This document shows, one piece after another, positions 1 to 52,278 of a stretch of DNA of 52,278 nucleotides (positions are counted from its first letter, which is position 1; the number at the start of each line of letters is the position of its first letter). This DNA comes from Candidatus Latescibacterota bacterium (GTDB lineage Bacteria > Latescibacterota > UBA2968). The notes beneath the pieces were generated by a model. It worked only from the letters and a program-made list of their open reading frames with translations, was not told the DNA's origin and searched no databases. The stretch covers positions 86,278 to 138,555 of the forward strand of contig JAYODI010000006.1 in the NCBI GenBank assembly GCA_038279365.1. The letters run 5' to 3'. A program made the translations under genes and the position numbers.

Positions 1-135
1 GGCGGGGGCGTCGTTTTTTCATTTGGCCCGTATCACATCAACCTTCGCGCCACCAAAATGACAGGCAAAGCAGAAGACAAAACAGTAACCCTTTCAGCAT
101 TTAACATACACGGTGCTTTTACGGCCGAGTTCTAA
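1..135 (+). CDS. 3' end of a gene entering the window; probable outer-membrane beta-barrel protein (partial)
   Basis: Frame 1 is open from base 1 to TAA at 133-135: GGGVVFSFGPYHINLRATKMTGKAEDKTVTLSAFNIHGAFTAEF*. It has alternating hydrophobic residues and a terminal Phe (beta-signal-like), and a hairpin terminator follows. Confidence 0.5.
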   Translation, partial: GGGVVFSFGPYHINLRATKMTGKAEDKTVTLSAFNIHGAFTAEF

Positions 136-180
136 ACAAAAAACATTTGATTAATTATGTTTACCGGAAGCATAAAGTCA

Positions 181-223
181 AAAAAGCAAACCCCAGCCTA
201 TTTTTGGGCTGGGGTTTATTTTT
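181..223. terminator. Bidirectional intrinsic terminator between convergent genes
   Basis: Inverted repeat AAACCCCAGCC ... GGCTGGGGTTT, flanked by an A-rich run on the left and a T-rich run on the right. Confidence 0.8.
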
Positions 224-234
224 GATTCACAACA

Positions 235-987
235 TCAATTGGCATAAGGCGTCGATGATTGCGGCGGAGGCGTCAACGCTTGACGAATCATTAAACCAAA
301 TGCCCGTGCAAAAATAATCATAATCAAAAACCAAAAAAACGAAGCAACAACAATGCCTACATGAGGCAAAAAACCAAGTATGAGATTCCCCATCATAGAC
401 ACACCAAACAAACCAAAACACGTTTGAATATATGCCCCAGAAACCACGCGCTTTAAATCGGCCCACAATGGACCTGGTTCAAAAGCTGCCCACAACCGAC
501 CTTCGGCAGCATAGCGGGTAAACACCACAGGAAAAAAGCCGTAAAAAAATATCATGGCCAATATAAGCAAAAAAGAAAGAGGGCCCGCACTTTCAGGGTC
601 ATCCATACTGGGTGTCCACCCCAATATAGAAATGAGAGCCCCCAAACCAAATGCAGCCAAAAAACAATATCCCACAGCAATCAAAAACAACCAAAAACCA
701 GCCAAGGCATAATCTCGCCAAGCAAACCAATCGTACAAAACAAGTTCTTCTGTGCCATTTAAGCCATCGATGAAGACCCGATATAAATACCCCCAAGCAA
801 TCAAAAACACGCCCAACCCCGCCAATGTGAATACCCCCCCCACAATGGGATCGACCATTCCCATCAGCATCGCGCTCAAAGCCAAGGTCGGCAACAAATT
901 CATAATGCCACCAGGCAATACCTTTTGCCACCATTTGGGTGTATTCAAAATTAATTTAAAGTGCTGAATTAAAAAAAGCCCCAGCAT
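235..987 (-). CDS. DUF4013-like multi-pass membrane protein
   Basis: Hydrophobic ORF with GYLYRV..G....L..W and PVVFTRYAAEGRLWAAF patterns typical of DUF4013. The ATG at 987 avoids overlap with the upstream CGS gene; the track start at 1179 overlaps it. Confidence 0.65.
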   Translation of the reverse strand: MLGLFLIQHFKLILNTPKWWQKVLPGGIMNLLPTLALSAMLMGMVDPIVGGVFTLAGLGVFLIAWGYLYRVFIDGLNGTEELVLYDWFAWRDYALAGFWLFLIAVGYCFLAAFGLGALISILGWTPSMDDPESAGPLSFLLILAMIFFYGFFPVVFTRYAAEGRLWAAFEPGPLWADLKRVVSGAYIQTCFGLFGVSMMGNLILGFLPHVGIVVASFFWFLIMIIFARAFGLMIRQALTPPPQSSTPYAN

Positions 988-1000
988 AAACCATCCTGTC

Positions 1001-2188
1001 TTAAGCCAATGCCTGTGCAAAATCTGCGAGAATATCTTCGGTGTCTTCAATGCCAACCGCCACCCGCACAAGTTCATCTGCAATGCCAATGGCCAACCGA
1101 TCTTCCCGATCCAATTCATAATAAGAAATAGACGCCGGGTGAGACACAATACTCTCAACCCCACCCAAACTGGCGCCAATACACGGAATTTTTAAACGGT
1201 CAATAAACGCCAAAGTACCCGCTTGATCGGTGTCCAGGTCAAAACTCACCACACCACCAAACCCACGCATTTGGGCCTTTGCAATTTCATAATGTGGGTG
1301 CGTCTCCAAACCAGGGTAATAAACGCGTTTTATTTTGGGATGCCCATCTAAAAATTGTGCCAAAGCCAAAGTCGTTTCATTGTGGCGTTGCATCCGCAAA
1401 GGGAATGTCTTCAAACCACGAATCAGCAAATATGCACAATGCGGATCGACCACACCGCCCAAAATACCCCGATAATCCCGAATGGCTCCAACCAAAAGCT
1501 CGCTACCGGCTATCACACCTGCCATCAAATCGTTGTGTCCACCAAAATATTTGGTGGCACTGTGAATTACCAGATCAATGCCAAACTCTAATGGACGCTG
1601 ATTAAACGGCGTTGCAAAAGTGCTATCAATAATGGTCTTAACACGATGTTTTTTGGCAATAGCAACCACACGTTCCAAATCAATCACATTGAGATGTGGA
1701 TTGGTTGGCGATTCAGAAACCAACACCCGCGTATTGTCTTGGATAGCACATTCAAGGGCTTCATAATCACCCGCATGGACGAAGGTTGTTTCGATACCAA
1801 ATTTGCGCAAAACCATTTTGCAAAATTGCGCCGTTTTACGATAACAATCATCCATCATCACAACATGTTGCCCAGTAGAAAGCATGGCCAATAATGCTGT
1901 GGTCACTGCCCCCATACCCGACGAAAACAATATCGCGGCTTCGGCGCCTTCTATTTCTGCCAATTTTTTTTCAGCTATATGTTGGGTCGGATTGCCATAT
2001 CGGCCATAATCAATCTGGGGATTTTCCCCTCCCACAAAGTCCAGAACGGCTTGGGTGTTTTCAAAAACATAGGTCGAAGTTTGGGCAATGGGTACCGTTA
2101 ATGAATTTTTCCAATGCCCTTTTTCTTCTCCACCGTGAATGGCACGGGTAGATGTACACACCACATCACGCGCTTGATCTTCGGACAT
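1001..2188 (-). CDS. metB: Cystathionine gamma-synthase, plant-type (Cys/Met metabolism PLP enzyme)
   Basis: Motifs YGRYGNPT, SSGMGA, DCYRKT, ESPTNP, DSTFATP, HSATKYFGGHND (PLP Lys) and SLGGVES. RBS GAGGAG upstream; preceded by a SAM riboswitch. Confidence 0.85.
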   Translation of the reverse strand: MSEDQARDVVCTSTRAIHGGEEKGHWKNSLTVPIAQTSTYVFENTQAVLDFVGGENPQIDYGRYGNPTQHIAEKKLAEIEGAEAAILFSSGMGAVTTALLAMLSTGQHVVMMDDCYRKTAQFCKMVLRKFGIETTFVHAGDYEALECAIQDNTRVLVSESPTNPHLNVIDLERVVAIAKKHRVKTIIDSTFATPFNQRPLEFGIDLVIHSATKYFGGHNDLMAGVIAGSELLVGAIRDYRGILGGVVDPHCAYLLIRGLKTFPLRMQRHNETTLALAQFLDGHPKIKRVYYPGLETHPHYEIAKAQMRGFGGVVSFDLDTDQAGTLAFIDRLKIPCIGASLGGVESIVSHPASISYYELDREDRLAIGIADELVRVAVGIEDTEDILADFAQALA

Positions 2189-2207
2189 ACTCTACATCTC
2201 CTCATAC

Positions 2208-2239
2208 AAAAAACGGGACTGCCGCTAAGCAAGTCCCGT
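2208..2239 (-). terminator. Second terminator-like hairpin in the metB leader
   Basis: Minus strand ACGGGAC-T-TGC-TTAGCG-GCA-GTCCCGT followed by a T run, just upstream of the RBS. Confidence 0.65.
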
Positions 2240-2248
2240 ATCATACGC

Positions 2249-2275
2249 AAAAAAACCGGTCTAAAAAGCCCGGTG
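2249..2275 (-). terminator. Riboswitch-associated intrinsic terminator
   Basis: Minus strand ACCGGGCT-TTTT-AGACCGGT followed by a T run, directly after the aptamer. Confidence 0.7.
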
Positions 2276-2276
2276 A

Positions 2277-2330
2277 CTTTTTAGCGACTTGTTTAGAGTG
2301 GCTGCAATATGACGCAAATCACCACTTCCC
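2277..2330 (-). ncRNA. SAM-II (SAM_alpha-type) riboswitch aptamer
   Basis: Minus strand GGAAGTGGTGATTTGCGTCATATTGCAGCCACTCTAAACAAGTCGCTAAAAAG matches the SAM-II pattern GTGGTGATTTG...TTGCAGCCAC..TAAACAA.TCGCTAAA. P1 is AGTGG/CCACT. It lies upstream of a methionine biosynthesis gene. Confidence 0.88.
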
Positions 2331-2364
2331 GATCAATGTTGTAACCCAATGTAACCAAAAGGTC

Positions 2365-3726
2365 TTAGCCTGTCAACTCTTGGTTCTTTTCAATGGCGCG
2401 AAAGATCGCATCGCGCACAAAATCTGCTTTGGGCGGCAAAACCACAGGCTCATTACGCAAATGAGCAGAAACCCCATGTGCTTTGAGAGTATCCTGGTGA
2501 TAACCCAATTTAAATTCTGTAAATTTCAACCCATGGGCCGTTGAAATGACAACAACACGATCGCGCTTTTTAATCACACCCCGATCGACCAATTTAAATA
2601 ATGCTGCAAAAGCTACGCCCGTATGTGGGCAAGTAAACAACCCTGTACGATCTGCACGCGCTGCGGCATCGGCCAATTCTTGTTCGGTTGCCTGCTCCAC
2701 AATACCGCCAAAAGACTTGAGTGTATCAATCGCTTTTTCGCGACTTACAGGATTTCCTATTTGAATGGCATTGGCCAATGTGGGCTTGGCTGGAACTGCT
2801 TCAAAGCTGTCAAAATTTTTCATATAGCTTTGATACAACGGATTGGCCTGAGCACTTTGTGCAACCACAATACGCGGCATTTTGTCAATGAGCCCTATAG
2901 CCTGCATTTCGCGAAATCCCTTGCCCAGTGCGCTTACATTGCCCAAGTTGCCACCAGGTATCACAATCCAGTCGGGCACTTCCCAATCAAACTGTTGTAC
3001 CAATTCAAAGCTGATCGTCTTTTGGCCTTCAACCCGCAAAGAGTTCATAGAATTGGCCAAATAAATATTCTCTTTCAAACAAATTTCCTGCACCAATGTC
3101 ATACACCCATCAAAATCCGTTTCCAAACTCAAAACCAACGCCCCATTTGCCAAAGGTTGAAGCAATTGTGCGGTCGAAATCTTATCCTTTGGCAAAAACA
3201 CAATCGATTGAATACCCGCCGCTGCAGCATAAGCCGCCAAAGCTGCAGACGTATCCCCTGTGGACGCACACGCCACAGCCGGAACCTGTTGGCCATTGGC
3301 AATCATCTGCTTGACCATAGACACCAAAACGGTCATGCCCAAATCTTTAAAAGAACCTGTATGACTGTTGCCACACTGCTTCACCCAAAGTTCATCCACC
3401 CCAATTTCTTTGCCCAAGCGATCTGCCCAAAAAAGATTGCTCCCCCCCTCAAACATTGACACCACATTGGCATTGTCTACCGTTGGGCAAACCAACTCCT
3501 TTTTCCCCCACACAGAGCTGCCATAAGGCCACTCTGTACGCATATAGCGTTGATCAAACAGGTCACGCCAAGCATCTGCCGAACGTGTCTTGAGTGCTTC
3601 AATATCGTGCGCAACTTCCAACAACCCGCCACATGTTGGGCACTCATAAATCACATCGGTGAGCGGATACTTGCCTTCACACCCTCGAAAGCAACGAAAC
3701 CAAGATTGAAACTGTGCGTCACCCAT
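2365..3726 (-). CDS. thrC: Threonine synthase, plant-like class
   Basis: Motifs [11 protein letters not shown] (PLP Lys), [24 protein letters not shown] and STAHGLKF; N-terminal [18 protein letters not shown] as in plant threonine synthases. Confidence 0.93.
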
Positions 3727-3815
3727 ACGTAAATCCTTCGATCAAATTTTAATTATCGTTCAAGATCACCAAAAGTTACAACGCTTTAATATAAACCTTC
3801 TCTTCCATCGGGCAA

Positions 3816-3836
3816 ATAAAAAAGCCCTCATCGGGC
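3816..3836 (-). terminator. Weak terminator after the bat operon
   Basis: Minus strand GCCC-GATGA-GGGC followed by TTTTTT; short stem. Confidence 0.4.
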
Positions 3837-3874
3837 ATTTTCAAATCCAACGTTCATCTTCTTAAAAACAACCG

Positions 3875-4636
3875 TTATATGATTCCTAACGCATCACGCT
3901 TCACCCACCCGCCCACACCATTAGACAAGCGCACCAAAAACCAATTTCCTTCTGTGCGTTCCACAAATACTTTGGTGCCTTCATGTAAAACAAAAACCTG
4001 CAAAAAATCATCTCCAGGCCCGCTGCGTCCAAAAGCCTCATCGTTCAAAACAATGGCCTTCTCTTCACCGCGTTGTTGCACTTTAAGGACCAACAAACCA
4101 CCACTGCCAACAAGCCCCACCCCCAACACCACCAACAAAACCATCCAAATAACACGCCTGAATGGAAAAAACAACCACCCAACCAAACCACCCGCTATTC
4201 CAAATACAAAAAAACACAAAAACACAGATAATGTATTGATGCTCCACAAATGATAAATCCAAAGCAAGATGCGTGTCAAAAAATTGGGATCTTCGCTTGT
4301 TTCTTTATCCACCCGACGTGCATTGGCAAACCTCAAATTGGCCAGTATATCTTCATCATTGGGCATCAACCTTAACGCACGTTCATAGGCCAAAATAGCG
4401 TGTCCTAACTGCTCATTTTTATAATAAGCATTGCCCAAGTTATAATACACTTCTCCATTTTGAAGCCCTTGACCAATCACTTGTTCATAAGCAGAAATAG
4501 CCTGTTCATAGTCGCCATTGCGATAATGAACATTACCTTGATTATATAATCCCACCAAACCTTCTGTCGCATCCGTTACAGTGCTCACAGCAAGCAACAT
4601 CAAAACTACAAAACGTAACATTCTCAACCCCGGCAT
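3875..4636 (-). CDS. batE: BatE-like protein (TPR repeats, TM helices, C-terminal SH3-like domain)
   Basis: TPR motifs YYNLGNAYYK and AILAYERAL, two TM helices, and LHEGTKV...W..VRL..G..GWV; last gene of the bat cluster. Confidence 0.85.
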   Translation of the reverse strand: MPGLRMLRFVVLMLLAVSTVTDATEGLVGLYNQGNVHYRNGDYEQAISAYEQVIGQGLQNGEVYYNLGNAYYKNEQLGHAILAYERALRLMPNDEDILANLRFANARRVDKETSEDPNFLTRILLWIYHLWSINTLSVFLCFFVFGIAGGLVGWLFFPFRRVIWMVLLVVLGVGLVGSGGLLVLKVQQRGEEKAIVLNDEAFGRSGPGDDFLQVFVLHEGTKVFVERTEGNWFLVRLSNGVGGWVKRDALGII

Positions 4637-6498
4637 TATATCTCACGCTCCAAATAATCAATCACCTCGACTGCTTTTTCATACAATGCTTTTACTTGCT
4701 GAGCATTCATTTGCCCGGGTGCAAAACGGGCCATATCACATTGTTGAAAAATATGACGTACCTGAACAATGTATTCCTCATCAATGTTTTTATCTTTTAA
4801 TATCTTGCAGGCCTCTTCGGCAGTCATACCTGCGGCAGATCGGTTCAAACGATCGGCCAAAAATTGTGCCACAGACCGATGCAGTTCCGCATGGAAAGCG
4901 GCGCGATCTCCGCCATCCATCAATAGCGAAGCCTCCCCCAATCGTTTTCGAGCTTCAGAGTGTGCGCGACGCCTTCGGGCATAGGCCACATCTCCTTCCA
5001 GCCGCTCTTGGTGTTTGCGATACACATATGCAACCACCACACCCACAACGGGCAGAAATTGCAACAGCCAATAACTGCCACGCTGATACAACAACTGGCT
5101 GTGATCAACCAACTGTTCTCTGTCTGGCTTAATATACCGAATATCTTGCCCCAAAAGCCGAACTTCTTCGCGATTTGCAATCACTTCTGGTTGTGACAAA
5201 TTCCGATTGGGCGTTACGGTAAGTGCAATGGGGCGCGAGGCAACGGTTTCATAACGTTCCTGAACGGGATCAAAAAAGACCAGTTTAAAGGGCGGCAATT
5301 CGACATCCCCTGATTTTTCTGGAATCATCACATATTCAAACGTTTTTTTTCCGCCATAACGCCCACCTTGCACATCGGCCTCTAAAGTCGTCTTGGGGTC
5401 ATAAAAACGAAATTGAGGATCATTTGGACGAACAGGTTCTAATATGGCCTGCAAATTCCCAACACCAACCACATTGACTTTAACAGAAACAGGATCTCCT
5501 GCAAGCACAGCATTTGGCGTTGCATCAACCGTGATATCAAACCGACCTACGACACCCGAAAAACCCTGTGGTGCTCCCGTAGGCAAAGGTTTAACTTCCA
5601 CGGAAATGTCTTCAGATCGCACAGTGACTTGCTGTGTGCGAAAAGGGTCAAACGAATCAAATGGATCAAAACCAAATAAACTTCTCGACCGTGTACGCAT
5701 GGGTATATCACAAACAACTTCCAACTGATCCAATTGGTGGGTACCCCGTGTGGTCGGGAACAAAGCCAACCGTTTCAATTCTGAAACATTATAAGCCCGC
5801 CCATCAACCACTTCACGTTTGAGATCTAAGCGTTTTGCATCAAAAATAGTTTCTGCCCAAAAACCGGTAAATGTGGGTATTTGACCATAATGCACATTGT
5901 TCAAGTCATAACGCGTGTAGAGTTTATACGTAATTCCCACCTGTTCACCCACATAAACCGACTGCTTATCTGGCACAGCCTGCAAAAACAAATTATCTTG
6001 AATTTCCTGAATCTGCTCTGTGCTCAAAGACTGTCCCGGTGAAGGGGTCGGTCGCGTTTGTGCTTGCCCTGTGGCTTTGATCACTTCAATACGTAAAGAA
6101 GACGACTGATAGGTTTTTCCTTCATGTATGACCCTAGCTGGCCCCAAAACAAAAGACCCTTCTTTTTCGGTGCGAAAAGAAAAGGCATACGTCGTTGTTC
6201 GGGTCGTTGACATCGCACCATTCACAATACTGATGGAGGTAGATGTAGAAGACGTGCTACCTACCAATTGTAGGCCATTGGGCGATGGCACTTCGGGTGC
6301 GGGCAAGCCACTTATCTGTTGTGCTTCCACCGACACCGTAAATTGAACAATCTCACCCACCTCAACACGCGAACGATCAACCGATGCATCCATGGATACC
6401 TGTGCCTGAATATTTTGCACCGCAAACAGTACCAAGCACAAACTCAGCATCCAATATTTATTTACAATATCCATCTCGTTACCAATTTTAAAGGCCAT
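4636..6498 (-). CDS. batD: BatD oxygen-tolerance protein (Ig-like BatD repeats plus C-terminal TM)
   Basis: Signal peptide, STSISIVNG, VYVGEQV..TYKLY, GFWAE, FSGVVGRF, DIRYIK and CDMARFAP. The start may be the downstream ATG (MDIV). Confidence 0.88.
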   Translation of the reverse strand: MAFKIGNEMDIVNKYWMLSLCLVLFAVQNIQAQVSMDASVDRSRVEVGEIVQFTVSVEAQQISGLPAPEVPSPNGLQLVGSTSSTSTSISIVNGAMSTTRTTTYAFSFRTEKEGSFVLGPARVIHEGKTYQSSSLRIEVIKATGQAQTRPTPSPGQSLSTEQIQEIQDNLFLQAVPDKQSVYVGEQVGITYKLYTRYDLNNVHYGQIPTFTGFWAETIFDAKRLDLKREVVDGRAYNVSELKRLALFPTTRGTHQLDQLEVVCDIPMRTRSRSLFGFDPFDSFDPFRTQQVTVRSEDISVEVKPLPTGAPQGFSGVVGRFDITVDATPNAVLAGDPVSVKVNVVGVGNLQAILEPVRPNDPQFRFYDPKTTLEADVQGGRYGGKKTFEYVMIPEKSGDVELPPFKLVFFDPVQERYETVASRPIALTVTPNRNLSQPEVIANREEVRLLGQDIRYIKPDREQLVDHSQLLYQRGSYWLLQFLPVVGVVVAYVYRKHQERLEGDVAYARRRRAHSEARKRLGEASLLMDGGDRAAFHAELHRSVAQFLADRLNRSAAGMTAEEACKILKDKNIDEEYIVQVRHIFQQCDMARFAPGQMNAQQVKALYEKAVEVIDYLEREI

Positions 6499-6527
6499 TT
6501 AATACGTATCTTGTTTATCCCCAAAAG

Positions 6528-7385
6528 CTACCACGCATTGCCATTATAACGCCGTCCAGAAACCTTTATTTTACGTCGTTTTTGCGATGCTTCATCTCGG
6601 TCTTTCATTGCATCTAAAATACGCGCCGCTTCTTCTTGTGTCAATTCCCCAGGCTGTCCTTGGGCTTGCTGTGGATTCTGCTGATCGGCATTTGGGTCTT
6701 GCTTGTCCTGATTCTGTTGACCGTCCTTAGTCTGATCTTGATCTTGTTGTTGCTTTTGTTCCTGATCCTGCTGGTCTTGGTCTTCTTTATTACCCTGATC
6801 TTGTTTTTCCTGCTGGTCTTGATCCTGTTGTTGTTCTTGATCTTTGTTTTCTTGATTTTGGTCTTGTTGTTTATCTTGGTCCTGGTTCCCTTGTTTGTCT
6901 TGATTCTGATCTTGTTTATTGTCTTGGTTCTTGTCTTGGTTTTGCTGTTGCTGTTGCATTTTTTCCAATGCCAATTCCAAATTGACTTTGGCATCTTGAT
7001 CTTTGGGGTTTTTCATCAACGACTTTTTATAGGCACCAACGGCTTCTTGGTATTTTTCTTGCCTGAAAAACGCATTGCCCAAATTATAATACGCCTCAGC
7101 ACTTAAGCTCTGATTGTCAGATTCAACCACACGCCCCAACTCCTGTGCGGCTTCTTCATATTTGCCCTGCTTATACAATGCGTCACCCACATTAAAGCGC
7201 AGTTCCGAGCGACTGGGCGCATTTTGTTGGGCTTCCAAATACCGCTTCAATGCCGCATCATATTCGCCCTTGCCAAACAAATCATTGCCTTCTTGGTTTT
7301 TCTTTGCAACGGGGTCTAAAAATGTAAATCCCCAAAAAGGCAATAACAAAATCACCATTAAAAGCCGCACTAAAAAATTCCGCAT
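6528..7385 (-). CDS. batC: BatC-like TPR protein with Q/D/N/K-rich linker
   Basis: TPRs (YYNLGNAFFRQEKYQEAVGAYKKSL, AKVNLELA), low-complexity linker, LTQEEAARILDAM and C-terminal W. The ATG at 7385 has an AGGA upstream. Confidence 0.85.
   Translation of the reverse strand: MRNFLVRLLMVILLLPFWGFTFLDPVAKKNQEGNDLFGKGEYDAALKRYLEAQQNAPSRSELRFNVGDALYKQGKYEEAAQELGRVVESDNQSLSAEAYYNLGNAFFRQEKYQEAVGAYKKSLMKNPKDQDAKVNLELALEKMQQQQQNQDKNQDNKQDQNQDKQGNQDQDKQQDQNQENKDQEQQQDQDQQEKQDQGNKEDQDQQDQEQKQQQDQDQTKDGQQNQDKQDPNADQQNPQQAQGQPGELTQEEAARILDAMKDRDEASQKRRKIKVSGRRYNGNAW
6660..6960 (-). repeat. Low-complexity coding repeat (Q-D-K-N) in batC
   Basis: Degenerate tcttg/tgatc units on the + strand encode QDQDKQQDQNQ-like repeats. 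Confidence 0.8.
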
Positions 7386-7420
7386 CACCCTATTCCTTAT
7401 CGTTGTCAACACAGGACACA

Positions 7421-8446
7421 CTACTGTTCAAACCGCCCACGCCACTCTTCTTTTTCTCTTCGCCGATCCGACAACAGCGCTTCGCCCAAAAAACAAATAA
7501 GAGCAAGCCCCAATGGCCACTGAAAACGATGTTTATATTGTGAATATTTGCGTGATCCCAAATCTCTCTTCTCCATTTGAGAAATTTGCTCATACACGGC
7601 TTGAAGGCCAATGCCCCCCCCACCCGCACGCACATATAACCCACCAGACTCTTCGGCAATGGCACGCAATGTCGCTTCATCTAAGCGGGTCTTAACGATA
7701 TTCCCCGCTTCATCTTTTAAGTAATCGACCCGATCCCCTTCACGTATCGGTATCAGCTCTCCATCAGGTGTACCAACCCCTACCACAAAAATGCGAACGC
7801 CTACTTTGGCGGCTTCCTGAGCGACAGCAATAGGATCGTCCACGTGGTTTTCACCATCTGTAATTAAGATCAGTGCTTGGTATTTTCCTTCCGACGAACC
7901 AAAGGCCCGAATGCTATTGCGCATCGCATCAGCCAAAGCCGTTCCTTGAACCGGAATCAAATCTGTTGTTGCCGAATCGAGAAACAATTTGGCAGCACCA
8001 TAATCTAAAGTGAGCGGGCACAAAACATGGCTGCGCCCTGCAAATGCAATAAGACCAACCCGATCACCCTCTAACCGATCAATTAAATCTGCAATCTCAT
8101 ACCGTGCACGCGTTAAACGGTTAGGCCGAATATCTTCGGCCAGCATGCTCAAAGACGTATCTAAGGCAATAACCAAATCCACCCCTCGACGCTGTATCAA
8201 TTCCATTTGTGTGCCAAATTGTGGTTGCACCAATGCCAAAACAAGAAACAAAAAACCAGCAACCACCAATCCAGCCTTTGTCCACTGCCGTCCTAAGCTG
8301 GCCATATGGGTCAACTTGGCCACCAGCACAGGGTTACCAAATGAGGCCAATGCACGTTTTTTACGCCTAAAACCCCATATGTAAAACAACACCAATATGG
8401 GCACAAAAATCAAAAACCAAAAAGCAAATGGATCACCAAATCGCAT
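7421..8446 (-). CDS. batB: BatB vWA-domain membrane protein
   Basis: MIDAS DTSLSM, PNRL, DRVGLIAFAG, CPLTLDY, QGTAL and ITDGENH. Confidence 0.88.
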   Translation of the reverse strand: MRFGDPFAFWFLIFVPILVLFYIWGFRRKKRALASFGNPVLVAKLTHMASLGRQWTKAGLVVAGFLFLVLALVQPQFGTQMELIQRRGVDLVIALDTSLSMLAEDIRPNRLTRARYEIADLIDRLEGDRVGLIAFAGRSHVLCPLTLDYGAAKLFLDSATTDLIPVQGTALADAMRNSIRAFGSSEGKYQALILITDGENHVDDPIAVAQEAAKVGVRIFVVGVGTPDGELIPIREGDRVDYLKDEAGNIVKTRLDEATLRAIAEESGGLYVRAGGGGIGLQAVYEQISQMEKRDLGSRKYSQYKHRFQWPLGLALICFLGEALLSDRRREKEEWRGRFEQ

Positions 8447-9445
8447 TTAGGGCAACCTCCGAAAACGCGTGGTGGCCAACACAACCTCAAGCATTAAAAA
8501 AAACAAACCTGGCCACAAAAATTTCTCAAACAGTTCTTGATAATCCACATATTCGCGTACTTTGATTTCCGTCTTCTCCATGTCACCAATTTCTGCATAA
8601 ATCGATTCTAATTTTTCTGCACTTGTCGCACGAAAATATTTTCCACCCGTAATATCGGCCACCTCTTTTAACGTCTCTTCATCAATTTCTACTTTAACAG
8701 GTACAAATCGTTTTCCAAAAATGGTACTTTGTTCTTGCATAATGGTGCCTTCACTGCCTGCACCGATGGTATAAATACGCACCCCAACGGCCTTGGCTGC
8801 TTTGGCCGCTGTCATAGGGTCAATTTCACCCCGATTATTTTTGCCATCTGTCAACAAGATGATCACTTTGCTTTGTGCCTCAGACTCACGCAAGCGGTTC
8901 ACTGCTGTTGCAATGCCCAAACCAATGGCTGTGCCATCCCAATCGCCTTCGGCAATCTCAACACCATCCAAAAACCCCTTAAACACATCATAATCCAAAG
9001 TCAATGGGCATTGTGTATAACTTTCCCCCGCAAAGACCACCAAACCCAATCGGTCATTTGCTCGCCCCCCCACAAATTCGGCAACCACATCTTTAGATAC
9101 GGCCAAGCGCGTTCTGCGCTGGTTGGCCAAATCTTTGGCCTCCATACTGCTCGACACATCCAAGGCCAACACAATATCAATGCCTTGGCTTAAAATCTCA
9201 CGGCCTTCACGGCCCGATTGGGGGCGCGCCATTGCCACAATCAACAACACCAACCCCAAACAACGAAACACCATCAAACTATGTCGCAATTTTAAAGAAA
9301 GGGATGGGCCAATCTGTTTAAATGCACCAATACCCGAAAACCGAATGCGCCCTCTTTTTTGTCGTTCTTGGTAAATATAACGATAAACCAACACGGGAAT
9401 AATTAGCAGCAACACCAACCACTCTGGGTCTTGAAATCGAATCAT
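8447..9445 (-). CDS. batA: BatA vWA-domain membrane protein
   Basis: ARPQ, MIDAS DVSSSM, QCPLTLDY, DGTAIG, LLTDGKNN and TGGKYFRA. Confidence 0.9.
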   Translation of the reverse strand: MIRFQDPEWLVLLLIIPVLVYRYIYQERQKRGRIRFSGIGAFKQIGPSLSLKLRHSLMVFRCLGLVLLIVAMARPQSGREGREILSQGIDIVLALDVSSSMEAKDLANQRRTRLAVSKDVVAEFVGGRANDRLGLVVFAGESYTQCPLTLDYDVFKGFLDGVEIAEGDWDGTAIGLGIATAVNRLRESEAQSKVIILLTDGKNNRGEIDPMTAAKAAKAVGVRIYTIGAGSEGTIMQEQSTIFGKRFVPVKVEIDEETLKEVADITGGKYFRATSAEKLESIYAEIGDMEKTEIKVREYVDYQELFEKFLWPGLFFLMLEVVLATTRFRRLP

Positions 9446-10389
9446 GAAATCACACCCTTTGCTTCTGGTGATTTTTCTTTTCCTTTTGAGCTAATCAACA
9501 CCGTCAAAATGGCTTCTACGGTTGGTAAGGCGTTTTTCATCACATCCACTGTAGGCGTAAATTTTGCAAACTTAACCATATCTGCTTGCATCAAAAAAGC
9601 CTCTACTTGTTGCACAAAATCACTGTCTACACCATCTGCACGCAAATCGCGTGCAATTTCAAATGTCGTTTCTTCAACGGCGCGAACCGTGGTTTTTGCT
9701 TCAATACATCTTCTCAAAATATCCGAAAGCAAAGAATAATAGGTTTTGTATTGTTGTTGCTCGATCAAATTCATGTTTTTGATTTTGTTTAATTCTGCCA
9801 TCCAATCAATTGGAGGAGCCGGAGGCACAATTGTGGGGCGTTTCTTGCGCTTGCGCAACCACCACAGACCAACTGCAATTCCAATGAGAACCGCACCCAG
9901 TACCAACCAAGCCCAAAGAGGTATTGTTGCCTCAATCTGAACAGGTGGTTTGACATCCCGAATTTCAGACTCTCCTGCAGGTTTCACGCTTTGAATGGTT
10001 ACCGAAATGGCACGCGAAGCAACGCGCCCAGAGTCACCGTTGCTCAAAACATAACGCAACCCCAAGGGGGGAACTTCAAATGTGCCCAATTGAAAAATGG
10101 TCAGCACCACATCTGTGGTTTCTTGGATGCGCCCACTATCTTGGGAAAGTGTTTGTACGGGTCGCTTTTCCAATATTTCAAATGGTGTCGGGAAATGATC
10201 ATCCCACTCAAAAGTTGTGACATCGCCAGCATCACGCAACACGCGCATACGAAAAACAATGGGGTCACCGATTGTAATGGTATCTCGGTTGACCCCTGCT
10301 CGAAAATCAACTGCGGCATCAACCGGAAGGACACTGCCAAAATATCCAACCCACACCGTCAGTAAAAATAAAAAAATTCTGTTCATCAC
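9442..10389 (-). CDS. Bat-cluster membrane protein (BatD-like N-terminus, DUF4381-like)
   Basis: Signal peptide, ITIGDP, IRDVKPP, a TM helix, YYSLLSDILR, ETTFEI and ADMVKFAKF; usual position before batA. Confidence 0.75.
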   Translation of the reverse strand: MMNRIFLFLLTVWVGYFGSVLPVDAAVDFRAGVNRDTITIGDPIVFRMRVLRDAGDVTTFEWDDHFPTPFEILEKRPVQTLSQDSGRIQETTDVVLTIFQLGTFEVPPLGLRYVLSNGDSGRVASRAISVTIQSVKPAGESEIRDVKPPVQIEATIPLWAWLVLGAVLIGIAVGLWWLRKRKKRPTIVPPAPPIDWMAELNKIKNMNLIEQQQYKTYYSLLSDILRRCIEAKTTVRAVEETTFEIARDLRADGVDSDFVQQVEAFLMQADMVKFAKFTPTVDVMKNALPTVEAILTVLISSKGKEKSPEAKGVIS

Positions 10390-10415
10390 GTCCTATTCTG
10401 CTCCCAGTTTTATCC

Positions 10416-11762
10416 CTATTGGGAGATACCACCCAATGGCAAACGCAAGCCCGCCATCACACCATAATCAAATGAAAACACCTCATCCGAACCCTGCATC
10501 ATCCCATACCAACCATCATAGCCTTGCCCAATCAATACCTCTCTTACCAATGCCTCCCCACGCCACAACGAAACAGTCAACACCGGTTGGGTCAAACCAT
10601 ATGCGTCTAAATTCTGTTCGGCCCCCATAAAGTCTGCTACGGCCATTGTATGAACCTTATCAATCCAAGTTCCCACAATGTCCTCTGTTGCAACATATCC
10701 TGCAGGGTTTACCACCTTCCAATTTCCCGCTTCCAATACACACGTCACCGTACTATCTGGGTAGGCCAACTGAATTTTATCAATGCCCTTACGATCAAAT
10801 TCAAAAACCCGTTTGTATCGAATAGAGCCCAAATCAATATTTAAAAAGTCCGTCATAAACGGTTCAACCAGAAAAACATAGGGTCTTTCTGACGAACTGG
10901 CGTACCATAAGCGAGAGCGCACATCTTCAACCGTTTTGCCCAGTGTAAGCGTGCGTGCCTCACCATTTTTATTCCCCACTGTCAATTGGTAACTTGGCGT
11001 GTCAAAGCCATACAGTGTAGGGTCTTCAAATGTTTCGGCAACAATATCAACCACACGCTCAGCCCGTACCGTACCCAAAATATTGTTAATTTCTGCCTCA
11101 TCCCCCATATACGCCCCAGGAGAGACAATTTGCCATCTAAAACCATTTCGAACCATTTCAAAGGTCTTACCATGATGCTTTAAAACCACTCTTTGAACCA
11201 GATCCAAATCAAACGGTAAAATACGTTGATCGCGAAGATCTAACAATTTTAAATCAAATCGATTTCGAAAAGACCGCTGTGTCAATACAATTTGATTGCC
11301 ACCCGACCAACTCAAATACGCCGCACGTCCAGCAGGATTGTCATCGCCAAAAAGCAACCAAATATCGTCTCCAGACTGACTCTCAAAACGCAATTCAACA
11401 CGCGGAGGTTGCAAGCCAAAAGCTGCCAAATCTGTTTTGTCATAAGCTTCCGCATCAACAATAACGCGTCCACGCTCCACGGCTCTGGCAGCCGTTACCA
11501 TAGCCTCAAACTGTTCCCAATCGCCAGGTGTTTCAATGGGTTCTTTAATGAGCCAATCGTTGCCTTGTTTTTCAGCCACAAATTTACCAAACCGATTCAC
11601 AATTGTAAACTTGGCAACAGTTTGACGCTTGACGTCCAAAAACTCCTTTTGAGCGGCAATTGCTTTTTGCTCTTCTTCAATTTTGGGGCGTTCATAAAAA
11701 AACACAAATCCAACCAAAAGCAACAAACAAACACCCAACAAACCCGTTATTTTAGGACTCAT
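10416..11762 (-). CDS. DUF4340 domain protein
   Basis: N-terminal TM helix and three repeats ending (A/L)(F/Y)G(L/F)..P; lies next to the GldG-like gene. Confidence 0.8.
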   Translation of the reverse strand: MSPKITGLLGVCLLLLVGFVFFYERPKIEEEQKAIAAQKEFLDVKRQTVAKFTIVNRFGKFVAEKQGNDWLIKEPIETPGDWEQFEAMVTAARAVERGRVIVDAEAYDKTDLAAFGLQPPRVELRFESQSGDDIWLLFGDDNPAGRAAYLSWSGGNQIVLTQRSFRNRFDLKLLDLRDQRILPFDLDLVQRVVLKHHGKTFEMVRNGFRWQIVSPGAYMGDEAEINNILGTVRAERVVDIVAETFEDPTLYGFDTPSYQLTVGNKNGEARTLTLGKTVEDVRSRLWYASSSERPYVFLVEPFMTDFLNIDLGSIRYKRVFEFDRKGIDKIQLAYPDSTVTCVLEAGNWKVVNPAGYVATEDIVGTWIDKVHTMAVADFMGAEQNLDAYGLTQPVLTVSLWRGEALVREVLIGQGYDGWYGMMQGSDEVFSFDYGVMAGLRLPLGGISQ

Positions 11763-11812
11763 ATTTTATCTCTTTGCATAGAAACAACCAACATCTTGCG
11801 TTTAAAGGATCG

Positions 11813-13195
11813 CTAACGACGGCGCAACCAAACACCCACGCCTGCCAAGATAGGTATGAGTGGCAAAACCAACCACGAAACCCACCGAATCCAAAATTCA
11901 TCACCAGGAGCCAGCTCTAAAGGGCGAAACTGTGCCGATTTGGGACGAATGGTAATTTGATCCCGTTCGTTCAACAACCAACTGACAGAATTCATCAACA
12001 AGTCACCATTTCCAGCCACATCAACAAATTGATTGGTGGCAAAGTCGGAATCTCCAAAAACAACCAACCGAGCCCTTGGTGAGCGACGAATCTCTTCTGT
12101 TGTTTTAAAATTTAAAGGCCCAGCAACAGCCATAGACATCCAAAGAGGGCCTGGTTTATCTGCCCCAGAATCATACTTAATTTCTTCAACGCGTTTTTCT
12201 TTTAAGGCATTTAAGTTGGTCTCACTCCAACTGCGTGGCGACGACATGGCCAAGGCAGAAACTTCAGATCCAGGCAGAGACCCCACACGTTCAACAGAAC
12301 GGGTTAATGGGAAAAATGTCATCAGGCCCGAGTGTTTGTCTGTTATGGGATGTTTGCTGTAATTTGCCGTAACAGGCACAGAAAAATCGGCTTCTGGCAA
12401 CGCATTGCTGTTATCCACAATAAAGTCATTTCGCAACCCAACCGACCATTGAAACAACAAAGGCTCCAATCCTGTATCTATGAGTGGGTCGAGTAAAAAT
12501 AAAGCTGCGCCACTTTCATCCAGATATTCCGAAATGGCCCCAATCTCAGATGCCAGCAATGCGCCCTTGGGCCCACCAATAATCAATAAGTCACAATCGC
12601 GAGGCACTTTTTGCACTTGTGCCAAAATCAAGGGTGGGCGCACATCATTATTGTTTTCAATCAACATTTGCTTAAAGCGCTTAAACCCTTTTCCCGTATC
12701 TTGATCAATATTTACCTCGTCGTGCCCACCCAAAAAGTAAACCACTTGACGCGCATCACTTGTAATTCTTGCAATGCCATTGGTCAACGCCTTTTCAGTC
12801 CCTTCAGCAATGCGCTCTTCTTTTTGCCCATATTCTATAATAGATGTGCCATAATTGGTCACCTTATAACGCTTGGCTTCTATGGGTTCTTTGTCAGGAT
12901 CAATTAACCGATAAGAAAAATGCTTTGAATGATAAGCATACTGCTCCAACAATCGTTCAAATTCATCGCGTTCTGTCTCGCGAAAAAAACCAATAACCGT
13001 CAAGCCCTCTTCTAAGTTTTCAAGCAACGAAATCGTCTTAGGCGACAACGTATACAACCCCTGCTGAGTCAAATCATATCTTGTGTAGTAGCGTGTCGAT
13101 AAAAAATTAACCACAGCCAATATGCCCAAAGCAATCAACACAGCAGAAAGCGCATTGGAACCATATTTTAACGTGCGCCGACTAAATAATGCCAT
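11813..13195 (-). CDS. GldG-family ABC transporter auxiliary component
   Basis: RYDLT...YTLS..T, IDPDKEP, VYFLGGHDE, HPIT, RLVVFGDSDF, GNGDLLMNSVSWL and a C-terminal TM followed by RRR. Confidence 0.85.
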   Translation of the reverse strand: MALFSRRTLKYGSNALSAVLIALGILAVVNFLSTRYYTRYDLTQQGLYTLSPKTISLLENLEEGLTVIGFFRETERDEFERLLEQYAYHSKHFSYRLIDPDKEPIEAKRYKVTNYGTSIIEYGQKEERIAEGTEKALTNGIARITSDARQVVYFLGGHDEVNIDQDTGKGFKRFKQMLIENNNDVRPPLILAQVQKVPRDCDLLIIGGPKGALLASEIGAISEYLDESGAALFLLDPLIDTGLEPLLFQWSVGLRNDFIVDNSNALPEADFSVPVTANYSKHPITDKHSGLMTFFPLTRSVERVGSLPGSEVSALAMSSPRSWSETNLNALKEKRVEEIKYDSGADKPGPLWMSMAVAGPLNFKTTEEIRRSPRARLVVFGDSDFATNQFVDVAGNGDLLMNSVSWLLNERDQITIRPKSAQFRPLELAPGDEFWIRWVSWLVLPLIPILAGVGVWLRRR

Positions 13196-13198
13196 CTC

Positions 13199-13972
13199 TT
13201 AAGCCCTCCATCTATGCGACTCAAGCACATTGTGAGTCACAAACAGGAAAAACAAAGTTGCACTTAAAAAGAAGACAATGTCATGGGTATCAACCACCCC
13301 CTGAATCATATCGCGGGTATGTTCGACCAAAGACAAAAATTTCAGTATCACAAAAAATACATCTCCAGCATAACGTGCCGCCCAATCGATCATCCACAAT
13401 AATATGAGCATAAAAAATGACAGCACAGCGGCAATAATCTGATTTTCTGTCAATGATGAAGCCAAAATGCCCACACTAATAAATGTGCCCCCCATCAACA
13501 AAACAGCCAATGCCCCCGAATAAACAGGCCCCCAATCAATGCGTGCATACATAGCCAAAATGCCCAAATAACCAAATGCCAAAAATTCAATCAGTGCATA
13601 TAAAACATAACAGGCCAAAAACTTGCCCATCAAAATTTGCCCCGAAGTAATGGGCGACGTCATCAACAATTCATATGTTCCCCCACGCTTTTCCTCTGCA
13701 TAAAGCCGCATGGTCAACATAGGAATCACAATCATCCAAACAAATGTTTGAAATTCAAAAAAAGATTCCACAACCACTTCATTCACATTTAAGCGCGATT
13801 TCTCTTCATACTCTGCAAATTTTAAAAACACGCTCATGTCGTGAAATTCGAGCACTTGATTTCGAAAAATAAACCCAGTAAACAACAAAAACACCCCCGC
13901 CATCACATAGGCAATGGGAGAACCAAAATAAGAACGCATCTCTTTACCAAATATCGCCAGGACATTGCCCAT
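13199..13972 (-). CDS. GldF-like ABC-2 permease
   Basis: KEMRSYFGSPIAY, PMLTMRLYAEEKRGGTYELLMTSP, GKFLA and SSLTENQIIAA. Confidence 0.88.
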   Translation of the reverse strand: MGNVLAIFGKEMRSYFGSPIAYVMAGVFLLFTGFIFRNQVLEFHDMSVFLKFAEYEEKSRLNVNEVVVESFFEFQTFVWMIVIPMLTMRLYAEEKRGGTYELLMTSPITSGQILMGKFLACYVLYALIEFLAFGYLGILAMYARIDWGPVYSGALAVLLMGGTFISVGILASSLTENQIIAAVLSFFMLILLWMIDWAARYAGDVFFVILKFLSLVEHTRDMIQGVVDTHDIVFFLSATLFFLFVTHNVLESHRWRA

Positions 13973-14910
13973 CAGACCCCCTCCTCACGCGTGGTTAACG
14001 CATGGAAAATTTCTTCCAATGACATATCTTCTCGGCGCATCTCCAATAACCCCATGCCCAATTCTACCACTTTGGCCGATAAAATTGGCCCCCAATCTCG
14101 GTCGGAGGGGCAATCAATAATAATGACATTTTCGCCCTCGTGTGTATCAATAGACACATCAACCACATCTGGCAAATCAGCCAACCCACGCACCGCCACA
14201 GATGCATCTCCCGAAACTCGCACCGCAAATCGCAACGTACCACGCATATTGGCTGTCAAATTTTCGGGGGTATCTATCGCCTCAATTTTGCCATGATTAA
14301 TAATAATAACCCGGTCACAGGTCATTTCTACTTCGGGTAAAATATGGGTGCTCAAAATAACCGTACGCTCTTTGGCCAAGGTGCGAATCAAATTCCGCAC
14401 CTCAATAATCTGATTGGGGTCTAACCCCGATGTTGGCTCATCCATAATAATCACGTCGGGATTATGAATAATGGCCTGCGCCAATCCTACACGCTGACGA
14501 TATCCTTTTGACAACTGTCCAATAAGTTGCCGAGCCCGATCTTTTAAGCCACATTGCTCCAACACTTCAACTATACGACCGGGCTTTTCAGATTTGGACA
14601 CCCCCTTAATATTGGCCACAAAATCCAAATAGGCTTCTACGCGCATATCGGGGTATAAAGGCGGGAGCTCAGGCAAATAACCAATGCGCTTTTTAACCTC
14701 CAAGGGTTCTTCAAAAATGTCAAAGCCTGCAATGCGAGCCGTGCCCTGACTGGCAGGTAAAAAACACGTCAATACCCGCATCGTTGTGGTTTTTCCAGCA
14801 CCATTGGGTCCCAAAAAACCCACAATCTCTCCTTTACCCACTTCAAACGAGATATTGTCTACGGCTGTAAAGGAACCGTATTGTTTGGTTAAATGATCAA
14901 CTTCAATCAC
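13972..14910 (-). CDS. GldA-like ABC transporter ATP-binding protein
   Basis: Walker A GPNGAGKTT, signature LSKGYRQRVG, Walker B IIMDEPT and switch STH. Confidence 0.92.
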   Translation of the reverse strand: MIEVDHLTKQYGSFTAVDNISFEVGKGEIVGFLGPNGAGKTTTMRVLTCFLPASQGTARIAGFDIFEEPLEVKKRIGYLPELPPLYPDMRVEAYLDFVANIKGVSKSEKPGRIVEVLEQCGLKDRARQLIGQLSKGYRQRVGLAQAIIHNPDVIIMDEPTSGLDPNQIIEVRNLIRTLAKERTVILSTHILPEVEMTCDRVIIINHGKIEAIDTPENLTANMRGTLRFAVRVSGDASVAVRGLADLPDVVDVSIDTHEGENVIIIDCPSDRDWGPILSAKVVELGMGLLEMRREDMSLEEIFHALTTREEGV

Positions 14911-14986
14911 AGCAGTCCCCCCATCAAAACATGCACGGCTTCTACGACGATATATCTACGAACACAACATAGACCCAAACCATCCA

Positions 14987-15883
14987 CTAAGCCCGTCTTT
15001 TTTGCGCCCGTCTTTTAAAAAAACGCATTAAAGGTTCTGTATAAGGCTCTTGCATACCAATTTCCACTGTATCAACACCCACCTTGCGAAACATCTGTGT
15101 GCGTTTTTGAGCTGTTTCTATGGCCATGTTTGAAAACAAACGACGCACTTCTGAATCACCAAAATCTACCAACACACCTTCCCCGGTTTCAGCGTCTTCC
15201 AGCTCTACAATACCAATATCTGGCAAATCCACTTCACGAGGATCCGACAAGGCAATGGCTACCAAGTCATGCCTTTTGTTGGCAATACGCAAGGCTTTTT
15301 CATAACCATCCGCCATAAAATCAGAAACCAAAAAAGCCACGCTTTTGCGCCGTGTTACCCGATTCAAATACTCCAAGGCCACACCCAAATTGGTACCGCG
15401 TCGTTTGGGGCGAAAATACAACAATTCTCGGATCACCCGCAAAACGTGTTTTTTCCCTTTTTTAGGCGGAATAAACAACTCCACCTCATCTGTAAAAACA
15501 ATGAGTCCCACACGGTCATTATTTTGAATGGCCGAAAAAGCAAGCAACGCACAAATCTCAACGCCCACCTCACCCTTCATCTGCTCAACGGTACCAAAAT
15601 CTCCCGATGCACTGGCATCGACCATCAACATCACCGTGAGTTCTCGCTCTTCATCAAACACTTTTACATAAGGGTCAGACATACGCGCCGTGACATTCCA
15701 ATCAATCGTGCGAATATCATCTCCCACCTGATATTCACGCACTTCGGCAAATGCCATGCCTTGGCCTTTGAAAACCGAATGATATTCACCTGCAAAGATG
15801 GTATTCACCAAGTTGCGCGTTCGGATCTCAATCCGTTTAACTTTTTTTAATATCTCGGCAGGAATCATAGGCGCATCGGTCAC
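14987..15883 (-). CDS. DUF58 (vWA-like) protein
   Basis: GEYHSVFKGQGMAFAEVREYQVGDDIRTIDWNVTAR, EEREL, DASAS and SDF. Confidence 0.92.
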   Translation of the reverse strand: MTDAPMIPAEILKKVKRIEIRTRNLVNTIFAGEYHSVFKGQGMAFAEVREYQVGDDIRTIDWNVTARMSDPYVKVFDEERELTVMLMVDASASGDFGTVEQMKGEVGVEICALLAFSAIQNNDRVGLIVFTDEVELFIPPKKGKKHVLRVIRELLYFRPKRRGTNLGVALEYLNRVTRRKSVAFLVSDFMADGYEKALRIANKRHDLVAIALSDPREVDLPDIGIVELEDAETGEGVLVDFGDSEVRRLFSNMAIETAQKRTQMFRKVGVDTVEIGMQEPYTEPLMRFFKRRAQKRRA

Positions 15884-15963
15884 AAATCACTGGCAGATTC
15901 AGTCATTGGTCTTAGGTCAATAACAGCAATGACCAGCAACAAAACTTACCACAACACCCTCAA

Positions 15964-16959
15964 TTAGGGTACTTCTACACGGTCAAAGACTTGACGAACA
16001 ATCTCTTCAGAGGTCACCTCTTCCGCTTCTGCTTCATAGGTCACCAAAACACGGTGTCGCAAAACATCCATACCCATTGCTTTCACATCTTCAGGCGTCA
16101 CATACCCCCGATGTCGCAAAAATGCATGCGCTTTTGCAGCACGCACAAGCGCAATAGATCCCCGAGGCGAACAGCCAAACTCTATCAAACCATCTAAATC
16201 GCGCAAACCATACTCCAATGGGGCACGTGTCGCCAATATAAGATCCACAATATAATCTTTAATTTTGGAATCCACATAGACCTGATCTGCCACATTCCGA
16301 GCCCGAATCAATTCTTCGGTTGTAATTACAGGAGTGATCTCTGGGCTTCCTTCTCCCCCCATGCGATCTACAATCAAACGTTCTTCTTGTTTGCTTGGAT
16401 ACGTAACCCGAACCTTTAACATAAACCGATCAACTTGAGCCTCTGGCAATGGGTAAGTGCCTTCTTGCTCAATGGGGTTTTGTGTGGCCAAAACCAAAAA
16501 AGGATCGGGCAATGAAAAAGTTTTATTGCCAATGGTCACTTGACGTTCTTGCATAGCTTCTAACATGGCACTTTGCACTTTAGAAGGCGCCCGATTGATT
16601 TCATCGGCCAATACCAAATTGGCAAAAACAGGCCCTTTTTGCACCACAAACTCACTTGTTTGTTGGCGATACACCACCGTACCAATCAAATCGGCGGGTA
16701 ACAAATCGGGTGTAAACTGAATGCGTTTAAACGATGCCTGAATCGTTTTGGCCAATGAATTCACCGTTAGGGTTTTGGCCAAGCCTGGCACACCCTCTAA
16801 TAAAACATGGCCATTGCAAAGCAAACCAATAAGAAGGCGTTCTATCATATCTTGTTGGCCCACGATCACTTTCCCAACTTCATTCATGAGCCGGTCAACA
16901 AAAGCACTTTCGCCAGCAACACGTTCATTAATCACTTGTATATCTTGTCCAACACTCAT
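15964..16959 (-). CDS. moxR: MoxR-family AAA+ ATPase (MoxR proper)
   Basis: GVPGLAKT, RIQFTPDLLPAD, LADEINRAP, ATQNPIEQEGTYPLPEAQVDRF and SPRG. Confidence 0.95.
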   Translation of the reverse strand: MSVGQDIQVINERVAGESAFVDRLMNEVGKVIVGQQDMIERLLIGLLCNGHVLLEGVPGLAKTLTVNSLAKTIQASFKRIQFTPDLLPADLIGTVVYRQQTSEFVVQKGPVFANLVLADEINRAPSKVQSAMLEAMQERQVTIGNKTFSLPDPFLVLATQNPIEQEGTYPLPEAQVDRFMLKVRVTYPSKQEERLIVDRMGGEGSPEITPVITTEELIRARNVADQVYVDSKIKDYIVDLILATRAPLEYGLRDLDGLIEFGCSPRGSIALVRAAKAHAFLRHRGYVTPEDVKAMGMDVLRHRVLVTYEAEAEEVTSEEIVRQVFDRVEVP

Positions 16960-16977
16960 AAATACCCCACCAATCTG

Positions 16978-17472
16978 CTATTTCTTATCTTGCGACCCGT
17001 TTTCAGGAAACAACCAGGTTTCAGGTGTTTTACCCATATTTTGGATAGAAATCTCCGCATCATCAACCAATTCCGATTGCGGATAGTTTTCAATCACCTT
17101 TTGATAGGCTGCCTTGGCTTTGTCATATGCCCCATCTTGATCGTGTATATACGCAATCATAAATTGTGCTTGGGCACAAAAACGACTGTCTGGAAATTTC
17201 TGAATCAATGACTCATATCGGGCAATGGCCGCTTCATTTTTGCCTCGATTCATCAAAACACGCGCCAAAGCTTGTAAGGCCACATCTGCGCGTGAATCAT
17301 GCGGAAATTTTTCCAAAAACTGCGACAGTTTTGCTTCTGCTTCATCATAAGAATGGATATCGTGTGTCGCTTTCTCACCCTCTTGAAACAACGCATCAGC
17401 AGACTCTCCCGAACACCCCAATACCGCCAATGCAAGTGTGAGAAATATCCATTGAAAACACATCATGGGCAT
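16978..17472 (-). CDS. TPR lipoprotein (BamD/CpoB-like TPR repeats)
   Basis: Lipobox-like VLGC; repeats FLEKFPHD, LIQKFPDS and VIENYPQS; RBS AAGGAG. Confidence 0.75.
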   Translation of the reverse strand: MPMMCFQWIFLTLALAVLGCSGESADALFQEGEKATHDIHSYDEAEAKLSQFLEKFPHDSRADVALQALARVLMNRGKNEAAIARYESLIQKFPDSRFCAQAQFMIAYIHDQDGAYDKAKAAYQKVIENYPQSELVDDAEISIQNMGKTPETWLFPENGSQDKK

Positions 17473-17497
17473 GTCTCCTTTCCAAAAGGACGTTTGA

Positions 17498-17526
17498 ATT
17501 GACGCTTGTAGTACATGAAAAGTTCC
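17498..17526 (-). promoter_or_regulatory. Candidate ECF/sigmaE-type promoter of the TPR-moxR-bat operon
   Basis: Minus strand GGAACTT-N16-GTCAAT, about 25 nt upstream of the ATG. Confidence 0.5.
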
Positions 17527-17641
17527 TTTTTTTTAGATAAATTTTAAGAGAAACAAACCACATATCTTCATTATTTTTATAAGAGATAAGAACACCCTCT
17601 TCAAAATGTGGTGAAAAATTTAAACCATTGTGATCATCTCG

Positions 17642-18925
17642 TCAAGACATACAACATTTGGACATTCTCTGCCAAATATAACCGATGCCTCCCAACACCA
17701 AAAGAGTGCCAAATTCAATCCCCCAAACCCAACCCGACTCTTCCCAAACACCATCCTGCCTGTATAGAATAAGCACTTCATAGGCCCCAACCACAACCAA
17801 AGAAAACCCGACCCATTCATATCGTGGATATAACACCAGAAATGGAATGAGCCAAATAAGATACCAAGGATGTAACGTAGGCGTCAAAACCACAAAACTC
17901 GCCATAATACAAAAACCTGCCTCTATAGGAGACAAACGCAAATAGGTAACGGTTAAAACAAGTATCACAAATACCCCGCCTATCACTTGGCGTGCCAAAA
18001 GGCCATCGCCAAGCATCGTTTTCAATATTCCAAAAGCAAGGCTGTTAAATTCCCAATTGGCAGCATATGTGCCCAAACTGCCCCAAATTGGCCCCCCCAT
18101 CACAACAAAAGGCAAATAACCTATCACCACCACAATGGGCAACCATAAGATGTGTTTCCAATTTTGAGGAAACCAGGTCTTGGACCATCGGATCAAAGCA
18201 GGTATAAAAACGATGGGTAAAAATTTCACCAAAACCGCTACTCCCACACCTATAAAAGCCATCTTATCACGTTGTTCATACCATGCCCATAAGGCCAGAA
18301 ACAACACCAGCACCCCCAAAAAATCCATGTGCCCACTTCCCGCCCCTTCAATCACAACCAATGGATGCCACAAATAAATCAACACAGCCTGACCACATTT
18401 ACCCTGTAAATGCAACAATCTCACCAACACCCACCCCAACAACAAATCACCCAAAACAACGATCAGCTTGAAGCCGTATATCGATTGAAATATCCAATAA
18501 GCAAGTGCAAAAACAAATTGTGCCACAGGTGGGTAAATGGTAGGCAAATGAGGATGGTTAATATATGGATAAACAAATGACTCGCGCAAAAACATCAAAG
18601 CTTCAGAATCGGGCGAATAGAGATAGGGGTTTATCCCATAGGTTAAAACACGTCCATCCCATACATATCTAAAAATATCATCGGACAAACTCGGTGCCGA
18701 AAACAATAAGGTGCCTCGAAACACTACAGCAAATATCCAAATAAGGGGCAATGAAAATAAATTTTGTTGCCATATCCCGATTCCATATGCCACACCCGCA
18801 AATCCATATAACAAAAAAAAGATCGGTATATTGGCTCCCAAATCACCCAAAGCCAACACACCGATCAGGCACAATTCGATACTCCCGCCCAAGACAAGCG
18901 GAATGATCCATTTTGTCAACGGCAT
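17642..18925 (-). CDS. GT-C fold membrane glycosyltransferase (GT87/DUF2029-like)
   Basis: LSDDIFRYVWDG, GINPY, TIYPP, WHPLVVIE..GSGHMD, VKF and HPWY; many TM helices. Confidence 0.8.
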   Translation of the reverse strand: MPLTKWIIPLVLGGSIELCLIGVLALGDLGANIPIFFLLYGFAGVAYGIGIWQQNLFSLPLIWIFAVVFRGTLLFSAPSLSDDIFRYVWDGRVLTYGINPYLYSPDSEALMFLRESFVYPYINHPHLPTIYPPVAQFVFALAYWIFQSIYGFKLIVVLGDLLLGWVLVRLLHLQGKCGQAVLIYLWHPLVVIEGAGSGHMDFLGVLVLFLALWAWYEQRDKMAFIGVGVAVLVKFLPIVFIPALIRWSKTWFPQNWKHILWLPIVVVIGYLPFVVMGGPIWGSLGTYAANWEFNSLAFGILKTMLGDGLLARQVIGGVFVILVLTVTYLRLSPIEAGFCIMASFVVLTPTLHPWYLIWLIPFLVLYPRYEWVGFSLVVVGAYEVLILYRQDGVWEESGWVWGIEFGTLLVLGGIGYIWQRMSKCCMS

Positions 18926-19968
18926 CAGTGCACACGCCCCTCGGCAAAATCTTTCAAGCTTTTAATCTGTTCTTCATTGCCCATCGAAATTAAAATATCC
19001 CCTTCTTGTAAGACAACCGCCGACAAAGATTTTGTCTCAGAATCATCAACACGTGTTCGCCCACTTGGCCCATGAATGCCAATAATGATTGCACCTGTTT
19101 GTTTACCAATGCCCGATTCGCGCAATGCTTTGCCCACCATTGGAGAGTTTTGTGCAATATGCACCTCTTCCATACGCATAGACATGTCCCGTTGCTCCAT
19201 CGCCACATCCAAAAAATTAACCACCGAGGGGCGCAACACAACAGACGCAATGCGCCGCCCTGCTATTTGATAAGGCGAAATAACGCGGTTGGCACCAGCC
19301 CGTTCTAATTTGCCCACCGTTCTCTCTTCGGCAGCACGGGCAACAATCATGAGTTTGGGGTTTAATTGTCGTGCTGTTAACACCACAAAAACGTTGGCTT
19401 CATCTTGGCGAAGCGCAGCCACCAAACCTTTGGCGTGTTCTATTCCCGCCTCCAATAACCTCTCATCATCTTCTGCATCACCTTGTAAAAAAACAACACT
19501 TTCATCACGTGCCAACTCCGACGCATCAGGGTTGCGTTCTATAATCAAAAATGGCACTCCCTCCCGCTGAAACTCCAAGGCCACTTCTTTACCCACAACC
19601 CCACAACCGCAAATGATATAGTGATTACGCATTTTCGAAATCTTACGCTCCATACGACGCCCTCGCATCAACTGTAATATCTGTCCCTCAAAAATAAAAG
19701 CAATCACTGTCGTAACAGAATATCCTGCTGTTAACATACTGCAAAAAAGAAGCACAATTGTAAACTGCCGACCGGCCTCAGACAGCCGATGTACCTCACC
19801 ATACCCTACCGTTGTAATCGTAATGACCGTCATATACAAACTGTCAGTTATCGTCCAAGGCTCGCCATCTGCCTGATTGCCTTCAATGAGATAATAGCCC
19901 AACGTGCCACCACCAATAACACCTGCTAACAATAAAAATGCAATGGCAAACCGCATAAAAGAGCCCAT
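18925..19968 (-). CDS. Two-TM potassium channel with RCK_N/RCK_C domains (MthK-like)
   Basis: Selectivity filter TTVGYG, Rossmann motif IICGCGVVG and a C-terminal RCK_C. The ATG at 19968 follows the trkH stop. Confidence 0.9.
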   Translation of the reverse strand: MGSFMRFAIAFLLLAGVIGGGTLGYYLIEGNQADGEPWTITDSLYMTVITITTVGYGEVHRLSEAGRQFTIVLLFCSMLTAGYSVTTVIAFIFEGQILQLMRGRRMERKISKMRNHYIICGCGVVGKEVALEFQREGVPFLIIERNPDASELARDESVVFLQGDAEDDERLLEAGIEHAKGLVAALRQDEANVFVVLTARQLNPKLMIVARAAEERTVGKLERAGANRVISPYQIAGRRIASVVLRPSVVNFLDVAMEQRDMSMRMEEVHIAQNSPMVGKALRESGIGKQTGAIIIGIHGPSGRTRVDDSETKSLSAVVLQEGDILISMGNEEQIKSLKDFAEGRVH

Positions 19969-19969
19969 A

Positions 19970-21421
19970 TCAATGCCCTCTCCAAAAAGCAGGCATAAAT
20001 AAGACCAACACAGCAAAAAGTTCCAAACGCCCTAAAACCATACAAAGAGACAACAAATATTTACCAGCATCTGGAATCGACGAAAAATTGTCAACAGGCC
20101 CAACCATGCCCAAACCAGGTCCAATATTGTTCAATGCCGTAATGACAGCCGTTACGGCTGTTACCAGATCAACCCCCATAGCCGCCATCGCCAAAGAGCC
20201 AAAAAGCACCACATGCAACGAAATAACAAAAAAAATCAAAATGGCATCTCGAACGTCATTTTCCACAGGAACACCACCAATTTTTAATGTTCTGACCAAA
20301 TGAGGGCGAAACACTTTCTCCAAACCCAAATAACCTTGTTTGAGAACCACCAAAATCCGAACCACTTTCATCCCCCCTCCCGTGGATCCAGCACATCCCC
20401 CCACAAACATCAATGCCACCAATATCAATTGAGAAAAAGAAGACCACTGCTCAAAATCAGCCGTTCCAAATCCTGTTGTAGTGACAATAGATACCACTTG
20501 AAAACCCGCGTGCCTAATCGCATGGAAAATGCTGCCATACATTTGTCGCAAAACCAAGTCAACCGATATCAATAATGTTGCAACTGCAATAATACCCATA
20601 TAAAAACGCCATTCGGAATTGCGCCAAAACGTTTTCCAATCTCCTTTGATGATCTGAAAATACAAACCAAAATTTGTTCCGGCCAAAATCATAAACACAA
20701 CAATGACCACCTCAATCACAACATTATTATAATATCCAACGCTTTTGTTCCAAACCGAAAATCCACCAGTCGCCATTGTACCAAAAGTATGACACAATGC
20801 ATCGTAAAACGACATGCCCAATGCCCACAAAACAGCAACCAAGATCACTGTCAAACCCAAGTAAATACGCCATAATAACGCAGCTGTTTCACTTATTCGG
20901 GGGCGTAAAACTTCGGCCGTAGGACCTGGTACTTCCGATTTGAACAGCTGTTTACCACTCACACGGAGGTAAGGCAAAATAGCCACAAACAGAACAACAA
21001 TGCCCATGCCCCCCAACCAATGGGTAAAACTGCGCCAAAACAATACCCCTTTGGGCAATGCCTCTATATCTTGCAAAATGGTTGAACCCGTTGTTGTAAA
21101 ACCAGACATTGCTTCAAAATATGCATCGGAGAAATTGGGAGTTACACCAGAAAAATAAAACGGCAACGCGCCAAAAAGTGCCGCCAGCAACCAACTCAAC
21201 CCCACCATGGCCATACCTTCTCGTCGCAACACGGGTGCCTTGCTGCGCCACCCCAAGGCAAACAATCCTCCTCCAGCACCAAAACAAATGAGCATGGACA
21301 AACCCAGTGCGCCCACATCGGGCTCACCCAAATACAAACTCCACAAAAGAGAAAAGCTCATCGACAAGCCGATAAACATCACAAGCACGCCAACGAGCCT
21401 TAATACGGTACGCAAATTCAT
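19970..21421 (-). CDS. trkH: Trk potassium uptake permease
   Basis: FEAMSGFTTTGST, WLGGMG, ATGGFS, TTTGF, GGCAGSTGGGMK, NNIGPGLG and GRLE. Confidence 0.95.
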   Translation of the reverse strand: MNLRTVLRLVGVLVMFIGLSMSFSLLWSLYLGEPDVGALGLSMLICFGAGGGLFALGWRSKAPVLRREGMAMVGLSWLLAALFGALPFYFSGVTPNFSDAYFEAMSGFTTTGSTILQDIEALPKGVLFWRSFTHWLGGMGIVVLFVAILPYLRVSGKQLFKSEVPGPTAEVLRPRISETAALLWRIYLGLTVILVAVLWALGMSFYDALCHTFGTMATGGFSVWNKSVGYYNNVVIEVVIVVFMILAGTNFGLYFQIIKGDWKTFWRNSEWRFYMGIIAVATLLISVDLVLRQMYGSIFHAIRHAGFQVVSIVTTTGFGTADFEQWSSFSQLILVALMFVGGCAGSTGGGMKVVRILVVLKQGYLGLEKVFRPHLVRTLKIGGVPVENDVRDAILIFFVISLHVVLFGSLAMAAMGVDLVTAVTAVITALNNIGPGLGMVGPVDNFSSIPDAGKYLLSLCMVLGRLELFAVLVLFMPAFWRGH

Positions 21422-21433
21422 ATTATTATGATC

Positions 21434-22798
21434 TCAATTTTTCCATTTCGGACTTTGGAACAATGTCTCCAACTCATCCAAAACATCAGACAAAACAAAT
21501 GCAATGACGGTATCTCCGGCCAAAATGGTATCGCCACCGCGAGGTACCAATACTTCATCTCCGCGTACCAATGCACCAATAATAACACCCTTTGGAAAAC
21601 GCAACTCATCACCCAAGATGCGATTTACTGCTGGCGCATTGGGCTCTGCGGTCAACTCGACAACTTCGGCATTCCCATCTTGCAACAACGCCATTGAACG
21701 AATATTCGAACCTCCCGCCAAAGTCAAAATACGGTTGCCCGTCAAAATACGTGGGCTCACCGCATGATCAATCCCTACGCGCTCCACCAATGGAGCATAA
21801 TCTGCCCGGTTCACAGCCACAACAACATGCGCCACACCCATTTGTTTGGCTTGCAAAGAAGACATCAAATTGACCTCATCATTGCCACATAAGGCCACAA
21901 ACACATCGGCATCACCTACGCGTTCTTCTGCCAATACAGACAACCGCGTTGCATCACCATGAATAATACGCGTCCCCGACAAAATGCGAGACAAAGCATC
22001 ACACCGCTCACGCACGCCTTCTATGAGCGTAACCGCAACACCACGCGTTTCCATAATTTGCGCCAACATTAAAGCCGTTGTACCTCCCCCGGCAATCACC
22101 ACACTTTCGGCACCTTCTTCCACATCTTTAAAGAGTCGACGCACCGCCCGTGCATTTCCCGATGGCATAATAACCGTTACGCGATCCCCTGCACAAACCA
22201 CATCTTCTGGCCCCGGAATGGTCATCACTGAACCACGCGAAAGCGATACAACCAAAGACTCCAGTTCGCGATCGGGAGGAAACAGATCACAGATGCGCTT
22301 ACCTGCCGCAGACGAGTCATTGGGAACCATCATTTGGCGCATTTGCACTTTTTCTTGTGCAAAACTTTCCACAGCAACTGCTGCCGGATTTTCTATGAGT
22401 TTGGCAATTTCAAATGCAGTAATCGATTGGGGGGAAATAATCATATCGATATTTAACAGATTTCGATATTCAATTTTTCCACTCTTGTGATATGCCTGAT
22501 TATAAACGCGTGCAGCAGACCTTACGGCACCCAACTGTTTGGCAGTACCTGCAGCAATCAAATTGACCTCATCACTGTTTGTGACAGCGGCCACAAGATC
22601 GGCACGCGCCACTCCTGCCATTTCCAGAATTTGTGGATTTGCACCATGTTCACAAATGGTACGAATATCCAAATTCTCTTCGGCATGCATTAACCGATTG
22701 CGATCAACATCAATCATGGTCACACTGTGCTTTTCCTGAGACAACACTTGCGCAATATGAGAACCTGCCTGCCCTGCGCCAATAACAATAACTTCCAT
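21434..22798 (-). CDS. trkA: Trk potassium uptake gating subunit (2x RCK_N/RCK_C)
   Basis: IVIGAGQAG, VTNSDEVN, second Rossmann VIAGGG, HGDAT and AVSPR; 454 aa; adjacent to trkH. Confidence 0.93.
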   Translation of the reverse strand: MEVIVIGAGQAGSHIAQVLSQEKHSVTMIDVDRNRLMHAEENLDIRTICEHGANPQILEMAGVARADLVAAVTNSDEVNLIAAGTAKQLGAVRSAARVYNQAYHKSGKIEYRNLLNIDMIISPQSITAFEIAKLIENPAAVAVESFAQEKVQMRQMMVPNDSSAAGKRICDLFPPDRELESLVVSLSRGSVMTIPGPEDVVCAGDRVTVIMPSGNARAVRRLFKDVEEGAESVVIAGGGTTALMLAQIMETRGVAVTLIEGVRERCDALSRILSGTRIIHGDATRLSVLAEERVGDADVFVALCGNDEVNLMSSLQAKQMGVAHVVVAVNRADYAPLVERVGIDHAVSPRILTGNRILTLAGGSNIRSMALLQDGNAEVVELTAEPNAPAVNRILGDELRFPKGVIIGALVRGDEVLVPRGGDTILAGDTVIAFVLSDVLDELETLFQSPKWKN

Positions 22799-22836
22799 AG
22801 ATTGCTCTTATCTCCGAAGATTGCTCTTATCTCCGA
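22799..22836. repeat. Perfect 19-bp tandem duplication
   Basis: AGATTGCTCTTATCTCCGA occurs at 22799-22817 and 22818-22836. Confidence 0.95.
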
Positions 22837-23744
22837 CGCTCTTGTTTAACCCTTCGTCTTGGAGGGTCTATGCGCAAAACAATGTTGCCACGCCGAAAGG
22901 CACGCACCGCACCCGTTGATTCAGATACGGCAATTGCAATTGATCGCGTGGTTTTTGTAATCGATGCCGCAGCCACATGCCGTGCCCCTAATCCTTTGGG
23001 CAAAACCAACCCCTTTACTTCGGCAGAAATATATCGGCCACCCGAAAGAATGACCCCATCTTCCTGAACAATAAAAGCCCCATCCATAAGCGCAACTTCT
23101 TTGACACCTTCATGGATATCGGGATTGCATATGTTTTTTTCTCTTTCGGCATACCCCCGAAAAGGATCAAAGGTCATAACCCGGGAACTGTTTGAAACAC
23201 GTTCCGAATCGCCAATGACAAACAGCGTACCAATAGGATCTCCTTCTCGGCCTTCTTGCCCAATTTCTACGGCTAAGTCTAAAACTGCTTTAACCACCTC
23301 CAAGGGCAAGTCACCGGCCAATTCCGCCACACGCAATGGATCATATCCTTCAAAACCGTGGTCCGTATCAACCACAACCATGGCATCCACATTGCGCGGG
23401 TCTAACATCCGTGTCACACATACCAAACGACTGCCGCGCCGAATGTAGCCCCCCTCCATGCCCAAAATGACACACTGTCGAACCCGTTCAAAGTGCGAAA
23501 TATCATCTGTACCAAAATCAAAATGCAAACGCTGAACACCCGTTTCTTCTATCCCACTCAAAAAACTTTTATTACGTGTAACAACCAAAGTTGTACACAC
23601 CTCATTAATTTTTTGTACAGATGCCTTTGTGATACCCGAATCGGCCACCAACAAAATCAAGTCGGCTTTCATATCTTGGGCAAATTCAGCAGCCATATCC
23701 AAAAAAATTTGTGACTGATTTCGTTTTTTAGACGACTTAGCCAT
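22827..23744 (-). CDS. dacZ: Diadenylate cyclase, DacZ-like (DisA_N/DAC domain with N-terminal extension)
   Basis: EGREG..IGTLF, DGA (ALMDGAF), GLGARH.AAA and AVSESTG; no TM helices and no HhH domain. Confidence 0.8.
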   Translation of the reverse strand: MAKSSKKRNQSQIFLDMAAEFAQDMKADLILLVADSGITKASVQKINEVCTTLVVTRNKSFLSGIEETGVQRLHFDFGTDDISHFERVRQCVILGMEGGYIRRGSRLVCVTRMLDPRNVDAMVVVDTDHGFEGYDPLRVAELAGDLPLEVVKAVLDLAVEIGQEGREGDPIGTLFVIGDSERVSNSSRVMTFDPFRGYAEREKNICNPDIHEGVKEVALMDGAFIVQEDGVILSGGRYISAEVKGLVLPKGLGARHVAAASITKTTRSIAIAVSESTGAVRAFRRGNIVLRIDPPRRRVKQERRR

Positions 23745-23765
23745 GTGACGCTCAATATCTCACAG

Positions 23766-23792
23766 AAAAGACCACCCCAAAAAGAGTGGTCT
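23766..23792 (-). terminator. Hairpin/possible terminator between kptA and dacZ
   Basis: Minus strand AGACCACTC-TTTTT-GGGGTGGTCT followed by a short T run. Confidence 0.5.
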
Positions 23793-23818
23793 AATAACAA
23801 ATAAATCTACCCACCCTA

Positions 23819-24460
23819 TTAACGACGCGTTCCAAAACGACGCCGACGGCCATAAGTAACTGTTTTGGGCGTATCATCGCCCGTCCCATCATTTTCCTCA
23901 GCTACTTTTGAAACGTCACCTGCACGTTCAAGCGTTAGAAACTCAGAAGAAATAGCCTGAGTTAAAATGGTCGGCCCACAATCATAAAATGGCACCCCCG
24001 CCTCAAATGCGCGTTGGGCATCAATACGAATAACAGCTCCCAATAAGCCTGGTCGACTGCTTAATTGTTCGGCCACATCAGGATCAAACGACAAATGCAG
24101 ATATTCTCGGTCTTTTGAACGCAAACCTTCTGAAATTACGGCCTGTGCGGCAGACGGGTCAACACCTTTATAGAGAAATTCGGGAGGTTGTGACGAATCA
24201 ACCCCCAATTCGATGTAAAAACTATGGCCATATCGGGCGCGAATTTTGCCATCTACAATTTCAAAGCGTTGTTTTTCACCATCATAAACCACTGCCTCTA
24301 TTGATTCAACCGTTAAAGAAGCATCCTTTTTTTGCAATGCGCTCAAAACCGCTTCCAAATCAGCAAAACCATATGTATCTACTTCCAGCCCAAATTCTTG
24401 GGGTCTATGGCGCAACATCAATGATAAGAGTTTGGATATCTGAATTTTATTTCGCAGCAT
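23819..24460 (-). CDS. kptA: RNA 2'-phosphotransferase (Tpt1/KptA family)
   Basis: SKLLSLMLRHRP, KQRF, IRARYGHS and R..LHLS. Confidence 0.85.
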   Translation of the reverse strand: MLRNKIQISKLLSLMLRHRPQEFGLEVDTYGFADLEAVLSALQKKDASLTVESIEAVVYDGEKQRFEIVDGKIRARYGHSFYIELGVDSSQPPEFLYKGVDPSAAQAVISEGLRSKDREYLHLSFDPDVAEQLSSRPGLLGAVIRIDAQRAFEAGVPFYDCGPTILTQAISSEFLTLERAGDVSKVAEENDGTGDDTPKTVTYGRRRRFGTRR

Positions 24461-24565
24461 GGTGATTGCCCCTAATGACAAATTTTAAAAACGCGATAGC
24501 ACCCAATGTGCCTAAATGCGATACGATACGTCCAAACACTCCCCAAATTATTGAAGCCTTTCAGA

Positions 24566-25942
24566 TCAAGTCATTTCAAATGCAACTTCTTGCGCCGCAT
24601 CAATATCTTGAACACCGATCAATTCCAAACCATCAGGAGGCCGAATGCCAGCCAAATTTCCTTTTGAAACAATACATCGCAAAAATCCCAATTTGTGTGC
24701 CTCGGCAATGCGGCGATCCATTTGCCCAACAGGCCGAATCTCTCCACCCAAACCCAATTCTCCAAATACAACCGTATCGTGGGGCACCTGCTTATTGCGA
24801 AAGCTCGAAACCATAGCCAACGCAATACCCAAGTCTACAGCAGGTTCCTCTAAACGCAACCCCCCAGCGACATTCAAAAAAATATCTTGTGATCCCAGTT
24901 GCAAACCCGACCTTTTTTCCAACACGGCAACCAAAATGGCCATGCGTCGGCTGTCAAAACCGTTGGCCACGCGCTGTGGATAACCAAAGTTACTGCTGGC
25001 CACCAAAGACTGTACTTCAACCAAAATCGGTCGGGTACCTTCCACCGTACAAATGGTTACAGCGCCTTCTCGACGTTCATTTCGGTCTGGCAAAAAGACT
25101 TGTGACGGATTGGGCACTTCGACCATGCCAGCATCTCGCATTTCAAAAATGCCAATTTCATTGGTCGAGCCAAAACGATTTTTAGCCGCACGCAAAATGC
25201 GAAAAACACCGTGCCGCTCCCCTTCCAAATACAAAACCGTATCTACAAGATGCTCCAAAACCCGAGGACCTGCAACCGTGCCCTCTTTGGTCACGTGCCC
25301 AACCAAAAAAACCGCTGTGCCCGTGCGCTTGGCCAAAGACACCAACCTTGCAGCACATTCTCTTACTTGCCCGACCCCACCTGGGGCACTTGGTAATTCG
25401 GGGTTAAATATGGTCTGTATAGAATCTACCACCACAGCTACAGGTTGGATTTCTTCAATATATCCACAAATAAGTTCCAGGTTTGATTCCGAAACCAAGA
25501 GCAAATCTTCGGCTAAGGCACCAATTCGTTGGGCACGCATGCGGGTTTGGCGAGGTGATTCTTCTGCCGATACATAAAGTACCTTCAAGCCATTTAAAGC
25601 AAGGTGAGACACCACCTGTAACAATAACGTCGATTTACCAATGCCAGGGTCTCCTCCCACCAGTGCGGCCAATCCCGCCACAATTCCCCCACCCAACGTG
25701 CGATCAAATTCTGCAATATGGGTGGTTGTGCGTTCATCTTGTCCACCAATAACTTCCGTAATAGGCACGGGAGGATTGGCCCGAATAAGACCTTCGCGCT
25801 TTTTCTGTTCTGATGATGAGGCTGGTGTCGCCACTTCTTCAACACACGTATTCCAAGCCCCGCACCCAGCACAACGCCCAAACCACCTTCCCGAATCGGC
25901 ACCACACTGCTGACAAATAAAACGCACCCGCATTTTGGCCAT
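24566..25942 (-). CDS. radA: DNA repair protein RadA/Sms
   Basis: Zn finger CQQC...CAGC, GDPGIGKST, KNRFG and a Lon-like C-terminus. Confidence 0.97.
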   Translation of the reverse strand: MAKMRVRFICQQCGADSGRWFGRCAGCGAWNTCVEEVATPASSSEQKKREGLIRANPPVPITEVIGGQDERTTTHIAEFDRTLGGGIVAGLAALVGGDPGIGKSTLLLQVVSHLALNGLKVLYVSAEESPRQTRMRAQRIGALAEDLLLVSESNLELICGYIEEIQPVAVVVDSIQTIFNPELPSAPGGVGQVRECAARLVSLAKRTGTAVFLVGHVTKEGTVAGPRVLEHLVDTVLYLEGERHGVFRILRAAKNRFGSTNEIGIFEMRDAGMVEVPNPSQVFLPDRNERREGAVTICTVEGTRPILVEVQSLVASSNFGYPQRVANGFDSRRMAILVAVLEKRSGLQLGSQDIFLNVAGGLRLEEPAVDLGIALAMVSSFRNKQVPHDTVVFGELGLGGEIRPVGQMDRRIAEAHKLGFLRCIVSKGNLAGIRPPDGLELIGVQDIDAAQEVAFEMT

Positions 25943-25956
25943 CGGCGCCTCCCAGT

Positions 25957-27342
25957 TTAAGGAAATTCGCGATACAATTCGGGTTCTTCAAAACGCAAAT
26001 ATTCGCCCACAAATGTCAAAAACACACTGCCAATTGGCCCACTTCGCTGTTTCCCCAAAATCAACTCTGCCACACCTTCTTGAGAATTGCCTTCTTCATC
26101 AGTTATACCATATACTTCGGGGCGAAATAAAAACATCACCACATCGGCATCTTGCTCAATACTCCCCGATTCTCGAAGATCCGATAATTGGGGGCGTTTG
26201 TCTGTGCGGCTCTCTACTGCCCGAGACAACTGAGAGCACGCAATAACGGGAACATTGAGCTCTTTGGCCAACCCCTTAAGAGAACGAGAAATGTAAGCGA
26301 TCTCTTGTTCGCGACTGCCAAAATTCTCAGAAGCAGTCATCAACTGCAAGTAATCTATAAAAATCAAACCAATATTGTGTTCGGCTTTTGCCCGTCGTGC
26401 TTTGGCACGCACTTCCATAATTGAAATACCTGCGGTATCGTCAATATAAATGGGGGCTTCCATGAGCTTGCCCGTCCATTCAGACAAACGTTGCCACTCT
26501 TCTTCTGACAAACGCCCAGTGCGCAACCGATGCGAACTTACTCGAGCCTCAGAACACAAGAGCCGTTGTGCCAGTTGCTGCACAGACATTTCCAACGAAA
26601 AATACAAAACAGGTGTGTTGCCTTTAATGGCCGCATTGCGTGCCACACAAAGGGTAATGGCCGTTTTGCCCATTGCAGGACGCGCGGCCAAAATAATCAA
26701 ATCGGAAGCTTGCAAACCAGCTGTAATTTCGTCAAGCTCCGTATACCCTGTCGTCACCCCCGATAAAGACCCCGCATTTTCATGGGCGCGTTCAATGGCC
26801 GCAAATGTTTCATCCATCACCGATTCTAATGACACCACCCCTTTGCCCAACTCGCCTTCAGCTATTTGAAACACACGTTGTTCTGCACGATCAATCACCT
26901 CGCGCACATCATTTGTCTCATCATAAGATTCGATGGCCGTCTGTGTCGAGGCATCAATCAAACGCCGCCTTTGGGCTTTTTCTAAAACAATATTGGCATG
27001 ATATTCTACATTGGTCGCAGTGGCCATTTCACCAGCCAATTCTGCAATAAATACAGCCCCTCCAACCTCATCCAATTGACCACGACGAGACAGTTCTTCC
27101 GTAAGCGTTACCTGATCTACAGGCTCACCCCGTTCTGATAGCCGATGAATACATGCATATATTTTGCGATGTGGCGTATGGTAAAAAGCCGTTTCATCAC
27201 CCAATACTTCAATCACGCGGTTGATTGCCAAGTTATCAATCAACATGGCACCTAAAACGGCACGCTCAACATCCAAAGCTTGGGGTTGGGCACGATCAAC
27301 AGCAGATGCAGGTGATGAAGAGGTTGGGCGCTCACTGGCCAT
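25957..27342 (-). CDS. dnaB: Replicative DNA helicase
   Basis: AARPAMGKT, FSLEM, IDYLQL, SQLSRAVE, DLRESGSIEQDAD and KQRSG. Confidence 0.97.
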   Translation of the reverse strand: MASERPTSSSPASAVDRAQPQALDVERAVLGAMLIDNLAINRVIEVLGDETAFYHTPHRKIYACIHRLSERGEPVDQVTLTEELSRRGQLDEVGGAVFIAELAGEMATATNVEYHANIVLEKAQRRRLIDASTQTAIESYDETNDVREVIDRAEQRVFQIAEGELGKGVVSLESVMDETFAAIERAHENAGSLSGVTTGYTELDEITAGLQASDLIILAARPAMGKTAITLCVARNAAIKGNTPVLYFSLEMSVQQLAQRLLCSEARVSSHRLRTGRLSEEEWQRLSEWTGKLMEAPIYIDDTAGISIMEVRAKARRAKAEHNIGLIFIDYLQLMTASENFGSREQEIAYISRSLKGLAKELNVPVIACSQLSRAVESRTDKRPQLSDLRESGSIEQDADVVMFLFRPEVYGITDEEGNSQEGVAELILGKQRSGPIGSVFLTFVGEYLRFEEPELYREFP

Positions 27343-27344
27343 AA

Positions 27345-28040
27345 TTATAACTCGGTTCCATCATAAAGGTGACGAACTAATTTTAAGTCTTCCCACGTAG
27401 GGCGTTTCCATTGGGCATTTCGCAAAAGTGCCGCAGGGTGGTATGTGGGAACCAATTTTACACCGTGATAATCAAAAACCTGCCCACGCAAACGCCCCAT
27501 AGAATCTGTGGTTTTAAGCAGTGTCTGTGCAGCAAAACGCCCCAATGTACAAATGACCAACGGGGCAACCATCTCTATTTGTTGGAGCAAATAGGGCTCA
27601 CATTGGGCAATTTCTTCGGGCAACGGATCGCGGTTATTGGGAGGGCGACATTTAACCACATTGGCAATATACACATCTTCACGCAACAATCCCATTGCCT
27701 CAATCATGCGCGTCAACAACTGGCCAGCCGCGCCCACAAAAGGGATACCCTGTTTGTCTTCTTCGGCCCCAGGCGCTTCACCAATAAACATAATATCGGC
27801 ATTGGGATGTCCTGTGCCAAATACGACAGAAGAACGTCGTTCACATAATTGGCAGGCCTGACAATTTATAACCTGTGCCTGTAGGGTTTCCAAATTCTCA
27901 CGGGGAACAGCAACAACCTCACCCGATTCCGTTGACAGAGGCAATTTAGGAATCCCATCAAGACCCAATTCTCGCTGTTGTTTTAAAAATTCGCGAGCCA
28001 AATCCAATATTTCTTGTGTTTGTTCTGCCCGATCCACCAT
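27345..28040 (-). CDS. Uracil-DNA glycosylase family 4 (Fe-S)
   Basis: [27 protein letters not shown] and TYHPAA. Confidence 0.93.
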
Positions 28041-28045
28041 CGGAT

Positions 28046-29242
28046 CTATTCCCATTGTTTTTCTAACCAATCGAGTATGTGATCTGCAACCTCATGTTTA
28101 GACATCAATGGCAATGCGGTTTCCCGATCACAGGGTTCAATCAACGTCACCACATTGGTGTCAACACCAAAACCCGCGCCCGCCACATTGAGTTCGTTAA
28201 GAACAATTAAATCCAAGTGCTTTCGCTTTAATTTACCACGGGCATTTTCCAATGCCTGATCGGTTTCCATCGCAAAACCAATTACTTTGCGATTTCCTTT
28301 ATTTTTGCCCAAATCAATCAAAAAATCATCATTGGCCACCAGGTGTAAATCCAACCCTTTTGACGACTTTTTAAGCTTGTTTTGTGAGACTGTTTCCGGG
28401 CGAAAATCGAGTACAGCAGCAGTCATGATCAATGCATCGGCCTCTACAAAAGCCTGTTCGGTAGCTTTTTTTAACTCGGCTACCGTCCTGATATTTTCAC
28501 AGACAACACCCCGAGGCGTTTCAAGGTTGCTGGGGCCGCTAATCAACACCACGTTGGCACCTCGCTTTTGGGCTTGTTCTGCAATGGCATACCCCATTTT
28601 ACCCGTTGACCTATTGGTAATAAAACGCACAGGATCAAGGGGTTGCTCTGTTCGCCCAGCAGTAACCACAATACGGCGCCCAACCAAAGTTCGAGAGGGC
28701 GATAACAAATCTTGGGCGGCCGCCACAATTTGATCGGGTTCTGCCAAACGCCCCATTCCCACAGCCCCAGAAGCCAAAACACCCGACATGGGGCCAATGG
28801 TATGGTAACCATTCTCTGTTAAAAAAGACAAATTGCGTTGCAACGCTGGGTGGGCAAACATTTGCGATTCCATCGCAGGTGCCAATAATATTGGCCTTTC
28901 ACTGGCAAGCAATATGCAAGACAGCAGATCATCCGACAAACCATTGGCCATTTTACCAATAAAATTTGCCGTTGCAGGTGCCACCACAATCAGATCGGCC
29001 CATTGCGCCAAACGCACATGAATCACATCTGGGTCACCGGACTCTGGAAAAAGATCTGTATGCACTTTGTGATGAGACAACGCTTCAAAAGTTAAGGGTT
29101 GAATAAACCGATGTGCAGATGGCGTCATCACCACCTGAACATCGGCACCAGCCCTTTGCAAACCTCGCAAAACTTCAACACTTTTGTAAGCTGCAATACC
29201 GCCACTTACACCCAGAAGAACCTTGTTCCCCTGAAGTGACAT
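28046..29242 (-). CDS. coaBC: Bifunctional phosphopantothenoylcysteine decarboxylase/ligase
   Basis: GVSGGIAAYK, APATAN, APAM, DPVRFITNRSTGKMG and GFAMET. The ATG at 29242 follows the rpoZ stop. Confidence 0.96.
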   Translation of the reverse strand: MSLQGNKVLLGVSGGIAAYKSVEVLRGLQRAGADVQVVMTPSAHRFIQPLTFEALSHHKVHTDLFPESGDPDVIHVRLAQWADLIVVAPATANFIGKMANGLSDDLLSCILLASERPILLAPAMESQMFAHPALQRNLSFLTENGYHTIGPMSGVLASGAVGMGRLAEPDQIVAAAQDLLSPSRTLVGRRIVVTAGRTEQPLDPVRFITNRSTGKMGYAIAEQAQKRGANVVLISGPSNLETPRGVVCENIRTVAELKKATEQAFVEADALIMTAAVLDFRPETVSQNKLKKSSKGLDLHLVANDDFLIDLGKNKGNRKVIGFAMETDQALENARGKLKRKHLDLIVLNELNVAGAGFGVDTNVVTLIEPCDRETALPLMSKHEVADHILDWLEKQWE

Positions 29243-29243
29243 A

Positions 29244-29465
29244 TCAGTCTCCTTGGGCAGTATTTTTTGCATCATAGGTGTGTCGAATTTTTTTATCGGC
29301 CAATCGCCCCAATGCCACAGTTGTGACCTTTTCTTCGCCTTCGGCGACCCCTGCATTTAACCGCGCCTGATTCAACCGACGGGCTTCTCGCGAAGACAAC
29401 AAAACAGCTTCATACGGATTGACCTGACCATCTGTAACATCTTCTGTAAAATACACCATTGGCAT
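29244..29465 (-). CDS. rpoZ: RNA polymerase omega subunit
   Basis: NPYEAVLLSSREARRLN...KVTTVAL; canonical position between gmk and coaBC. Confidence 0.8.
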   Translation of the reverse strand: MPMVYFTEDVTDGQVNPYEAVLLSSREARRLNQARLNAGVAEGEEKVTTVALGRLADKKIRHTYDAKNTAQGD

Positions 29466-29519
29466 AATGAACCCTTCCATAAAACGTTTAAGAAACCCAA
29501 TACATCAATCGACCCATAT

Positions 29520-30200
29520 TCAATCTTCAATCAAACCCAATTGCGTCAAATGCGCTTCCATACGCGCCGAACGATGCCGCTCTGCATGAATAATGGTTTG
29601 TAAGCTTATCACGGCATCCGATAAATGGTCATTAACAATAATATAGTCACATAATGATGCTTGGCGTAATTCTTCAATCGCATTTTTCATACGCAATTGG
29701 AAATTGGATGCCGTTTCAGTTTGGCGTAATGCCAATCTTTCTTCCAACATTTCTAACGTAGGCGGCAAAACAAAAACTGTAACACAGCGATCGCCCAATG
29801 CTTTTTGCCAAGTCGCAACACCCTGCACATCCACATCCATCAACATAACATGTCCATCTTTCATGGCCGCATCTACCGCATCTAAGGTAGCACCATATAA
29901 ATGGCCATGTACTTCAGCACACTCAATAAAAACACCTCGGTCAAACATCTCACAAAAGGCTTCTTCCGACACAAAATGACGTTCAACACCCTCCACTTCT
30001 TCTGGACGAGGATGGCGTGTTGTGGTGGTCACGCACCGATACACATCACTTTCAGCCTCAAGAACTTTACGGCATATTGTTGTTTTTCCAACACCAGAAG
30101 GGCCAGCCACCACAACAGCAAATGCACGTGGGTTTTCCAATAGCCTTTTTTGCAAAGCCTGAACAGCTTGCGTATTATCTGTTTTTTCAACAATATGCAT
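29520..30200 (-). CDS. gmk: Guanylate kinase
   Basis: GPSGVGKTT, TTTRHPRPEE, EVHGHLYG, DVDVQG and VFVLPP. Confidence 0.95.
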   Translation of the reverse strand: MHIVEKTDNTQAVQALQKRLLENPRAFAVVVAGPSGVGKTTICRKVLEAESDVYRCVTTTTRHPRPEEVEGVERHFVSEEAFCEMFDRGVFIECAEVHGHLYGATLDAVDAAMKDGHVMLMDVDVQGVATWQKALGDRCVTVFVLPPTLEMLEERLALRQTETASNFQLRMKNAIEELRQASLCDYIIVNDHLSDAVISLQTIIHAERHRSARMEAHLTQLGLIED

Positions 30201-30213
30201 AGTGCAAGACTTT

Positions 30214-31104
30214 CTACTCAATATTTTGAACCTGTTCTTTGAGCTTTTCCAATTCTTCTTTGATATTCACAACAATGTGTGCTATTTCAGCATCACCAGC
30301 CTTAGACCCAATCGTATTGGCTTCGCGCAACATTTCTTGAAGCAAAAAATTTAACCGTCGGCCCACGGCTTCATCTTGATCTAACATATTTAAGTATTGT
30401 TCATTGTGACTGTAGAATCGCACGCACTCTTCCGTCACATCACTCCGCTCGGCCAAAAGGGCAATTTCCATCATTAACCTATTTTTATCCACTTGCTCTG
30501 GTGTCAACAATTGGGCCAATTTATCGCTGAGTTTTTGACGCACAACATCTATGCGCTTGGGAGCCAACCCTTCCACCTGCTTGATTAATGTATTTAAATA
30601 AGCGATGCGTTTTTTAAAATCCGTAGTTAACTTTGCGCCTTCTGCCAATCGCATGGCCAAACAACCTTCAACTGCTTGTTTTAATGCCCCTTCCAGTGTT
30701 TGCCAAAGCAACTCGCTGTCTATCGTAGGTGCTTCAAAACCAAACAAATGTGGCAATGTCACCAAGCGCATCACATCAATCTTATCATTGCTATCTAATT
30801 GTTTTTTAATTGTATCGATCTCATTACAATACGCCGCCAGTACTTCTGTGCGCAACACAGGCAAACCTTGGTCGGATTGTTGGCCCTGTACGTCAATCGA
30901 AACATCTATTCGACCACGCGAAACGGACGCCAACACCAAATCTTTTATACGCGCTTCCAATGACAAAAAACTGCGGGGCATATGTACTGTCACATCTCCA
31001 TAACGCCCATTGACAGAACGCACCTCAACCGCCACCCGTCCTACCGGTCCTTCTGCCATCCCTTTTCCAAACCCCGTCATACTGGCAATCATTTTTTGCC
31101 CCAT
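30214..31104 (-). CDS. yicC: YicC/YloC family endoribonuclease
   Basis: SMTGFG, EVRSVN.RY, DVTEE, GRRLNFLLQEMLREANTIGSK and EQVQNIE. Confidence 0.95.
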   Translation of the reverse strand: MGQKMIASMTGFGKGMAEGPVGRVAVEVRSVNGRYGDVTVHMPRSFLSLEARIKDLVLASVSRGRIDVSIDVQGQQSDQGLPVLRTEVLAAYCNEIDTIKKQLDSNDKIDVMRLVTLPHLFGFEAPTIDSELLWQTLEGALKQAVEGCLAMRLAEGAKLTTDFKKRIAYLNTLIKQVEGLAPKRIDVVRQKLSDKLAQLLTPEQVDKNRLMMEIALLAERSDVTEECVRFYSHNEQYLNMLDQDEAVGRRLNFLLQEMLREANTIGSKAGDAEIAHIVVNIKEELEKLKEQVQNIE

Positions 31105-31169
31105 TTCCAGCTATATAACCAGTCCAAAAAGACTCAATAAAGAACCAAAAATAAATGAGTTAGCTTGTA

Positions 31170-31198
31170 AAAATAGCTAAACGATCTATTTTTGTCAA
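31170..31198 (-). promoter_or_regulatory. Sigma70-type promoter of the yicC-gmk-rpoZ-coaBC run
   Basis: Minus strand TTGACA-N17-TATTTT. Confidence 0.55.
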
Positions 31199-31209
31199 CC
31201 ATCCAAAAT

Positions 31210-31245
31210 AAAACAGGAGACTTCAAAGGAAGTCTCCTGTTTTTT
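31210..31245. terminator. Intrinsic terminator
   Basis: AAAACAGGAGACTTC-AAAG-GAAGTCTCCTGTTTT, a perfect stem downstream of the oxidoreductase gene. Confidence 0.85.
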
Positions 31246-31260
31246 GACATCTCATCTTGG

Positions 31261-31806
31261 TTATCCAACAACATCAAAATCGTGCACGTCTTCCCCTGCC
31301 TCAACAGACAATATTTCCAAAGCGGTTGCAGCACCCTGCCCTGCAGAAATAATAGCTTGTGTACGAATTAAACGCGTATTCCAACCTGCAGCATATAAAC
31401 CTTTAATGGCTGTCTTACCATCTTCGTCGGCAACAATTCCCTTGTTCTTTTTTTCTAACCCGAAACTCTCTGCCAGTTTGGTATTGGTTCCACCTGCCAA
31501 AATCAGATACTTGCCTTCTTTGCGCTTGCCATCCGCAGTGGTTACAGCAAACCCATCCCCAGTTTTTTCTGCTCCCGTTACTTCTTCGTCTACAATTTGT
31601 GCACCTAATTTTTTAACTTGTTCTCGGGACACCCTTTGAAAATCACTACCCGTCATCTCCGGTATGCCTAAGTAATTATATAACATTGCCTTATGCATAG
31701 GCGTTGTGTTTTGTCCATAAACAGTAACCGTCATATCATTTTTTGCTAAAAAAAGCGCCGCACTCAAACCTGCAGGACCATCACCAACAATCAACACATC
31801 TGCCAT
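31261..31806 (-). CDS. Short FAD-dependent oxidoreductase, thioredoxin-reductase-like (FAD domain only)
   Basis: IVGDGPAGLSAA, NYLGIP, ILAGG, GLYAAG and QAIISAGQGA; 181 aa; RBS AAGGAAGG. Confidence 0.85.
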   Translation of the reverse strand: MADVLIVGDGPAGLSAALFLAKNDMTVTVYGQNTTPMHKAMLYNYLGIPEMTGSDFQRVSREQVKKLGAQIVDEEVTGAEKTGDGFAVTTADGKRKEGKYLILAGGTNTKLAESFGLEKKNKGIVADEDGKTAIKGLYAAGWNTRLIRTQAIISAGQGAATALEILSVEAGEDVHDFDVVG

Positions 31807-31963
31807 AACATAAACCTTCCTTTAAAAGATGAAATATGATGAGATCTCTCCACACTCAAATTACAGAGATGCCACGTATACAGCCAGATATTTTTCAAGT
31901 GCTATTTTAAGAAAATGGCAACCAAACACGCCCCAAATTTACGCAATCATATAAATGTTGGGT

Positions 31964-33316
31964 TTATTCAAAAAACAGCATCGTTTGCAAAGCTTCATTG
32001 GGCTTGAGCAAGCTCTTGTTCGTCAAAGAAGATGGCCATTGGGCCCATTTATCCGTCCAAGAAAACAATTCACCCTTTGCTGGTGTGCGAATATATCGCC
32101 CTCCAGGGAGCATGACCTCAAGCACCAAATTTCCCAGGGTACAATGACATTCAGATGGAGGGTGTATAACCAAGCGATTCTCCATCTGCAAGCCATCCAA
32201 CAAATGCCCGGGTAATTCCATGCGCGCAGGAGCAAAACCATCGCGAATGGGTAACTCACCAATACGTGCACCATTGAGAGAAGCTTTCAATCCAGATAGA
32301 CCGTCCCAAGCACAAAATCGCAAAAATGCACGCCGAATACGGCTTAAATCTGTTGGAATCAATTTTGAAGGCGCACTTTGATCCATCATCCAAAAATCAA
32401 GCATATCTCCGGGTTGCTCCCAAGCCACAACCGCCTCAGCCCCCCGATTGAGATGGTGCCACTCAGCAACCACTTCTTGTGCCCCCACTTTAACCATAAA
32501 CCAACCTGGGGCTGTGTTTTCCAAATAACCTGGCCAACAAGCCAAAAGATCATCCTCTCCTGGCAAAAATGCCTGCACTTGATTCAAGGCCAACGGGGGT
32601 TCATCAGAAACACCAATCATGGCTCCCATGAATTGAAATACGGGTAACCCTTGCGTACGGTGCAAAATAACGCTCTGATTATGTGTGTGCCCACAAAAGT
32701 AAGCATCTACATCAAAATCATCGAGGATACGCACCATATTTTTATGGAACTCAAGATGTGTAAAAAATTGACGCGCAACAGGCCAAATTGGATGATGTCC
32801 GAATACAAAAGTATGTTGAAAACCCTTTTTTACCCCGGCTTTTAGCACGCGCTCTACCCATAAACATTGCTCTTGAGACCAGGCATCAGTGTCAAGGATC
32901 AAAAATAAGCAGCCATCCACCTCAAACGAAAAATAACTCTCATCGAGTTCTATATTCAACAAAGATGCCATCGTTGGATGTACAACAGCTTTAAATGCAT
33001 CATATGCATCGAGATTGCCACGTGCATAAACAATAGGAATTTCACAGGTCGAAAAAAATTCCAATGCTGCGCGTAAATCTCCAACAAGCTCGTTCGGATC
33101 TCCTGGTTCTACCAGATCACCCGTAATAAAAATAAAATCGGGGTCCAACTCACGCAAAGCATCCATCATTGGGGCAAGTGCATAAGTCACATTTTCAAGG
33201 TATGCCTCGACCTCAAGCGGCGTATCTCTCCGCTCAAAATGACTATCAAATTCTCGCCGAACAAAATGCGTATCACTCACAACAGCAAAGGAAAATGGCC
33301 GCTTCAAATCTTTCAC
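31964..33316 (-). CDS. Calcineurin-like metallophosphoesterase with C-terminal beta-rich domain
   Basis: SDTH, TGDL, GNLD, GHHP and GHTH. Confidence 0.8.
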   Translation of the reverse strand: MKDLKRPFSFAVVSDTHFVRREFDSHFERRDTPLEVEAYLENVTYALAPMMDALRELDPDFIFITGDLVEPGDPNELVGDLRAALEFFSTCEIPIVYARGNLDAYDAFKAVVHPTMASLLNIELDESYFSFEVDGCLFLILDTDAWSQEQCLWVERVLKAGVKKGFQHTFVFGHHPIWPVARQFFTHLEFHKNMVRILDDFDVDAYFCGHTHNQSVILHRTQGLPVFQFMGAMIGVSDEPPLALNQVQAFLPGEDDLLACWPGYLENTAPGWFMVKVGAQEVVAEWHHLNRGAEAVVAWEQPGDMLDFWMMDQSAPSKLIPTDLSRIRRAFLRFCAWDGLSGLKASLNGARIGELPIRDGFAPARMELPGHLLDGLQMENRLVIHPPSECHCTLGNLVLEVMLPGGRYIRTPAKGELFSWTDKWAQWPSSLTNKSLLKPNEALQTMLFFE

Positions 33317-33416
33317 ACATCACTCCCGTAACGGTAGCTATAGACCAACACTTAACAGAAACTACAATGTAACCTTTTTTTGCCCCCCTAACAAGAACAA
33401 GACAAACAGGCTACAT

Positions 33417-33450
33417 AAAAAAACGAGGTTCTGAAGAACCTCGTTTTTTT
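33417..33450. terminator. Intrinsic terminator
   Basis: A7-CGAGGTTCT-GA-AGAACCTCG-T7. Confidence 0.85.
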
Positions 33451-33455
33451 GCTCG

Positions 33456-33950
33456 TTATTCCCTGTCATTTCCACCATCTCGACGCCCACCACTGCCTCG
33501 TCCTCCAGGACCGCCCTGCCCACCACGCCCACCACGCTGATTCATTTCTTGCATATATCCCTTTAATGCCTCAACCTGATTTGCATCCAGAACTGCCGTT
33601 AACTTTTGCGTCATTTGACCACGCAATTTTCTCACTTCGGTCATCGTAGTTTCACGATCATTGTTGTCACCCAGCTTTTTAACCAGTGCTGATCGTTCTA
33701 CATAAACAGCCTTGAGCGCATCGCGAACTTTGCCCAACTGTTCATAGCTTAAACCAACCTTTTCATCAAATGCCAGAAACCCCAAAATTTGCTCAATGGG
33801 AATAGAACGCATGGCCATCATAGCCCCTCCTCGCCCTCCTGCACCACGTTCCCCCTGTCCCCCTTCTGGCTGTGCCCACACATCCAATGCCCCAAACATA
33901 AACAGAGCGGTAGCAATCATCACAAAACGATTTATTCGCTGCATCATCAA
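33456..33950 (-). CDS. Secreted helical protein with Gly/Arg-rich ends (Spy/CpxP-like)
   Basis: Signal peptide (VWA-Q), LSYEQ and VLDANQ (LTxxQ-like), GGRGG tails; RBS AAGGAG. Confidence 0.6.
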   Translation of the reverse strand: MMMQRINRFVMIATALFMFGALDVWAQPEGGQGERGAGGRGGAMMAMRSIPIEQILGFLAFDEKVGLSYEQLGKVRDALKAVYVERSALVKKLGDNNDRETTMTEVRKLRGQMTQKLTAVLDANQVEALKGYMQEMNQRGGRGGQGGPGGRGSGGRRDGGNDRE

Positions 33951-33975
33951 CTCCTTTGATTAGATTCAATACCCC

Positions 33976-34027
33976 AAAAAATTCGGGCAAGTGACGTGCC
34001 TATTAGACATCGCTTGCCCGAAAAAAA
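33976..34027 (-). terminator. Hairpin downstream of the OPT-like gene, overlapping a possible ECF promoter
   Basis: Minus strand TTCGGGCAAGCGA...TCACTTGCCCGAA followed by TTTTTT; GGAACTT-N17-GTCTAA overlaps it. Confidence 0.55.
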
Positions 34028-34114
34028 GTTCCCGCATTTTTTAAAAAAACTTGACCACTTCCATCAATGGCTAAAGCACACTTCCAGAAACCCTCAACAG
34101 AAGACATTTTCAGA

Positions 34115-36163
34115 TTAAAAAACCACCTGTGAAACGGCTTTAGAAATTAGGGCAACGGCAATAGATGTCATACCAATAAGCCCCATGCCGCACGAATAAC
34201 CCGCCAGCAAAATAGGCGCATAAGCCTTCCACTTCGATTCGCCAAAACGCTTAGCAAAATAAAACTTTCCAAGAATTGCCCCAGCAAAATTCAAGATCAC
34301 AAAATGTGGCCACTGTGCCAAACCGTTTACGAAGCCAAAAAAGACCAACGTAGGCACCTTTACGGCGGCAAGCACCAAATAAAGCAACCCACCCGTTACA
34401 AACCCAGCCCCCACATAAGCAGGTTTAATGATATCACTTAAGAGTTCCATACCGGCTGCCCCCTGAAACTCTCCTGGGGGTAAGGTTGCTTTAAGCCACA
34501 TGGTTTGCATGGTGGCTTCAAAGGGCCAAAACATTTGCACATAAGGATAGGTCGATGATGGAATGGGGCCCAATCTCCAAATGAACTCCCAAAACACAAA
34601 GCTACAAAGGAAGATCACAAAGGAGGTCAATGCCACCATTTTGATATAACCTTTAAACTTAGTTTTGGTTAATTCCAACTGTTTGAATTGACGCACGGCC
34701 AATCCATGATCATGGAGCGGAAGGGGCGCAAACCAAACGGCCACACCTTTATAACCAGAAAGGAAAATCGCAGCTTCACGAATATAAGGAATACTGGCCC
34801 CATAAGGACTGCCCGTTAACCCAATCATACGCGCACCAATATAAGACGAAATGGGGGTATAAATAAACGCGAAGAAAACCAACCAGCCCCAATGAAACTC
34901 AGGTACAAGCCACCGACAAAGGCCAATGGTTGCCACCGTTGCAATCACCCACAAAACCAGAGGCCACTTCATGGGCAAATCACCACGACCTTCAGGCAAA
35001 TCTTCAAAATCGATCTTTACGGTATGATGCCCCGTTTCCTTCAATGCCTTGCGTTGGGCAAGCAAAGTCTTACCCACCATATAAAACCCAGTAAAGGCAA
35101 TGATCAAAGAGGTGCCAATACCAAAGCTCAACCAAAAGTCGAATCGGTTAGAAATGCTTGCGGGAATGGCGGTCATACCAGGAGACCAGCGTTGCAAAAT
35201 ATCAAAATGATACAATGTAGGATTGATCACCAAGTTGCCCAACACCGCGCCAATAAAAGAACCAATAACAACATAAAATGGCAGAACAAAACCAATCAGC
35301 AAGTGCCCCAAATCCGTTCCCAAACCAAATACTGCCGCTGGCAAAATGGTTTTGACTTCAGCTGTAAAATCAATAAAAGGAATGGGCAATATTTGTACGG
35401 TTTCCGTTAAGAAAATACCCGACAAAGTCGGCACCACAACATAAAGCAGCCCCCACACCAAACCAATACAAGTGCCCGTGCTAAACACACGCCAACGCCA
35501 TCCTTCAGATTTTGATGAAGTCTCAGCCAATGCGGTTACACCACGTGCATGAACAGGTTCCATGGGAAATGGCAATTGCTCAATATCACTGGTGACCCGA
35601 TACATGACATACCCAAATGACAACCGTGCCGTTTGGTTAATAATCATCACCAAGAACAAAATAAGTACAGGCAGGGCCCAATCCCAATGCATAAAGGTGC
35701 GCTCTGCATAAACAGGCGAATCAAGTGCAGGAGCAACCCAGCTTGGAATATATTTCCCCAAACCTTCCGCTGCCGGCGACTGAAGAAGATATTGATCCCA
35801 AATCAATCCACCAAAAGGACCACCATAGGTGTGTGCGCCACTTCCTAAACGCACACCTATGCCTAATAGACCAGCAGCTACCCAATAAATAATGAGAATT
35901 TCTTGGGTTTTAAGCTTAACAAATGATCGCTTCGCAATTTCTAAAAAGAGAATGATCGTGACCCATTCAGACGCACCAGCCATACTTTGCCCGGTGACGA
36001 GGCCCAAATAAATCGCCCCAGGCAACATCACGATGCCTACAAACAGAATGGCCCAAATCGTTTTCCATCCAAAACCATCTTCATACGGCGCACTTTCAGG
36101 CATAATATCGTCGTATTGCGCCATGTCCTCTTGTTCTTTTGTATCTTTGGGTTCAGTTGCCAA
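34115..36163 (-). CDS. OPT/YSL-superfamily-like multi-pass membrane transporter
   Basis: 682 aa with well over a dozen hydrophobic segments, YEDGFGWKT and DIEQLPFPM (OPT-like LPFP motif); TTG start with GGAGG upstream. Confidence 0.65.
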   Translation of the reverse strand: MATEPKDTKEQEDMAQYDDIMPESAPYEDGFGWKTIWAILFVGIVMLPGAIYLGLVTGQSMAGASEWVTIILFLEIAKRSFVKLKTQEILIIYWVAAGLLGIGVRLGSGAHTYGGPFGGLIWDQYLLQSPAAEGLGKYIPSWVAPALDSPVYAERTFMHWDWALPVLILFLVMIINQTARLSFGYVMYRVTSDIEQLPFPMEPVHARGVTALAETSSKSEGWRWRVFSTGTCIGLVWGLLYVVVPTLSGIFLTETVQILPIPFIDFTAEVKTILPAAVFGLGTDLGHLLIGFVLPFYVVIGSFIGAVLGNLVINPTLYHFDILQRWSPGMTAIPASISNRFDFWLSFGIGTSLIIAFTGFYMVGKTLLAQRKALKETGHHTVKIDFEDLPEGRGDLPMKWPLVLWVIATVATIGLCRWLVPEFHWGWLVFFAFIYTPISSYIGARMIGLTGSPYGASIPYIREAAIFLSGYKGVAVWFAPLPLHDHGLAVRQFKQLELTKTKFKGYIKMVALTSFVIFLCSFVFWEFIWRLGPIPSSTYPYVQMFWPFEATMQTMWLKATLPPGEFQGAAGMELLSDIIKPAYVGAGFVTGGLLYLVLAAVKVPTLVFFGFVNGLAQWPHFVILNFAGAILGKFYFAKRFGESKWKAYAPILLAGYSCGMGLIGMTSIAVALISKAVSQVVF

Positions 36164-36242
36164 AATTGCCTCCAGAAAAAATCACCAAAGCAACAAATTT
36201 ACGGTCATTCCGTCTCGTGATTTTAAATTGTTAAAAACCTGT

Positions 36243-39200
36243 TTAGACACTTGTTTCAGCTATGCTTTGGTTAGCAAGAATCTTCTTGCCATCTTCTGCA
36301 TAGGTAAATTTCACTTCTCCTGGAATGGTTCGCCATACCAAGAATCGTTTGCGCAGCACATTCAAGAAGCCACGGTTGATCCGCTTCCAAGAGGCCACAT
36401 CACCACTGAGGCGATTGATAATCACCTCAATTTTATAAATATTGTGCTCACCCGTAGGAATCGCCTTGAGTTGTACTTCTTGACTTATTCCTAAGTCATA
36501 AGGGGCCAACCATGCTGTTAGATCAATATTATATTGTGGCTCACCAGCCATATCCTCAGACCAAAACTTGACGTGATCTGCAACAAAATCGCCCACAGAC
36601 CCCTCGCCATACGACTCAAAGACGCGGGTTAAATACATATACATACCCAACACTTCGGCACCACCAACTGTAAATGGAAAATCGAAAACCCATTTATCGC
36701 CTTCTGGGTCAGGAAACTCCCACTTACGCGTCACATCAGGCACCGCCATATCACCTGCTTTTTTGGCCGGATAAAGTGTAGATAAAAATACCGTTGCCAT
36801 AACAATAAGGGTCGCCGAAATCGCTGAAAGGGATGAGTAATTTAACTCCAACCCACCCAATAGCCCCTGATTGTAAAGGACCAACACCAACACTTGCCCA
36901 ATGAGATACCCAAACACAGCCCCCAATGTCGCAAACACGCCTGCTTCGGCCATAAACAAAGCGGCTATGTGATTGGGAGCCAACCCCACCGACGAATAAA
37001 TACTGATTTCATTAAACCGCTCATAAACAGCGCCCATCATTGTATTTAGCACAATCAACGCAGCAATGAGAATGGGAATGAACAAATTGCCCAAACCGGA
37101 TAATGAGGTTGAACCAATTGAACTATATACGGTCACACCTTTACCTTGCCCTACAAACATTGTCAAAGATACACGGGTCATAAACTCTTCAATGTCTTTG
37201 ACAAAATTCGCTTTCAATTGGCCTTGTTCGTCTCTAAAGTTGGCAATGGCAACAGATGCCAAAACGCCCCCAACATCCAAAACGTATTGATATGGCACAA
37301 TGAGCACATTTGTTGATTCAAGATGTGTAAAGGTCTCAATCGGTGCTGCTGCGACCACACGCGGATCTTGATCTTGTGCATCAGCCAAATCGTCTTTTTC
37401 TTTTACCGTGTCAACAGGTGTTAACTTTTCATCATCCAAATCTTTAAACTTATTGAATGCATCCGAGTCAACAATTCCGATCACCGTAAAAATTTGGCCT
37501 TGCATTTCAATTTTTGCAGTGCCTGCATCTTCTGGAAATATCCCAACCAGTTCGGCCAAATCGTTTGGTAACAAACATACAAACTCTTCGCCTGGTTCAA
37601 ACCAACGCCCGCTCATCAAAAATTTATCAACACCCGTAATTTTGGGTTCATCGGATGTTAAACCAAGCAAAGCATTGACAAAACTATCTTTACCAGTTGT
37701 AATCCCCACATCAAAATCAATATACGTTTCGCGCACGCCCATATCTGCCGTGGTTTCTGTAATGCGCGAAAAATTCACATAGGCACGCTCACCCCGAACC
37801 TGAGACATATACCAAGACCTCGGTACAATATCTGCTCGACCTTCAAAACCACTGTTCAAATAACTCAACACAGATTCTTGCATGCCACGCCAAGAACGAT
37901 CTCTCACCAAAGAACCCTGGTATGACGGATTGTTATCGCGAGGCAATTTATAAAACTTCAAAGATGTTTGAACAGATGTAAATGACAACGTTGTAAAAGT
38001 CAATAACGTCAGTGTGATGCCCGTTAAGGCCGTGCGAAGTGGGCGTTTGCGCAGGTTAGAAATACCCAACACAACCGCAGCTGACGTTGCACTTAAACGC
38101 CCCACATCGGCTTCGTAGTTGCCCGACGAAGCCTGTTTCATTTTGCGCACCTCTTCGCCAAACTTCGACACCACAATGACCATCGCCACACCACCCAATG
38201 CCATAATCACAAATGCCAAGAAAATAATATATGGCGAGTTACTCAATTGGAATGCGGGATGAACAAACCGCAAAATCAGGAAGAACAAGAAAAAGAAAAT
38301 TGCAAACCATGCCAAGCGCCACGTAATACTTGAAGCGCCAACAAACAAACGCTCGATGAAGAATGAAAATGGCAACAATAAAATGAAGTAGAAAATAATA
38401 CCCCGCACAGTATCATTGGCCGTAGACATCACTTCAGGATAACCACGAGCTTCTAAACCCCAAGCACGCCGAGATGCAGAAACAAAGCCCTCATAATTGA
38501 GATCTGCCAAATGCGCGCGTGCCTCTATCAACGCATCACGTGCACTATTATGCAACATTGTGAGGCGGTTATTTTCAATGCCATATTGAGCCAATTGCTT
38601 CATGCGCACATCATCAATCACCCACATATCTTTCGCTGCTTTATAAGAAGGCTGGAATATAACACCAGGTTCGTATCCCTCCCCACGTGCACGTTCCAAT
38701 AATTTTTCATCCACTTGTTTCAAATTGATCGGATTGTCCAAAAGCTCTTGTGGCGCATTGATAAGCAAAAATTTCACGCCAAACAATCCAGTACTCATCA
38801 AAACCTTTAACCGTTCAGCCTTGCCAGATACATGATCCAAACGAGAAAAAGCAACGGCAGCCCGTGTTACATTGCCTTCTTTTGTACTTTGGTTTTGAAT
38901 ATAGGAATAACTGTATTCTATCGGTTGTGTATCATTGGCGTTTAATACGGTCATAAAATCAAGTGCAGACAAATAGCTTGAGTCAATGATTTCAAAAACA
39001 CTCAATGGCGCACATTTAAAAAGTACAGCCATCATCTCATTTTCCCACCACCCATAACGCTGTGTAATGGGAAACTTTTTGTCGCCTTCAGAACCCAAAT
39101 CTGGAGCCGAAACGATACGTCCCTCATCGTTTATTTCATACGCTAAAATGCGATTCGAAAAACGATTGCGCATAATTTCAAAATGAAAACGCCCAGTCAA

Positions 39201-41117
39201 TTCAACATCGGACCGTGGCCCGAACAAATGGGCATCAATATGTTGAGGATCATTAGCCTGTGCAATGTCATAAATAGGGCCTTCGCTGGCCTTATCAACA
39301 ATAAGGGTTCGCACACCAGCATTACTCCCAAATGAACCCGGTTGCTGATAGGTCACAATCGCACCCGTTACAGGTACACGCGGCAAAGCAAAATCGACAT
39401 TGCGATCAAACCACAAAATACGCCCTTCTAAACTATGACCTCGATCTTGCAATTTCAATTTAGAAACTCTGAAAAACTCTGGATCTTCTCCCGCTTTAAG
39501 CAACGCGCCAACTGTGGTTTGAACCTGCTTGGTCAAGTTTGCGAAATTGACAAATTCTAGACGGTCATTGGGTGTATCAACGACGCGTCGCACAGTAGAT
39601 GGTGTGGCCAAAGTAATGCCTTCTTTGCCTACAAAAGTCACCGCTTCGCTGTCAAGCCCCAAGTGAACAGGCATATAATTTTTCCAAGTTCGCTTAGGTG
39701 GCGCAATTGCATCTACATGGCGCACACCCTGCCCTGGAAAAACTTTGGCCATATATCCGTCAAATTTATCTGCATAAGGTGCCAATAAGTTGTTCAAGTA
39801 GTTATCTGTGCGCCAATTTGCATTGTCAAATGTGCCATGTGAAAAACTGGCAATCTGATCGGATTCGCTGGATAAGTCTAAACCAACAAACAAACGAAAA
39901 TCAATCTTGGGACCTAAAGTTTGTAAACATTCAGATGCAGGTTTTTTAGCCTGGCAGGCCAAACAATATTGGCGGGTATCCAAAGCATCGTTGTCTTGAC
40001 AAGCAAGTGACTCGTGGTCTGGAATAAGCTCTCTAAAATGCTCACTTTCTCGAGAATGTCGAAATAAGAAATCATTGATTCCTGCCAACCCCTGAAAGTG
40101 TGCCCCCGTTGCCAAAAACATCACAGAATATTTGGGTGGATTTTGTTTTAATATTTTGGCTGTATGTAAAAGTGCTGCAATACCCGTAGCATTTTCAGCA
40201 CCTGGTGCAACCGCAGGGACAACCGAAATGGCATCGTAAAAACTGCTCAACACAATTTGCTGCTCAGACCATTTTCGCTCTTGACGTTCGGTAATAAAGT
40301 CATCCACTCCGGGCAATGTTGCATAAATATTCCACGAAGGCACCTTCTCCCAATCCATCTTGCCAGTCAAGGTCACTTCTTTATCACCCGCCTTTGCCAA
40401 AGCCACGAGACGGTTGGCGTCCCCCCCCTCAACCCAATAACGCGGTACGTCGACAGGCACTTGAAGAAATTTATCTAAGGCTTCTCCATGGGTGACACGG
40501 CCATTATCAAAAAAAATAATGGCCTGAGCACCCAACATGCGTGGGTTTAAATAACTCTGACCACAATCAAAATCCATCAACACGATACTGCCTTCTACCA
40601 ATTTTCCATTTAATTCCTCAAAAGAACCTTTTCCACCATAGATCAAATTACCACGAACCCCATTTTTAGGTAACGTCGGTGTTTGAACATGATTAGGCCA
40701 AAGTCCATATAGTCTTACAGAGCCCTGCTCACCCAAGTCTAATGCAGCACCCTTGTCTACCGGCACCGTTACATAATGCCCCTCAATCGTAATATTTTCC
40801 AAACCAATTTCTTCAAAAGCCGACTTGACATATTCAAATGCTTGTCGATGCCCAGGATAACCTGGCACACGCGATCCCATAGCCGCTAAATCAGAAACGG
40901 TTTTGCGAATGTGTTCTTCTTCTAAAGACTCTGCAATGGCTCTAATTTCTCGGTCTCTTTCCGAGATTTGTATCGGTTTGAGTTCCGGAATACTTGGGCG
41001 AATGTTAAACAATTGCACAAAAAAGTTGGTTACCTGTCCCGGATTAAATATGGTAACCGAAGACAACATGAATATTGTAATCAACCAAAGCAGTGCCGTA
41101 CCAATCTTACGCATCAT
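36243..41117 (-). CDS. Large membrane protein: PA + degenerate M28 peptidase-like domain fused to a MacB/FtsX-like permease
   Basis: GSRVPGYPG, PA-like LIYGGKG, M28 fold landmarks (NIYATLPG, APGAENATG, GLAG, GLDLS), MacB-type SNLRKRPLRTALT, and FtsX motif NTMMGAVYERFNEISIYSSVGLAP..IAALFMAEA. RBS AGGAG. Confidence 0.8.
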   Translation of the reverse strand: MMRKIGTALLWLITIFMLSSVTIFNPGQVTNFFVQLFNIRPSIPELKPIQISERDREIRAIAESLEEEHIRKTVSDLAAMGSRVPGYPGHRQAFEYVKSAFEEIGLENITIEGHYVTVPVDKGAALDLGEQGSVRLYGLWPNHVQTPTLPKNGVRGNLIYGGKGSFEELNGKLVEGSIVLMDFDCGQSYLNPRMLGAQAIIFFDNGRVTHGEALDKFLQVPVDVPRYWVEGGDANRLVALAKAGDKEVTLTGKMDWEKVPSWNIYATLPGVDDFITERQERKWSEQQIVLSSFYDAISVVPAVAPGAENATGIAALLHTAKILKQNPPKYSVMFLATGAHFQGLAGINDFLFRHSRESEHFRELIPDHESLACQDNDALDTRQYCLACQAKKPASECLQTLGPKIDFRLFVGLDLSSESDQIASFSHGTFDNANWRTDNYLNNLLAPYADKFDGYMAKVFPGQGVRHVDAIAPPKRTWKNYMPVHLGLDSEAVTFVGKEGITLATPSTVRRVVDTPNDRLEFVNFANLTKQVQTTVGALLKAGEDPEFFRVSKLKLQDRGHSLEGRILWFDRNVDFALPRVPVTGAIVTYQQPGSFGSNAGVRTLIVDKASEGPIYDIAQANDPQHIDAHLFGPRSDVELTGRFHFEIMRNRFSNRILAYEINDEGRIVSAPDLGSEGDKKFPITQRYGWWENEMMAVLFKCAPLSVFEIIDSSYLSALDFMTVLNANDTQPIEYSYSYIQNQSTKEGNVTRAAVAFSRLDHVSGKAERLKVLMSTGLFGVKFLLINAPQELLDNPINLKQVDEKLLERARGEGYEPGVIFQPSYKAAKDMWVIDDVRMKQLAQYGIENNRLTMLHNSARDALIEARAHLADLNYEGFVSASRRAWGLEARGYPEVMSTANDTVRGIIFYFILLLPFSFFIERLFVGASSITWRLAWFAIFFFLFFLILRFVHPAFQLSNSPYIIFLAFVIMALGGVAMVIVVSKFGEEVRKMKQASSGNYEADVGRLSATSAAVVLGISNLRKRPLRTALTGITLTLLTFTTLSFTSVQTSLKFYKLPRDNNPSYQGSLVRDRSWRGMQESVLSYLNSGFEGRADIVPRSWYMSQVRGERAYVNFSRITETTADMGVRETYIDFDVGITTGKDSFVNALLGLTSDEPKITGVDKFLMSGRWFEPGEEFVCLLPNDLAELVGIFPEDAGTAKIEMQGQIFTVIGIVDSDAFNKFKDLDDEKLTPVDTVKEKDDLADAQDQDPRVVAAAPIETFTHLESTNVLIVPYQYVLDVGGVLASVAIANFRDEQGQLKANFVKDIEEFMTRVSLTMFVGQGKGVTVYSSIGSTSLSGLGNLFIPILIAALIVLNTMMGAVYERFNEISIYSSVGLAPNHIAALFMAEAGVFATLGAVFGYLIGQVLVLVLYNQGLLGGLELNYSSLSAISATLIVMATVFLSTLYPAKKAGDMAVPDVTRKWEFPDPEGDKWVFDFPFTVGGAEVLGMYMYLTRVFESYGEGSVGDFVADHVKFWSEDMAGEPQYNIDLTAWLAPYDLGISQEVQLKAIPTGEHNIYKIEVIINRLSGDVASWKRINRGFLNVLRKRFLVWRTIPGEVKFTYAEDGKKILANQSIAETSV

Positions 41118-41171
41118 GCAATCACTCCTGTGCTGTCAACCTAACAAGTCAATATCAACGATGGAAATCCT

Positions 41172-41200
41172 ATGCTAATAAATAAATGCTGGGATGTCAA
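41172..41200 (-). promoter_or_regulatory. Sigma70-type promoter of the 1624-aa gene
   Basis: Minus strand TTGACA-N17-TAGCAT, about 55 nt upstream of the ATG. Confidence 0.6.
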
Positions 41201-41356
41201 GATTTTTCCAAATACGACGCGATACAGCATCAGTAGTATTTTCAATACTTTAAATATAAGCCCAAAACATACATCTGAATAAATAATCAGAAATATCCCA
41301 AAAAGAAACACATATATCCCCAAATCCTTCTCAAAGAGAAGATATTAATATAAATT

Positions 41357-41385
41357 TTGACGATCTTTGTGCATCTTTTTATTAT
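41357..41385 (+). promoter_or_regulatory. Sigma70-type promoter, divergent from the previous one
   Basis: TTGACG-N17-TATTAT. Confidence 0.6.
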
Positions 41386-41442
41386 ATTCCATCTCCGACA
41401 TTGCACTTTATGCCCGCTACTATTCCCGAAAGGAGTATCGGT

Positions 41443-42294
41443 ATGCCAGTTTGTTTCTTTAAAAAAGTTTTGCCTGTTTTATCTGTTATTTTGCTAGGAG
41501 GCCTATTGGCTTGCGGTGGCCCAGATGAAGCTATTGAAAAAAACTTGAGACAACACGTTTTGTTCTTTTCTAATTTTGAAAAAGGGGTCGATGCCTTAGA
41601 CGGAGAAGGGGAACCTCTGGCCGACTTTGACACTGCAAATACAAATCACATGACATCGGGTGGCAACCCCGATGGCTACCTCCAGTTCAATGCAGGATCT
41701 GGTGCATTGAGCTACCCTGCAAAAGCCAACTTCCCATACAAAGCCAATCAGGCATGGTCTGGCAGTGTGGCATTCTGGCTCAACATAAACCCAGCTGACT
41801 TTGAAGCGGATTACCCAGAGCCTTTCCATATTGGCAAACGTGTTTCGGGTGATTTCCCTTGGGATGACGCAGTCATGTTTATTGACTTCAAAAAGTCAGA
41901 AAATGCGTTGCGCTTTGGATGCTACCCAGATAAAACACAAGAAATAAGTGACCAGATGGTTTCAGATCGGGTCATTTCGGTGCCTGCAAATTGGAAAAGC
42001 GGCCAATGGCATCATATTACCATTACGTGGACAAACTTTAACAGTGGTAAATCAGACGCAACGTGGGCACTATATATAGATGGTGAACTCAAAGGCCAAA
42101 AAGGCCCCATCGCCCAAAAAATGACTTGGGACATCAACAACTTGGTCATGCGTTTTAATCATTATAAATTCCCGGGCCAAATAGATGAAATTGCCATTTT
42201 TTCAAAAGCTTTAACGGTTGATGAAATCAAATACCTTACAAATCCCAAACAACCGCTCAACAAACTTTTTTATAAAAAGACAGAGCGGCGTTAA
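41443..42294 (+). CDS. LamG/concanavalin A-like jellyroll lipoprotein
   Basis: Lipobox LLAC, GSVAFW, WHHITITW, LYIDG and GQIDEIAIFSKALT; AGGAG precedes the ATG at 41443. Confidence 0.82.
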   Translation: MPVCFFKKVLPVLSVILLGGLLACGGPDEAIEKNLRQHVLFFSNFEKGVDALDGEGEPLADFDTANTNHMTSGGNPDGYLQFNAGSGALSYPAKANFPYKANQAWSGSVAFWLNINPADFEADYPEPFHIGKRVSGDFPWDDAVMFIDFKKSENALRFGCYPDKTQEISDQMVSDRVISVPANWKSGQWHHITITWTNFNSGKSDATWALYIDGELKGQKGPIAQKMTWDINNLVMRFNHYKFPGQIDEIAIFSKALTVDEIKYLTNPKQPLNKLFYKKTERR

Positions 42295-42334
42295 TCAGCC
42301 AACGCTCAATCGGCCCGGGGTGAGCCGATGATGC

Positions 42335-42395
42335 AACCCTTCTCCAACTGTAGGAACCCAATGGGTGGCCGAAGTTGGGAGAAGGGTTTTTTTTT
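42335..42395 (+). terminator. Long-stem terminator with structured loop
   Basis: AACCCTTCTCCAACT ... AGTTGGGAGAAGGGTT followed by a T run. Confidence 0.7.
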
Positions 42396-42523
42396 GACAG
42401 GTAACATCAACTTCCTTAACCCAATACCATCTCCCCACCTTCATTGCAAAACTTGCCAACAACCAACTGACGGACCTATATTTTGCCAAGCAACTTACTT
42501 GTCATCTTATATTTTTAAAAAAA

Positions 42524-43174
42524 ATGAAACCTTGCCCTTTTTGTGCTGAAGACATTCAAGATACTGCACTCAAATGCCGTTATTGTGGTGAATTTCTTGA
42601 ACAAATCATGCCCCCACATATCGAATACGAACCCTCTCCCCAAGAACAGCGAAAGTGGGCAGAAATTCGTCGCTTGCAACGCATTGCCAGTGGTGTGCCT
42701 ACCAAATCCGATAACTTGAGAAAAACAAAAGGGTTGTTGGCATTGGTCATTATTATTGTCATACTCTTGTATGCCTATACTTGGAATAAAAACCACGCAC
42801 AGTCAACCCAAGCAGCCCCACTGGAATCGAATGTCACATTTGAAGAAATCAACGCTCTTTTTGGTCCTGTAAGCCCACTTCCTACAGACCAACAAAAAAA
42901 TCTTTTTGGCAAATACCAGGGTAAACGCGTAACGTGGAAAGGCACCCTGACCTATGTCAACAATGGTGAGGGTGACGAACTGTTTATTACCTTACATCAC
43001 CCTTCTACCATACCGACAGCAGGAGTACAAGTTCGCTTTCGCAGTATCAACCGTGACCAAATCACCAATCTTCGCACGGGAGAAAAAATTTTATATAGTG
43101 GGAAATTAATTAGTTATGATAGCAGCGCACATTTTTTTTTGCTTCGTGATGGAACGCTCATTTCAACACAATAA
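42524..43174 (+). CDS. Zinc-ribbon / single-TM / OB-fold-like protein
   Basis: CPFC...CRYC, one TM helix, then KYQGKRVTWKG...LRTGEKILYSGKL (tRNA_anti-like OB pattern). Confidence 0.7.
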   Translation: MKPCPFCAEDIQDTALKCRYCGEFLEQIMPPHIEYEPSPQEQRKWAEIRRLQRIASGVPTKSDNLRKTKGLLALVIIIVILLYAYTWNKNHAQSTQAAPLESNVTFEEINALFGPVSPLPTDQQKNLFGKYQGKRVTWKGTLTYVNNGEGDELFITLHHPSTIPTAGVQVRFRSINRDQITNLRTGEKILYSGKLISYDSSAHFFLLRDGTLISTQ

Positions 43175-43377
43175 TTCAGACCATATCACAAACGATATGC
43201 CCACTTGATTGACTTGGAACCTGGAAAAACAGAATGTCTCCCAATTGGGATGTCCTGCTATCAAACAGTAAACATCTGTTTTATAACCACATTTATTTTG
43301 AGATTGGCTGTTCTTCTTTGAGTTTACATTTTGTCGCTAACACATAGCAGGATCAAGTATTTGCTCCAAAAATGCTA

Positions 43378-43406
43378 TTGACTTTGCCTTTGTTGTGTTG
43401 TATCTT
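43378..43406 (+). promoter_or_regulatory. Sigma70-type promoter
   Basis: TTGACT-N17-TATCTT upstream of the lipoprotein gene. Confidence 0.55.
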
Positions 43407-43483
43407 TGGTATTCATCAGGTAAATAGATAAAAAACAATGAACAATGCGACCTCTTAGGACGCCCAATCAGAAGGAGTAGAGG

Positions 43484-44089
43484 ATGCGATCAGTCCTGAA
43501 CTTTTGCCTTATTATGGGATTAACACTTGTGGCCGTAGGCTGTGCCAAACCACCGACACAAGAATTAGATGCCGCCAAAGCAGCCTTAGATGCCGCCAGA
43601 GCAGCAGAAGCTGAAGTCTATGCACCTGATACATTTCGTTCAGCAAACAATGCCATGAACGAAGCCAATACTAAAGTTGACCAAAAAGACTATGAAGGTG
43701 CAAAAGCATCAGCCATTCAAACCAAAGAACTCGCAGATCGCGCAAAATCTGAGGCAAACACCAACAAACAACAAATTCGCGATGAAGCACAAGCCGTGAT
43801 CAATCGCGTTGGGCCAGGCATCAATGATGCACGTATGTCTATCAACAATGCCCCCCGTGGCAAAGGTGCCGATAGCGACTTGGATCAGTTGAGTGCCGAC
43901 CTTAGCCAAGCCGATGCAAATTTGAGCGATGCACGCAACAGTTTAAACAGTGGCAAATTTAAAGACGCATTGTCACAAGCACGCAGTGCCGAAAGCAAAC
44001 TGTCTCCCATTCAAAGTTCTGTGCAAATGGCCAATCAAAAGATTGAAGCTTGGAAAGAACAAAACAAGCCTTGGTTTAATCGCCTCTAA
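43484..44089 (+). CDS. DUF4398-like alpha-helical lipoprotein
   Basis: Lipobox AVGC, then AKPPTQELDAAKAALDAARAAEAEVYAP; Ala-rich coiled coil; RBS AAGGAG. Confidence 0.8.
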   Translation: MRSVLNFCLIMGLTLVAVGCAKPPTQELDAAKAALDAARAAEAEVYAPDTFRSANNAMNEANTKVDQKDYEGAKASAIQTKELADRAKSEANTNKQQIRDEAQAVINRVGPGINDARMSINNAPRGKGADSDLDQLSADLSQADANLSDARNSLNSGKFKDALSQARSAESKLSPIQSSVQMANQKIEAWKEQNKPWFNRL

Positions 44090-44120
44090 ACCTCGCAAAC
44101 ATATTGCAGATTTTAAACAG

Positions 44121-44151
44121 AAAACCGAGAAGATTGATTCTTCTCGGTTTT
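44121..44151 (+). terminator. Hairpin/terminator after the lipoprotein gene
   Basis: AAAACCGAGAAG-ATTGATT-CTTCTCGGTTTT. Confidence 0.7.
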
Positions 44152-44169
44152 CCAATTTTAGGTTCACAC

Positions 44170-44745
44170 ATGTTAAAAATAATCTCATCATTCCTATTAT
44201 TCTTTTTTTGCCAACCCGCTCTTGCAGATACGGCACCACAGACACAACTACAAGCCGAGATAGAGCAACTTGAAAGTGCGCTGTCACACTACCGTACCCA
44301 AAACCCATATGTGGTCATCGACACCCACCACAATATTCTTCAAATACGACAAAATGATCAAATTGTTCACCAAGCAATTTGTGCAACCGGCAGCGGTAAA
44401 GTTCTCTTGCACCCCAAAAAGCAAAACACTTGGCAATTCACCACTCCCCAAGGTTTGTGGCATGTAAAACGCAAAGTAACCAATCCCATTTGGGCAAAAC
44501 CCATATGGGCATTTGTAGAAAGTGGCGATACAGTCCCCGTGCTTCCTTGGGCTTTTCGGAGATTGGATCAAAAAACACTTGGAGATTATGCACTCGAATT
44601 AGGTGATGGATACGAAATCCACGGCACACTCTATCCTGCACTTTTAGGTAAAAATATTACACACGGTTGCATCCGTCTCAATGACGAAGACCTGGCCCTT
44701 ACCTACCAACTCATCCACACAGGCAATCGTGTTTATATTTATTGA
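44170..44745 (+). CDS. L,D-transpeptidase (YkuD family)
   Basis: Signal peptide, ATG, TPQG, NPIW, LG.YAL and catalytic IHGT...THGCIRL. Confidence 0.9.
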   Translation: MLKIISSFLLFFFCQPALADTAPQTQLQAEIEQLESALSHYRTQNPYVVIDTHHNILQIRQNDQIVHQAICATGSGKVLLHPKKQNTWQFTTPQGLWHVKRKVTNPIWAKPIWAFVESGDTVPVLPWAFRRLDQKTLGDYALELGDGYEIHGTLYPALLGKNITHGCIRLNDEDLALTYQLIHTGNRVYIY

Positions 44746-44752
44746 GTCATTC

Positions 44753-45292
44753 ATGGCGTTTCATATCCTTTTATTATTCTTTACTTTTTTATCTCCTGCT
44801 TACGCCGATCTCGCTTTCCTAAAAAATAGAAAAGCCGCCCTTCAATTTGAATATGACCTCATCAAAGAAAAACCCGCAACCTACTACCTTGTCATTGACC
44901 TTGGCACCAACGAAGCCCACCTAAAAGCAGATGCTCACATAATTAGAACATGTAAAATACTGGATCATTTTGGTAATCTACCTACCCAAACTCAGATGCT
45001 CACGCTACAAACTCATATTCTGCCACACACACCCGAACCTGAAACCATATCTCGCCACCATCTGCTTCCGTTGCATTTTTCAAATCGGCTAGGCACAGGC
45101 CCCACACAACGATCTCGTTTATATTTTATGCCCTCATTCCTCATTCAGCCAAACGAACTTGCCCAACCATCACATATCTCAGGTATCTGCTTAAGTAATT
45201 CAGATATCAAAGCACTCGCATCAGCCCTCAAGCTTCAAAGCCACATAATCATTTTTCCATCTCATATGCCCTTTATTGGAAAAAAACAGTGA
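44753..45292 (+). CDS. Secreted protein, probably a degenerate YkuD-like paralog
   Basis: Signal peptide; YLVIDL and ICLSNSDIKAL resemble the neighbour's YVVIDT and CIRLNDEDLAL; no HGT or HGC motif. Confidence 0.55.
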   Translation: MAFHILLLFFTFLSPAYADLAFLKNRKAALQFEYDLIKEKPATYYLVIDLGTNEAHLKADAHIIRTCKILDHFGNLPTQTQMLTLQTHILPHTPEPETISRHHLLPLHFSNRLGTGPTQRSRLYFMPSFLIQPNELAQPSHISGICLSNSDIKALASALKLQSHIIIFPSHMPFIGKKQ

Positions 45293-46224
45293 AAAGAATT
45301 TCATTCATAATGCTCTTCTTGTGTGGGATGCTGACCCCTGTAAGGGCACAAAACGCACAATATGGAGGTGACCCATTGCAAGTGGGTGCTGGTGCACGCG
45401 CATTGGGATTAGGTGGCGCGTTTGTAGCCATCAGTGACGATGCAACAGCCATCTATTGGAATCCTGCAGGTTTGGTACAACCCAAAAACAAAGAACTTCA
45501 CGTTCAGCACACAGAGCAATTTGGCGGCAGCGTCAATCACGACATCATCGCATTGCGCTTGCCCCTACACAATGGCGGTTTGGGTTTGGGAATAATCCGA
45601 TTGGGTGTCGACAATATCTCCCTCACATCACTTGAAGACCCCACACGTCCATTAGGCCCCGACAATCGCCCGATCATAACCCAAACCATTGGCACAACAG
45701 ACAACACATTTTACATTGCTTATGGGCACCCCATACGCTCAGGCCTCACACTGGGAATAACCATAAAACTCATTCACAGAGATCTTAGCGTGGGCACAGG
45801 CACAGGATTTGGAACAGATACGGGTCTCCTCTATCAAGGTAAGCGCCCTCTAAAATTTGCACTCGTGATACGCAATCTCACCAAAACACGCATTCATTTT
45901 GATGCAGGAAATACAGATGTGATCTCACCCAGTGTGCTCATAGGCGCAAGCTATACACATACATTTTCAGATACCCATCGCTTGCTCAGTGCCATCAGTG
46001 GGCATTGGGGAGAAGATGTTTCAGGCATAGAAAGCAATCAAGCAATTCATATGGGTATCGAATATCAACTCAAGCAACGCCTCATGTTGCGTTTGGGCCG
46101 TCGTGGAAGCTATTTCACAGCAGGTGCGGGTATCAAATTGAACAGAGCCACAATAGATTTGGCAGTTCTCCAACACTCTCAATTGAACAATTCATATCGC
46201 ATTTCTACTTCCATCTTTTTCTAA
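45289..46224 (+). CDS. PorV/PorQ (UPF0164, FadL-like) outer-membrane barrel
   Basis: GAGARALGLGGAFVAISDDATAIYWNPAGL, GIEY, LRLG and a C-terminal Phe. Confidence 0.85.
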   Translation: MKRISFIMLFLCGMLTPVRAQNAQYGGDPLQVGAGARALGLGGAFVAISDDATAIYWNPAGLVQPKNKELHVQHTEQFGGSVNHDIIALRLPLHNGGLGLGIIRLGVDNISLTSLEDPTRPLGPDNRPIITQTIGTTDNTFYIAYGHPIRSGLTLGITIKLIHRDLSVGTGTGFGTDTGLLYQGKRPLKFALVIRNLTKTRIHFDAGNTDVISPSVLIGASYTHTFSDTHRLLSAISGHWGEDVSGIESNQAIHMGIEYQLKQRLMLRLGRRGSYFTAGAGIKLNRATIDLAVLQHSQLNNSYRISTSIFF

Positions 46225-46238
46225 GAGTTCGCTTTTTC

Positions 46239-47126
46239 ATGTCAAACTTTAAGTCTGGTCATATTGTTATAGCAGGTCGCCCCAATGTGGGGAAATCCAC
46301 ATTGTTCAACGCACTGGTAGGTGAACGCCTTTCTATTATTTCACCCAAACCGCAAACAACACGCAACAACATTTTAGGCATTGTTACTGACGCACAGGCC
46401 CAAATGCTCTTTTTGGATACGCCTGGATTATTAGACGAACAATATCGCTTGCATGTTTTCATGAGCAAGCAAATCCGAGAAGCCCTTGAAGGTGCCGATA
46501 TCTTATTGGGTATTGTTGATGCCTCTCAATTTGAAACAACGTTTGATCAAACCGTTCAAGAAACTTTCAAAGCACTGAATATCCCCCGCATCATTGCACT
46601 CAATAAAATGGATATGTGTAACCCTGATCAATTGCAAAGCATTCAGGACCAAATCCACAAAAGCATCGAAGTGAGTCACGTTATTCCGGTATCAGCAACC
46701 AAAAAAACGAATCTGGACACCTTACACCAAGCCCTCATTGATACCTTGCCTATAGGTCCTCAGTTTTACCCCGAAGACATGATGACCGAGCAACCCGAAC
46801 GTTTTTTTGTTGCTGAATTTATCCGTGAAGAGGTCTTTCATCAATTGCATCAAGAATTACCCTACTCAATAGCCGTTGCTGTCGAAACCTTCCATGAAGA
46901 TCGGCCTAAAATTTATATTCAAGCCAACATCATCGTCGAACGCAACTCTCAAAAAGGCATCGTAATTGGCAAAGGTGGTCGTACACTCAAAACCATTGGC
47001 CTGCATGCACGCAAGAAAATAGAAGCTTTTTTAAACCGCTCCGTATTCTTAGACCTCCACGTTAAAGTCTATGAAAATTGGCGCAAAAAAGATGGTGCTT
47101 TGCGTGATTTTGGCTACAATATTTAA
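46239..47126 (+). CDS. era: GTPase Era
   Basis: GRPNVGKST, KPQTTR, DTPG, NKMD and KH-domain SQKGIVIGKGG; ATG at 46239. Confidence 0.97.
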   Translation: MSNFKSGHIVIAGRPNVGKSTLFNALVGERLSIISPKPQTTRNNILGIVTDAQAQMLFLDTPGLLDEQYRLHVFMSKQIREALEGADILLGIVDASQFETTFDQTVQETFKALNIPRIIALNKMDMCNPDQLQSIQDQIHKSIEVSHVIPVSATKKTNLDTLHQALIDTLPIGPQFYPEDMMTEQPERFFVAEFIREEVFHQLHQELPYSIAVAVETFHEDRPKIYIQANIIVERNSQKGIVIGKGGRTLKTIGLHARKKIEAFLNRSVFLDLHVKVYENWRKKDGALRDFGYNI

Positions 47127-47198
47127 TCAAATAATAATTATAGAAATGCATTCTACCCTTTCACACTGTCCACTTTTATAACCAAGATTTAGTCATCT

Positions 47199-48200
47199 AT
47201 GAAAACAGCGCTTAAGGCAATTATCAGCCTCGTTTTAACAGGTATTTTTTTATGGATCACATTCGACAATGTAGATTGGCAATCTTTATTCCAAACATTT
47301 CGAACAACAGATCCCTTAGGCATTATAGGTGCTGCCGCTATTGTTATTTTATCCTGTGTACCCCGTGCTTGGAGATGGCAAATTTTACTGGCTCCCGTAT
47401 CCAAAGACATTCGTTTTGCATCAGCATTCAAAGCCGTACTCATCGCCTATGCAGGCAACAATGTTTTTCCCCGTGCCGGTGAACTTGCCCGCGTGGTTTC
47501 ACTTACCCGATCCCATCCCTTACCCATGGGGGCTGTTGTTGCATCTGTTATTGTCGAACGATTACTCGACATGCTTGCGCTGTTGTTTCTCTTTGCCATT
47601 GTATTGGTATTTGCACGAGATAAAATAGCCCAAGCATTTCCGGGTCTTGAGAGCGTGGGCATCGTGGCACTTTTCGGTGTAATTTTTGCATTTGCAATGC
47701 TTATTGCCCTTTCGATTTATGGCGAACGAGGCATTGAAAATTTTGAACGCCTAACCGAGAAAATATCTCCCAATATTGCACATAAAATATCCGAACTGTT
47801 GCGTGCCTTTATACAAGGCATGGCAGGTATTGGTTCTGCAGAAAGTTATGCCGGCATATTCATAACAACCGTGCTCACCAATTTTTGTTATATCTTATCT
47901 ATCTATCTGCCCTTTTATAGTTTTGACTTTATTGAGCAATACAACTTGGGTTTATTTGACGCCATGATCGTTATGGTGCTGGCCAGTGTTGGTGTTGTTA
48001 TTCCCACACCCGGTGGTGCTGGAACCTATCATTTCTTTTGTTCAAAAACTTTACATATATTTTTTAATGTACCAGAAGTTCAAGCATTGGCCTTTGCAAC
48101 CGCCGTACACGGAGCTGCTTTTTTAGCCTTTTTTTTATTTGGTGGCCCCCCATTGTTTCGAATGTTATGGACACAAAAAAAAGAAGCGCAAAAAACATAA
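47199..48200 (+). CDS. Lysylphosphatidylglycerol synthase TM / flippase-like protein (UPF0104)
   Basis: RAWRW, NNVFP.RAGE, VERLLD and PTPGGAGTYH. Confidence 0.85.
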   Translation: MKTALKAIISLVLTGIFLWITFDNVDWQSLFQTFRTTDPLGIIGAAAIVILSCVPRAWRWQILLAPVSKDIRFASAFKAVLIAYAGNNVFPRAGELARVVSLTRSHPLPMGAVVASVIVERLLDMLALLFLFAIVLVFARDKIAQAFPGLESVGIVALFGVIFAFAMLIALSIYGERGIENFERLTEKISPNIAHKISELLRAFIQGMAGIGSAESYAGIFITTVLTNFCYILSIYLPFYSFDFIEQYNLGLFDAMIVMVLASVGVVIPTPGGAGTYHFFCSKTLHIFFNVPEVQALAFATAVHGAAFLAFFLFGGPPLFRMLWTQKKEAQKT

Positions 48201-48232
48201 TCCACGCTTCTTCTTAATTGCTTTTATAACCG

Positions 48233-48547
48233 TTATACTTTTGCTGAAAGCCTTTGTGAAATCGCCATTTCAGCTTCAGCTTCAGGAATCATGCCCTTTT
48301 GCTGATAAAGCCGAGACAAACTCGTATGTGCCAAAGCCTCATCAGGTGCTATCTCAATGGCTTTTTTAATCTGTTCAATGGCATCATCCACCTTCCCTTG
48401 TCGATCCAATGCCTGTGCCCACCCCAAAATAGCAATAAAAAATGTCTCATCTGCTTCTAAAGCTTTCTGAAAACTGATGATTGCACCATCCAGTTCACCC
48501 GCTCCCAATTTTCCCAATCCTGCCATATAATATTCTTTTGCCGTCAT
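48233..48547 (-). CDS. Small TPR protein
   Basis: About three TPR-like units (AIISFQKAL, AIEQIKKAIEIAP, LAHTSLSRLY). Confidence 0.8.
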   Translation of the reverse strand: MTAKEYYMAGLGKLGAGELDGAIISFQKALEADETFFIAILGWAQALDRQGKVDDAIEQIKKAIEIAPDEALAHTSLSRLYQQKGMIPEAEAEMAISQRLSAKV

Positions 48548-48631
48548 CTAAAATCCTTTCCATCCAAACCTTGAAAAATCTAATGATCGCCTTTGTTGTC
48601 AATAATAATCAAAATAGATCTAAGCATCAAC

Positions 48632-48844
48632 TTACCCACTTATCCCAACAAAAACAATCAACCAAATAAGCAGTAGTGCCACACTTACGCCAATCATCAC
48701 ACGGCAAAAAATACAGGGTTTGGCCATCTTTTCGGGCTCTGAAAAAGAACCACAGTATCGACATTTAATGGCCTCAGTTTTTATTTTTTCCCCACAATAA
48801 GGACACTGCCTCAATGTCTTCAGCCTCCCAATGCCATTAATCAT
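48632..48844 (-). CDS. Small zinc-ribbon membrane protein
   Basis: CPYC...CRYC plus a C-terminal TM helix. Confidence 0.55.
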   Translation of the reverse strand: MINGIGRLKTLRQCPYCGEKIKTEAIKCRYCGSFSEPEKMAKPCIFCRVMIGVSVALLLIWLIVFVGISG

Positions 48845-48881
48845 AAAGAAACAGGAGAGGAACCAATGGCACCTCTCCTGT
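48845..48881 (-). terminator. Intrinsic terminator after the Omp85-like gene
   Basis: Stem ACAGGAGAGG / CCTCTCCTGT with a T-rich tail on the minus strand. Confidence 0.75.
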
Positions 48882-48904
48882 CATTATCATTCAATTAAGC
48901 ACTA

Positions 48905-51900
48905 TTAAAATAAGCCGGTAAAATCAATTGAGAAATATTGCTTGGGATGAAAGGTTTGCGCAAAGTCGGTTGGCCAAGCGAGATCATACCGGAACAAGAA
49001 ATATCCCATATTTGCCCGCACACCAAAACCATAACCTGCTTGCAAGTCTCGCAACTCAAACCCACCATCGCGCGCCTCCCACAACTCGACGGTATCTCGA
49101 TTGAAGGCACCACCCACATCTAAGAACAACTCGCCTTGGATATTTTGAAAGAAAAACGGCAAAGGCCACCCCATGGCCAGTTGGTGAATGAGCGGGAATC
49201 GAAATGCCAAGTTGACCAACCCATACGAATCACCCGCCATTTCGAGCAAATCTGCACCGCGCAAAGGCCACACATAAGACGAAAAGAAAATGCGACTTTG
49301 ATCGACACTGGCAATGGTAGAAAATGTGGGATTAATAGGATTGTTCACACCACCCAAGAAAAATACGGTGCTGTTTGGACCATAACTTGTACCACCTGCC
49401 AAACGCAACGCAAATGTATACTGATCCGATAGACGAACATATTTGCGATAATCCATGGTCATGGTCACAAATTCCATACCCAATGCCGAACCTTCTACAT
49501 TAAAGCGATATCGCTTACCATCAACAGCCCCAAACAAACTATAAAGTGCCGAATCGCCAACCAACGCCGCTTCTGTCACGATTGAACGTTGGCGATCTAT
49601 CAATACCCCATTAAAACCATTTCCAATGCCTTGGAAACCAGGGCTCAAACTCCCCCCTGGCGTTGCGCCCAATTGCTCGCGATCAATGGCCACGGCACGC
49701 ATGTTAAATTCTAACCGAGAAAATCGATTAAAGGGGCGCTCTAAACCACCGGCAAGCCCATAATAACGGTCGGCATGCAAAACATTGTTATTGAAAAAAT
49801 AAAACCTTGTGTGGAATAACTGACCAAAGTAATTATTTCGGCGTTTCAAAAAGGCATAACTCAGCATAAAATCACTGTCTTTTAACGAAAAATTCAAACT
49901 TGTCAAAAGCGTTGCACGATGATCCCCCATCACATCACTCACGGACAGTTGGATAAAGCTGCTCACGCCATAAAACGTATCAAAGCCAGCTTGTGCACCA
50001 AATAATTCGGGCTTGAATTTCAACTTATATTTCTTAACCTGAAACTCCTTTTCGCCCCAGTCGCGAAAGCCACCATCGTCTGTATTACTGGCATTTTCGG
50101 GATTTCCTTCAACCGGATAGGTGGTGGCCACGTTCAAACTGTCTTTTGCAATACTGGTATCGGCCACTGCAGCAGCCAATTCTGCTTGGTCCGATATCCA
50201 TACAGCAACATCATTTTCAGCCGTAGAATCCGTCACAGACACTTCTATTTCGGCATCTTTTTTTCCTTTGCGTTTTTCATCGTATTTTTCTCGCTGACGC
50301 TCAACAAAAGTTTTTGTATCTGCCCCTTCTAACCGTTTTACAAAACGCGTCTGAGGCACATCTGCCATATCTTTACGCTTATCCAACGGATCTTTTAAAA
50401 CAAACACATCCAAAGCGCCTTTATGGAAAGCATTAAATACAATTTTGCGACCATCCGTAGACCAATCGATATATTGCGCCCCAGACAACAAATTGGTAAT
50501 CGGGTAGACCGTTGAGCTATCTAAATTGGCAATGTAAATATTGCCCATACCCGTCCGATCAGAAACAAATGCCAATTGTTTGCTGTCGGGGCCCCAAACA
50601 GGATGTGCATCTTCGGCCTCATTATCAGAAACCACGCGCTTCATTTGAGACCCATCAGACTTAATGACATAAATATCATATTGGCCAAAAGGAAAGTCTT
50701 TTCCTGCCGTAAATGCCAAATTTGTATCGGGCCGATCAGAACTCATCGCAATCCATTGGCCATCAGGAGACCAATCTAAGTGCCGCTCATCATACGGATC
50801 GTTGGTCACGCGTGTGAGTGATTCATCTTCAATATCGACCACATAAATATCCGACCAACCATCTTGAATACCCGCCACTGCAATCTTTTGCCCATCAGGT
50901 GACCACGTGGGCTCAAACAATCCGTCTAACTCAAACTTAAATCGTTTACGCACCTTCTTTTTTTTCACATCAAGAATATAAAGCGTATTCTTGTTGTTCG
51001 ACTTGGCGGCAAAAGCAATGCTGCGTCCATCTGGTGACCAAGTAAATCCTGGCCGTAAAACAAACATAGACTCAAAGTTTGAAGACTTTTGACCTTCAAC
51101 CAACCGCCCTAAATCTTTGCCATCTATTGCAGACATTAAATAAATATCGAACGTGCCATTGCGATCGGTTAAATAGGCAACCTTATCGCCTTGTGGTGAA
51201 AAAGCGGCTGCCAAATTGTATGTAGAACGTCCTTCTTCTCTGTCGGTTAAATTCTTTGCAATTTCATTGGGTGTGCTGTGTAAGTTAATTTCATTCCAAT
51301 ATTGTCGTTTGAGCCACAATTGATACTTTTCATTCAATTCCTTCATGCCAAAGCCCAAAGAAGCTTTGAGGGCCTTATCTGCAGTTTTGGCCGTGCGGAA
51401 TGCCGAAATAAATTCGGCTACTTTATCTTTTCCGTATTCTTGGTCGATAAAGTAAAATACCGATGCGCCACCTGGATATGCAAAATAACTCAAAGACATT
51501 ATTTCGATTGGCGGTACATAACCCGTAATGGTGGCATCACGCATAAAATTGTCGTGTTCTTTGTGCCATCCATAACGAGAGACATATTCGGCAATACCTT
51601 CCGCAATCCACAACGGCGGCAAAGTAGCCGTTTGTGAAACCAAAGACCCCAACCACCCACCACCCGTCCACAGCTCGATGGTTACTGCATGCACAAGCTC
51701 ATGATGAATCACATGGCGCAAATCATCGTAAGACCCCGTGTAAGGAATAACCACACGGCCTTGCGCAAACTCGGTAAAACCTCCCGTAAATTCCGATTGT
51801 TCACCTGAAGAAATATTGGTCACAGAAAACCCATTATGCGAATTATATATCACAATGGGATAGCGGTTTTTCATGGTGTATTTTAATGTTTTTTCAATAT

Positions 51901-52111
51901 TGACCAATGATCTTTCCGACTCTTTGGCGACAAATTCAGCCAATTCAAGAGACCCTTCACCAAAATAAATGGTAAAGTGTTCACTCTCAATGTACAACCA
52001 ATCATATTGGCTATAATTGACTTTATTCTTGCCAAAATATTCTTGCGCAAACCCATTTGGAGGTGACAAGAAGAACAAAGCCAAAAATAAAAAGAGGCGC
52101 CAATGAACCAT
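48905..52111 (-). CDS. Omp85/BamA-like barrel fused to an N-terminal gluzincin-type peptidase and PD40/TolB-like beta-propeller
   Basis: Signal peptide, YFGKNKV, HELVH plus AEGIAEY, repeated (F/W)SPDG units, FFLGG, PLRG, GYGFGVR, RYDLAWP and a terminal F. AAGGAG precedes the ATG at 52111. Confidence 0.85.
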   Translation of the reverse strand: MVHWRLFLFLALFFLSPPNGFAQEYFGKNKVNYSQYDWLYIESEHFTIYFGEGSLELAEFVAKESERSLVNIEKTLKYTMKNRYPIVIYNSHNGFSVTNISSGEQSEFTGGFTEFAQGRVVIPYTGSYDDLRHVIHHELVHAVTIELWTGGGWLGSLVSQTATLPPLWIAEGIAEYVSRYGWHKEHDNFMRDATITGYVPPIEIMSLSYFAYPGGASVFYFIDQEYGKDKVAEFISAFRTAKTADKALKASLGFGMKELNEKYQLWLKRQYWNEINLHSTPNEIAKNLTDREEGRSTYNLAAAFSPQGDKVAYLTDRNGTFDIYLMSAIDGKDLGRLVEGQKSSNFESMFVLRPGFTWSPDGRSIAFAAKSNNKNTLYILDVKKKKVRKRFKFELDGLFEPTWSPDGQKIAVAGIQDGWSDIYVVDIEDESLTRVTNDPYDERHLDWSPDGQWIAMSSDRPDTNLAFTAGKDFPFGQYDIYVIKSDGSQMKRVVSDNEAEDAHPVWGPDSKQLAFVSDRTGMGNIYIANLDSSTVYPITNLLSGAQYIDWSTDGRKIVFNAFHKGALDVFVLKDPLDKRKDMADVPQTRFVKRLEGADTKTFVERQREKYDEKRKGKKDAEIEVSVTDSTAENDVAVWISDQAELAAAVADTSIAKDSLNVATTYPVEGNPENASNTDDGGFRDWGEKEFQVKKYKLKFKPELFGAQAGFDTFYGVSSFIQLSVSDVMGDHRATLLTSLNFSLKDSDFMLSYAFLKRRNNYFGQLFHTRFYFFNNNVLHADRYYGLAGGLERPFNRFSRLEFNMRAVAIDREQLGATPGGSLSPGFQGIGNGFNGVLIDRQRSIVTEAALVGDSALYSLFGAVDGKRYRFNVEGSALGMEFVTMTMDYRKYVRLSDQYTFALRLAGGTSYGPNSTVFFLGGVNNPINPTFSTIASVDQSRIFFSSYVWPLRGADLLEMAGDSYGLVNLAFRFPLIHQLAMGWPLPFFFQNIQGELFLDVGGAFNRDTVELWEARDGGFELRDLQAGYGFGVRANMGYFLFRYDLAWPTDFAQTFHPKQYFSIDFTGLF

Positions 52112-52278
52112 AACCCACTCCTTTGTGAAATAAATGCACAGGATCAAATACCCAAATCCAAATAAAACCTGACAGCTTAAAAGACAAAATATGATGCCCA
52201 ATTAAACACATCGAGGTAATTATAAAAAAACAAATACTTATAACCCTTGTTCCCCTAACAAAATGTCAGGTATTTACA

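Follow-up and report, generated by a model that had tools for sequence, protein, structure and literature searches.

Organization of the locus

The window, that is, the whole stretch of 52,278 nucleotides that was analysed, carries two neighbouring open reading frames on the minus strand that together span 1001..3726 exactly, as the first-pass annotation had described. The first gene, thrC, is separated from a gene of the cystathionine gamma-synthase (CGS) family by a gap of 176 nt, inside which lies a SAM-II riboswitch aptamer. The features of the locus are as follows:

2365..3726, minus strand: thrC, plant-type threonine synthase (TS) of 453 aa (ORF; TIGR00260; match to Arabidopsis TS)
2348..2376, minus strand: promoter-like site TTGACA-17 nt-TACATT (10/12 matches)
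2260..2335, minus strand: SAM-II (SAM_alpha) riboswitch aptamer (RF00521)
2249..2284, minus strand: putative expression platform, first part (terminator-like match and constrained folds)
2208..2239, minus strand: second terminator-like hairpin, ACGGGACU ... AGUCCCGU plus U6 (terminator scan, folds)
2198..2203, minus strand: Shine-Dalgarno sequence GAGGAG (read from the sequence)
1001..2188, minus strand: CGS-family gene of plant type, 395 aa (ORF; PF01053; match to tobacco CGS)

The CGS gene starts with an ATG codon at 2188..2186, and the Shine-Dalgarno sequence GAGGAG is placed 9 nt ahead of it. All motifs quoted in the first-pass annotation are present in the translations, those of ThrC in the product of 2365..3726, and YGRYGNPT and DCYRKT in the CGS protein.

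ThrC belongs to the plant-type threonine synthases

ThrC contains a PALP domain (Pfam, 2.4e-61) and passes the NCBIfam model TIGR00260 with a score of 221.6 against a cut-off of 167.1. In a sequence search of the PDB, the best solved structure is that of Arabidopsis TS (1e5x/2c2b) with 544.5 bits; the next solved TS is that of Mycobacterium tuberculosis (2d1f, 186.8 bits), and the enzyme of Escherichia coli (1vb3) scores 50.1 bits. The HMMER alignment with the Arabidopsis enzyme joins residues 10–436 of ThrC to residues 46–468 of the chain, with about 246 identities in 427 positions (58%, counted by hand on the match lines). The shared region includes the N-terminal domain of Arabidopsis TS, from residue 46 onwards, which no other solved class-I enzyme has. 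The alignments with non-plant TS structures begin only at residue 80 of ThrC, and that with E. coli ThrC covers residues 122–406, a span in which nothing corresponds to the plant-type N-terminal domain. The lysine that binds PLP is K127 within the sequence SFKD; it aligns with K163 of the Arabidopsis enzyme and is invariant in all 24 rows of the ThrC alignment. ThrC has no equivalent of the ~45 residues with which the crystallised or mature plant TS begins, as 9 residues precede the aligned region, and it carries at its N-terminus a Cys4 motif (C12, C16, C29 and C32) that is found in 51–56 of 60 bacterial rows and in none of four green-lineage rows.

The AF2 model of ThrC has a pLDDT of 79.1. 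A Foldseek search with this model returned Arabidopsis TS in all of its top eight matches (TMq 0.77–0.83 over 412–452 columns), whereas other solved class-I TSs superimpose with TMq values of 0.66 or less over 346–382 columns. The predicted fold matches 2c2b, 2c2g and 1e5x along the full length of the protein. In the ThrC tree, the TSs of the green lineage (Closterium, Musa and Haematococcus) form a clade with a support of 100 that is nested among the plant-type bacterial ThrCs, while the exact neighbours of this clade are not settled (84) and the branch to the outgroup is very long. ThrC of the window is identical to green-lineage TSs at 246–254 of 436–450 aligned positions.

The downstream gene encodes a plant-type member of the CGS family

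The product of 1001..2188 is a member of the Cys_Met_Meta_PP family (PF01053; Pfam, 4.3e-137). It reaches the curated cut-off of none of the 25 NCBIfam families listed; the best of them is methionine gamma-lyase (TIGR01328, 401.3 versus a cut-off of 549.7), and the score for E. coli-type MetB is 305.2 (TIGR02080, cut-off 504.55). The best solved structure in the PDB sequence search is tobacco CGS (1qgn/1i41, 393.7 bits), with about 184 identities in 381 positions (48%, again by hand count on HMMER match lines), followed by the best methionine gamma-lyase (332.4 bits) and E. coli MetB (1cs1, 245.2 bits). The claim that both proteins of the locus resemble plant enzymes more than those of E. coli is thus borne out by the bit scores of the two PDB searches. 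The PLP lysine, K213 in the sequence SATKY, is invariant across the 158 rows of the family alignment. The AF2 model of the enzyme (pLDDT 61.8) was of too low quality to be used in a fold search.

In a FastTree phylogeny of these 158 rows, the clade of the window and a nine-row eukaryotic clade fall together in a clade of 46 rows (SH-like 96). The eukaryotic clade includes an angiosperm-like protein, P0255, that carries about 150 extra residues, the MTO1-like stretch RRNCSNIGVAQVVAASWS among them. In the window CGS, 13 residues precede the aligned catalytic core and, unlike in plant CGS, there is no MTO1-type N-terminal extension. With IQ-TREE and 66 rows, the plant-type side is separated from the rest (50 versus 16 rows) with an SH-aLRT value of 97, and a set of 33 rows with the window and eukaryotic clades has a value of 91, which is again 91 when the CGS-like domains of fusion proteins are added. 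The branch that joins plant and window CGS has SH-aLRT or SH-like support (91–97) in trees that are unrooted, and most of their rows are unnamed, with four names among the 91 of 135 representatives scanned (NCBIfam, E <= 1e-160). In these trees the window CGS stands apart from P0292, a named methionine gamma-lyase that passes TIGR01328. A search of protein clusters with ThrC and CGS returned generic bacterial clusters and no plant rows. Neither protein groups with the ordinary ThrC or MetB of the E. coli type, and both belong to the families of the plant enzymes, in line with the phylogenetic expectation of the first-pass annotation.

Two signatures characterize the enzyme, Y116-R117-K118-T119 and Y61-G-R-Y-G-N-P-T68, of which the Y-R-K-T signature is shared with plant CGS. 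Steegborn et al. 1999 reportedly described an exposed lysine, conserved in plant CGS and replaced by glycine in bacterial enzymes, that fixes the distal phosphate of the substrate; we take this residue to be tobacco Lys165. In the PDB sequence alignment, K118 of the window CGS aligns with tobacco K165. At the position of R117, arginine occurs in 8/9 eukaryotic and 16/16 window-clade rows, and glycine in 86 of the 105 other rows. The K118 column has arginine or lysine in 8/9 eukaryotic rows and 14/16 rows of the window clade, and glycine in 74/105 others. However, the same position is occupied by glutamine in 61 of 64 ThrC-CGS fusion proteins (DCYRQTRD) and by histidine in a second family encoded next to thrC, so that K118 alone cannot define the chemistry of the pair.

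A SAM-II riboswitch precedes the CGS gene

The riboswitch to which the first-pass annotation alluded is real. The minus strand at 2260..2335 matches RF00521 (SAM_alpha) along the entire model (1–79 of 79) with 46.9 bits against a gathering threshold of 36 (E 1.7e-7 for the whole window), and the element stands before the CGS gene only. Seven related loci (L001–L007) carry a SAM-II element at the same place between thrC and CGS, with 39.7–46.2 bits. Altogether, the riboswitch is present in 8 of 35 thrC-CGS pairs, solely in the Latescibacterota subclade of the window, and is a local addition to the pair. A covariance model of our own (R1) recovered just its eight training sequences from 81 sources, and the RNAalifold structure on which it was built is probably not the true SAM-II fold.

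The promoter-like site has its -35 hexamer within the last codons of thrC and a -10 hexamer whose end is about 13 nt upstream of the Rfam match. It is the best of seven such sites in 900..4100, a scan that by itself is not significant (shuffled sequences gave a mean of 5.1). A TA[CTGA]ATT hexamer is found about 20 nt ahead of the aptamer core in all eight related leaders, and in L005 a CrcB-like ORF stands between thrC and the promoter and riboswitch. Downstream, the 3' strand of the aptamer, CUAAAAAG, can pair with CUUUUUAG in a hairpin at 2284..2261. An alternative hairpin, ACCGG/CCGGU at 2274..2255, is followed by a U-run at 2255..2249. Folds constrained to leave the 3' strand free or to block it switch between these two hairpins, and 8/8 related leaders have a hairpin that contains a sequence complementary to the 3' strand, CUUUUU[AG]G, and is followed by a U-run. 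From these features we infer a terminator/anti-terminator mechanism. With a promoter-like site of its own and a platform of the terminator type, the riboswitch should let SAM turn off CGS and leave thrC unaffected.

The second terminator-like hairpin (2239..2208) is located just upstream of the Shine-Dalgarno sequence and forms in both constrained folds; L001–L003 have hairpins with other stem sequences at this place. It does not fit a simple switch.

Sinorhizobium meliloti provides a precedent for terminator-based control, with SAM-II riboswitches that terminate transcription upstream of metZ (PMC9373788). The leader of the window shares with these alpha-proteobacterial elements (RF00521; metZ and metA of S. 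meliloti) the aptamer family and a position upstream of a homocysteine-forming gene. It differs from them in its Latescibacterota host, in its location between thrC and a CGS gene of plant type, and in the presence of two successive terminator-like hairpins.

The thrC-CGS pair is widespread in bacteria

At least 589 genomes at species level encode a plant-type ThrC. Of the 80 loci fetched, 34 have a CGS-like gene immediately downstream of thrC in the same orientation, and these belong to eight or more named phyla. The paired loci come from Latescibacterota, Gemmatimonadota, Methylomirabilota/Rokubacteria, Myxococcota, Acidoferrum, Binatota, Chloroflexota, Verrucomicrobiota, Nitrospinota and Tectimicrobiota. 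At the other 46 of the 80 loci, no CGS-like gene was present up to about 10 kb from thrC. The flanks of the pair (92 ORFs at 17 loci) contain no other gene for threonine or methionine, and their content differs between phyla. Adjacency maps to three clades of the ThrC tree (support values of 95, 95 and 100), and the ThrC and CGS trees are congruent; for instance, the fusion proteins and L076 group together with a value of 100 in both.

The two enzymes are also found in a single polypeptide. Of 73 longer matches, 64 contain both PF00291 and PF01053, with ThrC at the N-terminus and the CGS-like domain at the C-terminus. After subtraction of two apparent frameshift artefacts, 62 protein clusters of ~848 aa represent credible fusions, and the named ones are from Nitrospirota. 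Many bacterial phyla keep the two genes as a conserved and co-evolving unit, at times as a fusion. Persistence across phyla with unrelated flanks, co-evolution and fusion strengthen the functional link between ThrC and CGS. The first-pass annotation had the families of both proteins right; the pair is, however, not a bacterial oddity that resembles plants, because it belongs to a large bacterial family. Our literature search returned no report of a bacterial CGS dependent on O-phosphohomoserine or of a ThrC-CGS fusion, which is weak evidence that none is published, as most subscription journals lay outside it.

A probable two-gene module for the O-phosphohomoserine branch point

In plants, threonine synthase and CGS split one precursor between threonine and methionine. 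The locus is probably a two-gene module for the same branch point, that of O-phosphohomoserine (OPH), although we hold this reading with reservation. OPH would be supplied by a homoserine kinase encoded elsewhere and drawn on by both enzymes: ThrC would convert it to threonine, and the CGS-like enzyme would condense it with cysteine (or sulfide) and thereby commit it to methionine. When SAM is high, the 3' strand of the aptamer would be locked in the pseudoknot and no longer act as anti-terminator; the terminator hairpin could then form, and transcription of CGS would stop. With CGS off, OPH would go to threonine, given that thrC lies upstream of the switch and should be unaffected by it. The control logic would then be that of plants, with the work of the MTO1 nascent-peptide mechanism done by an RNA switch.

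That OPH is the substrate of the CGS-like enzyme is suggested by its family, by one signature and by gene linkage. Plant CGS reportedly accepts acyl-homoserines too (Hacham et al. 2003), and family membership is for this reason compatible also with O-acetyl- or O-succinyl-homoserine. An ordinary transsulfuration enzyme, fed with such substrates by MetA or MetX from elsewhere in the genome and found near thrC through a loose clustering of aspartate-family genes, is the likeliest alternative, although we judge it improbable. PMC6284425 ascribes the use of acyl-homoserines to all characterised bacterial CGS. More than half of the plant-type thrC loci lack an adjacent CGS gene, and related pairs and fusions have Q or H instead of the lysine. 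Neither the 52-kb window (40 ORFs) nor the flanks in loci of about 20 kb contain thrB, hom, metA, metX or metC, any of which may lie elsewhere in the genome. By contrast, the enzyme scores well below the acyl-homoserine models (TIGR02080, and 245 bits for 1cs1 versus 394 for tobacco CGS), and at 17 loci the pairing is with thrC alone and never with metA, metX, hom or thrB. Loose clustering also fails to account for persistence across phyla, co-evolution and 62 clusters of fusions.

A still less probable reading is that the enzyme is an OPH sulfhydrylase that forms homocysteine from sulfide in one step, with no need of a cystathionine beta-lyase. Enzymes of the CGS family often catalyse both reactions, and plant CGS reportedly has OPH sulfhydrylase activity (Thompson et al. 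1982). In the window and in the flanks, the pair comes without a metC-like gene, and models of O-succinylhomoserine sulfhydrylase score about like CGS models (NF006003, 356.6 bits). However, sequence does not separate cysteine from sulfide as the nucleophile, and the closest characterised relative is a CGS. A catabolic role as methionine gamma-lyase or cystathionine gamma-lyase is very improbable: methionine gamma-lyase is the top NCBIfam row and the second-best PDB group (332 bits), but the former score is below its curated cut-off, the enzyme and P0292 are in different clades, linkage to thrC would be left unexplained, and a SAM riboswitch of the OFF type would presumably be counter-productive on a methionine-degrading gene.

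Comparison with known systems

The OPH module that we favour has its closest counterpart in plants, where the homologues of the two proteins (Arabidopsis TS, MTO2; plant CGS, MTO1/CGS1) are also their best matches among solved structures. As in plants, repression by SAM would act on the CGS side only, as predicted here from the riboswitch. Plant TS is in addition activated allosterically by SAM bound at its dimer interface, a property that the bacterial ThrC may share. Unlike in plants, where the genes are dispersed, the bacterial genes are adjacent or fused, and a SAM-II riboswitch is the putative control element of a CGS gene that lacks the MTO1 region. The ThrC (class II, 1vb3) and MetB (1cs1) of E. 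coli share the overall reactions and the PLP folds with the window proteins, but only 50 and 245 bits, and MetB has G-G where the window CGS has R-K.

A bacterial route from OPH to homocysteine that bypasses MetA and MetX is formed by MetM/MetO of Streptomyces (Hasebe et al. 2024; 10.64898/2026.09.15.751699), and in the latter source it is the only bacterial OPH route cited beside that of plants. The route appears in Table 2 of GapMind 2026 (PMC13759103), where MetM works with a sulfur-carrier protein. The proposed route of the window would likewise yield bacterial methionine from OPH and bypass MetA/MetX. MetM, however, is described as a distant homologue of ThrC (10.64898/2026.09.15.751699), whereas in the window the candidate OPH user is a CGS-family enzyme of fold type I and ThrC is a genuine threonine synthase.

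Possible origin and significance of the proposed module

Within the bacterial ThrC and CGS families, the plant enzymes each appear as one long, nested branch, and the lineage of the window is not their specific sister. Taken as a whole, the interpretation in the first-pass annotation is partly supported.

A broader reading can be offered only tentatively, and it may well prove wrong: a self-contained, SAM-governed OPH module would be an old and widespread bacterial invention and the source of the plant genes. Its parts would be a threonine synthase activated by SAM and an OPH-dependent CGS, co-expressed from overlapping genes or, in Nitrospirota, made as one fused polypeptide, and it would replace the acyl-homoserine route of MetA/MetX in those bacteria. 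In the absence of the riboswitch, the effect of SAM on the ThrC half would alone decide how the flow is divided between threonine and methionine. Plants would owe both genes to a pair-bearing bacterium, and the control of methionine and threonine in plants would be a bacterial legacy rather than a plant innovation.

In textbooks, OPH-dependent transsulfuration and a SAM-sensitive threonine synthase are peculiarities of plants. They are treated in the same way in PMC6957218 and 10.64898/2026.09.15.751699, and MetM/MetO, an unrelated system, is the one bacterial OPH route cited. If the module operates as proposed, a large and mostly uncultured share of bacteria (Latescibacterota, Methylomirabilota, Nitrospirota, Myxococcota, Gemmatimonadota and others) would make methionine in the plant way, and gaps attributed to missing metA/metX in pathway reconstructions would be filled. 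The ThrC-CGS fusion would be a ready object for the study of the balance between two enzymes that compete for one substrate, and easily expressed bacterial proteins would allow direct tests of how the plant branch point and its SAM logic arose.

Structural relationships of ThrC and CGS

The threonine synthase (ThrC) and the cystathionine γ-synthase-family enzyme (CGS) of the window are encoded by adjacent genes:

2365..3726, minus strand: thrC, an ORF of 453 aa
1001..2188, minus strand: Cys/Met-metabolism PLP enzyme (CGS), an ORF of 395 aa, 176 nt downstream of thrC

The sequence motifs quoted in the first-pass annotation are all present in the two translations, and comparing both proteins directly with every solved structure bore out the plant-likeness proposed there. 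ThrC matches the Pfam domain PALP (2.4e-61) and passes the NCBIfam model TIGR00260 (221.6 bits; cut-off 167.1). CGS matches Cys_Met_Meta_PP (4.3e-137) and lies under every curated cut-off in the 25 NCBIfam families shown, the top rows being methionine γ-lyase (401.3 vs 549.7) and a "CGS family" model (400.5 vs 600). Among solved structures, ThrC scores 544.5 bits against Arabidopsis threonine synthase, followed by the enzymes from M. tuberculosis (186.8) and E. coli (50.1). The alignment with the Arabidopsis enzyme starts at residue 10 of the query (46 of the chain) and thus includes the N-terminal domain, which the other solved enzymes lack. An AlphaFold model of ThrC (pLDDT 79.1) has as its top structural matches the Arabidopsis structures 2c2b, 2c2g and 1e5x (TMq 0.77–0.83 over 412–452 columns, 52–56% identity), vs TMq values of at most 0.66 over 346–382 columns for the Bacillus, Aquifex, Mycobacterium and Thermus enzymes. 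CGS is closest to tobacco CGS (393.7 bits), ahead of the best methionine γ-lyase (332.4) and E. coli MetB (245.2). Identities counted by hand from the match lines are ~58% for ThrC and ~48% for CGS.

Distribution and phylogeny

The nearest relatives of both proteins among the matches listed are Latescibacterota MAG proteins with 89–95% identity. At least 589 of 600 candidate stretches, from one genome per species, were confirmed by a ThrC alignment scan, and the best 80 ThrC loci span more than 10 phyla as labelled. Plant-type ThrC/CGS is a large bacterial family and no oddity.

Green-lineage threonine synthases were taken from over-long gene models (Closterium, Musa textilis and Haematococcus) found among the matches to longer proteins. 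In a tree of 67 rows (52 of 81 ThrC rows, four green-lineage, ten fusion and one distant outgroup), they form a clade with a support of 100 on a long branch, nested among bacterial ThrCs at an exact position without firm support (84). The clade of the window ThrC sits apart from them. For CGS, the representatives were the best 150 of 32,544 family members and include a eukaryotic clade, one member of which (P0255) contains RRNCSNIGVAQVVAASWS, which we take to be the MTO1 region. In the tree of 158 rows, from which 15 representatives aligned over fewer than 340 residues were left out, FastTree places the window and eukaryotic clades together with unnamed bacteria in a 46-row clade (96), apart from 99 other rows. 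IQ-TREE, run on 66 chosen rows, supports the broader split with 97 and a 33-row set with the window and eukaryotic groups with 91, a value that is the same after the fusion domains are added. All these CGS values are SH-like or SH-aLRT supports, and a sister relationship between the window clade and plant CGS gets no firm backing from the trees. The resemblance to the plant enzymes described in the first-pass annotation holds, but with its direction corrected: it is the plants that carry the bacterial type. Among the representatives, P0259, a CGS of the eukaryotic clade, carries a C-terminal CBS domain, and P0241 contains Cys_Met_Meta_PP twice in tandem.

The plant N-terminal domain is retained by bacterial ThrCs of this type, which carry a zinc-ribbon-like Cys4 motif (CxxxC...CxxC; ThrC residues 12–32, window 3630..3693) in place of the first ~45 residues of the plant enzyme. 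The motif is found in 51–56 of 60 bacterial rows and in none of the four green-lineage rows, where it is read as lost. Over all 64 rows 113 columns are invariant, and wherever the 60 bacterial rows agree throughout, at least one of the four green-lineage rows shares the residue; both results say little on SAM contacts. SAM activation of these bacterial ThrCs is hypothetical; to our knowledge, the microbial threonine synthases tested for SAM activation are all of other subfamilies.

Linkage and fusion of thrC with CGS

In 34 of the 80 loci the gene immediately following thrC, in the same orientation, is CGS-like; a search throughout the other 46 found no CGS match at E ≤ 1e-20. The paired CGS proteins belong to the window clade (27), to a divergent second family (6) and, in a single locus (L076), with the fusions described below. 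Adjacency maps to three clades on the 81-row ThrC tree (95, 95 and 100), and the CGS tree mirrors the sub-clade structure of the ThrC tree. The flanks of the pairs vary between phyla in the 17 loci analyzed, with none of hom, thrB, metA, metX or metC among their 92 flanking ORFs, nor among the other 40 ORFs of the window.

The two enzymes also occur as a single polypeptide. Of the 73 ThrC homologues that exceed 793 aa, 64 contain both PF00291 and PF01053, with an N-terminal ThrC 63–71% identical to that of the window and a C-terminal CGS-like domain 40–55% identical to the window CGS. A basic linker of ~12–17 residues joins them in the four main-type fusions whose junction was printed. Two proteins, P0459 and P0460, were rejected as true fusions, their long proline/arginine-rich junctions being taken for frameshift artefacts. 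The credible fusions amount to 62 clusters of ~848 aa, and the two with organism names are from Nitrospira sp. and Nitrospirota. Their ThrC and CGS domains each join the L076 partner with a support of 100. In L076, labelled Verrucomicrobiia, a stop codon parts the two genes (11240..11420) although both fall inside the Nitrospirota-type fusion clade; the alternatives are a fusion that was split again later and an error in sequencing. In P0386, from another clade, a short PALP domain is fused to a Cys_Met_Meta_PP domain.

The second CGS-like family (L032, L044, L047 at 6709..7884, L060, L064 and L072; labelled Nitrospinota, Tectomicrobia and unclassified MAGs) is 39–41% identical to the window CGS and has the signature Y-R-H-T-R; N196 is replaced by L and S340 by G. 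In every case it follows its own ThrC clade, with a support of 100 in both trees. Flank scans of three second-family loci placed genes for an MFS transporter and a cytidylate-kinase-like protein next to the pair in L044 and L047 and not in L064.

In plants, threonine synthase and CGS compete for one substrate. Stable pairing and fusion of competing enzymes provide the strongest argument available here for a putative use of O-phosphohomoserine (OPH) by both, and we infer that both enzymes act on it.

A putative substrate signature of CGS was counted over the 158 aligned rows. At the column of window R117, arginine is found in 8 of 9 eukaryotic and 16 of 16 window-clade rows, and glycine in 86 of the 105 rows outside the plant-type clade. 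At K118, the eukaryotic clade has R in 7/9 and K in 1/9, the window clade R in 9/16 and K in 5/16, and 74 of the 105 outside rows have G. K118 aligns with tobacco K165. Steegborn et al. reportedly found in 1999 that an exposed lysine conserved in plants, presumably tobacco Lys165, fixes the distal phosphate of OPH and is a glycine in bacterial enzymes. Reading R117/K118 as a putative OPH signature draws on that reported role and not on the counts. The K118 position should not be over-read, given that it is Q in 61 of 64 fusion proteins and H in the second thrC-linked family.

The SAM-II riboswitch ahead of CGS

The gap between the two genes and its borders contain the following elements:

2376..2348, minus strand: promoter-like TTGACA-17-TACATT (10/12 matches), upstream of the aptamer
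2260..2335, minus strand: full-length SAM-II aptamer (RF00521, 46.9 bits, gathering 36), inside the thrC-CGS gap
2208..2239, minus strand: a second hairpin of terminator type, strong and ending in U6, after the riboswitch platform and before the Shine-Dalgarno sequence of CGS

The aptamer is the sole Rfam element of the whole 52-kb window. The −35 hexamer of the promoter-like sequence lies inside the last thrC codons. Taken by itself, the promoter scan falls short of significance (7 sites vs 5.1 expected), but a TA[CTGA]ATT hexamer is found ~20 nt ahead of the aptamer core in 8/8 related leaders. In one Latescibacterota locus (L005, 9537..9914) a 125-aa ORF, CrcB-like by eye, is located between thrC and the CGS promoter and riboswitch. 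Because this insertion splits thrC from both elements, CGS is probably its own SAM-controlled transcription unit. No terminator was found after thrC, so read-through into CGS would be possible.

Downstream of the aptamer, CUUUUU[AG]G, a complement of the aptamer 3′ strand, is part of a hairpin with a U-run behind it in 8/8 leaders, and the stem sequences differ. In the window and in L001, L005 and L006, blocking the 3′ strand to mimic bound SAM turns the predicted anti-terminator fold into a terminator. Bound SAM would thus block the aptamer 3′ strand and replace the anti-terminator by a terminator ahead of CGS. Transcription-terminating SAM-II switches are known from S. meliloti (PMC9373788). 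The hairpin at 2239..2208 forms in both modelled states, which a simple switch would not account for; base-pairing between its loop and a portion of the aptamer 3′ strand may be possible. The related loci L001–L003 have equivalent hairpins whose stems differ in sequence.

Of the eight Latescibacterota loci scanned, Rfam detects the riboswitch in seven (all but L013), and it detects it in 0/8 other pair loci; our own covariance model recovers it from 8 of 81 sources. The pairs elsewhere have thrC and CGS genes that overlap or are fused. The riboswitch is a lineage-specific addition, local to the Latescibacterota subclade of the window. The first-pass suggestion of a riboswitch in the place of plant MTO1 holds for the aptamer, which is real and lies in the thrC-CGS gap, but does not extend beyond this subclade. 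Overlap or fusion without a riboswitch would make sense if SAM set the partitioning allosterically at ThrC, but that is a design argument, which is no evidence.

Genomic surroundings

A DUF4013 membrane protein follows CGS in the window (235..1179, minus strand) and in the Latescibacterota loci L002 (12562..13488), L006 (12774..13529) and L007 (12737..13483). Since the ORF listed for the window runs into the 3′ end of CGS, its translation probably begins further downstream. On the other side, a long Bat/MoxR-type run (3875..17472, minus strand) encodes TPR proteins, BatD, two VWA/BatA proteins, DUF58 and a MoxR AAA_3 ATPase, and the genes of an ABC transporter set (ABC_tran, ABC-2 permease, ABC_transp_aux and DUF4340) are interspersed among them; one TPR protein (6528..7421) has a long low-complexity tail rich in Q/D/N/K. 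At 18925..23744 (minus strand) a DAC-domain protein of the c-di-AMP synthase type adjoins TrkA, TrkH and a TrkA-domain ion channel, and at 36243..41117 (minus strand) a 1624-aa protein combines an FtsX-like permease domain with a weak peptidase M28 match. Up to 41 kb, almost every long ORF lies on the minus strand, and the GC skew is negative in 26/26 2-kb windows (−0.085 to −0.306; 1..52278).

Implications for methionine and threonine synthesis

Neither an OPH-dependent CGS from bacteria nor a ThrC-CGS fusion is described in the literature searched; most subscription journals lie outside it, so earlier notes may exist. In a 2026 preprint (10.64898/2026.09.15.751699), the users of the OPH route are plants (CGS) and some Streptomyces (MetM/MetO) only, and GapMind 2026 (PMC13759103) lists MetM/MetO and no such CGS. 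Both enzyme families and the riboswitch class are already known; here they occur in a bacterial operon or fusion context. The original interpretation, that methionine may be made from OPH without MetA/MetX, is partly supported and gains strength from the conserved pairing and the fusions, with its direction and generality corrected. The operon or fusion context of thrC and CGS implies a probable plant-style pathway in bacteria.

Follow-up and report, generated by a model that had tools for sequence, protein, structure and literature searches.

[quoted passage not shown] In S. meliloti, SAM-dependent termination is predicted for metZ and an sRNA of ~100 nt has been reported (PMC9373788, in its section on this leader), and the hosts named in the relevant passages of PMC1273637 and PMC2258182 are Proteobacteria and Bacteroidetes. 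Two successive decision points for one ligand, the first of them a terminator, are found in the tandem SAM-II/SAM-II and SAM-II/SAM-V arrangements treated in part of the review PMC9481103; the phrases 'two terminator', 'tandem terminator' and 'dual terminator' each have 0 occurrences in that review. The nearest published case of two terminators behind a single aptamer that I found is the c-di-GMP-I riboswitch Bc1 of the Bacillus cereus group, whose dual terminators lie 28 bp apart; according to the abstract of PMC11218506, only its T1 unfolds with ligand, whereas its T2, which remains intact, masks the response, and regulation is incoherent.

In this study I describe a SAM-II leader from an uncultured organism, Candidatus Latescibacterota bacterium, of which a stretch of 52 kb (the window) was analysed. 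The leader resembles the known terminator-type SAM-II riboswitches in its aptamer family, in its predicted OFF logic ahead of a methionine gene, and in the layout outlined in the pertinent part of PMC1273637, with a near-consensus -35/-10 promoter just before P1 and a putative terminator between P2 and the open reading frame. It differs from them in its host, which is Latescibacterota-like and not proteobacterial, and in having two putative terminators, of which the conserved one lies 40-50 nt away and would be controlled by long-range pairing. An earlier sequence-only reading of this DNA had regarded a terminator platform as out of the ordinary for SAM-II, which does not agree with the first three sources cited above, in the parts concerned. 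The switch most likely acts by stopping transcription, the usual way for SAM-II, and it is probably unusual only in having two stop signals instead of one, with one aptamer controlling two successive terminators. In a limited literature search I found no report of SAM-II in Latescibacterota, and the riboswitch passages of PMC5317091 mention no SAM riboswitch.

The leader is the intergenic region of 176 nt, on the minus strand, between the threonine synthase gene and a gene for a PLP-dependent enzyme, and the locus contains the following elements (L001, L071 and L074 being the relatives introduced below):

3726..2365, minus strand: thrC (threonine synthase, 453 aa), the upstream gene, TIGR00260 with 221.6 bits against a cut-off of 167.1
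2376..2348, minus strand: sigma-70-like promoter, TTGACA-17 nt-TACATT, 10 of 12 matches
2203..2186, minus strand: RBS GAGGAG (2203-2198) and ATG start (2188-2186), the start being set by alignment with L001, L071 and L074
2188..1001, minus strand: the putatively regulated gene, encoding a PLP-dependent enzyme of Cys/Met metabolism (395 aa), MetB/MetZ/MetY-like, PF01053 with 457 bits

The gene had been called metB, and this name holds as far as membership of PF01053 is concerned, but not further: all the best NCBIfam equivalogs of the protein remain below their cut-offs, so that 'metB' is indistinguishable from metZ or metY. Between the RBS and the true start codon, the window has an ATG followed at once by TAG (2197-2192, minus strand), which may be meaningless or a start-stop mini-ORF; in L001, the counterpart of this ATG lies in frame, and a start there would lengthen the gene by three codons. 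Elsewhere in the window, positions 4636-16959 of the minus strand hold a long same-strand cluster resembling a Bat/aerotolerance operon, with BatD, a TPR protein, two VWA proteins (one with a BatA N-terminus), DUF58 and a MoxR-type AAA_3 ATPase, as well as DUF4340 with ABC-transporter auxiliary and ABC-2 components. An ORF of 1624 aa (36243-41117, minus strand) has Pfam matches to Peptidase_M28 (residues 283-353) and FtsX (residues 1346-1454) only, both short, which leave the greater part of the protein unassigned.

Among the Rfam covariance models, SAM_alpha (RF00521) matches positions 2335..2260 of the minus strand with 46.9 bits against a gathering score of 36 (E 1.7e-7); the match spans model positions 1-79 of 79, and a local scan gives an identical score. 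It is the sole Rfam family reaching its gathering score across the 52 kb window, and the SAM-II identity proposed from the letters alone is thus confirmed. The aptamer, all of it on the minus strand, is made up as follows:

2326..2275, minus strand: SAM-II aptamer core (RF00521 match), with 0 substitutions against L001 over 2326-2277
2326-2321 with 2302-2297, minus strand: P1 stem, 6 bp, AGUGGU with GCCACU, all standard pairs
2320-2303, minus strand: P1 loop, 3 nt shorter than the consensus in the RF00521 alignment
2296-2286, minus strand: L3
about 2285-2277, minus strand: 3' tail, the pseudoknot strand

All P1-loop and tail letters that are highly conserved in the RF00521 consensus are present in the window. 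The predicted pseudoknot P2 is suggested by these conserved letters of the family model only, as the duplex of loop and tail is equalled by 964 of 2000 shuffles, a comparison of low power for a short triplex-stabilised helix, and cmscan scores no pseudoknots. L3 (2296-2286) and the tail (2284-2275) form a direct near-repeat on the minus strand, CUAAACAAGUC, G, CUAAAAAGUC; after its A run, the window and L001 alone have GUC, where L071 and L074 have GCC. The sequence-only reading had named a search with the SAM_alpha and SAM-V models as a check. Besides the SAM_alpha match above gathering, a scan of 2100-2450 gave the long-loop SAM-II variant RF01726 below threshold (19.7 bits against a gathering score of 44), and no SAM-V (RF01826) among the seven matches at E <= 10 in this region. 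A second aptamer ahead of the distal hairpin T2 described below, SAM-V or other, was considered and dropped, the other five of these matches having only 11.6-18.9 bits against gathering scores of 45-105. The element is situated in the 5' leader of the PF01053 gene, on the same strand and behind its own promoter, and is by its sequence a genuine member of the riboswitch class SAM-II in the leader of a methionine-pathway gene, which would be expected to bind SAM.

Relatives were gathered by a protein-guided scan with one genome per species, which gave 80 loci, and all 80 were scanned with Rfam. SAM_alpha is present in three of them:

L001: Latescibacterota MAG, 91% protein identity, RF00521 with 44.3 bits
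L071: labelled Gemmatimonadetes, 75% protein identity, RF00521 with 44.3 bits
L074: Latescibacterota MAG, 74% protein identity, RF00521 with 40.8 bits

A regular expression for the SAM-II core was too strict when run over the 80 loci, finding L001 and missing L071 and L074. The window and these three loci share one order, TPR, thrC, leader, PLP enzyme, DUF4013. L071, in spite of its Gemmatimonadetes label, has its gene order, promoter, aptamer and terminator design in common with the Latescibacterota MAG L074, at 85% protein identity, and its phylum label may be outdated or its bin mixed. SAM-I (RF00162) is found in 28 of the 80 loci, with 76-87 bits and 150-300 nt upstream of the orthologous PLP-enzyme gene, at 48-59% identity; these loci are labelled Chloroflexota, Chloroflexi, Anaerolineae or related orders and families (Anaerolineales, Anaerolineaceae, Aggregatilineales, Phototrophicaceae). 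The other 49 loci have no riboswitch recognised by Rfam, four of them (L003, L027, L069 and L045) being uninformative, with less than 250 nt upstream. The Chloroflexota leaders share with the window the PLP gene family and the use of a SAM riboswitch, whereas their S-box aptamer is of an unrelated class, and the presence of orthologues under SAM-I supports SAM control of this gene family.

Between the window and L001, four-fold sites are identical at 38.0% (184 sites) and 41.5% (159 sites). The leader itself compares with L001 as follows, where AT1 and T1 stand for a proximal antiterminator and terminator-like hairpin and T2 for a distal terminator-like hairpin:

2347-2327, minus strand: 5' flank, 7 of 21 substituted
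2326-2249 (78 nt), minus strand: aptamer, AT1, T1 and U7, 0 substitutions and one inserted A in the AT1 loop
2248-2240, minus strand: spacer between T1 and T2, 3 of 9 substituted
2239-2208 (32 nt), minus strand: T2 and U6, one substitution and one deletion, both in the 3' arm
2207-2189, minus strand: RBS region, 5 of 19 substituted

The segment from the aptamer to T1 is, to judge from this comparison, under strong purifying selection. That the element could be a chance match or a decayed remnant without function is hardly credible, as all four syntenic loci score above gathering and not one substitution is found in 78 nt while four-fold sites are near saturation.

Directly behind the aptamer, the tail was said to be followed 8 nt later by its exact complement, within a hairpin that ends in a T run. 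On the minus strand these coordinates are indeed found: the tail CUAAAAAG occupies 2284-2277, the gap of 8 nt 2276-2269, and the exact reverse complement CUUUUUAG 2268-2261. The two hairpins concerned are:

2284..2261, minus strand: AT1, proximal antiterminator hairpin, tail 2284-2275 with 2270-2261, 10 bp, loop ACCG, -8.9 kcal/mol (RNAfold)
2274..2249, minus strand: T1, proximal intrinsic-terminator-like hairpin, ACCGG 2274-2270 with CCGGU 2259-2255, then U7 at 2255-2249, -7.6 kcal/mol

As had also been read from the sequence, they are mutually exclusive, G2270 being common to both and the 3' strand of AT1 forming the loop of T1; this loop is the complement of the tail, and holds the inner T1 pairs 2268-2267/2262-2261. 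T1 starts 3 nt past the tail, which is in line with the Rfam SAM_alpha consensus, where the sequence right after the aptamer is G+C-rich. The hairpin is weak, with a 5-bp stem and either a 10-nt loop or a 1x1 internal loop, and it forms in folding when the tail is blocked. The duplex of the tail with the AT1 strand has -10.3 kcal/mol, and 36 of 2000 shuffles of the target are as good. The window contains 32 perfect 8-bp inverted repeats whose loops measure 3-12 nt, against 7.0 +/- 2.5 (maximum 12) in thirty shuffles in 200-nt blocks, and two of the 32 fall within this leader of ~100 nt.

A terminator scan of the window did not list T1, and listed the AT1 hairpin instead. The AT1 hairpin (2284..2261, tail ACCGGTTTTT) was rejected as a terminator, as the U run begins 6 nt past its stem and such a terminator would stop transcription both with and without SAM. 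Two pairings of the 5' flank that appear in minimum free energy (MFE) structures, one with the 3' arm of T1 (2334-2329/2259-2254) and one with the 3' arm of T2 (2331-2327/2218-2214), are not counted as parts of the switch, because the flank varies in L001 (see above). T1 is present in the window and L001 and missing from L071 and L074.

The terminator/antiterminator switch proposed by the sequence-only reading holds in so far as T1 forms with the tail blocked, but a second and stronger hairpin had been overlooked, which also has a long-range partner in the aptamer:

2239..2208, minus strand: T2, distal, stronger intrinsic-terminator-like hairpin, 2239-2232/2220-2213 and inner 2230-2228/2223-2221, U6 at 2213-2208, -15.7 kcal/mol
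2288..2221, minus strand: AT2, long-range antiterminator enclosing T1, 2288-2281 with 2228-2221 (8 bp) and 2279-2275 with 2235-2231 (5 bp), 13 bp in all

T2 ends 5 nt ahead of the RBS, and with the tail blocked in folding both T1 and T2 form. The AT2 duplex, in which the tail of the window pairs with the 5' half of T2, has -15.2 kcal/mol, and the corresponding duplex of L001 -16.4 kcal/mol, and in neither case does any of 2000 shuffles do as well. For the tail and the 5' half of the terminator in L071 and L074, the values are -14.8 kcal/mol (55 of 2000 shuffles as good) and -18.9 kcal/mol (28 of 2000), and the duplex is less exceptional there than in the window and L001. The near-repeat of L3 and tail provides two alternative pairing registers for the 5' half of T2, and in the L3 register 2296-2293/2291-2286 pair with 2228-2225/2235-2230 (-9.2 kcal/mol, one of 2000 shuffles as good). 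That T1 and T2 arose as a tandem duplication was also considered; their likeness alone gives no support to this, as it is expected without duplication because both must complement the same tail.

The position of T2 relative to the RBS is that of the single strong terminator in L071 and L074. In transcripts of these two loci cut before the 3' arm of the terminator, the tail and its flanks pair with the 5' arm and loop of the terminator over 17 and 18 bp, respectively, and small spacer hairpins are enclosed by this long-range pairing. The tail flank and its partner differ together by lineage: the window and L001 have GUC and its partner GAC, L071 and L074 have GCCCUG and GGGUGC. In L071 and L074, with four-fold sites identical at 30-37%, the 5' arm of the terminator is kept and the 3' arm varies yet still pairs; likewise, the 5' half of T2 shows no substitution between the window and L001. 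Stronger constraint on the 5' half than on the 3' half is as expected for a strand that has to pair with two partners. From sequence and folding together, the conserved and regulated terminator would thus seem to be the distal one, of the T2 type. The putative two-terminator layout is seen in two sequences, the window and L001, which show no compensatory changes relative to each other; the design common to the distant relatives would be T2 with its long-range antiterminator, and T1 with AT1 would be an extra proximal checkpoint of the window and L001 only.

These relatives could also be taken to mean that only T2 and AT2 work, as in L071 and L074; T1 would then be no more than a spacer hairpin closing the long-range antiterminator, and its U run would cause a pause at most. 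Small spacer hairpins are enclosed in L071 and L074 as well, T1 is weak with its -7.6 kcal/mol, and it belongs to the MFE structure in the AT2 state. However, a plain spacer needs neither a loop exactly complementary to the tail, which 36 of 2000 shuffles equal, nor seven to eight U; all 28 nt of 2276-2249 are without substitution against L001, whereas the next 9 nt carry three; and in the simulated transcription described below T1 forms in time at three of four thresholds when the tail is blocked. I therefore regard it as improbable that T1 has no part in the switch, and keep to regulation at both hairpins.

The promoter bears on which transcript is controlled. It overlaps the thrC stop, its -35 hexamer lying within the last thrC codons, and all four sequences (window, L001, L071 and L074) preserve the hexamers and the spacing of 17 nt, while the letters of the spacer diverge. 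The start site is probably near 2342-2340, as the position of the hexamers suggests. Such a conserved promoter between thrC and the aptamer implies that the switch heads its own transcript. As no terminator is found between the thrC stop (2365) and the aptamer, read-through from thrC would be gated too, but secondarily. Bacteroidetes, which belong to the same superphylum, use different promoter hexamers. If this is so, the conserved TTGACA-17-TAnAnT promoter may bear on sigma factor usage of the phylum.

Initially, the switch was thought to stop transcription between thrC and metB and so to uncouple methionine from threonine synthesis. Of this idea, the gating of thrC read-through stands as a secondary effect; mainly, the switch would govern a transcript of its own, from the conserved promoter at 2376..2348. 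In its full form, the idea would be that only AT1 and T1 are regulated, on a thrC-metB co-transcript, and that T2 is unrelated or a constitutive attenuator. AT1 and T1 are indeed exact, mutually exclusive and without substitutions against L001, thrC read-through would reach the switch with no terminator in between, and for S. meliloti metA a constitutive terminator is reported to lie downstream of the SAM-II switch (PMC9373788, in the part on that gene). Nevertheless, I consider this account unlikely: besides the intervening promoter, the 5' half of T2 complements the 3' strand of the aptamer as none of 2000 shuffles does, T2 is common to L071 and L074, which have no T1, and a constitutive hairpin of -15.7 kcal/mol with U6 before the RBS would throttle the gene always.

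The reading that I favour, and hold to be probable with some reserve, is a SAM-II OFF riboswitch with its own promoter and SAM-dependent intrinsic termination at T1 and then at T2. The aptamer match, the complementarities and the conservation are computed, and I infer that SAM binds, that transcription terminates at each of the two sites and that folding follows the order given here. The switching element would be the 3' strand of the aptamer, L3 and tail (2296-2275). With SAM bound, L3 and tail would be locked in the pseudoknot, leaving first T1 and then T2 free to form; T1 would stop the polymerase near 2249, and T2 would stop, near 2208, the polymerases that had passed T1. Without SAM, the tail would pair with 2270-2261 (AT1) once 2261 emerges, by which T1 would be blocked, and the emerging 5' half of T2 (2235-2221) would pair with the 3' strand of the aptamer, in the AT2 or the L3 register, by which T2 would be blocked and the gene transcribed.

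In folding estimates for the free RNA, AT1 belongs to the MFE structure once transcripts extend to 2260 or further, and AT2 with T1 to that of transcripts ending at 2220, 2215 and 2205. For the ends 2210 and 2200, AT1 together with full T2 has the lowest energy, and read-through of T2 would therefore depend on kinetics. Barriers were estimated at 13.2 kcal/mol from AT1 to T1, at 6.4-7.7 kcal/mol from AT1 to AT2 with T1, an exchange that is 11-12 kcal/mol downhill, and at 17.6-18.6 kcal/mol from AT2 with T1 to states containing T2. Transcription was imitated by a crude co-transcriptional walk at four barrier thresholds, with nearest-neighbour estimates that leave out pseudoknot, triplex and polymerase effects. 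In the free RNA, T1 was absent at all four thresholds and T2 at three, T2 being formed at the lowest (6 kcal/mol); in the proxy for the SAM-bound state, T1 formed in time at three thresholds and T2 at all four, with T1 still unformed at 2255 at the lowest threshold of 6 kcal/mol. These estimates suggest that the design is self-consistent, although its operation is not thereby demonstrated.

More tentatively, and rather as a possibility that I would not yet expect to hold, the leader may be a two-stage relay run by a single aptamer, a reading drawn from two related sequences and from energy models. The tail would hold off the weak T1 locally, and then the tail or L3 would pass to the complement in the stronger T2, 35 nt on, the folding of T1 paying for the exchange; T1 and T2 would in that case form a coherent dual-terminator platform. 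If this relay is true, SAM gets two time-separated chances to abort one transcript with one ligand-binding domain.

Alternatively, control could be exerted on translation, a SAM-dependent fold hiding the RBS without any termination at the hairpins and U runs. The metX SAM-II riboswitch, whose structure has been studied, is translational (PMC6061858, in the part on this RNA), and with it and with SAM-V the window shares the pseudoknot aptamer architecture and the ligand, as far as these are set out in the same part of PMC6061858. The MFE structure of the full-length L001 leader pairs the U run behind T1 with the RBS region (UUUUUUCGUG/CAUGAGGAGA), and in the window an extended T2 stem reaches G2203 of the RBS. 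Unlike in metX SAM-II and SAM-V, which occlude the RBS, however, the RBS of the window lies outside the aptamer, GAGGAG being 74 nt downstream of G2277, the last nucleotide of the tail, which agrees with the earlier estimate of about 75 nt. Moreover, nearly all of GAGGAG is unpaired in the MFE structure of the window, the pairing of U run and RBS region in L001 is absent from it, and two hairpins each directly before six to eight U have the look of terminators. Translational control is for these reasons very unlikely here, and I return to termination at T1 and T2.

As a switch with two putative terminators, the leader is like Bc1 in having one aptamer, a long expression platform and two rho-independent terminators close together, in so far as Bc1 is described in the abstract cited. 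It is unlike Bc1 in that both of its terminators complement the switching strand and are predicted to respond in the same direction, and the ligand class and phylum differ as well. With the tandem SAM-II arrangements, as presented in that part of the review, it would share the two successive decision points for one ligand and a terminator as the first of these; the tandem arrangements have two aptamers, whereas the window has one that is detectable. What is known of the working of SAM-II is unchanged by this leader, and any annotation based on Rfam would find it. Through it, the thrC/PLP-enzyme locus of an uncultured Latescibacterota-like bacterium gains a confidently annotated SAM-II riboswitch with a promoter of its own, and the PLP gene family appears to be under SAM control through different aptamer classes by phylum, SAM-II here and SAM-I in Chloroflexota. 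The leader could also serve as a compact natural case in which to ask whether one small pseudoknot aptamer can govern two terminators via two antiterminators.

Follow-up and report, generated by a model that had tools for sequence, protein, structure and literature searches.

A giant fusion protein and an OPT-like membrane protein, encoded side by side in a 52,278-nucleotide stretch of Latescibacterota DNA (the window), represent, with high confidence, a conserved functional unit. Conservation of the pair across related loci, with occasional fusion, suggests an envelope transport machine that has yet to be described. The initial annotation had named no characterised counterpart, and likewise no paper was found in literature searches on DUF6785, DUF6784, Latescibacteria FtsX, or an FtsX-like permease combined with M28.

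Gene calls and flanking signals

Both genes and all features of the unit given below lie on the minus strand. Gene A (36243..41117) encodes 1624 aa from an ATG start preceded by AGGAG, and gene P (34115..36163) encodes a polytopic membrane protein of 682 aa from a TTG start, with GGAGG at 36173..36169, 5 nt ahead, and the same start position ('MAT...') in its homologues. They are separated by 79 nt (36164..36242); these three lengths, first read from the sequence, were borne out by the open reading frames and translations. The terminator scan detected no terminator-like site inside the gap, which measures 31–105 nt across orthologous loci.

A TTGACA-N17-TAGCAT motif (41172..41200), ~55 nt upstream of the gene A ATG and annotated as a promoter, was the top score of our promoter scan (10/12 matches). 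Since promoter-like sites in 33300..41500 are no commoner than chance (15 versus 16.0 ± 3.4 in shuffles), the motif is well placed, yet no proof of a promoter. The hairpin and T run annotated after gene P are present at ~33976..34021, just below position 34115, as an intrinsic-terminator-like element whose stem (UCGGGCAAGCG...CACUUGCCCGA) is followed by AUUUUUU; with a loop of more than 8 nt it was passed over by the terminator scan, and the RNA fold of 33970..34114 gave z = -2.4. A and P are almost certainly real, co-transcribed genes.

Gene A joins an aminopeptidase-like head to a MacB-type permease

Gene A has at least 690 homologues of 893–2842 aa with end-to-end conservation. It is one polypeptide comprising a PA/M28-like head, a periplasmic region, three TM helices, a MacB/FtsX-type permease and a tail; the domain map originally proposed, including its ~350 aa of unassigned sequence, proved right. 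The N-terminal hydrophobic segment (residues 5–23; 41049..41105; hydropathy 2.05), with MMRK just before it, is predicted to be a signal anchor or signal peptide and would put the head outside the cytoplasm.

Alignments and profile hits delimit a PA-inserted M28-like aminopeptidase-fold domain at ~residues 60–545 (39483..40940). Pfam Peptidase_M28 covers residues 283–353 only (30.7 bits, cut-off 21.3), residues 65–353 can be aligned to the PA-containing aminopeptidase 2ek8, and the profile hits are 2ek8, YwaD, transferrin receptor and nicalin. M28 was found in all 22 A homologues compared and PA in 12 of them. Alignment to 2ek8 and the Aeromonas aminopeptidase revealed a remodelled metal site, with F293-Y294-D295 for H-x-D, E308-N309 for D-D and H340-F341 for E-E, and with D414 and E491 conserved; the canonical di-zinc/catalytic M28 set is absent from the aligned head. 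The site is nevertheless kept across 90 family members (D295 in 87, E/D308 in 73, H340 in 83, D414 in 80, E491 in 72), so the head may have catalytic activity instead of only binding. The description of the peptidase as 'dead' was right about the missing canonical set but too strong given this conservation. Transferrin receptor and nicalin, which are non-catalytic and used for binding, likewise have a membrane-tethered PA plus M28-like fold that has lost zinc ligands; unlike A, they come from eukaryotes, lack a fused permease and carry other downstream domains, and the conserved substituted residues further set A against them.

The head is followed by a family-specific periplasmic region (residues 546–900; 38418..39482; 355 aa), which according to AF2 secondary structure is beta-rich at ~560–790 and continues as a helical stalk (~790–900) into the first extra TM helix. 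Residues ~546–900 gave no Pfam family match and no Atlas lead above 0.80, and only 20 shorter proteins matched them, mostly partial records. Hydropathy, AF2 and alignment place three extra TM helices at residues 903–921, 935–953 and 964–982 (38148..38417), with a mean column conservation of 0.75 and with Y910, P916, E922, R923, H953 and P954 among the invariants in 22 sequences.

Residues 991–1454 (36756..38147) form the MacB/LolC/FtsX-type module, in the order cytoplasmic amphipathic helix, TM1, ~290-aa periplasmic domain, TM2, coupling-helix motif, TM3 and TM4. TM1 (~1026–1046) is below the hydropathy threshold, though AF2 models it as a helix; further hydropathy peaks lie at 1339–1357, 1384–1402 and 1430–1448. 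Between TM2 and TM3, the coupling-helix motif ERxxEI...GL.P.H contains the invariant residues E1366, R1367, E1370, I1371 and G1378. The assignment was made from Pfam FtsX (1346–1454; 46.7 bits, cut-off 25.5), from PDB sequence hits to YtrF, MacB, LolC and LolF, and from a Foldseek probability of 1.00 to MacB, LolC/E, YtrF, HrtB, YbbP and BceB. MacB_PCD was found in 5 of 22 homologues, and Foldseek gave TMt 0.47–0.56 for the periplasmic domain against isolated MacB/LolE periplasmic domains.

The C-terminal 170 aa (residues 1455–1624; 36246..36755) constitute a soluble, cytoplasmic tail domain with the motif DxWxFDFPF, modelled by AF2 as an alpha/beta fold plus two helices and lacking any real sequence relative in the PDB. 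This tail characterises the family and lies on the face at which MacB-type proteins receive their ABC ATPase. A phmmer search of 1.84 billion representatives matched it in 1418 clusters at E ≤ 1e-3 (1010 at E ≤ 1e-10), and nearly all of the best 150 of these 1418 carry it at their C-terminus. Conservation in A is highest in the membrane and tail parts (mean column conservation 0.74–0.79 versus 0.57–0.65 for the head).

A shares with type VII ABC proteins (MacB, LolCDE, FtsEX, HrtBA, YtrEF, YbbAP, BceAB) an FtsX domain, one TM helix, a large Porter/Sabre-like periplasmic domain and three TM helices, as well as the N-terminal amphipathic helix and coupling-helix motif. It differs from them in having no fused or neighbouring ABC ATPase, in adding the tail, the three upstream TM helices and an 875-aa head, in its OPT-like partner gene, and in scoring far under all curated NCBIfam cut-offs (e.g. 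LolC, 23 bits versus 473). ADOP proteins (TIGR03434, 'duplicated orphan permease' in NCBIfam) are also FtsX-type permeases without an adjacent ATPase gene and match A weakly at 1333–1456; however, A reaches 15 bits where the cut-off is 622 and has one FtsX, whereas ADOP has two FtsX repeats in ~800 aa and neither the M28-like head, the tail domain nor an OPT-like partner.

Gene P has an OPT-type fold

The AF2 model of P (pLDDT 80.1, pTM 0.82) had two Foldseek matches in the PDB at E ≤ 0.001, both to the OPT/YSL protein barley Yellow Stripe 1 (HvYS1; 7wst, 7wsr), with an E of 3.4e-9, TM of 0.64/0.71 (range 0.62–0.71) and 14% identity over ~690 columns; TM for the next matches was ≤0.13. P has no Pfam match at E ≤ 1, and none of 18 sequences (P and 17 relatives) matches any Pfam family at E ≤ 0.01, so its OPT membership is by fold only. 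The earlier OPT-like assignment holds at this level, and the model suggests that P belongs, distantly, to the OPT/YSL superfamily (TC 2.A.67). P has at least 1721 homologues; among the 120 listed, a precomputed PF03169 annotation is present in 9, and NCBI gives the name 'peptide transporter' to 9. The 'peptide' label rests on the head fold and on these automatic names.

In the Atlas clusters nearest P, 15–33% of members carry OPT, and in one Atlas OPT cluster 19% carry DUF6785. By profile comparison (hhalign probability 94.8%, E 5e-8), the P and DUF6785 families are related. DUF6785/DUF6784 proteins (PF20581/PF20580) are of the same size class as P, are distantly similar to it in profile and also adjoin A, but P matches neither Pfam model and is not a member; neither the Pfam models nor a custom DUF6785 profile found DUF6785 in the window. 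To our knowledge, accessory subunits are not needed by the characterised OPT/YSL proteins, unlike P, which is tied to A. HvYS1 is a proton-coupled, elevator-type homodimer that acts alone (PMC9691689), and its homodimeric state fits units with one or two OPT-like genes.

Linkage of A to OPT-like genes

We surveyed 25-kb neighbourhoods of 80 loci related to A, mostly from Latescibacterota MAGs. A gene of OPT-like type, from the P family and/or DUF6785/DUF6784, lies beside A in 75/80 loci, including every one of the 61 with 5 kb or more of sequence on either side, upholding the co-occurrence expected of the pair. The partner is of the P family only in 32 loci, DUF6785 only in 23 and both in 20, with DUF6785/DUF6784 in place of or next to P in 43/80; the annotated 'two-gene unit' therefore stands as an A–OPT pairing but not as a fixed pair of genes. 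In 47/80 loci the OPT-like gene is within 150 nt of A, on the same strand in 45 of these, and the nearest OPT-like gene is on the opposite strand in 12/75. At one locus (L060) defence-type genes separate A from the OPT-like genes, and another (L051) has no OPT-like gene in its 4.3- and 5.0-kb flanks.

Several further observations bear on the pairing. First, the linkage is kept through at least six deep A clades, each with its own gene order (FastTree, 77 rows), and sister clades use either P or two DUF6785 genes. Second, natural fusions exist: a 2120-aa protein (P0379; 35% identity to A over 1583 aa) runs head–MacB_PCD–FtsX–tail, ~28-aa acidic linker, DUF6785–DUF6784, and a fragment (P0383) has the same tail–DUF6785 join, making two A–DUF6785 fusions among the 150 tail matches listed. 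Third, identities of A and P to the window proteins co-vary (r = 0.96, 52 loci), which is weak evidence since related loci share history. Linkage and fusions together make it quite probable that A and P form one physical complex.

Whether an ABC ATPase takes part

Genes for MacB, LolCDE and FtsEX are normally fused or adjacent to that of their ATPase. The sole ABC ATPase in the window (13972..14910) is ~19 kb off in a separate ABC-2 operon, in agreement with the earlier remark that none is nearby, and A contains no Walker A or LSGGQ motif. ABC ATPase open reading frames occur in 12 of the 80 loci, the nearest 4313 nt from A, leaving none within 4.3 kb in any locus; in L027, the one locus of the 12 with annotated neighbours, the ATPase adjoins a BPD_transp_1 permease. 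On the other side, the TM2–TM3 coupling-helix motif contacts the ATPase in MacB-type proteins, and its invariance in A counts against an ATPase-less reading. On balance we lean towards a unit that works without any ABC ATPase.

A tentative model and its alternatives

Our best explanation, held tentatively, is that A and P are subunits of one inner-membrane complex acting as an ATPase-less, proton-driven uptake unit; import of peptide-like ligands in the manner outlined here is slightly more doubtful still. A would bind P, or DUF6785-type equivalents, probably via the conserved TM helices and tail. The head would serve as a tethered receptor whose periplasmic ligand carries a free peptide end, the aminopeptidase pocket now binding this ligand or slowly trimming it in a non-canonical way. 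From there, the periplasmic domain and helices of MacB type would hand the ligand to the OPT-like subunit, which would use the proton gradient to move it across the membrane, as is known for characterised OPT/YSL proteins, and the tail would take the ATPase position and couple the two subunits. In TRAP and TTT secondary transporters, too, a receptor outside the cytoplasm supplies a membrane carrier that is driven by ions; the analogy is functional only, with no sequence or fold relation, and the receptor in those systems is small and either soluble or lipid-anchored, unlike the 8-TM MacB-like fusion A. Counting against receptor-fed uptake, the strong conservation of the tail exceeds what a passive receptor needs.

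Coupling might instead run in reverse, the OPT-like subunit being a proton-driven motor that stands in for ATP hydrolysis and powers the MacB-like module, which would extract, expel or remodel an envelope component held by the head, with no need for membrane crossing. No case of a type VII ABC fold powered by a secondary transporter is known to us, and we consider this reading unlikely, though several findings favour it: the lack of a close ATPase in all 80 loci, the concentration of conservation in the coupling motif, TM helices and tail, the fusions linking tail to OPT-like domain, and a LysM domain in the head of one relative (P0296), which hints at cell-wall contact. MacB-type proteins are described as working by mechanotransmission without transport across the inner membrane (PMC5985334, PMC11627006), and the movement reported for HvYS1 is elevator-like and proton-coupled (PMC9691689). 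However, the neighbours that recur next to the unit beyond the window's clade include no gene for a periplasmic adaptor, an outer-membrane duct or a hydrolase, and the two A paralogue loci found in each of 5 assemblies among the 80 loci suit nutrient uptake better.

Equally unlikely, in our estimate, is that A works as a conventional type VII ABC permease served by an ATPase encoded elsewhere, perhaps shared by paralogues, with the OPT-like gene a pathway neighbour (e.g. for re-uptake of what A handles) and no ATPase substitute. The ADOP family lacks neighbouring ATPases, and for orphan FtsX-type permeases an ATPase elsewhere is assumed; the invariant coupling-helix motif, the weak NCBIfam matches to LolC, MacB and ADOP, and the 25-kb scope of the ATPase survey all leave room for such an arrangement. 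Against it, no locus has an ATPase within 4.3 kb, the natural fusions join the OPT-like protein directly to the tail, and a 170-aa cytoplasmic domain follows TM4 in 1418 clusters, whereas the MacB/LolC chain ends soon after TM4 (NCBIfam models of 648 positions for MacB and 399 for LolC were used for this comparison; in both, the FtsX match stops 9 residues short of the model end).

A variant of the uptake model, differing from it solely in catalysis versus binding, makes the head an active non-canonical metallopeptidase that trims periplasmic peptides for import of the products by the OPT-like subunit. The replaced site positions are conserved instead of drifting (72–87 of 90), and the best-scoring Aeromonas aminopeptidase chain, 2anp_A, which we take to be an engineered E151H enzyme with residual activity, also has His for the catalytic Glu of others. 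The variant is nonetheless improbable: ligands are lost at both zinc sites (F293 for His, N309 for the bridging Asp, F341 for Glu), none of the 90 members has Glu at 340, and the profile also matches transferrin receptor and nicalin, in which the M28 fold is non-catalytic.

That A and P are neighbours by descent without a functional link is close to refuted: synteny alone does occur here, with a 164-aa ORF, a metallophosphoesterase and a Laminin_G_3 protein flanking in 21–25/80 loci, but these are restricted to the window's own clade, whereas OPT-like genes accompany every A clade in varied order and orientation, including all the full-flank loci, and are in places fused to A itself.

Architecture of the A-P unit

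Gene A (36243..41117, minus strand) starts at an ATG and encodes the 1624-aa fusion protein, and gene P (34115..36163, minus strand), which encodes a 682-aa polytopic membrane protein and starts at a TTG, follows after an intergenic spacing of 79 nt. Sequence inspection placed AGGAG ahead of the A start codon and GGAGG 5 nt ahead of that of P, both on the minus strand. The top promoter-like site of the scan, TTGACA-N17-TAGCAT at 41200..41172 (minus strand), came from a region in which such sites were not in excess (15 observed vs 16.0 +/- 3.4 in shuffles). A hairpin with a T run lies downstream of P (~34021..33976, minus strand), and the terminator scan found no terminator-like site within the A-P gap. 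We infer that A and P form a single transcription unit. The closest relative among the fetched loci is in a Candidatus Latescibacterota MAG, with identities of 90% for A and 94% for P.

The C-terminal half of A resembles type VII ABC permeases. Pfam FtsX matched residues 1346-1454 with 46.7 bits (gathering score 25.5), and residues 1334-1457 align to YtrF, MacB and LolC. Among the 22 homologues used for the profile of A and for a Pfam survey, FtsX was found in 22/22, M28 in 22/22, PA in 12/22 and MacB_PCD in 5/22; A itself had no MacB_PCD match in Pfam. Modelled with AF2 (pLDDT 78.9, pTM 0.54), residues 540-1624 matched MacB, LolC/E, YtrF, HrtB, YbbP and BceB with a Foldseek probability of 1.00. 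The multidomain nature of the query kept whole-model TM scores low, and TMt against isolated MacB or LolE periplasmic domains was 0.47-0.56.

From its N-terminus, A comprises a hydrophobic segment (residues 5-23, by hydropathy), the head (26-545), a beta-rich region (~560-790) and a helical stalk (~790-900), the last two as modelled by AF2. The stalk is continuous with the first of three extra TM helices (903-921, 935-953 and 964-982, by hydropathy and AF2), which are followed by a cytoplasmic amphipathic helix, MacB-type TM1 (~1026-1046, by AF2), a periplasmic domain of ~290 aa, TM2, the coupling helix, TM3, TM4 and an alpha/beta tail (1455-1624). With eight predicted TM segments, both termini would be cytoplasmic and both large domains external, which is the topology of MacB. 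A is thus like type VII ABC permeases in its FtsX score, in its arrangement of TM1, large periplasmic domain and TM2-4, and in its MacB-like fold, but differs from them in having no cognate ATPase, fused or adjacent, and in falling far short of all curated equivalog cut-offs tried (LolC, LolE, MacB and FtsX; for example, 23.4 vs 473 and 20.2 vs 966). Conservation was higher in the membrane parts and tail (0.74-0.79) than in the head (0.57-0.65). An Atlas search with residues 545-900 gave no lead (best score 0.80). A free-standing form of this middle region was considered and rejected, as the 20 shorter proteins matching it were mostly partial-marked or short-contig records.

P is OPT-like by fold

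Family searches assigned P to no curated family. Pfam gave no match for P at E<=1, including PF03169 and PF20581/PF20580, and none for 18 members of its family at E<=0.01 (0/18); NCBIfam held no family for P, its homologues or DUF6785 proteins, and the P-family profile had 0 matches at E<=10 among PDB sequences. The AF2 model of P (pLDDT 80.1, pTM 0.82) matched barley Yellow Stripe 1 (HvYS1; 7wst_A) in Foldseek with E 3.4e-9, probability 1.00 and TM 0.64/0.71, while every other match had TM <=0.13. As the model matches HvYS1 alone, P is, by fold, a distant protein of the OPT/YSL superfamily; it has the OPT fold, but neither PF03169 nor any other curated OPT model matches it. HvYS1 is described as a proton-coupled, elevator-type homodimer (PMC9691689).

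P has at least 1721 homologues. Among the matches listed, 9 of 120 carry a precomputed PF03169.21 (OPT) assignment and 9 of 120 the NCBI name 'peptide transporter', and in the Atlas clusters nearest P, OPT occurs in 15-33% of members. Profile-profile comparison by hhalign linked P distantly to DUF6785 proteins (probability 94.8%, E 5e-8, 143 columns), and a profile of six DUF6785 proteins had no match in the window. P is only a distant profile-profile relative of DUF6785/DUF6784 proteins and, with no PF20581/PF20580 match, not a member.

A is linked to OPT-like genes across distant relatives

We scanned one genome for each species and obtained 547 loci with A relatives, of which the best 80 were kept. 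By NCBI label, 55 of these were Latescibacterota, 11 Gemmatimonadota, 3 Planctomycetota and 1 Handelsmaniibacteriota, and 10 were unlabelled. Annotation of nine loci revealed DUF6785/DUF6784 proteins of 640-715 aa as a second recurrent neighbour, and every ORF in the 80 loci was scored with P-family and DUF6785 profiles. An OPT-like gene, sometimes more than one, was present in 75/80 (P only in 32, DUF6785 only in 23, both in 20), and in all of the loci whose two flanks each reached 5 kb or more (61/61). It lay within 150 nt of A in 47/80 loci, on the same strand in 45 of those 47. An OPT-like gene was absent from L045, L056, L063 and L068, all with short flanks, and from L051, with flanks of 4.3 and 5.0 kb.

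A FastTree phylogeny of 77 A proteins, with four loci whose anchor ORF was <1400 aa excluded, separated the proteins into at least six deep clades that each have a distinct gene order: A-P, D-A-D, A-D-P, divergent D/A and P-D-A, where D is a DUF6785/DUF6784-type gene. The A-P clade of the window is sister to the D-A-D clade. Five assemblies carried two of the 80 loci each; such recurrent paralogous units suggest that these uncultured bacteria rely on them as a major route for acquiring substrates or handling the envelope.

Conservation of the other genes that flank the unit in the window is confined to its own clade (164-aa ORF in 21/80 loci, metallophosphoesterase in 24/80, Laminin_G_3 protein in 25/80), and these genes are synteny, not core parts. 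The Laminin_G_3 (concanavalin-like lectin) gene, at 41401..42294 on the plus strand, is divergent from A and upstream of it, and it may reflect synteny alone or encode an accessory peculiar to the clade. In two relatives the surroundings of the A unit have received insertions of defence-type or mobile-type genes: GmrSD, Fic and AAA_14/DUF4143 between A and the OPT-like genes of L060 (14649..17956 and 22746..24176), and HicB and PIN genes on either side of A in L076 (9266..9760 and 14646..15083).

The tail of A is family-specific and, in two relatives, fused to OPT-like domains

We searched the 170-aa tail of A against 1.84 billion representatives and obtained 1418 clusters (at 50% identity) at E<=1e-3 and 1010 at E<=1e-10. 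The tail was C-terminal in nearly all of the 150 matches listed, which were mostly 1400-1900 aa long and reached 3053 aa, and FtsX was present in all 29 tail-bearing proteins scanned with Pfam (29/29). Against PDB sequences, the tail profile returned just two designed proteins (0 matched stretches) and noise. A split architecture was considered for 26 tail matches of 550-1400 aa and rejected, as these begin arbitrarily (at A residues 394 to 1212) and read as fragments. Big_5 Ig-like repeats are added in the three longest of the 29, and the 2450-3050-aa members P0263, P0264, P0266 and P0296 have extra N-terminal domains; P0296 alone adds LysM, which hints at contact with peptidoglycan, and an NMB0315-like domain.

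Two of the 150 matches listed, both known from protein sequences alone, are natural fusions. In P0379 (2120 aa; 35% identity to A over 1583 aa) an acidic linker of ~28 aa connects the tail to DUF6785, which is followed by DUF6784, and in the fragment P0383 the tail runs through a linker of the same kind and length into DUF6785. Fusion of the tail to an OPT-like protein is topologically consistent and counts as a classical line of evidence that the two form a physical complex. A complex prediction with A residues 880-1050 and 1335-1470 and P scored 0.05 and 0.07 vs a mark of 0.32, using cut pieces, unlike the calibration, and no controls, and weighs neither for nor against a complex.

Proposed mechanism and the question of an ATPase

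We propose that A and one or more OPT-like subunits would form one complex, in which the head of A would bind a peptide-ended ligand in the periplasm, the OPT-like subunit would import that ligand on the proton gradient, and the tail would couple both subunits at the position normally taken by an ATPase. Since HvYS1 is a homodimer, heterodimers are conceivable, by analogy, for units that carry two different OPT-like genes.

MacB, LolCDE and FtsEX are textbook cases of mechanotransmission, all driven by ABC ATPases. The coupling in the A-P unit could instead run in reverse, with the OPT-like subunit as the proton-driven motor of MacB-type mechanotransmission. We consider it rather unlikely that this is a type VII ABC fold whose ABC ATPase has been replaced by a proton-driven elevator transporter of the OPT superfamily, docked on or fused to the family-specific cytoplasmic tail, with the proton gradient and not ATP powering mechanotransmission to the 875-residue periplasmic pseudo-aminopeptidase head. 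If true, such a replacement would power a MacB-type machine in a new way, and confirmed proton-driven mechanotransmission would make this a new kind of system.

A further alternative is a classical ABC system with its ATPase encoded at a distance. The coupling-helix motif is invariant in A homologues, which favours this alternative, and the evidence base consists of gene neighbourhoods. A contains no Walker A or LSGGQ motif, the sole ABC ATPase encoded in the window is part of a GldA/F/G-like ABC-2 operon 19 kb from the A-P unit, and no ABC ATPase was found within 4.3 kb of A relatives in the 80 loci. ABC ATPase ORFs occurred in 12/80 loci at a minimum distance of 4313 nt; at L027, the only one of these loci with annotated neighbours, the ATPase adjoins a BPD_transp_1 permease.

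The folds of the A-P system are already known individually. Their combination appears undescribed: an ATPase-less MacB-type permease that bears a tail of its own and is either tied or fused to a protein of the OPT superfamily. NCBIfam contained no curated family naming A or P, and a literature search that left most subscription journals outside its reach found no paper on DUF6785, DUF6784 or this architecture. The A family is large, mainly found in Latescibacterota and conserved, having kept the permease fold, lost the neighbouring ATPase and gained a cytoplasmic domain of its own, which raises the question of whether a MacB-type fold can be coupled to the proton gradient or can serve as receptor for a secondary carrier. 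This result would give a first functional context to DUF6785 and DUF6784, two Pfam domains of unknown function, as well as to a bacterial branch of the OPT superfamily and to the hundreds of 1500-aa proteins that are annotated as 'M28 family peptidase / FtsX-like permease' in MAGs of Latescibacterota and their neighbours.

The M28-like head has a remodelled site

Pfam Peptidase_M28 matched A residues 283-353 above its gathering score (30.7 bits vs 21.3), covering just profile positions 10-79 of 193. The PA-containing aminopeptidase 2ek8 aligns over residues 65-353, and the 22-homologue profile also matches the transferrin receptor and nicalin, both of M28 fold. A lacks the co-catalytic zinc ligand set of family M28 (His, Asp, Glu, Asp, His) and its catalytic Asp/Glu. 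In alignments with aminopeptidases, H-x-D is replaced by F293-Y294-D295, D-D by E308-N309 and E-E by H340-F341. When 90 full-length family members were aligned to the family profile with hmmalign, position 340 was His in 83/90 and Glu in 0/90, position 293 was His in 6/90, position 308 was Glu or Asp in 73/90, and D295 was retained in 87/90; D414 and E491, assigned by motif position only, were retained in 80/90 and 72/90. Because the alignment replacements and the 90-member columns agree, the canonical di-zinc catalytic set is absent family-wide.

The initial annotation had called this region a dead peptidase. The missing di-zinc set bears that out, but the replacement residues are themselves conserved, so the label is only a fair first reading; these columns are better explained by a binding site that has been remodelled, or by a mononuclear metal site. 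A catalytically active head is a further, less likely alternative. The M28-like domain of A also carries a 34-aa insert (residues ~367-400; 39918..40019, minus strand) with four cysteines, including C-L-A-C. None of the 21 homologues aligned with A has this insert, although in P0127 the loop concerned carries another one.

Two other roles were dropped: BceAB-like sensing, as no kinase or regulator gene recurs near A in the nine annotated loci, and a tripartite efflux pump, as no adaptor or outer-membrane factor gene recurs in the window and those nine loci.

Other features of the window

A second large exported peptidase-like protein is encoded close to the A-P unit, a 1098-aa protein (48905..52201, minus strand) with Peptidase_MA_2 and PD40/beta-propeller repeats. 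A Bat/MoxR-type 'aerotolerance' cluster (4636..16959, minus strand) encodes BatD, TPR, two VWA/BatA, DUF58 and MoxR AAA_3 proteins, and nested inside it is the GldA/F/G-like ABC-2 set (ABC_tran, ABC2_membrane, ABC_transp_aux, DUF4340). A potassium uptake cluster (17642..23744, minus strand), with TrkA-type gating proteins, TrkH and an ion channel with TrkA_N/C, adjoins a gene with a DisA-type diadenylate cyclase (DAC) domain; c-di-AMP and potassium are usually linked.

A 181-aa ORF (31261..31806, minus strand) matches just the two ends of a pyridine nucleotide-disulphide oxidoreductase domain, through its residues 3-33 and 51-141 (against profile positions 180-274 of 291), and could be a gene that has been truncated or is decaying. 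A perfect palindrome of 16 bp, able to form a hairpin and bordered by an A run and a T run (33416..33451), separates the 164-aa ORF from the metallophosphoesterase gene and can act as a bidirectional terminator. GC skew is negative in all 2-kb bins of the window (-0.09 to -0.31), and the majority of its long ORFs lie on the minus strand.
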